Made by a program: the position numbers and the translations under genes
Shown: in pieces, positions 1 to 64,000 of the stretch
Layout of the letters: every line of letters begins with the position of its first letter
How positions within the stretch are numbered: the first letter of the stretch is position 1
DNA from: Octopus bimaculoides
Lineage: Eukaryota
Reading direction: 5' to 3'
DNA length: 64,000 nucleotides
Assembly (NCBI RefSeq): GCF_001194135.2
Contig: NC_068985.1
Location: 33,908,001 to 33,972,000, forward strand
Notes under the pieces: generated by a model
Told to the model about the DNA's origin: nothing
The model's database searches: none
What the model saw: the letters and a program-made list of their open reading frames with translations, nothing else

Positions 1-109
1 TGTAGAACAAATTCGCAAAAGATTTCCTGAAAATTTCAAAAAATAAAAAAGTTACGAGGAGTTATATGGGGTGCTTAAACCAGAATTCCGCATTTTAGAG
101 GGGTCGGGG

Positions 110-480
110 AGTCCCCGTTTTTATTACTTAGTGTTGGTAATCTGTGGAATGTTATTTGGTGTTTATTGTAGGCAGATTGGAGCTCCAAGCAAAACTAGCA
201 TAGTCCTTTATAGATCCAACGTATCTTTTGTATACTTTGTTGTTTCTTTCTGCCTGGCAAATGTAATACCTACTGATTGTATGTATATCAGTTTTCTTCC
301 TTTTACTTCATATTGTATGTGTGTTGAGAATTTTGTGAATGTGTTAGCATTTTGTCTTCGGTGAATGGTTTGTTTATGTTGTTGACTGTGATGGTCGGTT
401 AAGGAGTCAAGTGGTAACTTGTTGATCTAAGTTTTGGTTAATTTTAATTTCAGTTCAACTTACGTTTATTGTTTTTATTA
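110..480 (-). mobile_element. Decayed LINE fragment (RT C-terminal region)
   Basis: The minus strand reads KVYKRYVGSIKDYASFAWS, resembling the LYxxxVRSxLDYASxxWS motif of non-LTR retrotransposons. Confidence 0.4.
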
Positions 481-708
481 TTATATATCTCTTAATTCAA
501 TAAAAAAATTTTCGGAATTTTCTTTTGCAAGAAGATGCATAAAAATATTATAATAATAGCAGTTTAAAAATATTGATATATTACTGTATGAAAAAAAATG
601 ACATGCGGATAAAAAATTGGAGCGATACTTTTTAGGAAGTTGCCGGTATTTCCGGGTCCATTTATACAGTTTATTAAAATCGAGATTTTGAAACCAAAAT
701 AGAGCAAC

Positions 709-821
709 ATGCCTCAATGTTGCGTTCCACAATGTAACAACAGGAGTGAAAACTGTGATTTATCTTTCTATCGATTCCCGACAGCAGAAATGGACAAAAA
801 CAAATGGTTAAAAGCTATCAA
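709..821 (+). CDS. THAP protein exon 1
   Basis: ATG at 709; MPQCCVPQC...FYRFP...W; canonical gtaagt donor at 822 (phase 2). Confidence 0.88.
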
Positions 822-3800
822 GTAAGTGTCAAATTCCGTCAACTTCCAACGCCCACAGTCGAACGCTTGGGTCCATCCATTAATCGGTAGAAAACAGTAG
901 TAGATACTGAAACATATGTAAATATTGCGCTAATTGACATGTTTAGAAGTGCATAACGCATCTGATGCGTCTTGGATTAACTGTTTTTATTATAACGGGA
1001 CTGTGTTTCCGAATGAGGTTGTTGAATCTGAAGATAACTGATTCCATTATAGACCTGATAAAAATTGAAAGCATAATTAATTTTGGAACATCCTGATGTA
1101 CTGATTTGGTAAATGTACGAACGAGTCAATACTTCCAAGCTACTTTTTCTCAATTTTAAGCTCTAGTGTGTAATGGATGGTTTCATTTCTTTTCTTTTTC
1201 TCTGTCTTTCAATACTGTCAGTGGTAGCATGTTATGCGATTGGAAATTATTTCTGTTTACATTTTCACCGTGCAGTCGACAACTTAAATTTCTTTCAAAT
1301 GGCGTTGTCTCGATGTTTGTATTGAACGTTTTCAACGTCCAAGATGTTAGTAGCTTTTAGCGTTTTTCAAATTTCCTTTTTTATTTTAAATTCTAATCTT
1401 TATTTTCATATCTGGGAGGAATTAATATTTCTTTCTCAAGCAAGATGGCGCCTATTCGATTGGAAATATCCTACCTTAAAATCTTGACAATTTTATAGTT
1501 AAAAACTTTATAAAGTAATATTAGACATGTTTCTGGATAAAATAGTATCATATCTTTACCCACTGCTTACTTAGAACTGATTAGGCAAACCCTAATTTGC
1601 TAACATTTCATTTACTCTTACTTTCATTTTATTTTAGCAGCTTCATATATATTAATTGGAATTTATATATATATATTACATTACCCAACGACAAATTCAA
1701 TTAGTAAATTATTCAATACTTTATTATTTTATCGTCTGCCTTCACGTTTTGAGTTCAAATTCCGCCGGGGTCGACTTTTCCCTTTCATCCTTTCGAGGTC
1801 GATAAAATAAGCACCAGTTGAATACTAGGATTGATGTAATCTTACCCACTCCCCAAATTTGCTGGCCTTGTGTCAAAATTTGAAATCAGTATTTTTATTA
1901 CATAATATTGACATCTTTTAACTAAACACAAGGCCGAGTTTTTGTAAAGATTAGAGAATAATAATTACACAAATCCCAGCATATTGCTGGTATCCTCTTT
2001 ATCGATCTGGTGGGAATGAAAGTCAGAGTACAATAGGATGAAAATAACGCTTTTTCGGTTCTGCATTCTCCCATCACTGTTTAGATATATAGAATTGCAA
2101 AAATTCTTTTCATTTTTGACAAATACACACACACACACTCACGTATTAACTAAACAGGCGCCCATACACACACGTCTTTAAAGCTGAATGGTGGTATTTA
2201 CTCTCACTTGTTGAATTTATGGTTAATTTCTACGTTTGTTCATTTAATCAGAGAAAATGAGGGGCCTATTTCGCTTATCTTAATTCATTGGAAAACCGGA
2301 CTCGTCTCTGAGTGCAAGGATAATTGTGAATCCGATCTCCACGCAGATATTCATGTTAGTCCGTCAGTACTTAAGGTTAACAGTTAACAGCAACAGACCA
2401 TAGCATTTCCGAATTTTCTTCATGACATTCCAGATATCCTCATATAATCCACAATAAACGATTGGAGATCTTACAAGAGTGCTCACTGAATTTACTTACA
2501 TGCGATAAAGTAAGCTGGACGAAAGAGATACATTTTATTGTTACGTAACATTTTCTTATAAATTTTAGTTGCACACAATAATATTTATTCCTGTCCTAGC
2601 CTTTGAGTATGAAAAGTTTAACCAATATTCTATTTCCTCGAACTACACATTAAATATCAAAGAACTCTCAGTGGCTTGCAAACTACACTTGACATAGAGC
2701 CTCAAAATGAGATTATTTTTAATTAATAATGAATATTCTTTGTGCCATAATTTTGTCCATTTAAAAGCACATAGATTCACTTTTAAACTAATATTTTTCT
2801 ATTATTCTGTACATTAACAACTTGCTTATTGTAATCTCTAACAATTCCTAAATAACTACTCTTCTTTAATGCTTTTTAATCTTTTTCACTTATTCACACC
2901 AAGCTTGTATTGCTTCCAGTATTTTCCAATAAAGATGTAAAAAAGGATCATGTCTCTTTCTATTGAAAGACAGACAAAATCATCGTTTATATCAAAAAGC
3001 AATATTCTTCACCCTCGTTGCTCTTGGACGAAACAAAACCCATAATTTCTTGGCCTTACCATCTCTGCTGGATATTCCTGGCAATCCAACATACAAACCT
3101 GTAAAAATTCCAGATACTAACCTTTCTCTTCAAAATGAGAAAATATTTCAGCTCTAATCAGTTGCTGACTCTCAACAAGGTTCAAGTGAGGCCCATGATG
3201 AGATGGTATTTCTCCTACTCATATAAACATTCGAGAACACATTCAAAATAAGACCTGATTGACAAATATTTGCTCAAAAATGCACTTCAACCTCTGGCAC
3301 ATAGACATACTGTCTCCTTTCTTTTGCTTAACTAATTAGTTACATACCATCTCCATTCATCTTTCCTCCATAATCACCCCTATTATGTCTATTTAAGACC
3401 TGCACTAATGATGACTGGTTAAACCTTCCAACTCAGAGTGTCAACCATCTGGAATTTTCCCCCTGCTAAGTGTAGGAAGAATTTTGATGGTCATCTATGT
3501 AGCTCCTTCCAACTAACCAAACCATATTTATTAAAATAAGCTAGTGTCAAACTCTTTCATCATACATGTACCATCTAGTTACAAATACTCTATTTCACAG
3601 AGTATTAGTGGCTATATTGTAAATGTACAATGAAAGATTTTGATACTTAATTACTGTATAATAATGTAAAAATATAATTTAAAATAATGAATATAAGAAT
3701 CCATGTGTTTTAAATGACTAAATTAACTAAAACAATGCAATTTCCTTAGTTTCAACAGATATTCATTGATAAAATCTCTTGCCAAATATGCAAAATAATA

Positions 3801-5408
3801 AATTCCCTTAAGTTTGCTTGAAACTGAAGAAACCATATTTTTGCAATAATCATGTTGAACAAATATCTATTCATCTAATGAATGTCTTTATATGTGTCCT
3901 TATTAATACATATGTGAACATTTACTGAAATATAGTAATGCATTGATTAATTATAGAAAGTAAGAAAAAAAAAAGAAAGAAATGAGTTGGAAGATAGTAT
4001 GCAAGCAGTTTCCATTTTCAGTAATTGAAACATAACGAAACTTTGAGATCTTGCAAAGTGGGAAGCATGAAGCTAGTTGTAAGCAATTAGTTTCTATTTA
4101 CAGTAATTAAACTATAATGAAGCTTTATACTTAAAAAGTAGAAAACATGAAAGCTGGTTAATTTGTTTACTTTACATAATTGAGTTCTGTAGTTCATGGT
4201 ATTTAGCTCAAAGCCTGCTTGGTTAAATATTCAAAAAATGTTTCTTTTAAATGTACATTGATAACATACAGTAAATGTGAACCAAACATTCATCACAACT
4301 AGTTCCAATTTTCTAAAAAATTGTGCTTTCAAAATAATGTAAAAATATAAATTTTTTTTAATAAGCCAAAGTATACTTAAGGGTTTATGCTCAGCTCTTG
4401 TTTCATGGTGTTGACTAAATAGGTGATAACTGTTCACTGGATGTTGTTGGCACTCCGTCGCTTACGACATCGAGGGTTCCAGTTGATCCGATCAACGGAA
4501 CAGCCTGCTCGAGGATATTCAGCGTGACACAGTGTGACAAGGTTGACCCTTTGAATTACAGGCACAACAGAAACAGGAAGTAAGACTGAGAGAAAGTTGT
4601 GGTGAAAGAGTACAGCAGGGTTCACCACCATCCCCTGCCGGAGCCTCGTGGAGCTTTTGGGTGTTTTCGCTCAATAAACACTCACAACGCCCGGTATGGG
4701 AATCGAAACCATGATCCTATGACCGCGAGTCCGCTGCCCTAACCACTGAGCCATTGCGCCTCCACGTTCATTGGATAGAGACTCAATTGCTAAGTGAAGT
4801 GAAACATTTGGAATTAAATGCATTGCTTAATTCTGTTTAGTCTCTTCAACTGATCTGTATGTAACATACATATAAACCTATTTTATTTGCATTTGTGGAA
4901 CTAAGTGTTTGAAATAAATCTCTATGCATCTTGTTTAATGGATTTTTTTTTTCAAAATATATTGCCATTTTTATATTACTTAGTAAAATATAAAAAAAAA
5001 ATTAAATGCTTTATTTTATTTGGATATTTCAGACGACAAAACTTTATTCCAACCACAAATAGTCGTGTTTGTAGTTGGCATTTTCCTGTTGGTAAGAATG
5101 CAGGACCTTTGAGATTTGCCTGGAACATAAACAACTTCCTAGAATCTCCAAGTCCAGAGAAACGTCGACGTAAACCAAATAGTAGTAACAAGAACCACAG
5201 ACACTTTGACCACAGCAAACGTAAGAAGCACCAAGAAGAGAAGACATCACCCCATGTGAACCCATTAGTTGTTCTGGCCCAAGTTGCTTTGCAAGATGCA
5301 AATTCAGACGCTGTTCTTTCATCATTTGATACAAACCTCTCTATATCAAGTAACAACAAACAAGATGATGCATTAGATAACCCTAATCCAGAACACTTAG
5401 ATAGTTAA
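709..5408 (+). CDS. THAP-domain (C2CH zinc finger) protein, 2 coding exons (709-821, 5033-5408), 162 aa
   Basis: Exon 1 reads MPQCCVPQCNNRSENCDLSFYRFPTAEMDKNKWLKAI, then AA|gtaagt. Exon 2 follows ttc-ag and continues in frame: (K)RQNFIPTTNSRVCSWHFPVGKNAGPLRFAWN to TAA at 5408. The THAP signature C-x4-C, FP, W, C-x2-HF is complete. The tail has basic clusters KRRRK and KRKK. Confidence 0.88.
1725..1890 (+). mobile_element. SINE family B, partial copy
   Basis: Shares gagttcaaattccgcc...gtcgacttt...cctttc...gataaaataag with the copies at 7203, 17181 and 30322. Confidence 0.7.
4439..4764 (-). mobile_element. tRNA-derived SINE family D
   Basis: A-box/B-box head (ggcgcaatggctcagtggttagg...gtttcgattccc); closely matches the + copy at 62536-62924. 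Confidence 0.85.
5033..5408 (+). CDS. THAP protein exon 2
   Basis: AG acceptor at 5031-5032; frame matches the track ORF 4905..5408; contains CSWHF. Confidence 0.85.
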
Positions 5409-5638
5409 TCCAATTTCTAAATAGGAAATATTAAAATATTAAATGATTAAAAAACAAAACAAAAATAAAAAACACTTTTATCAACAATAATTTTCAATTA
5501 TTGTAACTAGATTCCACATACATTTCCAGAAAGCTTTAATTTAGTGGGATTTAAAACATAAAGGACAAAAATTTTAATTTCATATATTTCTTTTTTTTTA
5601 ATTATATTCCTGGCTGGTTATTTTACTGCTTCTTTGTA

Positions 5639-5672
<34 letters not shown>

Positions 5673-6291
5673 TAAAATACATTTTGAAAATATATAGAGA
5701 CTAACAATTCACATGCACAATCATCATCATGATTTTGGCATCTTTTTTTTTTAATTGCTAATATACAACAGATAAACTTGCAATACAGCATATTTTCATT
5801 TATTTCAGTGTTATGTTACTTGATTTTTAAATCTGAACTCATCACTTTCTGGTAGACTATCTCAGGGCTGATTTTGCTACAAACATTTCAGCCATTAACT
5901 TATAGCACATCACCAGTTTGGTAGTATTTTCTACTTGCCACTTATCTACAAATTAGTTACTCATAACCTCCTTGAGAGAAAGTACAAAAGGGCTAATGAT
6001 AGTAACTTATAACCATAAGACAGTAGAATGTAATTTCAGTTAGATTTGGCTGCTTCTTCTGAGTAACATAAAACCCTCACTCTTTTGTTCAACTTGCTAG
6101 AAGTAGCGCCCAAATCTTTAAATTACTCCCTATTGTATTAAAAAAGAAGATAAAAAAGGGGGAAAATGTGGGATGATAAGACTAAAATGCCTTTGATTAT
6201 AGATTTATTTGATCAGAGTTAACATGGAGTTAAAGGGAAACACTAAATGTTGACTAGCAAGCTAACGATGCAGTCTGATCTTCAGTAGTTT

Positions 6292-6678
6292 ATCTTTTAC
6301 TTGTTTCAGTCATTAGACAGTGGCCATGCTGGGGCACCACCTTGAAGAATTTTTAGTTGAATGAATTGGCCCCAGTACTCATTTTTCTTAAGCCTGGTAC
6401 TTATTGTAGTGGTCTCTTTTTGCTGAATCACTAAGTCACAGGGATGTTAACATACCAACACCAGTTGTCAAGTGGTGATGGGGCCAAATACAGACACAAA
6501 GGTACACACATACACATGACGGGCTTCTTTCACTTTCTGTCTACCAAATTTTCTCATAGGGCTTTTGTTAGCCCCAGGCTATAGTAGGAGGTACTTGCCC
6601 AATGTCTGCTACAATGGGACTGAACCTGGAACGATATGATTGGAAAGCAAGCTTCTTAGTACACAGCAACGCCCGTAC
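6292..6678 (-). mobile_element. tRNA-derived SINE family A, diverged
   Basis: Similar to the full copy at 53196-53567. Confidence 0.75.
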
Positions 6679-7202
6679 ATGATTAGTGACAAAACTGGGC
6701 AAGTTTTGGTCTTATTAGATCCCCATTAGAAAGTTTAGTCTAACTATTCCTGTTACATCTTAGATGATTCAAGAAGTACAAAGGATTTTAGTGATAGAAC
6801 ATTGAGTGGCACGATAACTTAAAACAATGACTAATAGAAAATATCCTTTTACTTTAAATATCTGTGATTGTCTCCCTTGCCGTTGCATTTCGTAACCATA
6901 ATTAGTCATTAGGATGACGATTTTTATTCTTCACTATAGGATGTAATTTTAATTAATTAAAATTTTCTAACTACATAAAATATGTAAGCACCTAATTTAT
7001 TTTTTTCAAGCTGCAGGTGTTCCTGAGATGTTTACTCCAGTCATTCTCAGTCAGGTTGCCAAGCCTATGTAACATAGAAAATAAACCACACTTCCAAAAT
7101 TTTCTGTTTCCTGAATGGAGTACTACAAAGATCTGTCCTGTTTCTCACTCAAAATCTTTCCAGGCCTCTGCAAAACATAGACATCATATCACACATAAAT
7201 AT

Positions 7203-7414
7203 CCTTTTCTACTTTAGGCACAAGACACGAAAGTTTTGGAGAGGGGGCCAGTCGATTAAATCAACTCCAGTACACAACTGGTACTTAATTTATCGACCCT
7301 GAAAGGATGAAAGGCAAAGTCGACCTCAGCGGAATTTAAACTCAGAACATAAAGACAGACGAAATACCGCTAAGCATTTCACCTAGCATGCTAACGTTTC
7401 TGCCAGCTCGCTGC
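7203..7414 (-). mobile_element. SINE family B
   Basis: Reverse complement of the family seen at 17181-17427. Confidence 0.8.
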
Positions 7415-8099
7415 TGTGATATTTCTGTGTATCACACAGAAATATCATCACACTCATAACCTCCTACTCATAACTATTACAATCTTACATTGGTCACCTT
7501 GAAATCTGGCTCTAAAATAACGGTAACATATGACAAATCTACCGTTACCTTCTTTACCAGAGTACATCAAATATAGCCAGCAATCATACTCAACATCATA
7601 AACTTAGTATAGCTAGTTGTCCCTCATGAATGAGTATGGCTTAGTAACATGTACCATGCTTTTGTTAGTTGTTTTGGGTGTCTATGTAGTGTAGTCATGA
7701 CCAAGACACAGGCAGCCTCGGTGCTCCTTAACCTTTCATCCATTGGGTCATCTGGGATGTGACAGTTTGTGAAAGAGAGGGCTGAATTAGCACATGACTG
7801 GTGCTCATTACAACTGAGTGAACTGGAGCAATACAAAATGAAGAACTGTCCTCATGAACACAATATGCTGCCTGGTCCAAGAATTGAACCCATGACCTGA
7901 TGATGGTGAGCTGAACAGCACTTTCACAATATAACCACAACATAACCAGATACATACACACACAAATGATAAAAATATTAAGAGTTGTATACAAAACTTC
8001 TACAATGCACATAGAGTGAAAATGATGTACAAACAATACATCAGATCCATCATGAACATGCTAACCCTGTTTGAACCCCACTACTCTCTCCATGACAAA

Positions 8100-8510
8100 C
8101 TACAAAGGACATAAAACAATGCACTTCTTGTTGTCACATATTTTATGCAGGCCACCTATATAAGGAAACAAAACTACTGATAATGAAAGACCAACTAGAT
8201 ATACAAGGGGCACAGTTCATTGCTATACTAAATTTCAATATTCACTGTAAGAAAAAAATTACTTCCCATAACCCAGATACTCATAAATTTGAAGCCAAGA
8301 ATACGAGAAGCATTATAAATTACAGGGGACATAATTTCGATAAAATTGCTTCCCTTAGAATTATTTACACAACTGTTTGTGGAAAATCTCAAGATTTTAA
8401 AATACCACTTTATAAAAGACCTACTAACAAAATACATATTCATTTTACAAATATCTCTGATTTTAAATATCCCCATAAAAATAAATAGAACAAACATTTA
8501 AAGCAATATT
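8100..8510 (+). mobile_element. Penelope-like RT fragment
   Basis: Track ORF 8183..8488 contains LYKRPTNKIHIHFTN, similar to the LYRKPTxxxxYLHxxS motif of Penelope RT. Confidence 0.45.
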
Positions 8511-8559
8511 TATTGAAAATATCTCCACATTATTAAGGTATCATATACACACGGAACAG

Positions 8560-9290
8560 CCTGGGACCCCAGTCCAGCAAACTTACAGCTCAGCCAACCA
8601 ACCCCACTTAGGAACACAATTTTTATTTTTATGGTTTATCCTTCACAGCCTTACCACGACTGGTAAGACTAATATAGTTGATATTCAAATCGAATATCTA
8701 TAAGCTGACGTCTGCAGGAAAACCATGAGTGATAAGAGAATTTTGAAATGTTAACATTTTGGGAGGAAGATTGGGAATAGGGGTTAATGAGATGGAGGAG
8801 TACAGGTGACAAGATTAGTGGGTCTGAGAGATGTAGTATGTAACTAGCTAGTTTAGAGGAGTAAAGGTTGTTGAAATAGTAGTGGAACAGACAGACCAGG
8901 TCAGCTTGTCTATGGCCATAAGATTGTGTGATGGAGAGTGAAATTTTGCTGTTCAGCTGGGTGGTTTTGTTTTATGAGGTTTAAGATATTCAGGTGGTGA
9001 GAACAGTATTTTATTTTCGATCTTACTTGAGCTTTGGTCAAACAGCTGGTCAGAGCTTAAGTATTTTTTGGGTCCAAAGAGAGATGCAATTCTTGCTAAG
9101 GATTGTAAGGCCTATCATTTATAGTGATGTTTTGAGCGTTTTGTGGGTTGTCCAAAACCAGGGAGGTGAGAAGTACAAGACTGTTTCTTCGATTTGAGAA
9201 ATGAATATTTTTGTACTGTTGAAATAGATGAGAGTCAAAAGTTCAATGTATGATCAGCTATGGCTATTGAGATTTTATTATCAACATGGT
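8560..9290 (-). mobile_element. CR1/L2-group LINE, 3' fragment
   Basis: The minus strand reads HRQADLVCLFHYYFNNLYSSKLAS, similar to the HRRxxASLxLFYRYFxxxCSSELA tail motif. Confidence 0.5.
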
Positions 9291-9472
9291 ATCTTTAAGT
9301 TTTAGGACTTGTACTGTGATCACCATTTTAAAGACAGTGTTTTGTTCAGGAGATATTGATGTAGTTTGAGTATCTATATTAAAACACTCTGGCTGGCTCA
9401 ACTTACATTATATAAGATGTACATCAATAATAAAATAACACATTTTGGTCCTTAAAATTCTATTAGTTTCAT

Positions 9473-9640
9473 CATCATCGTTTGATATCTGTTTTCCATG
9501 CTGGCATGGGTTGGACTGAGGTCGGGAAAGCCAGTGGCTGCACCAGGCTCCAATCTGATCTGGCTATGTTTCTACAGCTGGATGCCTTTCCTAACGCTAA
9601 CGCCAACCACTCTGGGAGTGTAGTGGGTGCTTTTTACGTT
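9473..9640 (-). mobile_element. SINE family C with (ATG)n tail, partial
   Basis: catcatcatcgttt...ttccatgctggcatgggttggac...gctggatgcc; matches 39268, 52335 and 63660. Confidence 0.75.
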
Positions 9641-9829
9641 TGAACACTAATTTTCATTTACTCATAAGATTGTATAAATAAAAAACGCCCTTAAATAAGA
9701 GATAAACCAATGACAAAAGAATTAATGTTGTTTTCCAAACTAATGTTAAATAACACAAGTATTTTAAGATCATTTTCCCAAGCTAAAGCAATAGTTAGGT
9801 TTATAGGCTCTATGACAATTTCCTCCATG

Positions 9830-12290
9830 TACTGTCATTCCAATTCACTAACTCCTTGCCTTGATTTCCTCTACTATCATCTTTAGCCATGTTCTTCTGT
9901 CTTTCCCTTTTTCATCTTAGTCACTTTCATCCTTCCTCAGCATATGATCCAGTCACTTCATTACATCCATCAAAGACTCTATTTCCACCATTCACTACAA
10001 TTCATGGTTTGTCTTTTTCTTTGAGAATAATACACTTCTCAATCACTGAACTATTCTCATTTCAAGTCTTTCCATCCTTTTCTCTTCTTTTGTACACATC
10101 ACCTGTTTCATTACCAAAAACCATAGCATTTTCATACTTACAGTATACATCTTTACCTTTAGTTTCAGTGATATTCCCTTCCTTCTTAACATACCACTCA
10201 CTTCCCTTCCTTCTTCAATGTGCTTCTCACTCGAGTCACCTTCTCCATTCAATATCTTCTTAGTAAGAAAATGTTTTCACACTTCCACCTTTTCTTTTCA
10301 TGCCACTTCTCAACATTCTTCCATCCACAAGCTACATTTAAGTGTAGCTACCATGTTAGTTAATAACATTCTTAAGTACATTTTAGATGAACCCACTCAG
10401 TGCATTTTGTACATCTAGTAAAATTTCATTCTAACACTGTTTTGATCTTTTCACTGTTTTGATCTTTTCACCCTACTGCATATTTTAAAACTTTTCATGG
10501 ACCTTCAGCTTTCTGATATTCACCATCATAGATTTTGCTTTTACATATTCTTTCTAGCTTTTCAGTTGCTTGTTTAATCTATGTATATTCTCTGTTATTA
10601 ACACAAGATCATTTATGTATAGCAACTCTAAGCTTTGAGCCAGTACCTCCTTCACAAGTATAAATAGTACTAGACTGAATATGAGAGCTGGCTGAAAAGT
10701 TCATAAACTGACCAAGATTCTCTCATGGAATGTGACCAAATGAGGTTTATTTTTCAACAGTCTCCCTTGCAATCCACACTTCTTCCACTGGTGTTGCAGT
10801 ACTTAGATTCCATTGGTCAAAAAAAGTCAACAGCGGATATGATGTCATCATCACAGCAATACTGGTTCCCAGCGAAGTGATTTTTCATGTTCAAGCCACA
10901 GTCATGCACAGCAGCCATTGAAACCAAGGACTTGTGTGCTGGAGTATAGTCTTGAAACAAGACTCTTTTTGTCAGTTTTCCTGGGCCTTTGGTTTTGATA
11001 GCCTTCCCGACTGCCTCAGCAAGTTGGCATAGTACTTCACTGATGGTGTGGCCCTTTTCAACATAGGCAATAAACAATGCTTTTCCATCCCAAAACACTG
11101 AGGCCATCACCTTCCTTGCAGATTAAATGACCTTGGCCTTCTTTGGAGCAGGTGAGGAGGAGTGTTTCCACTGCATGGATTGTCTCTTTGTCTCTGGCTC
11201 AAAATAATGAACCCAACACTCATCCTGGGTTAGGGAACATTCAAGGAAACTGGCTAGGTCTGATTCAAACAACATCAGAAGATGTGGCACTTACTGAGCA
11301 GAAACAGGCATCATACCAAATTCATTGAGCAGAGAATATTCTCAACTCTCTCACAGGGTATGGTAATAGCATTGGCTATTTGATTTATAGTCAATCGCCT
11401 GTCACTCATCACCATGTGATGAACATGATCAATATTTTCCTCAGTGGTAGCAGTTGCAGGACATCTAGACTCTCCCTTCCCCTCTTAAATTCAGCTGCCC
11501 ACTTTTTCACTGTTGATAAAGCTGGAATGTCATCCTCTAATGTAGCAACTATGTCAGCATGAATGTCCTTAGGGGCTAAACCCATTTTCTGCAGGTACTT
11601 GACAACATCATGATGCCAAAGTTTGTTGATTTTCAAGAGAATTCGCAGCTAGTTACTTTCGAAGTCTTCTTTGAACAGTCAGCTTACCTGGAAACAACAA
11701 TGCAGTTATTAATAAGGGTTGAAATTAATGCATGCAAGATTTCACAGCTCAAACATCACTCCTTCATAGTCAGCCTATGAACTTTTCAGTCCACCCCTAT
11801 ACTGATCCCTCATGCACTCTAAACTTCATCTTTACCATTGTGTGCAAGCACTCATAGATTGTCATCATTATCCTAACTAAGCATTCTGCCACTCCTAACT
11901 CTCTGTGCCCACATCACCACTTCAAATGCAATTCTACTAAAAGCAATCTCCAGATCAACAAACTCAAGAAACAACTTCCATTGTCCATGAATTTCTCTGC
12001 TTTATAATAAAAATTGCATCAATCATTCCATTCCACGGCATAAATCCAAACTGCATTTTATTATGTATCCTCTTCTTTAACACCTTTTGCAATATATTTA
12101 TTCTGTAATCCAACAACTTAATTGCTCTAAACAAATCACAGTGCAGGGGATCATCTTACTTCTTGTACAGAGACATGAGAGTCCTATACTACTACAATAT
12201 GGTCATTTTTTTTTACCACCAACATAGATCTCTGCCCTTCTCTTGGCACCCCATCTTCCCAATATTGATCCACTTGCTTTTCCTTGCAAT
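9830..12290 (-). mobile_element. RTE-clade LINE RT fragment, interrupted by a mariner element
   Basis: Track ORF 10043..10252 (SGMLRRKGISLKLKVKMY...ERLEMRI) is RTE-like. The GVHEGSV/FSLVLFILV motif is split across the mariner. Confidence 0.75.
10682..11799 (-). mobile_element. Decayed mariner-type DNA transposon with TIRs and TA target duplication
   Basis: TIRs of about 30 bp (ctgaaaagttcata core). Track ORFs 11409..11636 (HTH: VVKYLQK...STVKKWAAEFKRGRESL) and 10817..11110 (MASVFWDGK). TA at 10680-10681 and 11800-11801. Confidence 0.9.
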
Positions 12291-13884
12291 ATCAATAAGC
12301 TTATTGAAAAATTATTTTAAATTGCTGAAAATATTTTAAAATTAGATATTAAAGCAATGAACATTGGAAGGGTAAAGAAAAAGTTATGTAGTAGCAAAAT
12401 AATAAAACTTGGCATCAGTTTGCTGCTGGAACCATTACATTTTGTTTATGCTTTGCACAACAATAGCACAATTTTAAATGATATTTTTGTAAAGAATGGT
12501 GGGAATAGTTGAGACAACAGAGCACTTACTGCCTTACAGTATTATGTTTCATCTCACTAGCTTGTGTATACAAGTTAATATTTACCTCATTTCTTGAGGT
12601 TGATAAAATTTGTTTAACTGTAGTAAACTGGAATTGATTCAATTGATTTTATTGCCTATGAAACACTTTTATGTGTAATTCATCGAACAACTTCAATTTA
12701 TCCATTCCACTTTAAGTCAGTGTATCAATTAACACGGTAAGTACTTTCTGAAGCTAAATGTCACCAAAGGTTGTTTCATGAGGCTCCAAGTTCTTTTACT
12801 GAGGGAAGTTAATCAGAAACAGTTATAAGTGTAATATCACACTTAAAATAAATGTCAAAATAAGGCCATATTTTAATCTGAACTTGAAATGTGGTATGAA
12901 GATCCCTGCATCAACATTAAAGGTCAGAATCAATAAAGTACTTCAACTGTCTTGTCAGTACTTTGTTATAAAAATGAGGTTAATAATCAAATTTCTTTGA
13001 CAATTTAGTAAAATATATGATAAAGCATAGTACAGCTGGGGGAGAGACTTTACATTAAACTAAAAGTGTATGATATTCTTGTGTTAAAAACATTTCTTAT
13101 AGGCAGTAAAACATGAACGCTATGTAGTAGATATGTTGGATAACTGAACCATTTCTGCAAGGCCTAATTGATAATTCTGAGTCCTTGACACACCATCATC
13201 CTGCCAAAATTTTTGGGGGCTAAAATTTTATACAAAGTACTCAACCTGGAAAAGTAAAATAAGATTCAAAGATTTATGAAAAAATAGAATATATTTGTTT
13301 TATTATTCACTCAATAGTTTTCAGTAATTCAAATTTGTAATGATGACAATGAATAGTACAGAAACATTCTACATAATTTATCATTTTGCTTTATATCCTA
13401 GTAAATAACATTGATTTAATAGAGGCAGCTACAGAGTATAAATCAGCTTGAGAATTCATCCATGTACTTTACATAAAAACAGTATATAACTAATACTTAC
13501 TGAGTAGTTTAGCAAGCAAGAAGCAATATACTTAACTTCAATCTTTACCTATCATTCATGATTTGATATAATTTGTTTTTACATAGCATTAGCAATTGGA
13601 CATAATTTATTTAATGTGGACATGGGCCAGTAGTTAAATAAAGATTAGGCATGTTATCACTATACATCTTATATGTATTTTACTGTGAAATTACAAAATT
13701 ATGTACCAAAGATAAGGAACAGGTATTTAACAAAGAAACAAACAAAAAATATCAGAATTTTAACTTGATAAATTACATAATAAATTATATGGGGCATTCA
13801 TTTCTTACTCAGTAATTTTAAATAGCAACAATACTTCTAAAAATTTCAAAGGTAAATGTTGACTTTTAAAAAATTAACCCATGT

Positions 13885-14028
13885 TTAACCTTGTTTTGCA
13901 ACTGATGAGAGTTGATCTCGAATCTTTGAAAGGCCATCTAACATGGTATTTAAAGTTTCTTTAGACAATTCAACATTAGCATATCTCACAGGTGCAGCTG
14001 TTCCTGATCTATTCCCAGCATCCTGCAT
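13885..14028 (-). CDS. COMMD9: COMMD9 exon 6 (last coding exon)
   Basis: MQDAGNRSGTAAPVRYANVELSKETLNTMLDGLSKIRDQLSSVAKQG*; AG acceptor at 14030-14029. Confidence 0.95.
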   Translation of the reverse strand: MQDAGNRSGTAAPVRYANVELSKETLNTMLDGLSKIRDQLSSVAKQG

Positions 14029-17000
14029 CTGAATTAAAACAAAAATCAAGAAATTTAGTGAATAAATAAACCCATTTAATCAAAAGATACAAGAAAACAT
14101 TTTAGTTACGTTGAAGGGACAGTTTTATTAATCATTTTCTTAATTTCTGGATGAAAATTATATGTAACTGCTTTGCTCATTATATTCAGGGCTTTTTAGT
14201 ATACTGAATGATTTATTTGGCTGATAAATAAACTAGAATTTATAATTCAGCTTTCAAAAGACATAGGTTGACAGTTCTATTGTATTGCATACATGATTAA
14301 ACTTCCTCATGCTATGCCAGCTTTAAATAAACCATTTATTCTATGGAGAAACAACAACAGCAGTAGCAGCAGCTATTTAACATCATTAGCTGCTATCAGG
14401 TGACCTTAATGGAATTTATCTTGATAATACTAAAACACTAGGGATGCTTGTGTGTAGCTGAAATATCTCAGAAATAGTATATTTTATCTTAATATATTTT
14501 ACATATTTATTTTCATACTTATCTTTGGCAGTGCAATACAAATTTTTGTGACATTTGGATCTCTATTTAGACGATTAAACACAATTTTTGTTATTTCTTG
14601 ACAAAAGAAAATACATGGCTTCCATAATGTCAACGCACATACAAAATACACACACATATAATGAATGTCATGCCATGTCAATCAACACAAACACATGTCT
14701 ACTATCTGTGATATATACACACACACACATAGTCTTTTTGACGTACAGAATATTTTAATCATTTAGAAATATTTTTAACTGAATGTGATTTCATCATCCA
14801 TACATCTTTTTTGTATGTATGTGTGCATGTGAGAGAGTGTGAGTGAACGTTTGTTCTCATGTATGTGTAAGTGGCACACTCTCTTTCTCTCTCTCTCTCA
14901 TGCACACACACATGTCCATTTCATATACATGTTCATACATCTTTCACTTTAAAACAAAAATAACAGGTGATTTTCAGGATAAAAATTGTTAAAAAAAGGC
15001 TTCTACTCTTTTGCCGAACCGCTAAGTTACGGGGACATATACACGCCAGCATCGGTTGTCAAGCGATGTTGGGGGGACAAACACAGACACACAAACACAC
15101 ATATATATATACATATATATGACGGGCTTCTTTCAGTTTCTGTCTACCAAATCCACTCACAAGGCTTTGGTCGGCCCGAGGCTATAGTAGAAGACACTTG
15201 CCCAAGGTGCCATGCAGTGGGACTGAACCCGGAACCATGTGGTTGGTAAGCAAGCTACTTACCACACAGCTACTCCTGCACCTATAGATTGCCCAAACTT
15301 AAATTGCAGAATTATTTTCAACACTACAGGTAAATTAATGGATAATTCTTGCTTACCTCAAACTGTACTAAACAAGTAGGTACAGACATTCTTGAGATGG
15401 TATTAGAGGCAGCTTTTAAGTCAACCCTCCAGTCAAAATCAACAAGATGTGGCAGTGATACTAATAAGAAATTAAAGCAGAAAGTTATACATTTTTAGAA
15501 GTGGTGAGAAATATCTTTTTAAAGGAAAGATACTGCAAAAAAAGAAAAAAAAAAAAAAAGAAAAAAAATGCTTGAAAATAAAAATTAGACATTTCAGAAC
15601 TCCCATTTATTTTTCAGAACACAATGTTAAGATTTTTTTTTTTAAATTAAGCAATACCATTGTTTCCTTGTTATTAAAAATGTCCATAAATATTGCATAT
15701 GCACACACACACACACATTCATATGCTTCCTTTCTTATGCCAGCATAGAACATGGATATAAAATAATGATGATAACACAAAAGACTCAAATCAATTGTTA
15801 ATTCAACAACCATAAAATATGCATACAAAGAGATTTACACAGTTTGGAAGAGAATTTGTAAAGGTCAAGTATCAAAGTATTCTTTAAGCAAATTACTCTC
15901 CAAAATTATTATCTAACAATATTTCTGTTTCCTTATAAAACAATGAAATATGAAAATGCTAAAAAGAAATCATGAAACAAAAATCAGTTAATTAGGATCA
16001 GGGATTAGTCACATGGTTAAAAAAAAAACAGGCAATAGTCATGTGGTTTTGTGTTCAATCTCACAATGTGAAGCCTTGAGCAGGTGTCTTCTATCAAAAC
16101 AAATCCCTGTGAATAAAATTTTCTAGACAAAAACTTTGGGAAAGGCTATTGGATCTTTCTTTCTCTCTCTCAATATATATATATAAAGGGTAAAGATCCC
16201 CGCTTCAATCATGAATGTTCATGAGATTGTACCTAGAAAGTTCCCCTTTGTGGCACAAGTCCGGGCAAAGTTGTTTATGGGAAACCACCAGTTGCCCATT
16301 CATACCCACCCCACACACAGCATCAATGTTATCTAAGGGAAAGGCAAAGGCAAAGGCCAACAGACCTTGGCACCAGTGACATCGCAACTCATTTCGAAGC
16401 TAAGTGAACTGGAGCAATGTGAAATAAAGTGTCTTGCTGAAAAACAACACACAGCCTGATCTGGGAATCAAACTTACAACCTCATGATTGCAAGCCCAAT
16501 GCTCTAACCACTGAGCCATGCGCCTTCACATATATACATATATATATATCTGGTCAAAGTAAGCCATTGTACCTGGCTTTCATCAAGCTTTTGACAGAGT
16601 CCCTTGCTCTGTTATCTGGAGGCCTCCAAGGAAGTTAGGAGTAGATGTGTGACTTTTCACAGCTGTACAAGCCATATATAGCGAGATTCTTGAGAAGACC
16701 AGCTCACCTCAGCAAAACTGAGTTCTGGAAGCACTGTGTTCCACCAACATGTAACATTAATTTCACACATACTATTCTAATAAACCAAACTACATCTCTT
16801 CTCTTCCTTCCATCTCTCCTTCTTCATGCACTATGCTTATCTTTCTCTCTCCCTACTCCTGTCCTCCCTACCCTGCCAACTGCATCATTGCTATCCTGTT
16901 GCCCCCCACTATATACTTGGGCTTCACCAGTCACTGCATTCCCCCATCCTTTTTGCATTCTCGTGAACTCCCTATTCACGCACCCTGGGCAAACCTTTAT

Positions 17001-19345
17001 CATTCCACTAATGTCCACATCCTTGTACTTTGAGAGTTATGCCCTGGCACATCACTTACTCACTCTTGCTCTCTCACTGACTGGGGTAATCACGTGCTTT
17101 CTCTATAACAAGAAACCTGTTTCTGTCCCTCTGTCACACTCTAACCTCTCATCACCGGGCACAAAGCCATCACCTTCAATACCACACCAAAGGCGGTGAG
17201 CTGGCAGAATTGTTAGCACGCCAGGCAAAATGCTTAATGGTATTTCATCTACTGCTACGTTCTGAGTTCAAATCCCACAGAGGTCAACTTTGCCTTTCGT
17301 CCTTTCGGGGTTGATTAAATAAGTACTTGTTACACGCAGTGGTGGTGGTGGGGGGATGTAATCGACTTAGTCTCTTTGTCTGTCCTTGTTTGTCCCCTCT
17401 ATGTTTAGCCCCTTGTGGGCAATAAAGAATTAAATACCACACCACCTCTCAATGGATCTTTTGTCTTATGTATTTAGTGCCATTTATGTAGGTATGTAGT
17501 TCATTGAACCCCTTTATGCCAAATGATTTTATCTCCCAATAAAATAAATATTAGAGAACATACTGAAGTCAATTAATCAATTAAAACCCTTGAAGACATT
17601 GCTCCAGCATGGTTTCAGTCCAATGATTGAAAACAGTAAATGGAAAAAAGAACACGAGACAAAATTTACCAAATTTACACAAGTATCAACAAAAATTAAA
17701 TATCCATGAGCAGACTGCACATAATTCATGGCAAAAGTTAAAAGTTAAAATATCAAATGGTTTTGTAATGTACCTACCTTGATTCTTTATAGATGCTTCT
17801 CTCCATTTTGAATAATTGTCTATGATGATTTTCACAAGAAGTTCTTTTAAATTATTATGAAAATTTGCTGAAAAAAGTAACAAAAATTGATTTACAAGGT
17901 ATCATGTATTATGTATGGATGGAAATGTTTGTCTGTGTGTATTCATATGTATTGTTGTTTGTAACTATTTAATAGTACATTCTCCATAATCAATAGCCTC
18001 CCATAGTAGCACTTTTGAACCACTTTCAGTTATTAGTTCATATACATTTCAGTATGGAGATATCTCGGTTCTCTCTAGCACTCTACCTAGCAATTCTAAA
18101 TACCTCACATATCTGATCCTTGTGCTGCAGAACATATACACACTTCTTTCTAACTACCTTTTTCCTTTGCTAAGTATACCTAATATCTCCTCTTCTAGCT
18201 ATTTAAAATTCAGTACTTAATACAAGATACAAATGTAGAGTTTAACATTATTTTATAGAAACTTTTCGTTATTACAAGAGGTCTTTTCAAGTACCAAGTA
18301 TGACTTAAAGCATATTTTTGTATTTCAAATGTGTATGATGGTTAAACAACTAAACAAACCCCTCATAGCTCATACTATCTCTTAAAGCAAAAGTGATAGT
18401 ATAATGATGCGTATCAAAAAAATATGAGGGAACATAAAGAATTAGAAGGTGGAAATTAAGTAGTACAAGGGAATGTTGAAAAGTTTCTGGCTATGGGCTA
18501 TGAAAAATATAGGAGGATCAGTTAATTATGATTTTATTCAACACATTCCCCTCTTAGATTTACATATGTATTGCAGCAGTCCTTCAATTTTTCTAAGCCC
18601 TGTAAAAGAATTTGGAAGATTAGGCCTCCAATCAGGTCTTTCGTGATACCCTTAAAGCCAGGAATTTTTCAGCACCCCCTTATATATTATAAGAGGCCAA
18701 GAATGATAGTTCTGATCCAAAATGTAGAATATGTGATGAACAAGTTGAAACAATCAGCCATATTGCTTCAAGATGCTCTACCTAGGCTCCAAGTGAATAT
18801 AAAGCTAGACATTGAGTTAGCCAATGCCTTCAGTGGACTCTATACAAACTTTATGGTGCTAATTGCAGAAACAGTGCAAGAATTTTATGGGATTTCATAG
18901 TCTACACAAACTGCACAATTAATGTCAATTGGTCTGATATTATTGTTAAAAGATTTTAAAAATGAAACATGCCTACACATTGATATGACTAAACTATCTG
19001 ACAAAAGTGTCTCAGCTAAAGATACATTTGCCACCTTGTCTAAACATCACATGATGGTTGGAAATGAGCATCATCATCATCATACAAGTGAGGGTGTTTA
19101 TTTCTAGTCTTTCACGAAAAATGTGTCTAGCAAAGGGAAAACATTACTTTGCTCGGAAACTGGTGAGACTTGGCAGCAGGAATGATATTTGAGCAAATCT
19201 GCTTTAACAAATCTCATCAGACCAGACCCATGCAAGCATGGAAAAGTGGACATTAAATGAAAATAAATTAATAAATAGATATCTCTCTCTCTACAAACAC
19301 ACACAATCATCGTTTAACGTCCGCCTCCAATGCTGGCAGGGGTGG

Positions 19346-19384
<39 letters not shown>

Positions 19385-20805
19385 AAGTTAGGCTCAACTC
19401 CTTTTTCAGTCACTGTAATAAGCAAAAAAAAAAATTGTATCACTTATAAAACAGCATATACAATTCAAAGTATTGAACACATTGACTGCATCAATAGGTA
19501 AAGAAGTGACTACATATTATTTAAGCAAATCAACTAAACAGTTTAGTGATTATAATGGCTCTACACTCCAGGACACAAGTGATTGTGTAGTTGTCAAAAG
19601 TTCTATGAATGAGCATCAAAACAAGGTCAGGGCACTCTGTTTTTCTATGCACAGAAAGCAAAAAAAAAAAAAAGAAAAATATTGTTTTGAGTTATACATC
19701 ACAGTGATAGCTATTAAAGAAAACCTAAAAAGCACTCATGCTAGTGCTATGATGAAAGCACTGGTGCCACATAAAAAGCACCCAGTACACTCTGCAGAGT
19801 GGGTGGTGTTAGGAAGGGCATCCATCAGTAGAAACCATACCAGAACAGACATTGAAGCTTAGTGCGCCCCTGGCCTCACCAGCTCTGATCAAACCGTCCA
19901 ACCCACGCTAGCATGGAAAAGACGTTAAATGATGATAACCATAATCTATTTCTCAAAATATAAAACTCATGTTATTTAATCTATTAATAATCCTTTCTGC
20001 AATAAACACAAGGCCAATCGATTACATCGATCCCAGTGTTTAACTAGGTTTAGTCTATTAATAATATTATCTTGTTTGTGCATCAGTTTTCTGTGATTGA
20101 AGAGCAATGCAACTAGCAAGAAAATGATTCAGTATGTGACAAAACTAATTGTAATTTCTCCAATTAAATGATGCTCAAGGTCAATGACATTTCTGATTCT
20201 GCTCCTAGAAAATTATCAAAAAAATTTAATACTTTAAATAACCAGAAGCAACGCCCCACATTTTATCAGTTATAATGTCGCAAAACAATTTCCCTTTGTA
20301 TTAGCAATGGACTTGCCCAAGGGGTGTAACTCTTGAATATTTCTATTTAAGTTATGCCTCATTATCCAATTTTGATATTGAAATGTGTTTAGTTTTTTCA
20401 CAAATTCTTCTATTTCTTAAGCTTATGAAAGCAGCTCCACTAACTCCGACTTAAAGCTATGCGGCTACTTGGATAGTTAAACAAGAGCTATCACTACAAC
20501 GAGAGATAAGGAAACATAACGGGGCAAAATAGTTGTCATTATCCCGCAGAGCATATACTTAAATAATTCATTCAAATTTTGGTCAGCAGTTTTGAGAGAA
20601 CGATGTTAGTCAATACAACCGATTCCAGTACTTGAATGGTACTTTATTTTATCTACTCAAGAGTAGCAAGAAGATAACTCGACCAAAATATCATTAAGCT
20701 CTAACATGATATTGAGCAATTTTTTTTTCTGGCAGTTAATACTAAAAGGATATATAGGTACTATTCAAGAAGAGTGGTCCCGGTGCGCGCACTCGCGTAC
20801 TCTTT

Positions 20806-20848
<43 letters not shown>

Positions 20849-22888
20849 GCTATGAAATTAAACTTATATAAATTGTTTCTTTACTTTAACTTACCTGGAA
20901 AAAGCTTTCGTAAGACCTCGGGGTTTTGAGTGTCAGCGAAAATTGCTTTCTTCAGCAACAGGTTTAGAGCTATGTAAAGCTGAAATAAAAAGAAGGCAGT
21001 TGGTCGTGAACGAGTGTACGTGTGTTTACATTTGTGATGTATGGCTGTGAACTGAGAGAAGCAGATATTCTTAGAGTAGAAGAGAAATTTTGATTCCCCA
21101 CCACTCCATTCTTCAGATTATGACTGGATTGGTACTTTTCACTTCGATGAGAGACATTTCGGGAGAAATATATCTATTCTTGCATTTATCACGAAATACT
21201 TATATATCTCGCATCGCTTCAGCAAGTATAGGCAACCTCTCTCCATAAGCGAGCTGCATTTCTTAGGTTGGCTGCACTGGAAAAAAATATTCAAGCTAAT
21301 TTTTTGTTATTCAGAAAGCCCCGCGGGCCGCAGTTTGCTCACGGGTCCTCTAGAACAGTTACTAAACCTAAATTTGATTTTAAAAAAAAAAAAAGAACGA
21401 GTGCTCGCCCCACACATTTCTCATTACGTGGTGTCTTCTCTTTATGTCCTCATAGGTTTTAATGTACAAATAAAACATAATTTATGTTAATGTTCAACTT
21501 AGGTCACAGTTCGGGAGAGAATATAATTTGTATTTTGAACGTATAATTTGGCTTTAAATGGAAAACGTAAAAAATAAGAAAACCATTGTTTGGGTTCAAA
21601 AATGGAATTGTCTGGATAGCCTCCCTTCGCCCTTAACTACAGAAAGTTATGTTTTAGACTTCGTGATGGCGGAACGTATAAGCGAGCTGATTTCTCTTCA
21701 CAGCGCTAAACTGAGCTTCCGCTATTGCTTTTCTTTTCACACATAAAAATATATAATTAAATCCTTTCATCCTTTTACGGTTTCAGAGATGCAAATGCAT
21801 TCATAATTTTTATATTCTTTTCATTCTAATATATGTCAGTATGTGAATATCTAGAAAAAAAAAAAATATATATATATATACACCTACATATATGTATGTA
21901 TGTTTTGAGGAACCCGATTATTTATTTTTTTACTGCAGAGTTTCGGAATGAAGCATAATAATTGTTAGAAATCTCTCATCCATCAGACAACGGTTGATTA
22001 GGAAGCGGAGTATCTTCTTAACAATTTGTACGAGTAACGAATGAATTGAAAGGCTTTTCAGAAGCATTGTTGTGGTCTATTAATCGTGTCATATAACCTT
22101 ATAAGATCAATGAAATAGTGTTTATTAACTGTGGATTACTTTAAATAAAAACAACGAAAGTAATAACCCTACACTCAAGATATTTTTGCGTTAACTGCTA
22201 AATTTACAACTGCAACAACAGTATCCATTCTATATAGTAAACAGAAATTGCTAGAGTTGAAGTAGTAGCGATCGCGCAGCAACTTTACATCATATTTCTA
22301 AATTATTCAAAAATCAATATATAAGGTGAAGTCCATCACTTAATTGCATGATATGCAGAAAGAGCTCTTTCTGGTAAATAGCTGTCATGAGAAATTGCAA
22401 ATTTTCACGGTGAAAATTGCAAACTAAAAATAAACGGCGAGTATATTCAACAGAAATTTCATACATCTTTTCATTTATTTCATGTTTTTTTTTAAAAAAA
22501 TATAATTTAAACAATGTATTGTTACTCTATGAGGAATAATATAGATCAGAAAAAAAATTATTTGTAGTCCGTAGCCCAAGCCATTCTATATTACTTAACT
22601 GACTTTACTATATTTAAATTTCTTAGGTAATATTGATTCCATACCGAAGACGGTGTTTCTGGTGTGATCAAATTAATATTTTAAAAACATTAATTTGATC
22701 ATAAATATTTTATTTATACACGAATCATATCTGAAGAGGTATCGCTAAAACAGTAGAGACACTGGTTACACACACACACACAGACGTACTCTGTCTTGCC
22801 GTCCACAACATTATATTTACTCATTTTCAGTTTTCTGTTTAATTTCCAAGATTTTTTTTAATAAAAAAATTACATTTCGTTTGCACTA

Positions 22889-22942
<54 letters not shown>

Positions 22943-25348
22943 AAACTCATATCCCTATTTCTGAATCAAATATGGAAAATTGGCGATCTTTGGTTTCAGG
23001 TACATTGTGCCTAAAATCAAATGTCGCCCCAAAAAATTCTATTGTTGTCAGTTTGATTGACTTCTATATAAAAGATATTCTGATTTCAAAAGTAAAGCGA
23101 TGTCCGTTTTTTTTTTTAAGAGTAGAAATGAAACTATATTTTAAGGATTTCCTTTTGTCTTCTATTGGATTTTGAAAAAAAAAAAATCGATTTTAAACGA
23201 GACGACAGAAATCAATAAAATATGACAAATACTATCAACAACACATGATATATAAAGCGTGCTTCAAGTAGATGGATATCAACACAAATTTTCATTCTCA
23301 TAACACTAATAACCCATTGTTGAGACTAAGACAGCAAAAGCGATAATGACTACATTTTCAATACACAAATAAAAATCAACAGCTTGAGCCGGATATAGCC
23401 ATTTAGGCGCCAAAATACTATATTGAGAATAGACGCTAAATCCAGTGAAATGGTTTTTTCTAATTAATAAACAATTCATTTTCAACAGTAACAATTAAGT
23501 GAAGACAAATAATATAACATTAAAGGCTTTGGAGACGAAGAGGGATATGCTAGAAATAACAACTAAAATCTCTCCGAAATCACATCTAATTGTCTTTAAA
23601 ATAAAGAAGACGTATGTATTCAGGAATAATATGGTCCAAGATACACTATACCTTAAAAAAAAAAAAAAACCCCAAAAAAAACCAAGGTATGATCACGGCT
23701 CCAAAGCGCTTTAATCATCATATTCAAATACTGACCTATGACTAAAAAATTTAATTCTTTTCTTTTATCGTTTTGAATTTTTGTGCACTGACTAAGCACA
23801 AAGCCAAATGAAACAGGAATCCTACAACCACTTTACATTAATGTGTGATTCGCTTTTTTAGTCGAAGTAAAAGGGAGGGTAAACGGCGATGATCAATGCC
23901 TGTCACAATGATTTCACTATGGAAATTTAAAAATCGTTAGTCTTAATTTACTGGGACCCTATCTCGTGCTAAAATCCCCGCTTAACGGAAACATTGAGTT
24001 TCTGTAAATATTGTGGCAACGTGAAATTCCATAACACGAGACTAGTTTACGACTGACTTTCATATACATGAAATCAGTGGGAAATAAGCTTCCATATCAA
24101 CAGCATGATTTTCAGGAACACTTCCGTATCGCAGGGAATGACTATATCGATTTTTTTTTCTACTTGGCACAAAGCTCAAAACCTACTGGAAGAGGACTAG
24201 ATCGAGCGAAATAAATATTTTCTCCAGGGTGTAAAGAGAAGTGTGAAATGGTTTCTTCTGAGAATCGAAATCGTAGTCTCAGATTACCTTTTGTGGGCGA
24301 GTACGGCTACTATGGAACAACTTGAAGAAGAAAAAAAACTTCTTTTAATTCAATAATAAATCGAAAACTAAGAAAGAAAATCAAATAAATGTTTAGCACT
24401 AGCTTTAATAGTTTCATAAATATCTTTAGTATATAAATATTTATAGTTTAATACATGTTTTTGTATGTATACAAATTTTTAGTCTCATACATGCTTTGTA
24501 TTTAAATAAACTTAAATGCGCCTACATACACTGTTTGAGTGTGCTGTGTGTGATTGAGAGAAAAATAGAATTGAAACGAGTGTGTGTATATACATAAATT
24601 TTAATTTCCACGAAGTTAGAAAAGTGACTCAAGGGCCGAGAGTTTCGCGTATACGCACACTATTTAGTGGCACTCGACACATGTTCGCGCCCGAGCAGGT
24701 GTCAAAAGTATCGTGCGCGCTCACCAAGTGTTTGCAGAAATTAATTGGACATTTATGAAATATATAACAAATTAATAATTTGTCAGTATTCTTTCATGTG
24801 AATCCTTGAAATAAGAATATACAATAAACAAACAATTCGATACAAAGACTGGTCAAAATATATTTCTCACGTTTGACTGAGCACAAAAGAAATATTAATT
24901 TAAATAATTCTGTCCTTTATTTAGCCATTAAGGGTAATTACATTCCATTCAGACTTACAAAATAGGAGATAATTTAAATAATTAACTCTTTCTTTTATTT
25001 AACCACCAGGAGCAATTGCAGACAAGTTACATTAATAAAAAAAAACGCTAGGGTTTACAAAACGTTTGAAGCAAGACAAACAATAATATAAACTGGCGAT
25101 TGTTATTAGGTAAATCTCCGAATGTAATCGGACAGAACTTCAACAAGAAGAAATAAGAGAGAGAGAGAGAGAGAGAAAAAAAAACTAGTGAAAGCAGGAG
25201 GGCAAGATAAGGGTCTAGAAACAATGAAAGGGACAGCAAATATCTCAGGAAATACACCATTACTATAGCGCAAAGTGCCCGTAGGTAGTTCTCTATTAAT
25301 GCGTGTATAATATACTAAATTTTATATATCACCACTTACTGGTTTGTG

Positions 25349-25398
<50 letters not shown>

Positions 25399-25636
25399 AG
25401 TGAGTGGTAATATAAGGCGCGCGCGTGCACAAAAAGGATAATAGTTTTAATAATAGTGACGGCAAGCTAGTTCAGTGTACTGAGTAAACACCAAAGGTTT
25501 CAATTCTTTGTTTATACAAATATGTGTTCGCCTCATATCTTTTTCTTTCACGTTTCCTTTGTTTCTATCTGCCGCCCAGCTATGCATTTTTATTTATTTA
25601 TTGTCTTGTTTCATACTTCTCTCATTCAGCCAATTT

Positions 25637-25705
<69 letters not shown>

Positions 25706-28700
25706 ATTTGTTAAGTGCCAGTAAACGAAACTCGACCACTGAGTTTACTTCGTAACTTCTGCCGATTATATACATACACATACAAGAACACAAATAGGTT
25801 AAGATTCACTACAGCTGTTTCAGACGCGTGTGTGTATATATATATATATATATAAAACATACGCTATATGTGTGTGTATGAATATATATTAAAGTCTTAT
25901 TGCCTCACTCCCTTTCATTCATTCCCACTCTTTTTTTATTTTCATTTCCTTGTTTCTCTCCCTCGAACTTGAACTGACCTGTCTTTCTCCCTCCTGTTTA
26001 ATTTATTCGTGTTTCTCCTTTTTCAAACCTCTCACTTAGTTTCGCTATTTTCCCTTCTCGCCAACATCTCTAATACAGTATCTTCCTTTCTGCCTCTCTT
26101 CTTCCCCCTCCTTTGCTGCGCTTGTTTAAACCACTTCACTAATTCTTTTCCTCCCCCTCTCTTGCAGTGTTTGCCTCCTAACATCTACGTTTTACTCACT
26201 CAATCTCTTTATTCCTTTCCCTTCGTTTCTTTCCCATCCAATCTTCCCTTCTTTTCATCCATTTTCGTAATCTTAATAGAACGTGTTTCAGTCACTAGGC
26301 TGCGGCCATACTGGGACACCTCCTTGAAGAATTTTAGTCGAACGAATCTAAGGGATCAAATAGATCTTGGCAAATAAACTTACACACACATAAAAGGTGG
26401 CCACCGTCAGTTTCGCAAATATACACACATGCTGATCAGTCTTGCTCCTTCGCTTTTTCTCCCTTGTCTTTATTGCGCTTCTTTGTGTCCGAGTAAACTA
26501 AAGAGAGTAGCCAAAGCGTTTCGTTCAAACAGGCACACTTTGAGACAGGCACGTATACAAATAAAGAGAGAGGGACAGAAGCAGAAAAAAGTGTGGGCGT
26601 AAACTGTTGAACGTTTAGAAATTTATCTTTTTATTTAATGTTCTGTCTTAGCCTTATCCAGTCAATTACGAAGGCAACTGAACTTGAACGGTCTGACCAA
26701 GTAGTTATTATGCTCGAAGACAGCTTCACTTTTACTTAGGCTACAATGTTCTCTATAACGTTGTTTGTTATGGCCGGTCATAGAGAGACTCTTTTTTTTT
26801 TTGTTTACAAAATTAACTGTCCATGATGCGCCTCCAGCCATTTGAGTTTGTCCAATCACCTATACAACTAAGCGCTTTATAGGTGCGAAACCAACGGTCA
26901 ATCTCTGACCCGCCATCACAAACACCTTCTAAATATCACTCCTCTAATTTTAGAGTGTACCTCTTTTCGGACGGACGGACACACACTTGAGGTACAAACT
27001 AGGAAAAAAATAAAATTCTAAACACACATGTAGCAGCTTATTCGTTCAAAGTTACTCGTTTCTTCTGTCGCTGATCGGAGTTTCTTACGATGCGTGATCT
27101 CTTGTAGCCTAACAGATCGCACATAGCGAAGAGTAGCTTCGAACGTACACACACACACATATATATACAGAGAGAGGGGAGATGTTGGTGTTTAAGTCAC
27201 GCACACCATTGCGAGTGGTAGTTCATAAGTGAGTAAATTTGTAAATCAGAAATATATTTAACCAGGATATAACATTGCAAAACTTTAATAACATAGGAAG
27301 TATCTGTACAAATACGTATGTGTACAATATGAGATTAAAAGCAAGTGATCATTCGAAAGGATAAGAAAGATATAACGAGACATAGAGGGGTAGCAAGTGG
27401 AACTTGATGTAAGACTACAAGACCATTCGCAATAAGGGCTTTTATTCAGAGTTATGGTGTATTATTACATAAAAAATATATCAAAAATGAATAATATTCA
27501 ACCCATTAATGCATAAACAAAAAAACAGAACAATCAGAAAATTATTAGATTAAATAAACTTTATGCATTACTGGGTCAAGTATTAAACAACCAAGGAATA
27601 CGCTCAAAACTAATGTTCAGAAGACAAATACTGAAGATAAGTTCTTGACGAGCCGAGTCCATGACACGATTCCAATTTCCGGTTGAAGCTATTTATGTTT
27701 CATTTAGATTATTGCGTTACAGAAAAGAAATGAACATTATATTCAATTTTCCCGACATTAATCAGAAACTTTGAGCTTAGTCAAAAGAAGTCAATATTGG
27801 CCATGTCCTAAGCATACAGTTTAAATACATTATCACAGAAAAGTATGTATATATGAGAGAGTGTCTGTATAATAAAATGTGGAACAAATGGAGCTAAACA
27901 AACGTAATCCATTTATTGCTCTGATTACAAACGGGCAAAGTCATAGTGACTCCAGTAAAAGGAGAATAGAATTCATTGTCTTTCTTAAGAGATGTATGGT
28001 GTGTGTGTGAGGTGAAGTCGCCGCGACTAGAAATCGAAATCAGGTTGATGACGCCGTGCGTTTACTATATTTTTAACAGCATAATTTAATGATAATGGAT
28101 GTAATTTAGAGACCACTGTTTATAAAAATAAATAATATTTTTTTAATTATGACATTGAGCATAATTGCTGTGGTAAAACAATATATGAAAAGAGTGAATG
28201 TGAGTGCGTACTCTGATGGATTAAACTTTTTATTTTCAGAAAAGGTTCATAATAGGATTTCAGTGGAAAATCAAATGGTGACGAAAAATGACGAGGAATT
28301 GTTTTTTTGTTTTTAAAATTTTTTAATATATACATTCCTGTATTTTATAAAACAGAAATTATGATTCTGAAATAAACATTTTCAAAAATTTTCCCAATTC
28401 GTGACTTTTGCCTTTTCTGTAAGGTAGTGATAGCTATTCCAAGAGCCCACCGAAAATTGCACTAAAACAACTTGTTCTCGTTTAGCTACTTATTATCAGA
28501 GTTAAAAACGACAGCATATGCACTTGGTAATTAGAGTAACTTCAGTATAATGTTTTATTATGCAAGATATATTTAACCACAGAGTATTGTGCCTATGAAA
28601 ATAAAAATCAATACAGATCTAAGAGAGATCAAAACTATTTGATTTTCTTTGATTAACTTTGATATCCTTTAACTTAAACAATATAAATAACATACGTATC

Positions 28701-31700
28701 TAATGCAGTGGTTCTGAAACATTTTGACTGTGTCGCACTGGTGATCAAATGAAATTACTGACTTCATATTGAAAATCAAAAATTTAGAACTACAGAAAAC
28801 TATTACTCCGTTATATTAACTATACTTTTGTGTTAGAAAATAACACGCTTTTCTAGACGCTCATACCTTAAAGCCTTAAATACTATTTTATAAAAATCCT
28901 CGAAACATCTAGATACTCTAACAACGCACCAGTGCGCTGTGATACGCCTTTTGATACTTATTTAGTGAGTACATATTTTCTAGCAGAATAGTTCTGACAG
29001 TTTAAAAACTATTTCCTCTCACCCATTTAGATAGTATTCATAATTAAGTAATAACATATAGAGATGAATGCATATGATTGTAGTATAGATAATAAAAGGG
29101 AATTTCTACGAAATAACCTACTTAAGGCTACAGAACAGACATTTAGCTGAGGTAAAGTCCAGCCATGCTGAAAGTAACGTTATGGTGGAATGATACAATT
29201 GATAGTGCAGCGAAAGCTAAAAGACACGCTCGGAAAACTTGAAAGGAAGGTGGCAGTAGGAAGCATTATAAAATGACTAGGCGACAGGTATGCTTTGGCT
29301 AAGAGGGGGGTAGAAAAGAAAGCTGCCACATGAGGATCATAGGCATGAAGCTGAAGTGTTCAGGATTGTAATACAGTTTGTGAGAGTGAACTATGGTCAT
29401 TGGTGAGAAATGTATGCTGAATAAGGACAGCATTTTTGGTAAACCATCATTTCTGGCATTCATTGACTTGGAGAAGGCGTTTGACAGGGTACATCTTCAG
29501 TAATTTGGAGGTCATTAAGAAAATTACAAGTAGATTAATGGTCTGTAAGGGTTGTACAAGCTATGTTCAATGATGCAGTAAGTAAAGTGAGAGTAAGAAT
29601 GATTTTAGGGACGAATTCAGCATGAGGATGGGAGTCCATCAAGGCTCACAGAGAAGTTTAAAACTGGTTGTCAATGGGAACTCCTAAGCTTTACATTTGA
29701 CAGAATAATCTGAATGCTAAATAAAGGGTTAAAAAAAAACCCAGAACTACCTTACTTGTTTTATAATTCATAGTTTGATACCCCTTTTTATTGTACAATT
29801 CAAAGTATACAAAAAAAAAAAAAAAAAGAATGTTCAATGATTTTGAGTTCTGAGTGTGATTTAACAGCATGAATTTGTATAATGTCTTCAAGCATAATTT
29901 TCTATATAATTTAATGTCTTATTTCAATAGATAAAACAAGCAGCATTTGCAATAAAATTATAAAATTCCACTGAAGTCATGCTTTCAAAGGTACATAAAA
30001 CAAACAAAAACTTAGAATATCAGCAAATGAAAAAGACTATCTTTAAGTATTTATGCATGTTTTGAATTATAATTATTTAGTCAGGTTTTCACAGGTATAC
30101 ACACACATATTTACATCATACACAGAATGGAAAATGGGGAGAAAGATTAAGAGAGAGACATTGTTTTTAACTATTTGATCAAACTAAATGAACAAAAAAT
30201 ACCCTATTGACACCAATCTGCTTGAAAACGTCTTTTGTTTTGTGATACAAAACTGCCTGTTTTAAAGTGTTCACACTTAAAAGCTTCCATCATAATTTTA
30301 TAATACTTTGCTCAATTATAAAGCAGCGAACTAGCAGAATTGTTACTGTGCTGGAAAAAGTGCTTAGTAACATGTCTTTTGACTTCACATTCTGAGTTCA
30401 AATAGCACTGGGGTTGATTTTGCCTTTCGTTCTTTTGGGGTCAATAAAATAAGTACCAGTTGAACACTAGGGGAAATGTAATCAACTTACCCACTCTCCA
30501 AAATTGCTGGCCTTATGCCAAAATTTGAAATCAATATTTTTGTTCAACTATGTTCCAAACATAAATTTAATATACTGATTAATTAGAAGTCAAATTCACA
30601 GGTAGTGTATTTTATTAGAAACATGGTTATGAGAAAATTAAGAAAAAAATTATTAGCATTAGATAGGTTAATTTGATATGGTTAATATTTTACAATTCAG
30701 TATTGTTGAAAAAAAAATGGTCAAAATGTAAAAAAAAAAACAAAACAAAAAAAACGACTTTTCTAGTACTGTAGAGTGAAATGAAGTATGTACTTACGTT
30801 TTCACTCTGTTTTTTATCTATTTTAAGCGAACATCCTATGAGTTTTAACTGGGGTTCAGGTGATCCTAGTCCAGAGAATTTCATGATATCATTACAAATT
30901 TTTATCACAATATCTTTACTAGGACACTGTAAGAAAGAAAAAAAATGAGAGAATGAAAACAAAATTGAAAGTCAGAAATATTTTCAAGATCATTAAACTC
31001 CTTTTATAAAAGGATAATTTGGAAATTTTAATCAATGAAAATCAAGGAGAGTATTGCATTCATTTGCGAAACATTTGTTTTAGAATGGTGCTGTAGATAA
31101 AGAAGCTACAGAACTCCAAATGTGTTTGAATCCAAATCCTGCCAGGATCATGTCTTCCATCCCTCTCTGGTGTTGATAAAATAAGCATTATGCATGTGGT
31201 TTATTTCAAATGATTACATGGATGAACCAATGTAAGAAATCAATATTTTTGGAAGTCAGAGATAATGTATAAAGTAATATTGGTAATAATGTTTTTTCAT
31301 ATAATCATATATACCCAAACTTTACCTTTAATGACTCATTAAAAATGTTTTTTGCAAAACAAGATACAAATGTTCTGCAGAACATTACTTAGAAATGTTA
31401 ACCAAATCATTTCCTAAACAAAAGTATGAAATAAAATGAAGCTGCTGATTTACTCCAAAAATTTGCAGCAGCTACTGCTGCTCCTACTATCACCACCACC
31501 ATTACCACCCCAACTAATGTTATTAATCTTTAAATACAAGATTTTGGGGCTAAATTTGATGCTTTTTTGTCTTCTTTTTTTCAGGAACAGGTTGATGTAT
31601 TGGTGAACAGTCAACAGTATTGGAGAGCATAAAGATTAAAGCTGTAGTTGAGAAAAAGTTAGCTGACATGGATGAGAGGAAGCCATTTGAATATTGGAAA

Positions 31701-34700
31701 AGATTTACCTGTACCATGATGATTTGTGCTAAATATCAAAATGCTGAGATTATGACTGCTGCTCGATACTCTGCTAATACTGTACAGCTGCAACAAAGAC
31801 TATGAAGCTATGGTCAGCAAGAAAGGACATAGCTGGCATTCTGACTGTGCCTGCATGCCAGAATTCATTTCCACATCTTTGAATAGGGTTTTAGGCAAAA
31901 TTCAGATGGCTATGTGAAGCTACTGAAGGATGCTGGAAGTTCCTGGCTGAAGGTTGCAGCTGGAAGGCCATATGTGTGGTAGCAGTATTCTGGAAAGAGT
32001 TAGAGAATATCAATGCTCTCACCAGCCCAAATTCCTACCTCCCTAATTCCCCTAATTGTAATCCCATGGATTACTATGCGTGGGGCACAGTTGGTAAAGA
32101 CACCAACTGCTCTGTCTACAACACCAAGACTGAGCTGGTAACCAAAATCAAGTAGCTGTTTGAAGAGGGACACAATGAGGAATACATGCATCAGGTTCCA
32201 GAGCCATCTTGAGGCTGTGGTAGAAGCTGAAGGCAGCTACATTGAGTAAACTGTTATCTCCCAGCCACAATCTAGTTGATAATTTTTGATTTTTTTAAAA
32301 CATACTTTATTTTTGGATAAAATACTGTGTTTTCTTTCTCCTATTACGCAAGCTGTCAAATTTAGCCTGAATACCCTGTATATAAGGTCATCTTTCATTA
32401 GTTTTCACAGTTGAAATTTGGAGCTTTGTTTTAACTCCAAGTTTAAACTACTTCACATGTATATGTGTTGAATTACTTTTGTATTTTAGCATGATGTTTA
32501 TATTCATATGCTGCATTATATCACTAAACAGAGATTAGACATATATACAAAATATATGGTGAACACAAAGGGGACATACATAGTAACTTTGTGTATAGAG
32601 AATATAGTATAAGGAAATTGATCAAGTATTGCTCAGAGATGACATTTTTCTAAAGAAAAGAGTTGTTTTTTTTATTATCTCATACATATCTAAAAACATC
32701 AAAATCAAAAGCAAGCCCACTTGTTTACATAACAAATATTTGCGAAACATCACTACTTTCTGTTTATTTTCCACAAATTTCTTATTTTTTTCTTGGCCTT
32801 TAAAATTTACTTCTCTTACTTTTCAAATCAATTCACTGGTAGGATTAAGCTATTATGTTTCACTATCTGACAAAGAATTATTTGCTAGAAATATAAACTG
32901 ACATTCGCAAGTCATTTGATATATCCTATTGTGTTGCTCCAATCACCTGTGCTCAGCTGGCACAGAGCTAATCAAGTAAATGTTTAGCAGTAACCCACAA
33001 GTTCTGCACTCTGGATATAGAACATACTAGACTAGATTGAACTTTAGTATTCTAGCCAAGGCAATCCTGCATTTATGATGTCATGGTGCTTCAAGCTGAA
33101 ATCCATATTTAGAGTATTGATAGAGATTTGATAACTACATTTAAAAGGTGAATGACTATTTTAAAGCTCTTTGTTGATGGTATTAGTGATATAAGTAATG
33201 AAAGCTTGTAAAAAATTCAGTGAAGACATTTATGTTGAAGCTATGACAAAAATAAGTAATGAAAATAAGAAATCCACTGAATAATTTTAAAAGAATTAGA
33301 TATATGCATTGTGGAGAATATCATATATATGTAACATAAATTTGTTTCTTTTCTTTTGGGTTGATGGTGGTAGTGGAATGGATTAACTTTGCAAAATATA
33401 AATAAAAAGAATTATGCGAGTGATTTAATATAGGATTTTTGTTTTCAAAATTCAGTAGGTAGTTTACTGCCAGTTATAGTATGATAAAAATTGTGGATGT
33501 TGATGAATGGCTAGGTGAATATATAGACTGGAATCCATATAGTTGTTTTTGCAGCAAAGCCAATTTATATTTATAAAAAACCCTCAGATATTTCTGCTTA
33601 TAAAATAATTGGTAATAATAGATGACAAACTTTTTCTTTTTAAATTATAGAGCTTAGTTTTGCCAGAAGAGACCATACTATGAAGGAGTGGGGCCAGGAG
33701 AAACCCAGAAGAAATGAACTTATGGTATTCAATGGAATTTTGTATTCTGCTCTACAATTCTCATCACCCAGTTTGACTCTTTCCACAAGATACAAACATC
33801 CTTTATTTTAGGGGTAGACTGAATAGGAAATTGTGACATTTATGCATTTCCTAAGGCATTTGCAGTAGAGAAATGAATTTACTTCAACCAGATGGCAAAA
33901 TGTCCTTACCACCAGACTTTGTTTAGGAATATTGACTTCTAGCATAGAGGTGCATAGATCTGTAGACAGAAAACAGTTCAATACTGGGAAATTTGTTGGA
34001 AAGTGAACTCTTGTCAATCAGGTGAATAGCTTTATTTTTAAGCAGTTTAAAATGTTCATGTACCTAGTTGTACTGTCCTAGATGTATGAGAAGTACTCCC
34101 CAAAATTTCCTTATGAATTAGCTACTTTCCATCATTATTTGAAATGACTAAAGAAAATATTAGAAAGATTAAAACACACCGTCATTTAGTACACAACAAG
34201 CAATAATTCATCCTGTTTCAATTACAGTAGTACACTATTTTTTACTGAATAAATCTTCACCAAAATCCACCAAACATCCTTTCCTGTAATACTTCACCTA
34301 AATGACTCGGTTAACTACCCAATTGTTTCTACAAAGAGATGCAGAGTGTATAACAAATGTTTCATTAGCTTGTAAATGCTAAATTGAAATTCCCTTTTGT
34401 GCATAGCTGAGAGAGGATTCTACTAAAATGACTTTTCTTTAATATTGTACAAAGACAAAGATGATAATTATAACCTAAAAACCAAAGGGTTAATGAAACA
34501 TTCATTCCAATGTTGATTAGTCAACCTTGTCATGGTTATGGTTTTCATCTCCCATCTAAATGGATTATGCATCATACTTAGAGAGGTTAAATAAGGAAAA
34601 AATGCAAAGCAAGATATGAATTTATGAGCTGAGGACTATAGTACCCAAACAAGTCTAAATCAACACAATATATATAAACTGATATTTGTAATAGAAATAG

Positions 34701-37700
34701 TATCAGTGTATACTAGGCATAGCTAGGATTATATTTTCAACAAATTTACAGCATGGATTATTATTATTATTTACAACTTTTACAACTTAAGTTCCTCCAT
34801 AAAATTACTACTACATTACACATTAATATTATCTAACAGACAATTAAGTAACTAATCAAAATGTTAAAGGTGTATTTCAAAAATAACAAAAGAGAAACAT
34901 ACAACAAGAACGATTACTGTTCTTTCACAATGCTTTCAGTTAATCCAACGGTTAGTTATTGATAGAAAAATATCTTTACAGCCTGCTTTTGAACAATCCC
35001 AATAGAATTGGCAATAAGGGAAACAGTTAAAAAAAGTATAATGTGATAAAACTACAAGTTGTCTGCATCAGCAAACATTATGTAATAAACATTGTGAGTT
35101 GGATAAATTTGATACTTTGGAGCTATCCTAGTACCAAAGAGATAATAAAAAGAAATGTTTTATTTTCTTCTTTGAGATGAAGGGATGGCACTAAAGCATC
35201 AGATTCTTCTCCTCATGGTATAAAAACTTATCCAAAAGCGCCAACTTTCCTATAAGTGAAACATGATATCAAAAAGTTAAAACCTACTACTATAACATAC
35301 TAGCATTGTACCTTGAAAATTTACATAACAAACAAAAAGTTAACCACTTGAATTCGAATGGATAAATATACCTGCTTCAATACATTACAGGTGTGTCCAT
35401 GTGGTTTAGAAGTTTGATTTTACATGGCTTTGTGTTTGATTCCAGTGTATAACACCTTGAGCAATTGTCTCCTACCATGGATTCAGGTTGACAAAAGCCT
35501 TGAATTTGCTAGATCATGTGGAAGCCCATCAAAGTGACTGTTCTTGTTTGGGGTGATGAATCTAGTTTGTTATTCAGCTAAACAGCAGCACCGGGCCCAT
35601 GGATGCCTTTAAGCAGAGTCTTTTTCACTGCAAGTAATCAGGCCAGGTCTCTAGTCTGAGAATAATTTCCACACACACTAGTCTTGGAGATTTTGAAAAT
35701 GGTTGTGGTCACAGCTCTTTCCTCTTCTAACTAAAGCATTAAAAATCTAGAAAAGAGGCATATTCACAGGATAATATTTTGAATTATTTCTGTAAAATAT
35801 GAAAACTATACTTTTGTAAATAGTTTTATTTTCATATCTTTTAAATTATAGTGCCAAAACTAAAATTCTATGCTACTCTGCATTTAGATATTGCTTTAGA
35901 CCAAGTTTAAAACATGTTTCTCTGATGAGCCACGAAAAATGGACCCACATGCCTTCACACACAAGCAGACAGTTTATTTTTATATTTAAGATATATTATC
36001 TAATGTTTAGTAAAATACATACATATACATTCGATATTAATATGTGTTAGATTTTTACACAATCTCAAAAGTATTCAACAAACATTTGATATTTCATTTT
36101 AACCAATAGTAAGTATGAGATAATACTGGATGTAGCACAGAGAAGAGCCACTAAGTACAGATATAAATTAATTGTCTATTGTTTCATGACTTGAATAAAG
36201 TGACATTTTTCTATTTGCCTCACACTAGATACATAACATTCTCGTTTTATAAGTAAATGGCCAAGGTTAAATATAACAACACATTCCATATCCAAGTCAC
36301 TAAGTAAGAGCATTAAAAACCACCTTAGAGTGTACTTATTAAATTGCAACAGGAATATGAAAGGCTTAATATAAGCCATAATTAACATTAGGAAGAAACA
36401 ATACACAAAACCAATTGCAAAAACATTTCACCCATGTTATTATTACAGAAAAATAGAAGCTAATATTTAAACCAGAAAGCTAAGTAAAATTGTGACTCCT
36501 TCCTTACAGGTAGGCATGTCCCTTGTGGGCTCATGAGTGCAGGTGCCACATAAAAGCACCCAGTACATTCTGTAAAGTCATTGGTGCGAGGAAGGGCATC
36601 CAGCTGTAGAAACCTTGCCAAAACTAACATGGAGGCTAGATAGCTCTTCAGCTGGCCAGTTCCTGTCAAACTGTCCAACCCATGCCAGCATGGGAAACAG
36701 ACATTAAATGATGATGTTTCAGGTCTGTGCAACATGCAATAGGAAATGTAACCATTGTTTAAGACCTTCCTCAGTCAAAACATTTAAAAATATAAACCAG
36801 TTGATGGAAATATTTCACTATATTTGGTCAGAGCAATGAGTTGGCTACAAAGTTAGGAGGACAAATATGTAATAGAGAACGAGAGAGGGTGAAAGAGAGA
36901 GAGAGAGTACTCTCTGACCATATACATTGAAATATTTCCATCAACTGGTTCATATTTTGAAATGTTTTAACTGACGAAGGTCTTATATAAGGGATGCATT
37001 TCCTATTATATATTACACAAACCTGAAACGTATATATTATTTCAAACTATCACTATTTGGTTTGACTTCATTATTACAACTTATATGACTTGATGCAAGC
37101 ACAAACTAGCCACTCCAGGCTCCACTTATGCAGACACTCTAACAATGATTTGAAGCAGTTTGTTATATTTGACTCCAGTGCACTGCTTCTTAGTGTAATA
37201 TGAAATAATATGCACACACTCATGTATATGTATACAAGTGTGGGCGTAGCTGTGGTAAGAAGTTGGCTTCTCAGCAAAAAGCTTCTGGGTTCAGTCCCAG
37301 TGTAGCATTATAGACAAGTGTCTTCTACTATCTATGTATGTATGTAAGCATCTTTTCATCTTGACATCATGTGATAATTGTAAATGAGTATCCCTGTCAC
37401 ACAAGCAGTGTCACTCATTTCCAATATTCTGCAAAAACATGCCTGGCCATGAAGAAATATTACATTGCTTGGAAACAGGTGAGTGTTGGTGGCTAGAAGG
37501 GCATCCAGCCTTAGAAACCAAGCCAATCAGACAGGAACCTGGTACAGCTCTCCAGCTGTGGTCAAACCATCCAACCTATGCCAGCATAGAAAACAGATAT
37601 CAAATGATGATGATGATTATATATATTTTTTCTTTTATTTGTTGCAGTCATTAGACTGTGGCCATGCTGGATCACTGTCTTTAGTCAAGCAAATCAACCC

Positions 37701-40700
37701 CAGGACTTATTCTTTGTAAGCCTAGTACTTATTCTATCGGTCTCTTTTGCTGAACCGCTAATTTATGGGGACATAAACACACCAGCATTGGTTGTCAAGC
37801 GATGTCTTTGGGGAGGAACAAGTACAGACACACAAACACACACACATATATATATATATATATGATGGGCTTCTTTCAGTTTCCATCTACCAAATCTACT
37901 CACAAGGCTTTGGTCAGCCCAAGGCACTTGCCCAAGGTAGAAGACACTTGCCTAAGGTGCCACGCAGTGGGACTGAACCTGGAACCATGTGCTCGGTAAG
38001 CAAGCTACTTACCACACAGCCACTCCTGCACCTGTATATATATTCTTTTATTCTTTTACTTGTTTCAGTCATTTGACTAAAGGGTTTTAGTTGAAGAAAT
38101 TGAGCCCAGGACTTATTCTTTGTAAGCCCAGTACTTATTCTTTCGGTCTCTTTTGCCGAATCGCTAAGTTACGAGATGTAAACACACCAATATCTGCTGT
38201 GAAGTGATGGGGGGGGGGACAAAGACAAATACACACACATATATATACATATATACATACACACACACACAACAGGTTTCTTTCAGCTTCTGTCTGCCGG
38301 CCTGAGGCTATAGTTGAAGACACTTGCTAAAGCTACCATACAGTGTGACTGAACCCAAAACCATGTGGTTGGGAAGCAAGTTTCTTACCATACAGCCACG
38401 CCTGTACCTATAAATATATATATATACACAAACACATGCATATAAATATATACATGTACACACTAGTACATATATATTCTTTCTGAGTGATGGAAACAGA
38501 ACAGTATTAGTTCAAAAGAGCAATCTGTGTATTGTGCTTAAAGTAGACACATTGTTGAAAGGTTACTAAACTGTAGTATTGTTTTATAAATGTATAGTGT
38601 TAAGAAATACAGAAAAATATCAGTAGCAGACAACAATCATCCAGTAGCAGTAGTGGAATTGTTAAATATATATTTCTCCCACTTCAGTAACAAATATCCT
38701 CTAGTAACAATATGGTAAGATAAAATTAGCCACTACTGATATAGGAAAACAGTGATTTTTCAATCAATGATGTCACAATTAGCTGGCAAGTTGAATCAAA
38801 ATTTGTTATTAGTGATGGAAGCAGTATTGATTTTAAATGGCAATCTGGGGATCATACATAAAGTAGACACATATTGAACCCTGATAAACTCTAGTGATCA
38901 TCTTTTGAGATACTGGAAGAAACCTGTTCTTGTTTCGTCAATCAAACTTCAACAGCCCAAGACCTAACATAATGTGACTCTCACTGAACTGTATTCCCAC
39001 ATATTACATAAGAACTTCTTTAGTGCTGATGTCACAAAAAAAAAAAAAAAAAAAATCAGTATTCTGTAAAGTAATTGGCATAAGGAAGGGTATCCAGGTA
39101 TAGAAAACCATGCCAAAGCTGACATTAGTGCATGACACTGTTCTCTAGACCAGGGGTTTTCAAACTTTTTTACTTGCGGACCCCTTTATATTTCAGGCTT
39201 TACTTTGGGACCCCCTTATAAACGCTTATGAAATTTATACATAAAATATTTGCTTAAAAAATAACATATCATCATCATCGTTTAACGTCTGCTTTCCATG
39301 CTAGCATGGGTTGGACGATTTGACTGAGGACTGGTGAAACCGGATGGCAACACCAGGCTCCAATCTAATTTGGCAGAGTTTCTAAAGCTGGATGCCCTTC
39401 CTAACGCCAACCACTCAGAGAGTGTAGTGGGTGCTTTTATGTGTCACCCGCACGAAAACGGCCACGCTCGAAATGGTGTCTTTTATGTGCCACCCGCACA
39501 AGAGCCAGTCCAGGGGCACTGCCAACGATCTCGCTTGAAAACCCTACAAAGGCCAGTCAGGCGGTACTGGCAACGGTCACGCTCAAGATGGTACATCTTA
39601 TGTGNNNNNNNNNNNNNNNNNNNNNNNNNNNNNNNNNNNNNNNNNNNNNNNNNNNNNNNNNNNNNNNNNNNNNNNNNNNNNNNNNNNNNNNNNNNNNNNN
39701 NNNNNNNNNNNNNNNNNNNNNNNNNNNNNNNNNNNNNNNNNNNNNNNNNNNNNNNNNNNNNNNNNNNNNNNNNNNNNNNNNNNNNNNNNNNNNNNNNNNN
39801 NNNNNNNNNNNNNNNNNNNNNNNNNNNNNNNNNNNNNNNNNNNNNNNNNNNNNNNNNNNNNNNNNNNNNNNNNNNNNNNNNNNNNNNNNNNNNNNNNNNN
39901 NNNNNNNNNNNNNNNNNNNNNNNNNNNNNNNNNNNNNNNNNNNNNNNNNNNNNNNNNNNNNNNNNNNNNNNNNNNNNNNNNNNNNNNNNNNNNNNNNNNN
40001 NNNNNNNNNNNNNNNNNNNNNNNNNNNNNNNNNNNNNNNNNNNNNNNNNNNNNNNNNNNNNNNNNNNNNNNNNNNNNNNNNNNNNNNNNNNNNNNNNNNN
40101 NNNNNNNNNNNNNNNNNNNNNNNNNNNNNNNNNNNNNNNNNNNNNNNNNNNNNNNNNNNNNNNNNNNNNNNNNNNNNNNNNNNNNNNNNNNNNNNNNNNN
40201 NNNNNNNNNNNNNNNNNNNNNNNNNNNNNNNNNNNNNNNNNNNNNNNNNNNNNNNNNNNNNNNNNNNNNNNNNNNNNNNNNNNNNNNNNNNNNNNNNNNN
40301 NNNNNNNNNNNNNNNNNNNNNNNNNNNNNNNNNNNNNNNNNNNNNNNNNNNNNNNNNNNNNNNNNNNNNNNNNNNNNNNNNNNNNNNNNNNNNNNNNNNN
40401 NNNNNNNNNNNNNNNNNNNNNNNNNNNNNNNNNNNNNNNNNNNNNNNNNNNNNNNNNNNNNNNNNNNNNNNNNNNNNNNNNNNNNNNNNNNNNNNNNNNN
40501 NNNNCCACATACAAAAACTAACTTCGTAGTTAATCTGCCTTTGATATTGCTGCACCTCTTATGTGTCCATAGCTTGCACTGGGTACATCTTATAGAGTTA
40601 CTACCTACTCCTTTTCTGCATACTGAATTTTTACATTTATTTATTTAACAGTTTTTAACAAATAGGTTTATTGTCAATTAAAAGATTTCGATTAAAAAAC

Positions 40701-43700
40701 ATATATAAAATCAAATTGCTCATAAAAAGTATTTGCTGTCCACGGATCCCCTGTCTTGTCCTTGCGGACCCCCTGTGGTCCGCGGACCACAGTTTGAAAA
40801 CCCCTGCTCTAGACTCATTAGATTCTTTCAAACTGACCAACCTATGTCAATATGGAAAACAGATTGTTAAATGATCATACACAGACATATATATATATAT
40901 ATATATATATAGATGAGTATCATTGTATCAACCAGATTATTGGATGTTGTTACACACTGCTGGTCACATTGTGTCTTCTTGTATTGTTGTATGATGCTAT
41001 CTAGTTAGCTAGGTGGGCTGGCCAACGTTCCCACTGAACAGAATGCCAGTCCATCACTAGATATCCAACTACAGCTGAGTGAAGAAGAGCAGTGTAAAAT
41101 GAAGTGCTTTGTTCAAGAACACAATGCACTACTCTAGGAATTGAAACTCTGATCTTGAGATCATGAATGCAACACCCCAAAAAACTAAGCCACATGCTTT
41201 CTCTCTCTTTCCACACATATAAGAAATGTAGTCTATAGTATTAGGTGTACTCAGGGACTTGTGCTGAAACAGGATAACGACATACATTGGGGAGACAGCA
41301 CATAGCACAGGTGAGCAGAGAGGTGAAACCTGGTGGAAGCTCAAAGAGGAAAGCTCTTCAGTGGTCTACCAACATTCTTGGTAAAAACTTCTTTGTTCAC
41401 TGTAGTTATTCTTACTGGCTTCTAGAATGTTGATCAATAGTTTCCAACCTTAAGGAAACTTCTTTTAGACTTTCCTGAAATCTTTACCCTGTCCAGCAAC
41501 ACTTTCAATCATTCAGTGGTCTACCAACATGGAGGCTCAGTTAATAATATAGATGTTAAGATACTATCAACACATAAAACAAGCTACAGAGGCCACACAC
41601 ATAGTAATAGACAGACTGAGCCTCAAGAGAAAGTGTAAAATAATAAACTCCCTCCACCCACTACATAATCTGACTAAAGACAGAATGAAGGAAAAAAAGA
41701 TACAAATAGTATAATACACAAACCCTTATGCATACACACAAAACAGAACGAGAAAGAAAAAATACAAATAAATGATGATGTATGCATACATATGTAAACT
41801 TTCACATTAAATAGGTTCAACAACTAATTTTAGTGACCCCACCTCTCTATGTCAGGCATCTTATTCTAAGCAATTTCTACTTATATAACCCTTTACCAGA
41901 TGTCACATGCTCTCATCTTATGCTTCTTTCTACCATCTTGGTCTGAATTTGTTAAGATCATCTCATCACCAGATCGATTGATGACCTTGGCATCATTTCT
42001 AGTTTCCAGTGGTCTATCTGCAATCTGTCCTTCCTAGTTCCATTTAACCTTGTTTTACCTTTGAGAATGCTGGGGATTCTCACCTGCTTCTGCACACACT
42101 ATGCTGTTCTCCTGTTGATCATGAACTAATTGCATTTGGTCATAGGGTACACATAAAGTGTCTTTTTTAATCTAATTCTAGGTCTCTGAACTGTATGTGG
42201 CTGTTGATAATATATATTCATTATGTATTCTTCTTTTTAGAATCAAGGAAATATTGCTTTTAAGGATGGTATGAGATCAACCCAACGACTGCCACTTCAC
42301 CGTGATCCCTTCATCCTTGGCTAGCATTGCTCAGCTGCACTGACCTCAGTAGACATTATCCAGTGGTTTTAATGCATCTACTGAGTATAAGACCATTGAG
42401 CAGATTGCTCAATGGTCTTATACTAAAACTTATTTTTAGGTTTTCATTTGCCATCACTTAAATTTTCTTCAAGTTCATGAGGAAGCTGACAAAAAGTAGG
42501 ATATCATGGAAAAACCTCAAATGATATGAGTATTTCCATCAATCCTAATTCTTCTTGATTCACAACCTTGCTAGCAAAAACCTTATGCTAGACATGCTAT
42601 AAAGAGTCTTGATGAGGTTGTATCATCTTGTTAGACTTCTTTCTCCAACTGGAATACTTCAGATTTGAGTAATCATATGAATGACTAGAATTATTGTAAA
42701 TTTTTTGTTGTTTGAGGGCTATAATGATTAGTTCAATTTCTACTGAGTCAAAGGCCTATTTGTAGCCAAGAAAGGAATAGCCTTTACTGAAGCCTGCGTG
42801 TTCTCATGGTTGATTTTTGTGAAGAGTTTTAATTCTATCAGTGATACATTTTATAAAGCTGATAGGGCTAAAATTTGGTAGCCTCTTTTGCATTGTACTT
42901 CCTGTGAAGCAGGATTGTGATGGTATTGTTTCATTTATTCTGTATTTTTCTTGTTTCAGTCAGGTCATAGAAAAGTTGGCTTACTTTTTAAGGATTAATT
43001 CTCAGACATCTCAAAGAAGGTTAATGATGATGTTATCTGTGCCTGGAGCTTTGCCTTTCTTCATGGTACTGATAGCATTTTCAACTCCTTTCATGGCTAC
43101 TTGTAGAATATCTGCAATTTCATGTACATTTTCATCCTTCGTCTGTTGATTAGAAGAATACAGTTCTTGATAAAAACTTCTTTGTTCACTGTGGTTATTC
43201 TTACTGGCTTCTAAAATGTTGATCAATAGTTTCCAACCTTAAGGAAACTTCTTTTAGACTTTCTTGAAATCTCTGCCCTGTCCAACTTTCAATCAATCAC
43301 ACAGTGTTTCAGTGACAGTCCATTCTTTGTTTCTTACTAACAGTTTTACTCCATTCTACATATCTAACTTTCTTCTCTCATGTTGTCCTGAAGCATTATA
43401 GCTATCTGCATTTTGTCATTACATTTCTGGTCTCTCTTCTGAGAAGCTATTTGTCTTGTCTTACCTTTCTCTATTATTTACCAACAGACATCAGTGGTTC
43501 ACAAATGTTTCTATTTAGATCAATCACTGACCCTACTGTTATTTTGGTGTTCTTTAGGAGCTGTATAGCGATGCTGTTACATTACTGGTTAATGTCCATG
43601 AAAAACCATTAAGGATAAATCTTAGATAAGCATAGAATTTTGTTCAGTTCTTTCTATACTGTAAATTTGGCGGATAGATTGATCGAAAGTAAACGAAGAA

Positions 43701-43853
43701 AACATTTGCAAACAAGTGTGTTATTACTTGAAAATACCATTTTACAATGTCACAGAATTGATACTATAAACAATTACACATGAAAATTAGATGCTGAAAA
43801 AGTCTGCAAAACAGCCTTTTTAACTTCATGAAAAAGAACTTCAATATATATAC

Positions 43854-43892
<39 letters not shown>

Positions 43893-45096
43893 TGATCAGT
43901 CATCATATATTTATTTTCATTAGAGGATTAAAATACTTATAGAAATCACATCAACACAACTGCACCACATATACAAGATATCTTGATTAGAATATGCTAA
44001 TATTTTTTCGCAAATGCTACACGTTTCTCAATAAGCTGTTATGAGTAAACAATAATAAAAGCATCTTCAGCTATTGATTTGGCAAGATCTACAGTTGAAT
44101 GTTTCTGCCGCTCTTCTAAGTTGTTAGGTTTTTTCATCTAGTTTTTCATAACTGGAATTACTAACATCTTAATACTAGCCACTATCAAGTTTATACAGTT
44201 AGGAATTTTTTTTCTTTTTTCTGCTACATGTTTTCTAACGGGTATTCAATCTTCCTAATGGGTTGGACAGGTATGCAAATCTGAATCTGTCAATCTATCA
44301 GACTCAGCTTATTACTAAAAGGATCCGAAAATTATCAAACTTCTACTGGAACATATCACTGAATCTCAAGACTCATACGGAACAAGGATAATTTATTTTA
44401 CCCCCAATATCCAGGTGAATATTGGTTATAAAAAGAGAATTGTTTGTTTTCAAAATCCGAGTTGTTTTGAATGAATTAAATCTAAACCCACTGAAACACA
44501 TTTAGTTATCTATCAGAAGTGGGTGTGTCACGAAATCATGCGATAATTCAAGAATAACATTCTTTGCAGTACTTTTTACTTTACTTGTTAAAGTTACAAA
44601 CATTTTAAATTCATACTGTTACTACTACTACTGTTAAAAAATAATAACGAGGATTTTTAAATTTGTATTTAATAATTTAGTCTACCTCACAATTAGTAGA
44701 CCTAACTTTGAATACTGGATTCAGGTGCGAGACCGAATCTTTATTAAATTATTTATTGAAGTTTCAATTTGTCTTGGTTAACGAAGACTAACTAATAAAA
44801 GATACTAATAATTTTATTTGTTTACATATTTATTGAAAGGAATTTACTGAGAAATGTTATTGATATAAATTAAACTGAAACGTATCCGAAAGTTTGAATG
44901 AAAGTAAGTTACTAAAATCGGGGAAACATTGTATTCAAACAGGAAATTTATAAAAATAGCTGCGAAGGAAAATATGAGGTATGTAAAATGGAGGATCTTT
45001 AGTATGGATTTAGAAAAAAAAAATAGTGAAAAAAATAATCGAGGAAACCTGTAGTAAGATTTTCAAGTCCTCGAAATGTAGATTGGTGGTCGCCAT
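13885..45096 (-). CDS. COMMD9: COMM domain-containing protein 9 (Commander/CCC subunit), 6 exons, 199 aa
   Basis: Exons 45096-45049, 30926-30798, 20979-20895, 17867-17778, 15460-15357 and 14028-13885 total 600 nt, all GT-AG with compatible phases. The protein includes FPANFHNNLKELLVKII, SLPHLVDFDWRVDLK, SRMSVPTCL and VELSKETLNTMLDGLSKIRDQLSSVA, matching the vertebrate COMMD9 segments I recall (FPENFHQNLK, SLPRLVDLDWRVDIK, ELSKETLDTMLDGLGRIRDQLSAVA). Confidence 0.95.
15003..15285 (-). mobile_element. tRNA-derived SINE family A
   Basis: High similarity to 53196-53567. Confidence 0.85.
15357..15460 (-). CDS. COMMD9: COMMD9 exon 5
   Basis: (V)SLPHLVDFDWRVDLKAASNTISRMSVPTCLVQFE, containing the COMM-domain WRVD motif; gtaagc donor. 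Confidence 0.95.
16192..16530 (-). mobile_element. tRNA-derived SINE family E
   Basis: Minus-strand head gtgaaggcgcatggctcagtggttagagca...gtttgattccc; diverged relatives near 7620-7925 and 41000-41190. Confidence 0.7.
17181..17427 (+). mobile_element. SINE family B
   Basis: ggcggtgagctggcagaa...ttctgagttcaaatc...cctttcgggg...aataaagaat. Confidence 0.8.
17778..17867 (-). CDS. COMMD9: COMMD9 exon 4
   Basis: (A)NFHNNLKELLVKIIIDNYSKWREASIKNQ; phase 1-1; gtaggt donor. Confidence 0.93.
18464..18684. mobile_element. Mariner-derived MITE
   Basis: Imperfect TIRs tacaagggaatgttgaaaagtttctggct / agccaggaatttttcagcacccccttata with TA ends. Confidence 0.75.
20804..20848. repeat. Compound (CT)n(AT)n microsatellite
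   Basis: Direct reading; similar compounds at about 22885-22942 and 25638-25705. Confidence 0.9.
20895..20979 (-). CDS. COMMD9: COMMD9 exon 3
   Basis: LYIALNLLLKKAIFADTQNPEVLRKLFP; tttcag acceptor, gtaagt donor. Confidence 0.92.
25638..25705. repeat. Compound (CT)n(AT)n(GT)n microsatellite
   Basis: Direct reading. Confidence 0.9.
29150..29690 (+). mobile_element. RTE-clade LINE RT fragment
   Basis: AFIDLEKAFDRVHL...LRKL motif near 29455-29525. Confidence 0.75.
30322..30535 (+). mobile_element. SINE family B, diverged
   Basis: Similar to 17181-17427. Confidence 0.7.
30798..30926 (-). CDS. COMMD9: COMMD9 exon 2
   Basis: CPSKDIVIKICNDIMKFSGLGSPEPQLKLIGCSLKIDKKQSEN; long polypyrimidine tract, gtaagt donor, phase 0-0. 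Confidence 0.9.
31535..32380 (+). mobile_element. Decayed Tc1/mariner-superfamily element
   Basis: Imperfect TIRs (ggctaaatttga core). Internal frame PNSPNCNPMDYYAWG resembles the WPPxSPDxNPxD motif. Confidence 0.75.
36716..37032. repeat. Imperfect inverted repeat (arms of about 115-120 bp) with hammerhead-like cores; possible Penelope-like terminal remnant
   Basis: Arm 36716-36833 is the approximate reverse complement of 36912-37030. Each carries CTGANGA-AGGT-(39 nt)-ACCT-GAAAC. Confidence 0.75.
37622..38408 (-). mobile_element. Two adjacent SINE family A copies
   Basis: Copies at about 37622-38032 and 38040-38408, same orientation, both similar to 53196-53567. Confidence 0.8.
39268..39604 (-). 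mobile_element. SINE family C, running into the N gap
   Basis: Matches 63660-64000; has internally repeated atgtgycacccgcac units. Confidence 0.8.
39605..40504. other. Assembly gap (900 N)
   Basis: Run of N. Confidence 1.
41850..43560 (-). mobile_element. Decayed RTE-clade LINE (endonuclease to RT region)
   Basis: Track ORF 43011..43226 contains VENAISTMKKGKAPGTDNI, similar to EVxxAxxxMKxGKAPGxDGI. Confidence 0.7.
45049..45096 (-). CDS. COMMD9: COMMD9 exon 1
   Basis: ATGGCG start; MATTNLHFEDLKILLQ is similar to vertebrate MAALTAEHFAALQSLLK; phase 0; atypical donor gtttcc. Confidence 0.82.
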
Positions 45097-45331
45097 AGTT
45101 GTGCACGTGACCGATGCTTGTTTGTGCCGCCACCTGCGTGTGGAAAATAGCAGCCAATGAACGTCGAGTAGGAACGGGGCCGGCACGGGCAGCTACGGTT
45201 GGCGGGAAGCTGTGCCAAATCTAGTCGATCGTCTGCTTTCAGTGAGATCAGTAGCTTCTCTCGTATCTCGCCGGCATTTTGCTTTCCGTTCTTATTTTTA
45301 CTTAGGGAAATCACACTCAAATACAACAAAT
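45097..45331. promoter_or_regulatory. Putative bidirectional promoter between COMMD9 and the acidic-protein gene
   Basis: GC/CpG-rich 235 bp between divergent ATGs; CACGTG at 45104-45109, CCAAT at 45154-45158, TTGGCGGGAA (E2F-type) at 45199-45208. Confidence 0.7.
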
Positions 45332-45345
45332 ATGCCAGACACAAA
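45332..45345 (+). CDS. Acidic protein exon 1 (coding part)
   Basis: ATG CCA GAC ACA AA|gtaag; phase 2 matches exon 2. Confidence 0.72.
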
Positions 45346-47803
45346 GTAAGAAATTTTTTTCATTCCTCTAAACTTCAATGAAATTATTACACTATTCTGT
45401 TTTTTTAGTGTAAAATTTTTACTTTTATCCATTTTTCTGAAATACCATTGTAAATTTTATTCTTTCCATGATGGTCGACTCAATTTGTTCTCAGAATTTA
45501 AAATAAATCTTTATTATTTCACTAAATCACTAGTATCTAAACGAATTGTGCTATAAGAAAGATTTATTAATGAAATTATATTTTCATGAAGCATAAGTTA
45601 TTAATGAAAATCCGTTTGCTAATTTTCCATATCTTTTTCTTAGCCGTTGCCGTGTATTTCTCTTAAAATGAACGACATAAAAGCGCAAATTTACCTTTTA
45701 TAAAAATGAAATTTCTATATATTCTTAAATGGTTTATAAAAAATGTTTCCCCGCTTGGTTGTCTTCCAAAACTTAAATATTTTATACCTGACTTTTGTTG
45801 TTAGTATTGTCGGTGGTTCTTTTGTTCTGAGGCTAAGTAAAAACTCTGCTATAAATTTATGTCATTTAATTTAAATATTTCGCCTAAATTTCTCTAAATT
45901 CCTACAATTAACTTTAAATATAATTTGGGATAATCTTCAGTCATTTTTTTTTTTAATTTTGAAGAATTTATGTTGATATCTAATATTTCATTGGTTTTTA
46001 TAGTAATGTAAATTAATGCGTGCTAATATATAGTTTTATATACGGTCCCCTTTTTATATTTAATGAAAACTAATTTCCTTTCTATGTTCCCCTGTTAAGA
46101 TTGCCATATTAGCCAAGTCTTTGTCCGGTTAACCTGTCCCCCACCCATGGTTATTTCCAGTTCCTTTTTTTTTCCTTTGGCTCCACTTAACGACATGGCT
46201 TTTATATGAATGATAGATGCGGCTTTGTCATTTCTATGGTTTCCCTGAAGCCCCGACCACCTTTTAGCTTTGTAGGTAAGTCAAACCGTTTCTCGGTGTC
46301 CGTCTCTGTCCTGATCGATTGAGAGGGTTAGAGCAGCGCGGAGGAGGGGATCTGCTTGGGATAGGGGGTGGTGGATAAGGTTAGGGGACTGGGAGTGTTG
46401 AAAAAAAAAAGTTCGGCTAAAGAAATAAGGAGAAGGCTGTGTAAGGAGGCTTTAGTCAACCGTTGACTTTGTATTGACTGGTGCTGAAAGCTTCTCCAAT
46501 CTGCACAAAGCAATGGTCCTGTCCGCCGCTACCACTTGCCTCCAACTTCCACTGACTCTTTCCTTTCTGTTCTCCCCCCCCCACCTCTTCTATCACCGGC
46601 AAATTTTTATCTCTGGTTTTACCCGCCTCCGCCGCCGAAATAGTTGACTACTTAACTAACACATTTCTTTTCCTCGTTCCGTTTGTTCGCTTGTTTTGTT
46701 TATAATAAAGAATGCCAAACATACAAGTGTGTTGCTGTTTCGTTAGAGGAAACGGCTAGGTGCCGTTGTATGTAGATCAGTTTTCTTTCTCTAACAAAGC
46801 TTGTTTTGCTTTGTGGTGAAATTTAATTTTGAATCTGAGATTATTCGGATTTCTCACTTTGTAATTGAATTAAATACTTCACAATTTCTGTGGTGGGTAA
46901 AGGGGTTTTATTTTCCTTTCTAACGGCTAAGAGCAGCAACTGAGTATTAGCGATGCATCGATCTTTATAGAGAATAGATTTTATTTTATAGTATTTTACT
47001 TTATTCAGGACCAATGACCAGGAGACTGAAGTTGAGACTCCAGTTGTCAAGAAAGTAGATGATAAAAAGCCTGAAGTAAGATTTGGTTTTACGTTGATTT
47101 TTCTCACATTTATTGAAATATACCTTATTATTTTTTGGAGGGTTACGATGTTTGTGAATTGTTATATTTATTGCTACCTGTTTCAGGTGGAGAGCGAAAA
47201 GAATGCTGAGGATGGCAAGACTGGAGATAAAAAAGACAAAAAAGACGGTAAAGATGATTCCGACAAAGTAAACAGTTCTGAACAGCAGCCGGATGACTCC
47301 GAGTCGAACGACAAATCTGAATCTGGAGCTGAGGATTGTAATGATAACAAAGAAGAGACAAACAACAAAGAAAACGACGAGAAAGAGAACGAAGACGGTA
47401 GGTTTGCCATTAACGTTTTGCTTTAAAAGCTTTGGGAGAGGGATGTCTTCTTTTTCTTTGTATTTTCAGCAGAGACACATGGAAAGTGGTGTGGTATGTA
47501 TGTTAGTTGGTTCTGTAGAGGTGTGGGTGTTCCCTGGTTCGTTACGGAGCGGTTAAGCATCATGCTCCTCGCCAGAATATCGCACGCATCACTACCATAC
47601 TTTTTTTGTTCTTTATTTTACTTTTTTTTTTTTCATTCGCCGCTACTTAAGGGGTATATTTGACTGAAGCTTATTGTTCCTCTTCAGATGTGATCAGCCC
47701 GCGCAAAAGAGCCCCAGATGACTTCATAAGGGACGATGTCAGCCCATCTAAGAAATCAAAAACAGAAACTGAAGAGAAGGAAGCTGTAGCACCAGAGTCA
47801 TGA
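45332..47803 (+). CDS. Small acidic, probably intrinsically disordered protein with a C-terminal bipartite NLS (prothymosin/parathymosin-like), 4 exons, 135 aa
   Basis: Exons 45332-45345, 47009-47075, 47187-47397 and 47688-47803 total 408 nt, all GT-AG and in frame: MPDTKTNDQETEVETPVVKKVDDKKPEVESEKNAEDGKTGDKKDKKDGKDDSDKVNSSEQQPDDSESNDKSESGAEDCNDNKEETNNKENDEKENEDDVISPRKRAPDDFIRDDVSPSKKSKTETEEKEAVAPES*. The gene model is solid; the family name is tentative. Confidence 0.85.
47009..47075 (+). CDS. Acidic protein exon 2
   Basis: ttattcag acceptor; (K)TNDQETEVETPVVKKVDDKKPE; gtaaga donor. Confidence 0.85.
47187..47397 (+). CDS. Acidic protein exon 3
   Basis: tttcag acceptor; D/E/K/N-rich frame within the track ORF 47094..47426; gtaggt donor, phase 1. 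Confidence 0.9.
47688..47803 (+). CDS. Acidic protein exon 4
   Basis: cttcag acceptor; DVISPRKRAPDDFIRDDVSPSKKSKT...ES*; AATAAA at 47926-47931. Confidence 0.85.
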
Positions 47804-50800
47804 TTTCTGGCAAAATCTCTTATGAACAGAGTGTACTGTTTAGCACATTTCTGGCTAATTTAGTTGGCATTTCATTAAGATGTATAAATGATCATATCAT
47901 TTGCTATCATCTTTTTTGAGTTCTCAATAAATTATAAGTTGTTAATTGTTTTTTTTTTCTTCCTTCCATCCTTGTCCTTAACGTCTTGACAAGATGTTTT
48001 CAATACTTAAGTATAGTAGCTAGTTGTGAAACCAATAACATTTACTATATATTTTTCCATGTAGACTGCATTATTAGTTGGCTTCTTTTACCCTATTCCT
48101 CCTTCTCCAACCATGCCTGCCAGCCAACGAGACGGCAAATGGAAAAATGGGAGGGGGGACTTGCCTGCCAGTGCTTTCTTAATTTTTAAATTTTCGTCAT
48201 AACTTTCATCACAGATAACATAGCTTTTTGCTACCTTTTCATTGTTTACAGAATACAATATCATCACTTGTTTTTCTTTTGTTTTTGTCATCCACCTATA
48301 AGTAAATACCTTGTAGGTTTTGCTAGGGATAGGGTAGTATCCCTTTGACTACTTTCAATCGCACAACACGTTGTGCTATCTAAAGTTGGTGACCCATTGC
48401 CAATTCACTTGACCCCTTTTGCATCTGTATTTTACAGGTGTTACTTTTAAATTTTCTCTTAACCTTTTACGGTGGTTTGAGGGTCATATATTTTTTAATT
48501 GCAAGTGTTTAGACGGGATGTTTTTCTTTATTGGTTACTTTAAAGAAAGATTTTAAAAAATTTAACTTTTTTTTAGCATAGTATTGAAAACGTCATGAGT
48601 GATGGGAATCCTGATTTCTATGTTTTGTCCCCCTCCTTCCCAGCCTTCTGTATGAGGAGAGCCCCTTGTTGGTCTTGCCACTGAGGACTGTATACAAAGT
48701 TTTAAATAGATTGAATGGCTTATGTATGTGGCAACGAACTTGCAAAAAATAAATCCTCCTTCATACTTCCTGATGGTGAATAAATGGTTTCATGTGTACC
48801 ACAAAATGTCTTGTTCTTCATGTTACTGTTGTGGCTTTTTTTTTTTAATTCTTTTTTTCTTTCAGCTAAATTGCTTTGTTACTATGTGGTTTGAAGCAAA
48901 CTGCATGGGTTCGTGAATTGTAGAAGCACTTGTATTTTTGTGGAGCAGTCATGTGTGCCCATGAAAGTAGTCTTACTGGCTAGTATAGTTTTACTGATGT
49001 GTGTACAGAGCCAAGTTCAAGAGGCAGCCATCTGTTGCCAGTCTGGTGTCAACTAAACTGTTAAATTCGTTAATGCTTAATGTGCAACTTGGTAAATTGT
49101 ACGTGTTTTGGGGGCTGCGTTTTCTTCAGGAAACCAGCGGTTTATCAGCTTTAGGAATATCTAGAGGTATGCTTAGTATACACTTTAGGTACAATTCCAC
49201 GTGTAAGGTGGGTACGTCAACTATCATATCTGGTACAACTAGGAATTGCTGCAAGGGTACCTGACAAGAGCCTTATGTTGTTTTTGTGTGTCGTTGATTT
49301 ATTGGTCACTAGATATGTATCAGATTGGTTCCTGTCCTCAGCAACAGATAGTACTTTCTGCTCAAGTCATGAAAGGGTATTTTGCAGGTTGCATTTGTTT
49401 GATTCATGTTGTGCCTACTTTAATGGTCTGAATTATTTGTTTGGAACTGGCGCTCATGCGTTATTTCGCTAGATGCCCTTCCTATGCCAACCACTTGATA
49501 AATTATTGGGTGGAGCATTTTCTTACATTACTGGACAAGGTGTTTTCGATATGATCAGGGTAAAAGGACCTCTCAACACTACCCTTAGTTTGCTGGTTTG
49601 CCAACCTGTTTATATGTGCTGAGTGCATTTTTTAGGTAACTGTTCTTTATATAGACCAAGCAGAGTAACAAGGCCAGAAACTGGAAAGGCTTGTGTATTT
49701 TTCAGATAAAATTACAATAACAGGTAAACAAAAGTGAAGGTGGGTGATGAAATAAGGTGCAGTGTTAATTTACTTATTTTAAGACCTTGTCTTTCAGATA
49801 AATTCACACAAGCTACATTTTTTTTTTTTGAGCAGATTATATTAGTTTTTGCATATATAGCATTAACGTGTATGTTTTTTTCATTTTAACTAAAATATTA
49901 GGTAATGTGGTTGTACTTTTTATGCACAATGTTTGTTACCATCTTCCCATTTTCATAAACCAGTAAGGGAACAAGAAAGTCCCTCCAGGTACAATAACTT
50001 GCATGCAATGAATATGGTTGGAATTTTCTGAAGACATTTCATTTCAAAGACACAAACTACAGGGATTTTTTTGGACATGTAAATTCAGTGTAGAATATAG
50101 ACCAGAAGTATAACATGCAATATAGGGAAGTATACCTATATGTGCTACGTTCCACACAGTTGTATACACTTATTAAAAAAGGCCTATTTGCTCATTAGTA
50201 CTGCATCACTTTTCAGACCTGTTATGTTAATAGTTATCTGGGAAGATGTAGAACTTAATGATACAAATGTAGCAGATCAAAGTAAAGATCCTGAACAGTG
50301 ACTTACATTAGAGGATTATTGTTTTTCATACATCTTATTCTTCAGTTTTTATGTTCTAGTTTTCCTCTTACCTGAATCAGTAGGGATTATATATATTCTC
50401 ACTTCTTTGCTTACATTTAATCTACTTATTGCTAATATCAATAAGCCTTCTGTCTGTGCACCAATTCTTAATTATGAGGTTGTTTTAAGGTCATTTCGAA
50501 CTATGACTACACTCCAGTGGCTGCCTAGTGAATGTACCTGACAACTGATTGAAGGTCTAAAACTTGCATTAGGCGGTTCTTGAAATAAAACATTGACCAG
50601 TTGCCTCTAAAATTAGGTAGAGGTCCTGTTTCATTGTTGCAAAAAAGTCTTTACAAATTCTTGCTTTATTTCATACAAATGAAACATGTGCAGATATGGA
50701 AGACATGACTGGTGTATAAACCCATTGTTTGTTGCCAGGTTTACATTGCTGACATGGAATTGTTTGCATTTGTAAATAAGCTACACATATTTCTAAACTA

Positions 50801-52334
50801 TGAATTAAACATGTTTTAATTGAATATTCTTATTCATGGCTATTTTACCAATGTGATTTTCCAATGTTTTGTAGCTTGTCTCGAGGAATATAAAGTTAGT
50901 TATTTGATGTAGATATACACTGCTCAAGAGGTTTTATACCCATATCAACCAAGTTTTTTTGCAATATTTAAATTTAGTATATAACATTAAAATGAATTGG
51001 GATATACAGTAAGGCCAATTAGTTTTGTTGGTTACATTATGATTGAAATAACTTAACCATCCTGGAGTGAGGCCATTCCACCTTCATTTGTAAAAATTTC
51101 GTATGTTAATTGTCCCTGCATGTGTGTATTGTCCTATCTATGTTAGCCCCTTGTGGGTAATTAGAAATCAGTTTTGTTGGTCACATTACCTGGTTTTTCC
51201 CTTTTGGTCATGTAGTGTCACTCATTCAGTTTCTCAATCTTTTTTTTTTATAAAAGAAGCAACATCACTAGTGGTCAATTGTCACACTTCCTTTTCTAGA
51301 CCAATAGAAACTCATTCTTAATACATTTTATTATACAGAGTATACATTACACTTCCTATGCAAAGGGATACATGGATTGATTTAGTGCATTGAAAGCACT
51401 TGGGTGTTATATCTGGACGTTTTCTGACTCAGTACATTTGTAAACCTTATTTGGTGCAGTTTTGAACTAGTGCTGAAATTCTGCGTAATCCAATTACAAC
51501 ATAGTGTCCCCAAAACAAAGTTTGATCATTACTATATTTTAATGAAAAGAATGTGTTCAATTAGAGCAATTGCACATAAATAAATTTCATATATGAGAGA
51601 AGGTTATATCTGCCAGTGACACGTGAAAGACGTCCAGTACACTATGGAGCAGTCGGCATAAAGGGCATCCAACTGTAGAAACCAAGGTAGGGAGTTTAAT
51701 GCGGCTTAACCAGTTTTGGTTGAATATGTAAATATGCGTATTTGAATTGGTCAGAGTTAGACTCTTACTCATTCTCTAGCTAACTTGCATAAGAGATGGA
51801 AATGTTACCTGTGATATCCTGTATTGGAAGAGATTTGCTTAATGCTAATGAGCTTATATGACTAAGCAATTTATTTCATTGAAGTATATTTTATATTCAG
51901 AATCACCCTTTTAAAATATATTTTTGCTACTTTAATGGTTTGATCTGGCCAAAATATTTCTTCATGTTCAAACTGATCAGATCCAACACCTACTCTACAA
52001 TTTTATTCTAAAAAAATATAGTCATACAACTGAAATCTCAAAAGCTACAAGATAAAGCAGGATAAATTAAAAACAATGTGGACAAATAAGCGTTATATTC
52101 GTTAGAATACTCTGAATGCTATAGGTTTTAAGTCATTTTCAGTGGCAGGACCTTCTTAAATTTGTAATTGTTCATTCTTGATTTTCTTTTTATTGTATTG
52201 CTAGACTGGATGAATTGGTGTCAGCCTGTACAGAAAGAATAAATTTCTAAATTTTGAGTTATTGTATTATGTGTGTGTGTATATATATATTATAAGGTAA
52301 TAGAAATAAAGTATGTAACATAACAATTGCAATA

Positions 52335-52600
52335 TCATCATCATCATGGCTTAACATCCGCCTTCCATGCTGGCATGGGTAGGACTGACAGGAGTTGGAC
52401 ATGCAGAAGCCAGCACCAGACTTCTGTGATTGTTTTGGCAGGATTTTTACAGTTGCATATTCTTCCTAATGCCAACCACTTGGCAGAGTGAACTGAGTGC
52501 TTTTTGTGGCACAAGCACAAGTGGGGTCAGTTTTGGCAAGATTTTTACAGCTGGATGCCCTTCCAACCACTTTACTATGTGGACTGGGTGCTTTTTAAGT
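52335..52600 (-). mobile_element. SINE family C, diverged
   Basis: catcatcatcatggcttaacatccgccttccatgctggcatggg... Confidence 0.65.
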
Positions 52601-53195
52601 GACAGCATCACCAAGCACTTGCAAGATAAAAAGATCTCTGAGAGGGGAGGAGGTGATCTTATATCAGATGATGAAAGGTTATAGTGAGACAAACAGGTGT
52701 CTTGCTGTAGAGGAGGTACAAGGTTATCCTGCCGAGTGATATTTTGATTTTTGTAAATCATCAGATGCTATGGATATGAAACTTAAAGAAATTACAGCAA
52801 GCATTAAATTTGGGGAGACTGAATAATTTACAATCAAAGTTAAGGTTGTATACTTCCTCTTGTTACATGTACAGTGAAAAATAGGATTTGGTGAGATGGA
52901 ATGAATTAAGTATAACAGGCAGTTAATAATTTGAGACATATGGACAACACATTCTAGATGGCAGAAAGTGGAGAGTGTCTGGAAAAGGAAATGCTAAAAG
53001 AAGAAACTAATCATCAAAAAACATGAATTTCAAATTTAAAGGAATTTATGATTAGAGACCTGACAGTGGAAGATTTGGATGGGTTAAAATCAGTGATGCT
53101 GATGCAGGAGCTGGGCTTTTAACAAACAAGAAAGGAAATGCATTCAAAATATGGAGCCAGAAAAGAATATTGAGAATATTATGAACAAAAATATA

Positions 53196-53567
53196 GGCGT
53201 GGGAGTGACTGTGTGGTAAGTAGCTTGCTTACCAACCACATGGTTCTGGGTTCAGTCCCACTGCGTGGCACCTTGGACAAGTGTCTTCTATAGCCTCGGG
53301 CCGACCAAAGCCTTGTGAGTGGATTTGGTAGACGGAAACTGAAAGAAGCCCGTTATATGTTTGTGTGTCTGTGCTTGTCCCCCCAACATTGCTTGACAAT
53401 CGATGCTGGTGTGTTTACGTCCTTGTAACCTAGCGGTTTGGCAAAAAAGACCGATAGAATAAGTACTAGGCTTCCAAAGAATAAGTCTTGGGGTCGATTT
53501 GCTTGACTAAATGCGGTGCTCCAGCATGGCTGCAGTCAAATGACTGAAACAAGTGAAAGAATAAAAA
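53196..53567 (+). mobile_element. tRNA-derived SINE family A, near full length
   Basis: ggcgtgggagtgactgtgtggtaag...gggttcagtccc head and gaaagaataa tail; several other copies in the window. Confidence 0.85.
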
Positions 53568-56399
53568 AAAGCATAGTTGCTGCATTGAATGAAACCTAAA
53601 AGTACTTTGGAACCATAGATTGTCAGAAGCAGGACTGATGTGAAGGAAGCAAGTGGGATGACATCTGAATTGACTCCACATGTGTGTTGAAATAGGCAGA
53701 AGTAGAGACTGGATATCCTAAGATCGTTAGAAGTCAAAACACAATTTGCTGACACAAGTGATATGAATAATCTCTATCAAATTTGTTTTGAAATATTTTT
53801 GAAGGGGGTGGGGAGCTCATCAGATTATTTCTAATCAATCATCTGTTACTAATAGTCTTTTACCCTGAATTATCCTAGTCAGTTATATCAAATTGCACAT
53901 TCCATATTAATTTTTGTTTCAAATATCATAGACCATTGATTTTTATTTCACAGTTTTCTTAATTGAAATTAACTGGCATAGATACTTACTATCTCTCTAA
54001 CACCCCTCCCCTACTTTTTTGTTCCCTATATGCATATTTTCTCTCACAGTGTTTATTGGCTTTTTTCATTTCCTTTTTATCATGGCCCGAATATTATGAT
54101 TAGCATCCAACAATATTTATGCTTTCAGGATATATATATATAAGTATGTATATAAATGAGTTTCGTGGTTCTGGTAGTTTATTGATATAATCAGTTTAAT
54201 TTGTGAGAGTTGTTTTAAAAGATTGAGGACATGTAGTCTGGACTGTGAAAAAGAGTTGCACAAAAATTCTAGATTTGTAAATGTTACTTATCTTTTATAC
54301 TGATTTAAAACAAAAGAAAACACAACATCAACATCAAACTTAAGTATTTATGTTATTAATTTCTATACTCTCAATCAAATATGTGAAGTTGCAGAAACCC
54401 TGTTATTTCTTTCTGATTGAGTAGATATATGATCGGAGCTATTCTAGCCATTTAGAACTAGATTTTAAAATGTGTACTTTTATTACTTAAAATGATAGAG
54501 GCAAAGTGGCTGAGTTTCTTTTAAGTGTTGGGCCTCATGGAGGCAATGACCAAGACCTTTAACATTACGTCATGCTTGAGAAGATCCATTAAGCTGAGCA
54601 AAATCGCAGTTGTGGAAGATACTGATGTCATGCAAATGGCACCCATGCTGATGGCATGTAAAAGCACCCATTACTCATCCAGCCATAGATAACCATGCCA
54701 AATCAGACTGCAGCCTTCCAGCGTGCCAGCCCAATCAAACCGTCCAACCCATGCCAGCATGACCAATAGACGTTATATGATGATGATTTGAGGGATATTT
54801 GAATGTAGATAGAATGAATGTGTAAAAGGTTCATTCAGCAAAATCTTGAATATTGTTATAAGTTTCATTCTAGCAGTGAATAGGCAGAAACAGGCTTGTA
54901 TAACTGCTTGCAGTTTTTGTTCTAGCTCCACATTCAGATCCTATCAAGGCTAACTTTGCCTTTTATCCTTTTTGGGATCTGTAAAGTACTGGGTTCTTCT
55001 CTATATCTCTGAATTCACCATCGTCCGTTTCCCATGCTGGCATGGGTTGGACAGTTTGACTTCTGGGAGCCATGCTATATTCTTAATATGGTACAAGATG
55101 AGCTTTGTAAGCAAAGCTTTAACTGAATTATGAAGCTGCATTACTATGTAGTCACAGTTTCAAATCAACTTATCAGTAATTTATATCAAAATGTATTAGT
55201 TACTGCAGTTAGTTGACTTTTTCTCATGTAAAAATATTTAAAAACTTGTGTTTAAAATGTTACTAAGGAAAAATTCTGTATTAAGAATAATATTTATTAT
55301 TCCATTTATCTTTAATGCCACAAATCATTGAATTTAACTTTTGCCTGTCTTGTGTATCACATGATGCACAGTACTGACATCCAATATATCACATTACCAA
55401 TTTTTTTCAATCATCTGAGTAACTTGGGACTTAGGAAAGCATTATATTGCTGAGAACAAAGGCTAACTAAAAGTCTGAAAACAAGTGTGGCTGTTTAGGA
55501 CAGAGCTATGAAAATGCTTTGGATTGGTAAAGGGTTAAAAAGAAACCCAAAGTTTACAAACAAGTGCTGGTTCTTCTTATTTCTAATAAGACGTCTGAAT
55601 GGAATGAATATTTATTAAAGAAACTTTGATTTTGTTATATTCAATGTATAATTTTTAAATTTAGTATTGAATAAGAAGACCATTAAAGGTTGTTAGTTAT
55701 ACATACAAAAGGCTTTCTGCACAGTTTGTGTCTATCAAATTCAACTCCCATTGTTATAGGTCAGCCTGGGGCTATGTTAGAAGACACCTTTGCTGTATAG
55801 TGGGGTCGAATCCAGAATTATTGGTTGCAAACTGACCTTCATAACCACTAATTCATGCCTATAAATTTGTATTTATTAAGACCTGTGAATAATATGTGAA
55901 TCAAGATGCAATTTGTGGAGATTAAGGTTCTCTGGCTTAAAGTATGCTTTTAAGTATATTTTTAAACAATTTTTTTCCCGCTTTTTCTATTTTCAGCAAT
56001 AAGGAAATTCCCTTAAATAGGCTTAAATATTTAGGATAGAAATCAAAGTGACAATATTCAAAATAAAAATGATCTTAATCTAATTCAGTTACAAACTCTT
56101 GAAAAATATTTTTTTAGGTTTCTTTATCTATCATACTTAAAAATCTGTCCCACAATATACTAACTTCCAGATATTATAGTTAGTGAAAATTATTATGTTA
56201 GGCAGCAATGTACAGCTAACATTTAGATTTATTACTGCTGTGAATGTGAGCTCTTTAAAGCCTTTGTGGCTAAGAGCTTAGTTCGTAAAATAAATGAAAA
56301 TATCTATGGTCAGATGTGTATTGTATAATTTAGTTACAACTTATTTAAAAAAAAAAAGAACTTATTCGATTACCTTGACCCTGATATAAATGGGTGTAA

Positions 56400-57435
56400 A
56401 AATACTCTGTTGCCTACAACAACTGAGTTCATTATTGTATTGAATATCAAAAGAGAAACTATTTGAGTAGAGAAAAAGGAAGGAAAGACAGCAGATACTT
56501 TGAACTGGGTGATTGGGAGTGAAAGACTGGGAAAAAAAAATGCAGAAAGAAAATAAAGCAAAAATGTAAGAGAGAGAAGTGAAAAGAAAGCAAAAATAAA
56601 TGAAGTTCTCTACTGCTGTTATCTGTGCTTGTCTCTGAAGTTAAAAATGAGTGAGTCATCAGCAAATGTGAGGAAGTGAGTCTGAGTGTCAGAATGGAGA
56701 AGAGAAATGATTGTAGGAACTGAGTAAGAGTAACGCTAAAGCAAAGATGACAGAGGTGGTAGTAATGAAACAGAAATATCTGAAATGGTAGATGTGGGTG
56801 CATTAAGCTATGAAGACAGAGTTATGTAATAGAAGCTAAAGTTTGGTTGGTGGCAATGATGTCAAAGAAAGGGAAAGTAAGCCTGTGACTTGACCATAGA
56901 ATTAAATGCAGAACATGATCCAAGTCATCTCAACTTCTGTCAATGATCAACAAAACATTACTCATTTCTACACTGGGGAATTTCACTGTGGAATTTCATG
57001 TGCATAATTCTGTCCACTAACCTATTTTCTAAACCCTCTCCTTACTCATATCCTTTCTCATTTAATAAACTCTCCCTTTTATTCTCTGCTGATTTTTCTT
57101 CAATTACCCTATTATTCTCTCCTCCCATCTCTTTCTCTTACCCAATTATTCTGTCTCTTAATTTCACTATGTTCTTTCTTTTTACCTATACAACACCAAA
57201 ATAATAATCCACAATAGTTTTCAAACCAACAGGCTCACTGTCCTCTTAACTACTGACTCTCTATCCTTTTTGTTTATATAATACACACACACACACATAC
57301 ACATGCTTTCATGCACTCTCAGCTATCTTTTATATAGACAAACTCTCCTATCTGTCCTTCCCATTATACATCCAGTGATTCATTCTTTGTTTAAAGACTT
57401 ACTGTTCCTTTCTTGCCTTTCTTTAAAAATACCCC

Positions 57436-57478
<43 letters not shown>

Positions 57479-58800
57479 GCATACACACTCGTATATATAC
57501 GTGCGCCTTTAAACACACTAACTGTCCTCTTTTGCTGTTATCTTCATATACCAACTACTTACTCCATGTCCTCTTCACTTCCTACTTTTCTATCCTTCTC
57601 ATCATACTGTTTCTTTGTCATTTTTGCTATACTCTCTGTGTATGTGTGTGTGTGTAAATATATATATATATATATATATATCATTCCATATCCATGTAAT
57701 GTAGACATTCCCTTTATCTACAAACTCTTTGTATATCTTTCTCGTCCCTGTCCACTTCATTTAGACACTCATATCATTTTTATATATATCTTACTCGTGC
57801 CCATCCTAGTTATATACTTAGTTTTCATCTCCTCTCATATTCTTTATATAAATTTGGTGTCTTTCTCTTTATTTACAGAAAACACAACCTCTCACTTAAT
57901 CTTTTTTTGTAGCAAAAGCTTGTCACTTTATTTGCTTTCTCTTTAGCTATTTTATTTACTGACACATTCTTTATGTAAAAATACACATGCATACACAAAC
58001 ATCAGTGTGTATGTATAGATATATAGATGATAGATAGATATAATGTATATATCTATGCACATGTATATATACTGAAAACAGCCTTCTCTTTCTTTTCTCC
58101 TTCTAGAAGCCAATTCATTTTCTACCTTTCTCTGTACATATATCTACTAGCATTCTTTCATTGTCAGGCTTTAACTCTCTTCCCATCACCACATTCATAC
58201 TGAATGAAGAAAATACACACACACAAGTATATCCCCCATCCCTTCACTATATAGATCTACTGACACTGTCTTTCAGTTTCATTAATTCTTTCTTTCTCCT
58301 TCCATCTTTGTGTGTGTCTCTCTCTCTTTCTCTTCCTTATCACTTACTTCGCCACCACAACTGTTCTTTCTCTCTGTCTCTTCTCCCCTTCCTCTGTCTT
58401 AGGTACAATATAATTCTTTTCACAGATCTATTAACATAAATTGTGTGTAAGTTCACATGCGTACACGCTGTCTCTTTTCACATAGCTTTCTCTTCTTTTT
58501 CTTTTACCCTTCTCGCACTTACTCATTTTCTTTTCTTTTCCGAATTACTGATTCTTTTTCACTTACACTGCCCCTCTCTTTTTCGTTCTCCCTTTCTTGT
58601 CCTTCTTTCCTCTCTGATCCTTCAGTCATTCTTAATTTTATTCTTTCACTGCTCACATCAAATAAATCTCTCTTTCTTGCATTTATGTTCCATAACTCTA
58701 TCCTCACTTATGATTTCCCTTCTTTTTTTCTTCTTATATTAAGGTTTGTTTTCCTGTACTATATACATACACGCAAGAAAAGATTTGTGCACAGTGATGA
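56400..58800. repeat. Purine/pyrimidine-skewed low-complexity region with (CA)n, (TA)n and CT-rich tracts
   Basis: The track ORFs here are only L/S/F-rich translations of CT-rich DNA. Confidence 0.7.
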
Positions 58801-60929
58801 GACAGGATGAAAATTCTTTCAAAACCTGTAAGGCACGAACCGAAAGAATTTGAAAAATGAGAGAATAAGAGGGATTATAAGTAAAAACAAGTTATCAATG
58901 GGAGGATTGGGAAATTAAGCAGAATGAACATAAGGGAGAAAAAGAGAGGAAGAGAGAATAACCATATCCTTTTAAGCTCTCCACTTATCTTTACACACAT
59001 GAACAATCTCGACCAGTATATAGCTGTTTCTCCTGTGCTATCTACAGTAAACAGTTTAAAGCCCAGTCCTTCCTTACCTAGTTATTTTTGCCGAGGAGTA
59101 GGATACCAAATGCTTGATTTTTTTTTCCATTTCCAATGCAACAACCAAAATGCACGTCCAAGCACTTGTGCATAGAATACATGCATTTATAGTGTAAATT
59201 ATATAGCCATATTGTTTGTTTAATATGTGTATCAAGTCTTTATAATATTTCTTTGTTTTAGCAGAAGTTAAGGAAAAAAAACTACCATAAGCTGAATTTT
59301 GTCAAACACTTCATATATGATAAACGTGAAATTTATATTTTATTTGGTTTGCTTTATTCTTCTCAAACATGCTGTTTTTTTCAGTTTTCAGCTCAACCTA
59401 ACTAGATTTCAGCTGACACATTCACATATATTATAGAGCAATGTAAACAGTAGGTAGAGATGGATAGATATGTTATAAGAATCTCAGTAAAAAAACTAAT
59501 ATAAAAAAAAATTTTAAGCTGAGGCCACGATTTGACTGAAACTGTTTTTGTGTAAACATACTCAAAAAATAGAAAACAAACGAGAAATTTATGAATTGAA
59601 AAAATGACAAAGAAATATTTTTCTTGTTTGTTGTAGATTGATTTAAACGAAGAAATTTATAACAAAAACATTTTTTTTTGTAGTAAAATGTTTTAAAAAA
59701 TTGAGACAGGAATTAAACAGATTGATATTGTCACTGAATGCTATATCTGCACATTTGTTTATAATTGTGTAGCTAGCATGGTAGACATTGATACTGTTAT
59801 GTGTGGGTTGTTTGTCAGTTAGCTGCCTGAGCAAAATGCAGCTTTCTCTACGACTACTGATTTTCCTCTTTTCAGTTCTCTCATGTTTTTTAATTAATAA
59901 TGTTTAGTTTAGATTTCTTTTCTTCACTTTTTTCCCCCCCAAGTAATTTCTTTCACTTAATGATAGATAACCAACAAGTATGTATTCAACTGACATAGTA
60001 GGCAGCAACTTCCATGTGCTAAGATATTTTAAGTAATATGAATAAAATTACTGTAATAAAATAATGAAAAAAAAAAAAAATTAATTGATGCCTTTTGCAG
60101 AAGAAGTTTTAACTGTAAATGATCTTTCTGATTACGAAACAGGTCAAAATACAAGGTCAAAGAAACACAAGCAAGAGCATATGCATATATTATGCAAATC
60201 AATTACATAGTTGTCTCTATAAAGATGTATTAAATATAGACGAATATTAAAATGAATTGTTAATAGACTTGATATCTTTTGGCTGCCTTCCGCCAAAGAG
60301 CCTAATTAATTAATTATTTATGCCTGTAGAGATAAACTATGAGTATGAAATTATGAGAATACACACACACACATACAATATTTATCTATTAGGTATTTTA
60401 TAAATATGTTTTTGCACACACGTTTATCCATTAGGTATTTTATATTTGTGTGTGTGTACACACGCACAATATATATGTGAGTGTGTTGTATTTATAAATG
60501 TTTTTGCACACATTTATCTATTTAGGTGTTTTATATTTGTGTGTATATATCTATATGTGTGTGTGTCTGTATTACGATGCATTGGCACGATACAAGAATT
60601 ATATGGAATTATTAAATATTGTTCCTATTATAATAATAGTAATTCCCTTAGATCAATAAATCGATAAATGACACTACATGTAAATGCATGTGTGAAAGAG
60701 TGGCCAGAAAAACTTGAATTATATTTGTTTGAAGATTTATTCCATATTTTGTTGCAACAACAGCACTATTAAAATAAAATCTCTACATGTGTGTGTGTGT
60801 ATAATTCTTTTATACTTGTCAGTCCTAGGCTGCAGCCATGATGGGGGCACTGTCAGTGTAGCAACTTTTCAATGGCCATTCCTATGCAATTGGCTTTTGG
60901 CAAAGGAGGGAGTTCAACATAAATGCCTT

Positions 60930-62420
60930 TTGAGTTTCCTGCTGTGATGAAGGTTCATCTAGGACCTAAGACAACGGGAGGTCATGTTGTATTTTGAAAA
61001 CATCTACTCCTACTTCATGATGTTCCCTCAGATGTTTTTGGCAAGACATTAAATATCTGTAGGCCCTTGAACCCCAAGTTACTGCAATATATAATCTTCA
61101 TTCTAAATGGGATACCTAGGGCCTTTGGAACAGTGCAGTGACTGGTATAGCTCTCAATGCCAAAGTTTTGTGTCAATTCCTCCAGGATCTTCCATACATA
61201 TATCATTGCATACCTATCCCATCTTTATTCCAGGGAGTAGAATCATAGCTCAATCTCTCCCAGTGGCTTAACTATTCCATTGATGTAATCTTCCTGGTGT
61301 AGCACTGCTGAACTACCTCAAGTTCCACTATAAATTTCACACTCTAGGGTAACCACAGTAAAGAGTAGTAGACCACACTGCTGAGTACAAATGACCTCCA
61401 GAGAACCAGCATAGTTTCTTAGTTATTTGCTTGCACATTGCCACCATTTTGGTGATATGTATGTGAAACAAAGCATCATTGCTCATATCAGTCCCCAGAT
61501 CACACACTGTCTGTGACTCTGGGATTGCTGCTCCTTTTGGTTCAAAGTATCATTGTTGTGGCATGTGAACACCAGCTAGCTCATAGCGAAGGGCTTGGAA
61601 TTTCCCTCCATAAAATTGCATGTTGTTTTCTTCAGCCCATCTATCTATAGCATCTAACTCTTCTGTAGAAGATTAGCATCAAACAGTTCCTTGACTACTT
61701 GTACTATTTTTTGTGTCATTGGTATGGCTGGTAAGTGTGCCTGTCTGTGTAACTGATGGTATATCTGAAAGAGATACCATAAACAGCAGTGACCCCAAAA
61801 TAGTTCTCTGAGGTGCTGCACTCTCTATTACTGTCTCCTTGGAGAGGACTTCATTGGCTGTCACAGCCTGGCTTCTGTCTTTTAAGAAGTCATACACCCA
61901 CTCTCCCTGTTTTCCGACTATGCTGAGTCTCTGTAGCCAGTGAAATATCATCCCATTGAACAACCTTATCAAAGGCCTTTGCAAAATCAAAATATATCAC
62001 ATCTATGCTTGAGTGATTCATTAACTGTTTCAACACCCTGTCATAATGCTGCAAAAGCTGTAAGGCAGCTTCTTCCTGAGCAGAAGCCATGCTGGGTGTC
62101 AGGAAGCAAGTCATTATCTTCAAGGAATGCAGACAGTTTCCTCCTGACAATGCATTCCATGATTTTGCTGCCATGAGAGATTAGAGACACAAGTCTATGA
62201 TTTTTAGCATCTGCTCTGCTACTTCCTTTATGGGTAGAACGTATGCCTTAACTTTTTAGGAAGTCTCCCAGTTGCAAGGAAGCTCTGAAAGAGAATCTAT
62301 AGTGGTCTTGCTAGAGTCCTTTTCATTTCTTTAGGATTGCTGAGAATCCCTCAGGGCCTGTGGCTGAGTTTGAGCTCATTTCATCAATGGCTGATATTAC
62401 ATTTGTTTCTTTTATTTTGA
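60930..62420 (-). mobile_element. Decayed CR1-group LINE RT region
   Basis: Track ORFs contain IDVIYFDFAKAFDKV and APQRTILGSLLF, followed by a degenerate xxDDTK motif. Confidence 0.85.
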
Positions 62421-62535
62421 TGATATCACTAATTACCATATATATATATCATCATCATCATCATCGTCGTTTAACGTCCGCTTTCCATGCTAGCATGGGT
62501 TGATATAAATATATATATATATGTGTGTGTGTGTG

Positions 62536-62923
62536 TGGAGGCGCAATGGCCCAGTGGTTAGGGCAGCAGACTCGTGGTCATACGATCGCAGTTTCGATTC
62601 CCAGACCGGACGTTGTGAGTGTTTATTGAGCGAAAACACCTAAAAGCTCCACGAGGCTCCAGCAGGGGATGGTGGCAAACCCTGCTGTACTCTTCCACCA
62701 CAACTTTCTCTCACTCTTACTTCCTGTTTCTGTTGTGCCTGTAATTCAAAGGGTCAGCCTTGTCACACTGTGTCACACTGAATATCCCCGAGAACTACAT
62801 TAAGGGTACTCGTGTCTGTGGAGTGCTCAGCCACTTGCACATTAATTTCACGAGCAGGCTGTTCTGTTGATCGGATCAACTGGAACCCTCAACGTCGTAA
62901 GCGACTGAGTGCCAACAACAACA

Positions 62924-62924
<1 letters not shown>
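62536..62924 (+). mobile_element. tRNA-derived SINE family D, full length
   Basis: A/B-box head and (caa)n tail; matches 4439-4764. Confidence 0.85.
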
Positions 62925-62975
<51 letters not shown>

Positions 62976-63052
62976 ATAATATATAATATGTATGTATATA
63001 ATATATATGTCTGTAAGTATATAATATGCATATGTGTATGTATGTATATGTA

Positions 63053-63574
63053 TCAGGGTTATTCAAAAAGAACGAACAAATTTCATTACGCAATATTTTA
63101 ATAAGGAAAAGCAATAGAAAACTCCAGCTAAGTCACAAGTATTTACTCAAAATCAACTTTTATTTCCTGTCTTACAAGTGTTCAATGTAATCACCACCTG
63201 CAGTACGGGCAACATCAATGCGATAAGAGAATTCCCTTCAGATGCATATCAGCATATCAAAAGCAAGTTCATTATGGGACGAAGGAATAAATTTGCTTTG
63301 CTTGAGGCGATTCCAGAGGATATTGACATAGAAGAGAAATGGAAAAACTTCAATAAAGCATTCAACTAGACAGCAGAAGTACTCAGTGGATCGTGATATG
63401 CTGATACGCGTCGGAGGAATTCTCTTATCACATTGATGTTGCCCTTGCTGCAGGTGGTGGTGGCCACATTGAACACTTGTTAGACAGGAAATAAAAGTTG
63501 ATTGTGAGTGAATACTTGTGACTTAGCTGGAGTTTTCTATTGCTTCTCCTTATTAAAATATTGCGTATTGAAAT
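63053..63574. mobile_element. Foldback (long-TIR) element derived from Tc1/mariner ends
   Basis: Inverted arms of about 180 bp at 63080-63259 and 63394-63574. The right arm reads AGGGGHIEHL, a transposase C-terminus-like motif. Confidence 0.75.
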
Positions 63575-63659
63575 CATGTATGTATATGTGTGTGTGTGTA
63601 TATATACGTATGTAAATATACATATGTATATATGTATGTATGTATATATACATATGTAT

Positions 63660-64000
63660 ATCATCATTGTTTAACGTCCGCTTTCCATGCTAGCATGGGT
63701 TGGACAATTTGACTGAGGACTGGTGAACCAGGTGGCTACACCAGGCTCCAATCTGATTTGGCAGAGTTTCTACAGCTGGATGCCCTTCCTAACGCCAACC
63801 ACTCCGAGAGTGTAGTGGGTGCTTTAACATGTCACCGGCACGAAGGCCAGTCAGGCAGTACTGGCAACGGCAATGCTCAAAATGGTGTATTTTACATGCC
63901 ACCTGCACAGGAGTCAGTCCAGCAGCACTGGCAACGATCTCACTCGAATGTCTTTACACGTGCCAGGAGGCGACGCTGGGCACAGGTGCCATCACGATTT
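63660..64000 (-). mobile_element. SINE family C, truncated by the window end
   Basis: Matches 39268-39604. Confidence 0.8.

Follow-up and report, generated by a model that had tools for sequence, protein, structure and literature searches.

The forward strand of the window (the whole stretch of 64,000 nucleotides that was analysed) carries at positions 45332-47803 a real, expressed, single-copy gene, whose product is an acidic protein predicted to be essentially unstructured. The reading that we prefer, and to which we give about an even chance, is that this product would be a lineage-restricted, proliferation-linked nuclear phosphoprotein, that is, a small, disordered, well-mixed polyampholyte and not a prothymosin. 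Membership of the prothymosin/parathymosin family is not supported by sequence comparison, from which a relation could not be demonstrated.

A four-exon gene under purifying selection

The gene is complete and comprises four coding exons on the + strand. Coding exon 1 (45332-45345), which begins with the start ATG (45332-45334), is 14 nt long and encodes MPDT plus two bases of the K5 codon, followed by the donor GTAAGA and a phase-2 intron of 1663 nt (intron 1, 45346-47008). Exon 2 (47009-47075) encodes residues 5-27 and precedes a phase-0 intron, exon 3 (47187-47397) encodes residues 28-98, a mixed K/D/E/S region, and precedes a phase-1 intron, and exon 4 (47688-47803) provides residues 98-135 and the TGA stop (47801-47803). 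All three introns have GT...AG splice sites, with polypyrimidine at the acceptors. Splicing and translation of the exons yields a protein of 135 residues, MPDTKTNDQETEVETPVVKKVDDKKPEVESEKNAEDGKTGDKKDKKDGKDDSDKVNSSEQQPDDSESNDKSESGAEDCNDNKEETNNKENDEKENEDDVISPRKRAPDDFIRDDVSPSKKSKTETEEKEAVAPES, with 45 D/E and 25 K/R (net charge -20), one F, one C, and no W, Y, H, or L; these counts, a net charge of about -20, and the coding-intron phases of 2, 0, and 1 had all been given in the original prediction and were reproduced.

AlphaFold modelling of the protein gave a pTM of 0.12 and no secondary structure. A secreted peptide precursor is argued against by the lack of a hydrophobic N-terminus, and securin, geminin, and PIP-box proteins by the missing D-box and hydrophobic/aromatic motifs, the single F being the only aromatic residue. 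Within intron 1, which includes a GC-rich patch at 46240-46660, neither repeats nor Rfam matches were found, and no alignment was obtained with intron 1 of the orthologous loci L002 and L003. Non-coding RNAs hosted in the introns were also considered and rejected, as nothing reached the Rfam gathering score and the sole match was SNORA61 noise at 21 bits.

Loci in two related genomes (L002 and L003) contain orthologues with an identical four-exon layout and identical phases; their exon 1 also has 14 coding nt and the same donor, and their exon 2 comprises 61 nt with the phases unchanged. The four exons, splice sites, phases, start context, and stop are common to the three species, and conservation between the window and these loci, as detected by tblastx and blastn, is confined to this gene and its flanks. 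The abundant repeat of the window may correspond to a cephalopod (octopus) repeat, and a search with a mariner transposase fragment gave homologues at 48-50% identity. A spliced full-length orthologue transcript from a Tara Oceans metatranscriptome run (P0001) agrees with the gene model, and a metatranscriptome contig (L001) is spliced across intron 3. The original prediction had named missing transcript support as grounds for abandoning it, and these orthologue transcripts remove that objection. The reading frame is under purifying selection, with dN/dS of 0.03-0.16 over the whole coding sequence, 0.00-0.03 over the C-terminal 57 codons, and 0.07-0.58 over the N-terminal part, dS being saturated in comparisons of the window gene with its relatives. 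Within the protein, the charged N-terminal part evolves fastest and is most prone to indels, and the strongly constrained C-terminal ~57 residues form the functional core. In addition, relatives carry decayed intronless copies of the gene, which suggests germline expression.

Upstream, a promoter block (45013-45119, + strand) is 82-83% identical to L002 4707-4822 and L003 748-853, whereas the surrounding non-coding DNA is unalignable with these loci. It contains two elements that, from their consensus sequences, we take to be a YY1-like GCCGCCATAGTT-type element (45091-45100, +) and an E-box CACGTG (45104-45109, +). The core promoter (45154-45208, +) lies within a CpG-rich island (45040-45340; GC 0.49 and CpG o/e 1.10, vs 0.34 and 0.41 for the whole window) and includes a CCAAT box (45154-45158, +) and an E2F-like TTGGCGGGAA (45199-45208, +); these two elements and the E-box all occupy alignment columns invariant across the three species. 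A conserved E2F-like site and CCAAT box near the start, within a CpG island, are consistent with a promoter of the E2F/NF-Y type. Transcription probably starts near (G)TCGTCTGCT, an element kept in the three-species promoter alignment ~115 nt 5' of the ATG, and the P0001 transcript extends at least 99 nt 5' of its own ATG into a sequence that by eye resembles the DNA just upstream of L003 exon 1. The inferred 5' UTR spans 45209-45331 (+), and no ATG was found at 45200-45331. Downstream, a conserved 3' UTR block (47857-47943, +), 85-87% identical to L002, L003, and L001, contains an AATAAA signal (47926-47931, +) and a possible hairpin (47878-47912, +), which RNAalifold folds into a 13-pair stem with no covariation, the 3-nt insertion of the window sitting in the loop.

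The gene-like appearance goes beyond chance because of the purifying selection, the exon structure kept in two other genomes, and the spliced orthologue transcript. We therefore regard as very improbable the opposing view that no functional protein-coding gene exists here and that the model is a chance splice of low-complexity ORFs, a pseudogene, or part of the exons of a larger gene. This view would account for the low-complexity sequence, the very short first coding exon, and the failure to find the window's own product in the protein collections searched, but it is opposed by dN/dS values far below 1, by the start context and stop shared among three species, by a conserved promoter immediately 5' and a conserved polyadenylation region immediately 3' of the gene, by an in-frame stop 174 nt 5' of the ATG, and by the ATG-free inferred 5' UTR.

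A lineage-restricted family and its C-terminal motifs

A search with the family profile (hmmsearch, E <= 0.001) among 1.84 billion protein representatives returned six matches, all close relatives or fragments, which indicates that the family is lineage-restricted and unnamed; it is confined to a narrow group of marine animals, and its members in the searched collections carry no protein name. Pfam, PDB sequence, and PDB profile searches gave no match at E <= 10, so that no other known family could be assigned, and neither the family alignment nor the pattern of the conserved 3' UTR found a match when run over metagenome contigs. Across family members, the net charge ranges from -17 to -20, charged residues account for 51-55%, and each protein has 16-21 Ser/Thr, several of them in an [ST]xx[DE] context.

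Selection is strongest on specific motifs, not on bulk charge. The residues invariant in the family are K88-N95, S101, P102, K104, R105, S116-S118, K120, K122, and T123, and the protein ends in a conserved PES C-terminus. The first of these segments, KENDEKEN (K88-N95; 47367-47390, at the end of exon 3), is unchanged in 6/6 family sequences and consists of two KEN motifs directly ahead of a bipartite import-type signal, SPRKR-APDDFIRDDV-SPSKKSKT, encoded at 47696-47764. An [ST]Px[KR] site lies ahead of each basic cluster, and both SPxK sites, which match the CDK consensus, are invariant.

The Robbins/Dingwall consensus (cited in PMC2964165) consists of two basic residues, a spacer of 10-12 residues, and at least three basic residues within five. 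The window protein follows this classical rule in its "three of five basic" form, as KR, a 12-residue spacer APDDFIRDDVSP, and SKKSK, with both basic clusters invariant in the family. The two basic residues, the 12-residue spacer, and the acidic linker are shared with nucleoplasmin-type signals; when counted from KR to KK (the pattern RKR-12/13-KKxK), however, the linker has 13 residues, one above the classical 10-12, which speaks against the reading that we prefer. The linker further differs in its conserved hydrophobic positions ([FV]-I-[KR]-D-D-[VMI]), which are needless for import alone and may point to a further binding motif embedded there.

The N-terminal region of Cdc6 is an example of a KEN-box APC/C-Cdh1 substrate with degrons beside CDK sites. 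The window family resembles such substrates in having SPxK within about 10-25 residues of KEN, an E2F-like promoter site, and a KEN in a predicted disordered region that is conserved while its surroundings drift, being invariant despite saturated dS. In composition-matched shuffles, at least two KEN motifs occurred at a frequency of 0.028, at least two CDK sites at 0.020, and a bipartite signal at 0.049, but at least one KEN arose by chance in 24%; KEN triplets easily arise in K/E/N-rich sequence and are fairly likely by chance at the composition of the window protein, a further point against the preferred reading. KEN motifs are degrons located in disordered regions, with a preference for Cdh1, and APC/C substrates usually combine degrons (PMC8764033), whereas no second degron (D-box RxxL or ABBA) was found; RxxL is absent from every family member, and the window protein has neither a leucine nor an aromatic cluster, which also counts against the preferred reading. 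A Keap1-type E[TNS]GE motif was rejected since it is not conserved as such, the orthologues having ENGD and the window protein ENED.

Comparison with prothymosin and parathymosin

The original prediction had interpreted the protein as prothymosin-like, which stands insofar as it is an acidic, apparently unstructured protein with a similar import signal, but not as regards membership of family PF03247. The window protein, prothymosin alpha (PTMA), and parathymosin (PTMS) are all small (about 100-135 aa), acidic, and disordered, with hydrophobic/aromatic residues almost absent, and all have a C-terminal bipartite signal with an acidic linker in closely similar wording, KRA-[PA]-[DE]D...DDV...KK-x-KT. 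The parallel that had been pointed out is present: the window signal KRAPDDFIRDDVSPSKKSKT and the PTMA signal KRAAEDDEDDDVDTKKQKT correspond in the KR-x12-KKxKT form, with KR-13 residues-KKSKT in the former and KR-12 residues-KKQKT in the latter. Both families also have processed pseudogene copies in relatives and a promoter with an E-box and an E2F-like site, PTMA being a Myc and E2F target.

A divergent homologue, as had been proposed, fares poorly in sequence comparison, for which the PTMA reference was verified with database proteins and with thymosin alpha-1 from the PDB. The suggested Pfam Prothymosin (PF03247) scan gave no match at E <= 10 for the window protein and two orthologues, while the controls, human PTMA and PTMS, scored 120.5 and 62.8 bits (cut-off 23.9 bits). 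BLASTP of the window protein against PTMA/PTMS gave E = 0.7 or worse, not significant, and the family profile did not recover PTMA among 1.84 billion proteins. Alignment of the two family alignments by hhalign had a probability of 5.5% and covered the import signal alone (23 columns, 48% identity, P = 0.0069, colinear at the C-terminus). Against our own model of 29 PTMA/PTMS sequences (--max), the family scored -1.3 to 6.1 bits. The highest of these scores, that of the window protein, was reached by 3/5000 shuffles, whereas the orthologues were equalled or beaten by 111-140 of 5000. The family sequences thus outscored 97-99.9% of their own shuffles, which would allow a very remote common ancestry with prothymosin; however, shuffling removes any C-terminal import signal, so that beating shuffles cannot tell ancestry from convergence. 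BLASTP, hhalign, and hmmsearch produced no N-terminal alignment with a thymosin alpha-1-like N-terminus (..KDLKEKKEVVEE..). The heptamer EKKEVVE is identical to a thymosin alpha-1 segment but is located at the C-terminus of the orthologues and is therefore not colinear with it.

The charge pattern and the gene structure differ as well. The window protein has neither a long central polyacidic tract nor a very high net negative charge, and its basic residues are interleaved throughout: its longest stretch free of K/R spans 15 aa and includes 5 D/E, whereas PTMA reaches 57 aa (33 D/E) and PTMS 44 aa (31 D/E). Per residue, the net charge amounts to -0.15 in the window protein, -0.40 in PTMA, and -0.29 in PTMS, and the approximate kappa is 0.13-0.16 in the family vs 0.43-0.46 for PTMA and PTMS. 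The tandem KEN and the two SPxK sites of the window family are absent from PTMA/PTMS, and the DDVD caspase site is missing in the window family. The intron-phase comparison that had been suggested also turned out negative, as the PTMA gene at a corn snake locus (L004) has five coding exons and four coding introns with phases 0,0,1,0, vs three coding introns (2,0,1) here. The last PTMA intron splits the import signal, as confirmed by a read-through isoform (P0044) that places it after KRAAEDDE, whereas both basic clusters lie within the last exon in the window gene and both orthologues. The intron order shared with PTMA is limited to phase 0 then phase 1 ahead of the KR cluster, which is weak evidence. 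Overall, the shared KR...DDx...KKxKT wording probably arose by convergence towards the classical bipartite type of signal, its linker being acidic, a caution that the original prediction had itself raised.

We consider it improbable that the gene is a true, extremely diverged orthologue of vertebrate PTMA/PTMS in which only the import signal and colinear traces survive, so that the family would predate vertebrates. The small, disordered, acidic nature of both families, the colinear C-terminal hhalign match, the rarity of shuffles that equal the window protein, the phase-0/phase-1 order, and the best BLASTP segment, which pairs NKENDEKENEDDV with PTMA NEENGEQEADNEV upstream of the signal in both, are all consistent with such an origin. 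They are opposed by the lack of a PF03247 match while the controls work, HMM scores of at most about 6 bits, the failure of the exhaustive profile search to recover PTMA, the differing first-intron phase and intron number, the absent signal-splitting intron, and the unlike N-terminus and charge pattern, and the comparison with shuffles does not decide the matter for the reason given above. More specifically, and with slightly less probability still, the gene could be a genuine protostome prothymosin/parathymosin orthologue, probably from a mollusc, that kept the import signal, an upstream ENG[DE]-type motif, and the phase-0/phase-1 order. If so, a family that is regarded as specific to vertebrates would date back to the bilaterian ancestor, and the gene would show how far the charge pattern of a fully disordered chaperone can drift.

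Somewhat more plausible, though still unlikely, is a prothymosin analogue without shared ancestry, namely a disordered polyanion of the nucleus that would act as a chaperone or buffer for very basic proteins, such as linker histones, core histones, or sperm nuclear basic proteins, and bind them through charge alone. The consistently negative net charge and high charged fraction of every family member, the predicted disorder together with an import-type signal, the Ser/Thr residues, which could add negative charge if phosphorylated, and the proliferation-type promoter, PTMA being a Myc and E2F target, would suit such a role. However, acidic and basic residues are finely interleaved, the longest K/R-free stretch in the family is 10-15 aa with only 3-5 D/E, and selection is strongest on specific motifs while the charged N-terminal part evolves fastest. 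In addition, the ProTalpha-H1 complex is described as joining two partners of strong opposite charge, -44 and +53 (PMC7661507), and the idea of a histone H1 chaperone analogue is weakened by the well-mixed, lower charge per residue of the window protein.

Proposed function and significance

For the preferred reading of a proliferation-linked nuclear phosphoprotein, all motif functions are taken from consensus matches. The gene would be transcribed in proliferating cells, and its product would enter the nucleus via importin alpha. Phosphorylation of both SPxK sites by CDK may modulate import, stability, or both, the protein may be a substrate or decoy of APC/C-Cdh1 through its KEN motifs, and the variable K/D/E/S-rich N-terminal part, with its candidate CK2 sites, could serve as a charged spacer or weak electrostatic binder.

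A protein of similar type is NUCKS1 (nuclear ubiquitous casein kinase and cyclin-dependent kinase substrate 1). Both would represent disordered, lineage-restricted nuclear proteins with a high content of K, E, D, and S, import signals, CK2-type and CDK-type consensus sites, and a putative link to proliferating cells. Nevertheless, no sequence relationship was detected, the profile search having given the six close relatives only, and NUCKS1 is longer and has a GRP-type DNA-binding motif that is missing here; the likeness is one of kind, not of family.

Acidity together with a KR...KKxKT tail does not suffice for calling a protein a prothymosin, and automated "-like" names of invertebrate proteins may often rest on this resemblance. 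In practical terms, the gene is of modest interest unless experiments show cell-cycle regulation or histone binding. If the preferred reading proves correct, standard annotation and family libraries miss an unnamed, lineage-restricted gene here, and its compact disordered product, whose successive short motifs (KEN-KEN, SPxK, KR, SPxK, KKxK) are under selection while the bulk charged sequence drifts, would be a convenient model for the combination of CDK sites, an import signal, and a degron.

Gene structure, orthologues and distribution

Reading, splicing and translating the region upheld the originally predicted four-exon gene on the + strand at 45332-47803 (exons 45332-45345, 47009-47075, 47187-47397, and 47688-47803), whose introns are all canonical GT/AG and lie in phases 2, 0, and 1. 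The gene is present as a single copy within the window. Its 135-aa product contains 45 D/E and 25 K/R residues, one F and one C, and lacks W, Y, H, and L entirely, a recount identical to the composition first claimed.

Two relatives emerged when 5.8 billion proteins were searched through a word index. P0001 is the product of a full-length spliced transcript (accession ERR1711973_818829, whose series points to a metatranscriptome run of Tara Oceans), and P0002 is encoded by JGI contig L001 (sample 3300019043). Because L001 has intron 3 spliced out while intron 2 sequence is still present, we consider it metatranscriptomic. Orthologues were also found on genomic contigs of other species, L002 (ENA ERZ21867824) and L003 (Logan ERR12921341), both matching the window gene in the 14-nt first coding exon, the splice phases, and the stop. 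Whole-gene dN/dS (Nei-Gojobori) is 0.03-0.16, with values of 0.00-0.03 for the C-terminal 57 codons and 0.07-0.58 for the indel-rich N-terminal part; dS is saturated between the window and the others and is 0.41 between L002 and L003. The orthologues in two genomic contigs, the spliced transcript behind P0001, and the low dN/dS establish that the gene is real. In related species, the read sets L005 (230-582) and L006 (103-281) contain copies that lack introns, are rearranged and decayed, and carry an in-frame stop as well as an internal duplication; they look like processed pseudogenes and thus suggest germline expression of the parent gene.

The first coding exon contributes no more than M-P-[DE]-T-[KR], which is kept across all species; once methionine is removed, the protein would start with proline, and this conserved N-terminus may serve, for instance, in N-terminal recognition. 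Intron 1, otherwise AT-rich, includes a GC-rich patch (46240-46660; GC 0.50, CpG o/e 0.62) with no repeat within the window, no conservation in L002 or L003, and no Rfam match. In intron 3, a 24-nt stretch (47460-47483) is bracketed by favourable splice sites, ttgtattttcag as acceptor and gtatgt as donor, and as a cassette exon would keep the frame, adding AETHGKWC ahead of the import signal. Inspection by eye showed nothing like it in L002 or L003, whose third introns are much shorter (126 and 177 nt), so use of this exon is unlikely.

A HMMER profile of the family, searched at E <= 0.001 against about 15 billion proteins reduced to one representative per 50% cluster, a collection from which the window's own protein is absent, gave six matches. 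None of them is named, and all are the close relatives described above or exon or pseudogene pieces of these. The family therefore appears unannotated and, as far as sequence can show, narrowly distributed.

Comparison with prothymosin and parathymosin

The C-terminal parallel with prothymosin alpha (PTMA) that underlay the original prediction was seen as described, with KR-13-KKSKT in the window protein and KR-12-KKQKT in PTMA. In a Pfam scan with E <= 10 as limit, neither the window protein nor any orthologue matched PF03247, while the human controls PTMA and parathymosin (PTMS) scored 120.5 and 62.8 bits; the human PTMA copy had been checked against thymosin alpha-1 in the PDB and PTMA proteins in databases. 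BLASTP against PTMA gave E = 0.7 or worse, and hhalign, comparing the family alignment with a PTMA/PTMS alignment, aligned the import signal alone (23 columns, 48% identity, P = 0.0069) at a probability of 5.5%. Under our own PTMA/PTMS HMM, built from 29 sequences and run with every filter off, the window protein scored 6.1 bits and the orthologues -1.3 to 0.9 bits, far under any family threshold. These scores exceed 97-99.9% of composition-matched shuffles, so residue order is non-random with respect to PTMA; because shuffling destroys the C-terminal import signal, this comparison does not distinguish ancestry from convergence.

In charge architecture the family is markedly unlike PTMA/PTMS: net charge per residue is -0.15 to -0.17 in the family, compared with -0.40 in PTMA and -0.29 in PTMS, approximate kappa is about 0.15 against 0.43 and 0.46, and the longest K/R-free stretch is 10-15 residues against 57 and 44. 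The protein may have a prothymosin-like chaperone role, but the interleaved charges of the family weaken this idea; the ProTalpha-H1 complex is described as formed by highly, oppositely charged partners, -44 and +53 (PMC7661507). Gene structure differs as well: the corn snake PTMA locus is divided into five coding exons (phases 0,0,1,0), with a last intron separating KRAAEDDE from DDDVD..KKQKT, whereas the window gene (2,0,1) lacks this signal-splitting intron and differs in first-intron phase. Of five defining prothymosin features that could be checked, four are absent, so membership is not supported and the protein is not filed under PF03247; the prothymosin link comes down to one short motif.

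The orthologues (P0001 and the L001, L002, and L003 products) end in ...EEKKEVVEPES, in which the heptamer EKKEVVE (P0001 residues 128-134) is identical to human prothymosin alpha residues 19-25, in the thymosin alpha-1 region. It occupies opposite ends of the two proteins, the window protein has EEKEAVA instead, and a rough estimate puts the probability of such sharing by chance at about 3% for this composition.

Conserved flanking DNA and other features of the window

Non-coding DNA cannot be aligned between species outside three blocks. The upstream block (45013-45119, + strand; 82-83% identity) contains a YY1-like GCCGCCAT element and an E-box at 45104, and is followed, in invariant columns, by a CCAAT box (45154) and an E2F-like TTGGCGGGAA (45199), both within a CpG-rich island (GC 0.49, CpG o/e 1.10) of a window that is CpG-depleted as a whole (GC 0.34, CpG o/e 0.41). 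We regard all four as putative sites, presumed from consensus matches. The second block, in the 3' UTR (47857-47943, + strand; 85-87% identity), carries an AATAAA signal at 47926, just upstream of which an invariant inverted repeat (AGATGTATAAATG...CATTTGCTATCATCT; 47878-47912, + strand) may form a 13-pair hairpin with the window's 3-nt insertion in its loop; covariation is zero because all pairs are invariant. The same interval includes TGTATAAAT, which resembles a Pumilio-type element. The weaker third block (48765-48862, + strand; 75% identity to L002 8613-8718), centred on TGAATAAATGGTTTCAT and lying roughly 1 kb beyond the stop, may mark the distal polyadenylation site of a longer 3' UTR; transcript contig L001 extends beyond the first AATAAA.

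Elsewhere, an interspersed repeat family is represented by at least nine full or partial copies, mutually 76-88% identical, among them 63713-64000, 39324-39600, 9516-9633, 19775-19882, 36537-36622, 51611-51682, 37496-37543, and 52532-52564; its core (...CACCAGGCTCCAATCTGATTTGGCAGAGTTTCTACAGCTGGATGCCCTTCCTAACGCCAACCACTCCGAGAGTG...) may correspond to an abundant cephalopod (octopus) SINE-like repeat, in which case the window would derive from a cephalopod mollusc; 20-mers of the repeat gave no hits in the literature. A 167-aa ORF (4905-5408, + strand) containing ...CSWHFP... may encode a portion of a THAP-type zinc finger. Frameshifted mariner-type transposase remnants (10820-11648, - strand) have best database relatives that are 48-50% identical and carry PF01359, and non-LTR reverse transcriptase-like fragments recognized by eye (43011-43238 and 61893-62247, - strand) include ...KKGKAPGTDNI... 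and ...IDVIYFDFAKAFDKV.... A run of N at about 39600-40500 is an assembly gap, which marks the source of the window as a scaffolded eukaryotic assembly.

Conserved motifs and possible function

AlphaFold predicted no structure for the window protein (pTM 0.12), and selection is focused on a series of short motifs. KENDEKEN, comprising two KEN triplets, is invariant in the family and is followed after 5-6 residues by SPRKR, a linker with conserved hydrophobic positions, SPSKKxKT, and an acidic tail ending in PES; a [ST]Px[KR] site (CDK consensus) precedes each basic cluster of the bipartite signal. KEN motifs are APC/C degrons located in disordered regions and preferring Cdh1 (PMC8764033). At this composition, at least one KEN would occur by chance in 24% of cases and at least two in 2.8%; a D-box is absent from the family protein.

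The KEN, CDK-site, and import motifs, together with the E2F/CCAAT/E-box promoter, are most economically read as those of a nuclear phosphoprotein linked to proliferation; CDK, and possibly also APC/C-Cdh1, would set its import and/or stability. The original interpretation is thus supported in part: the gene encodes a small protein that is acidic, disordered, and probably nuclear. Its best placement is as a new, lineage-restricted addition to the broad class of disordered nuclear proteins of small size and high charge.
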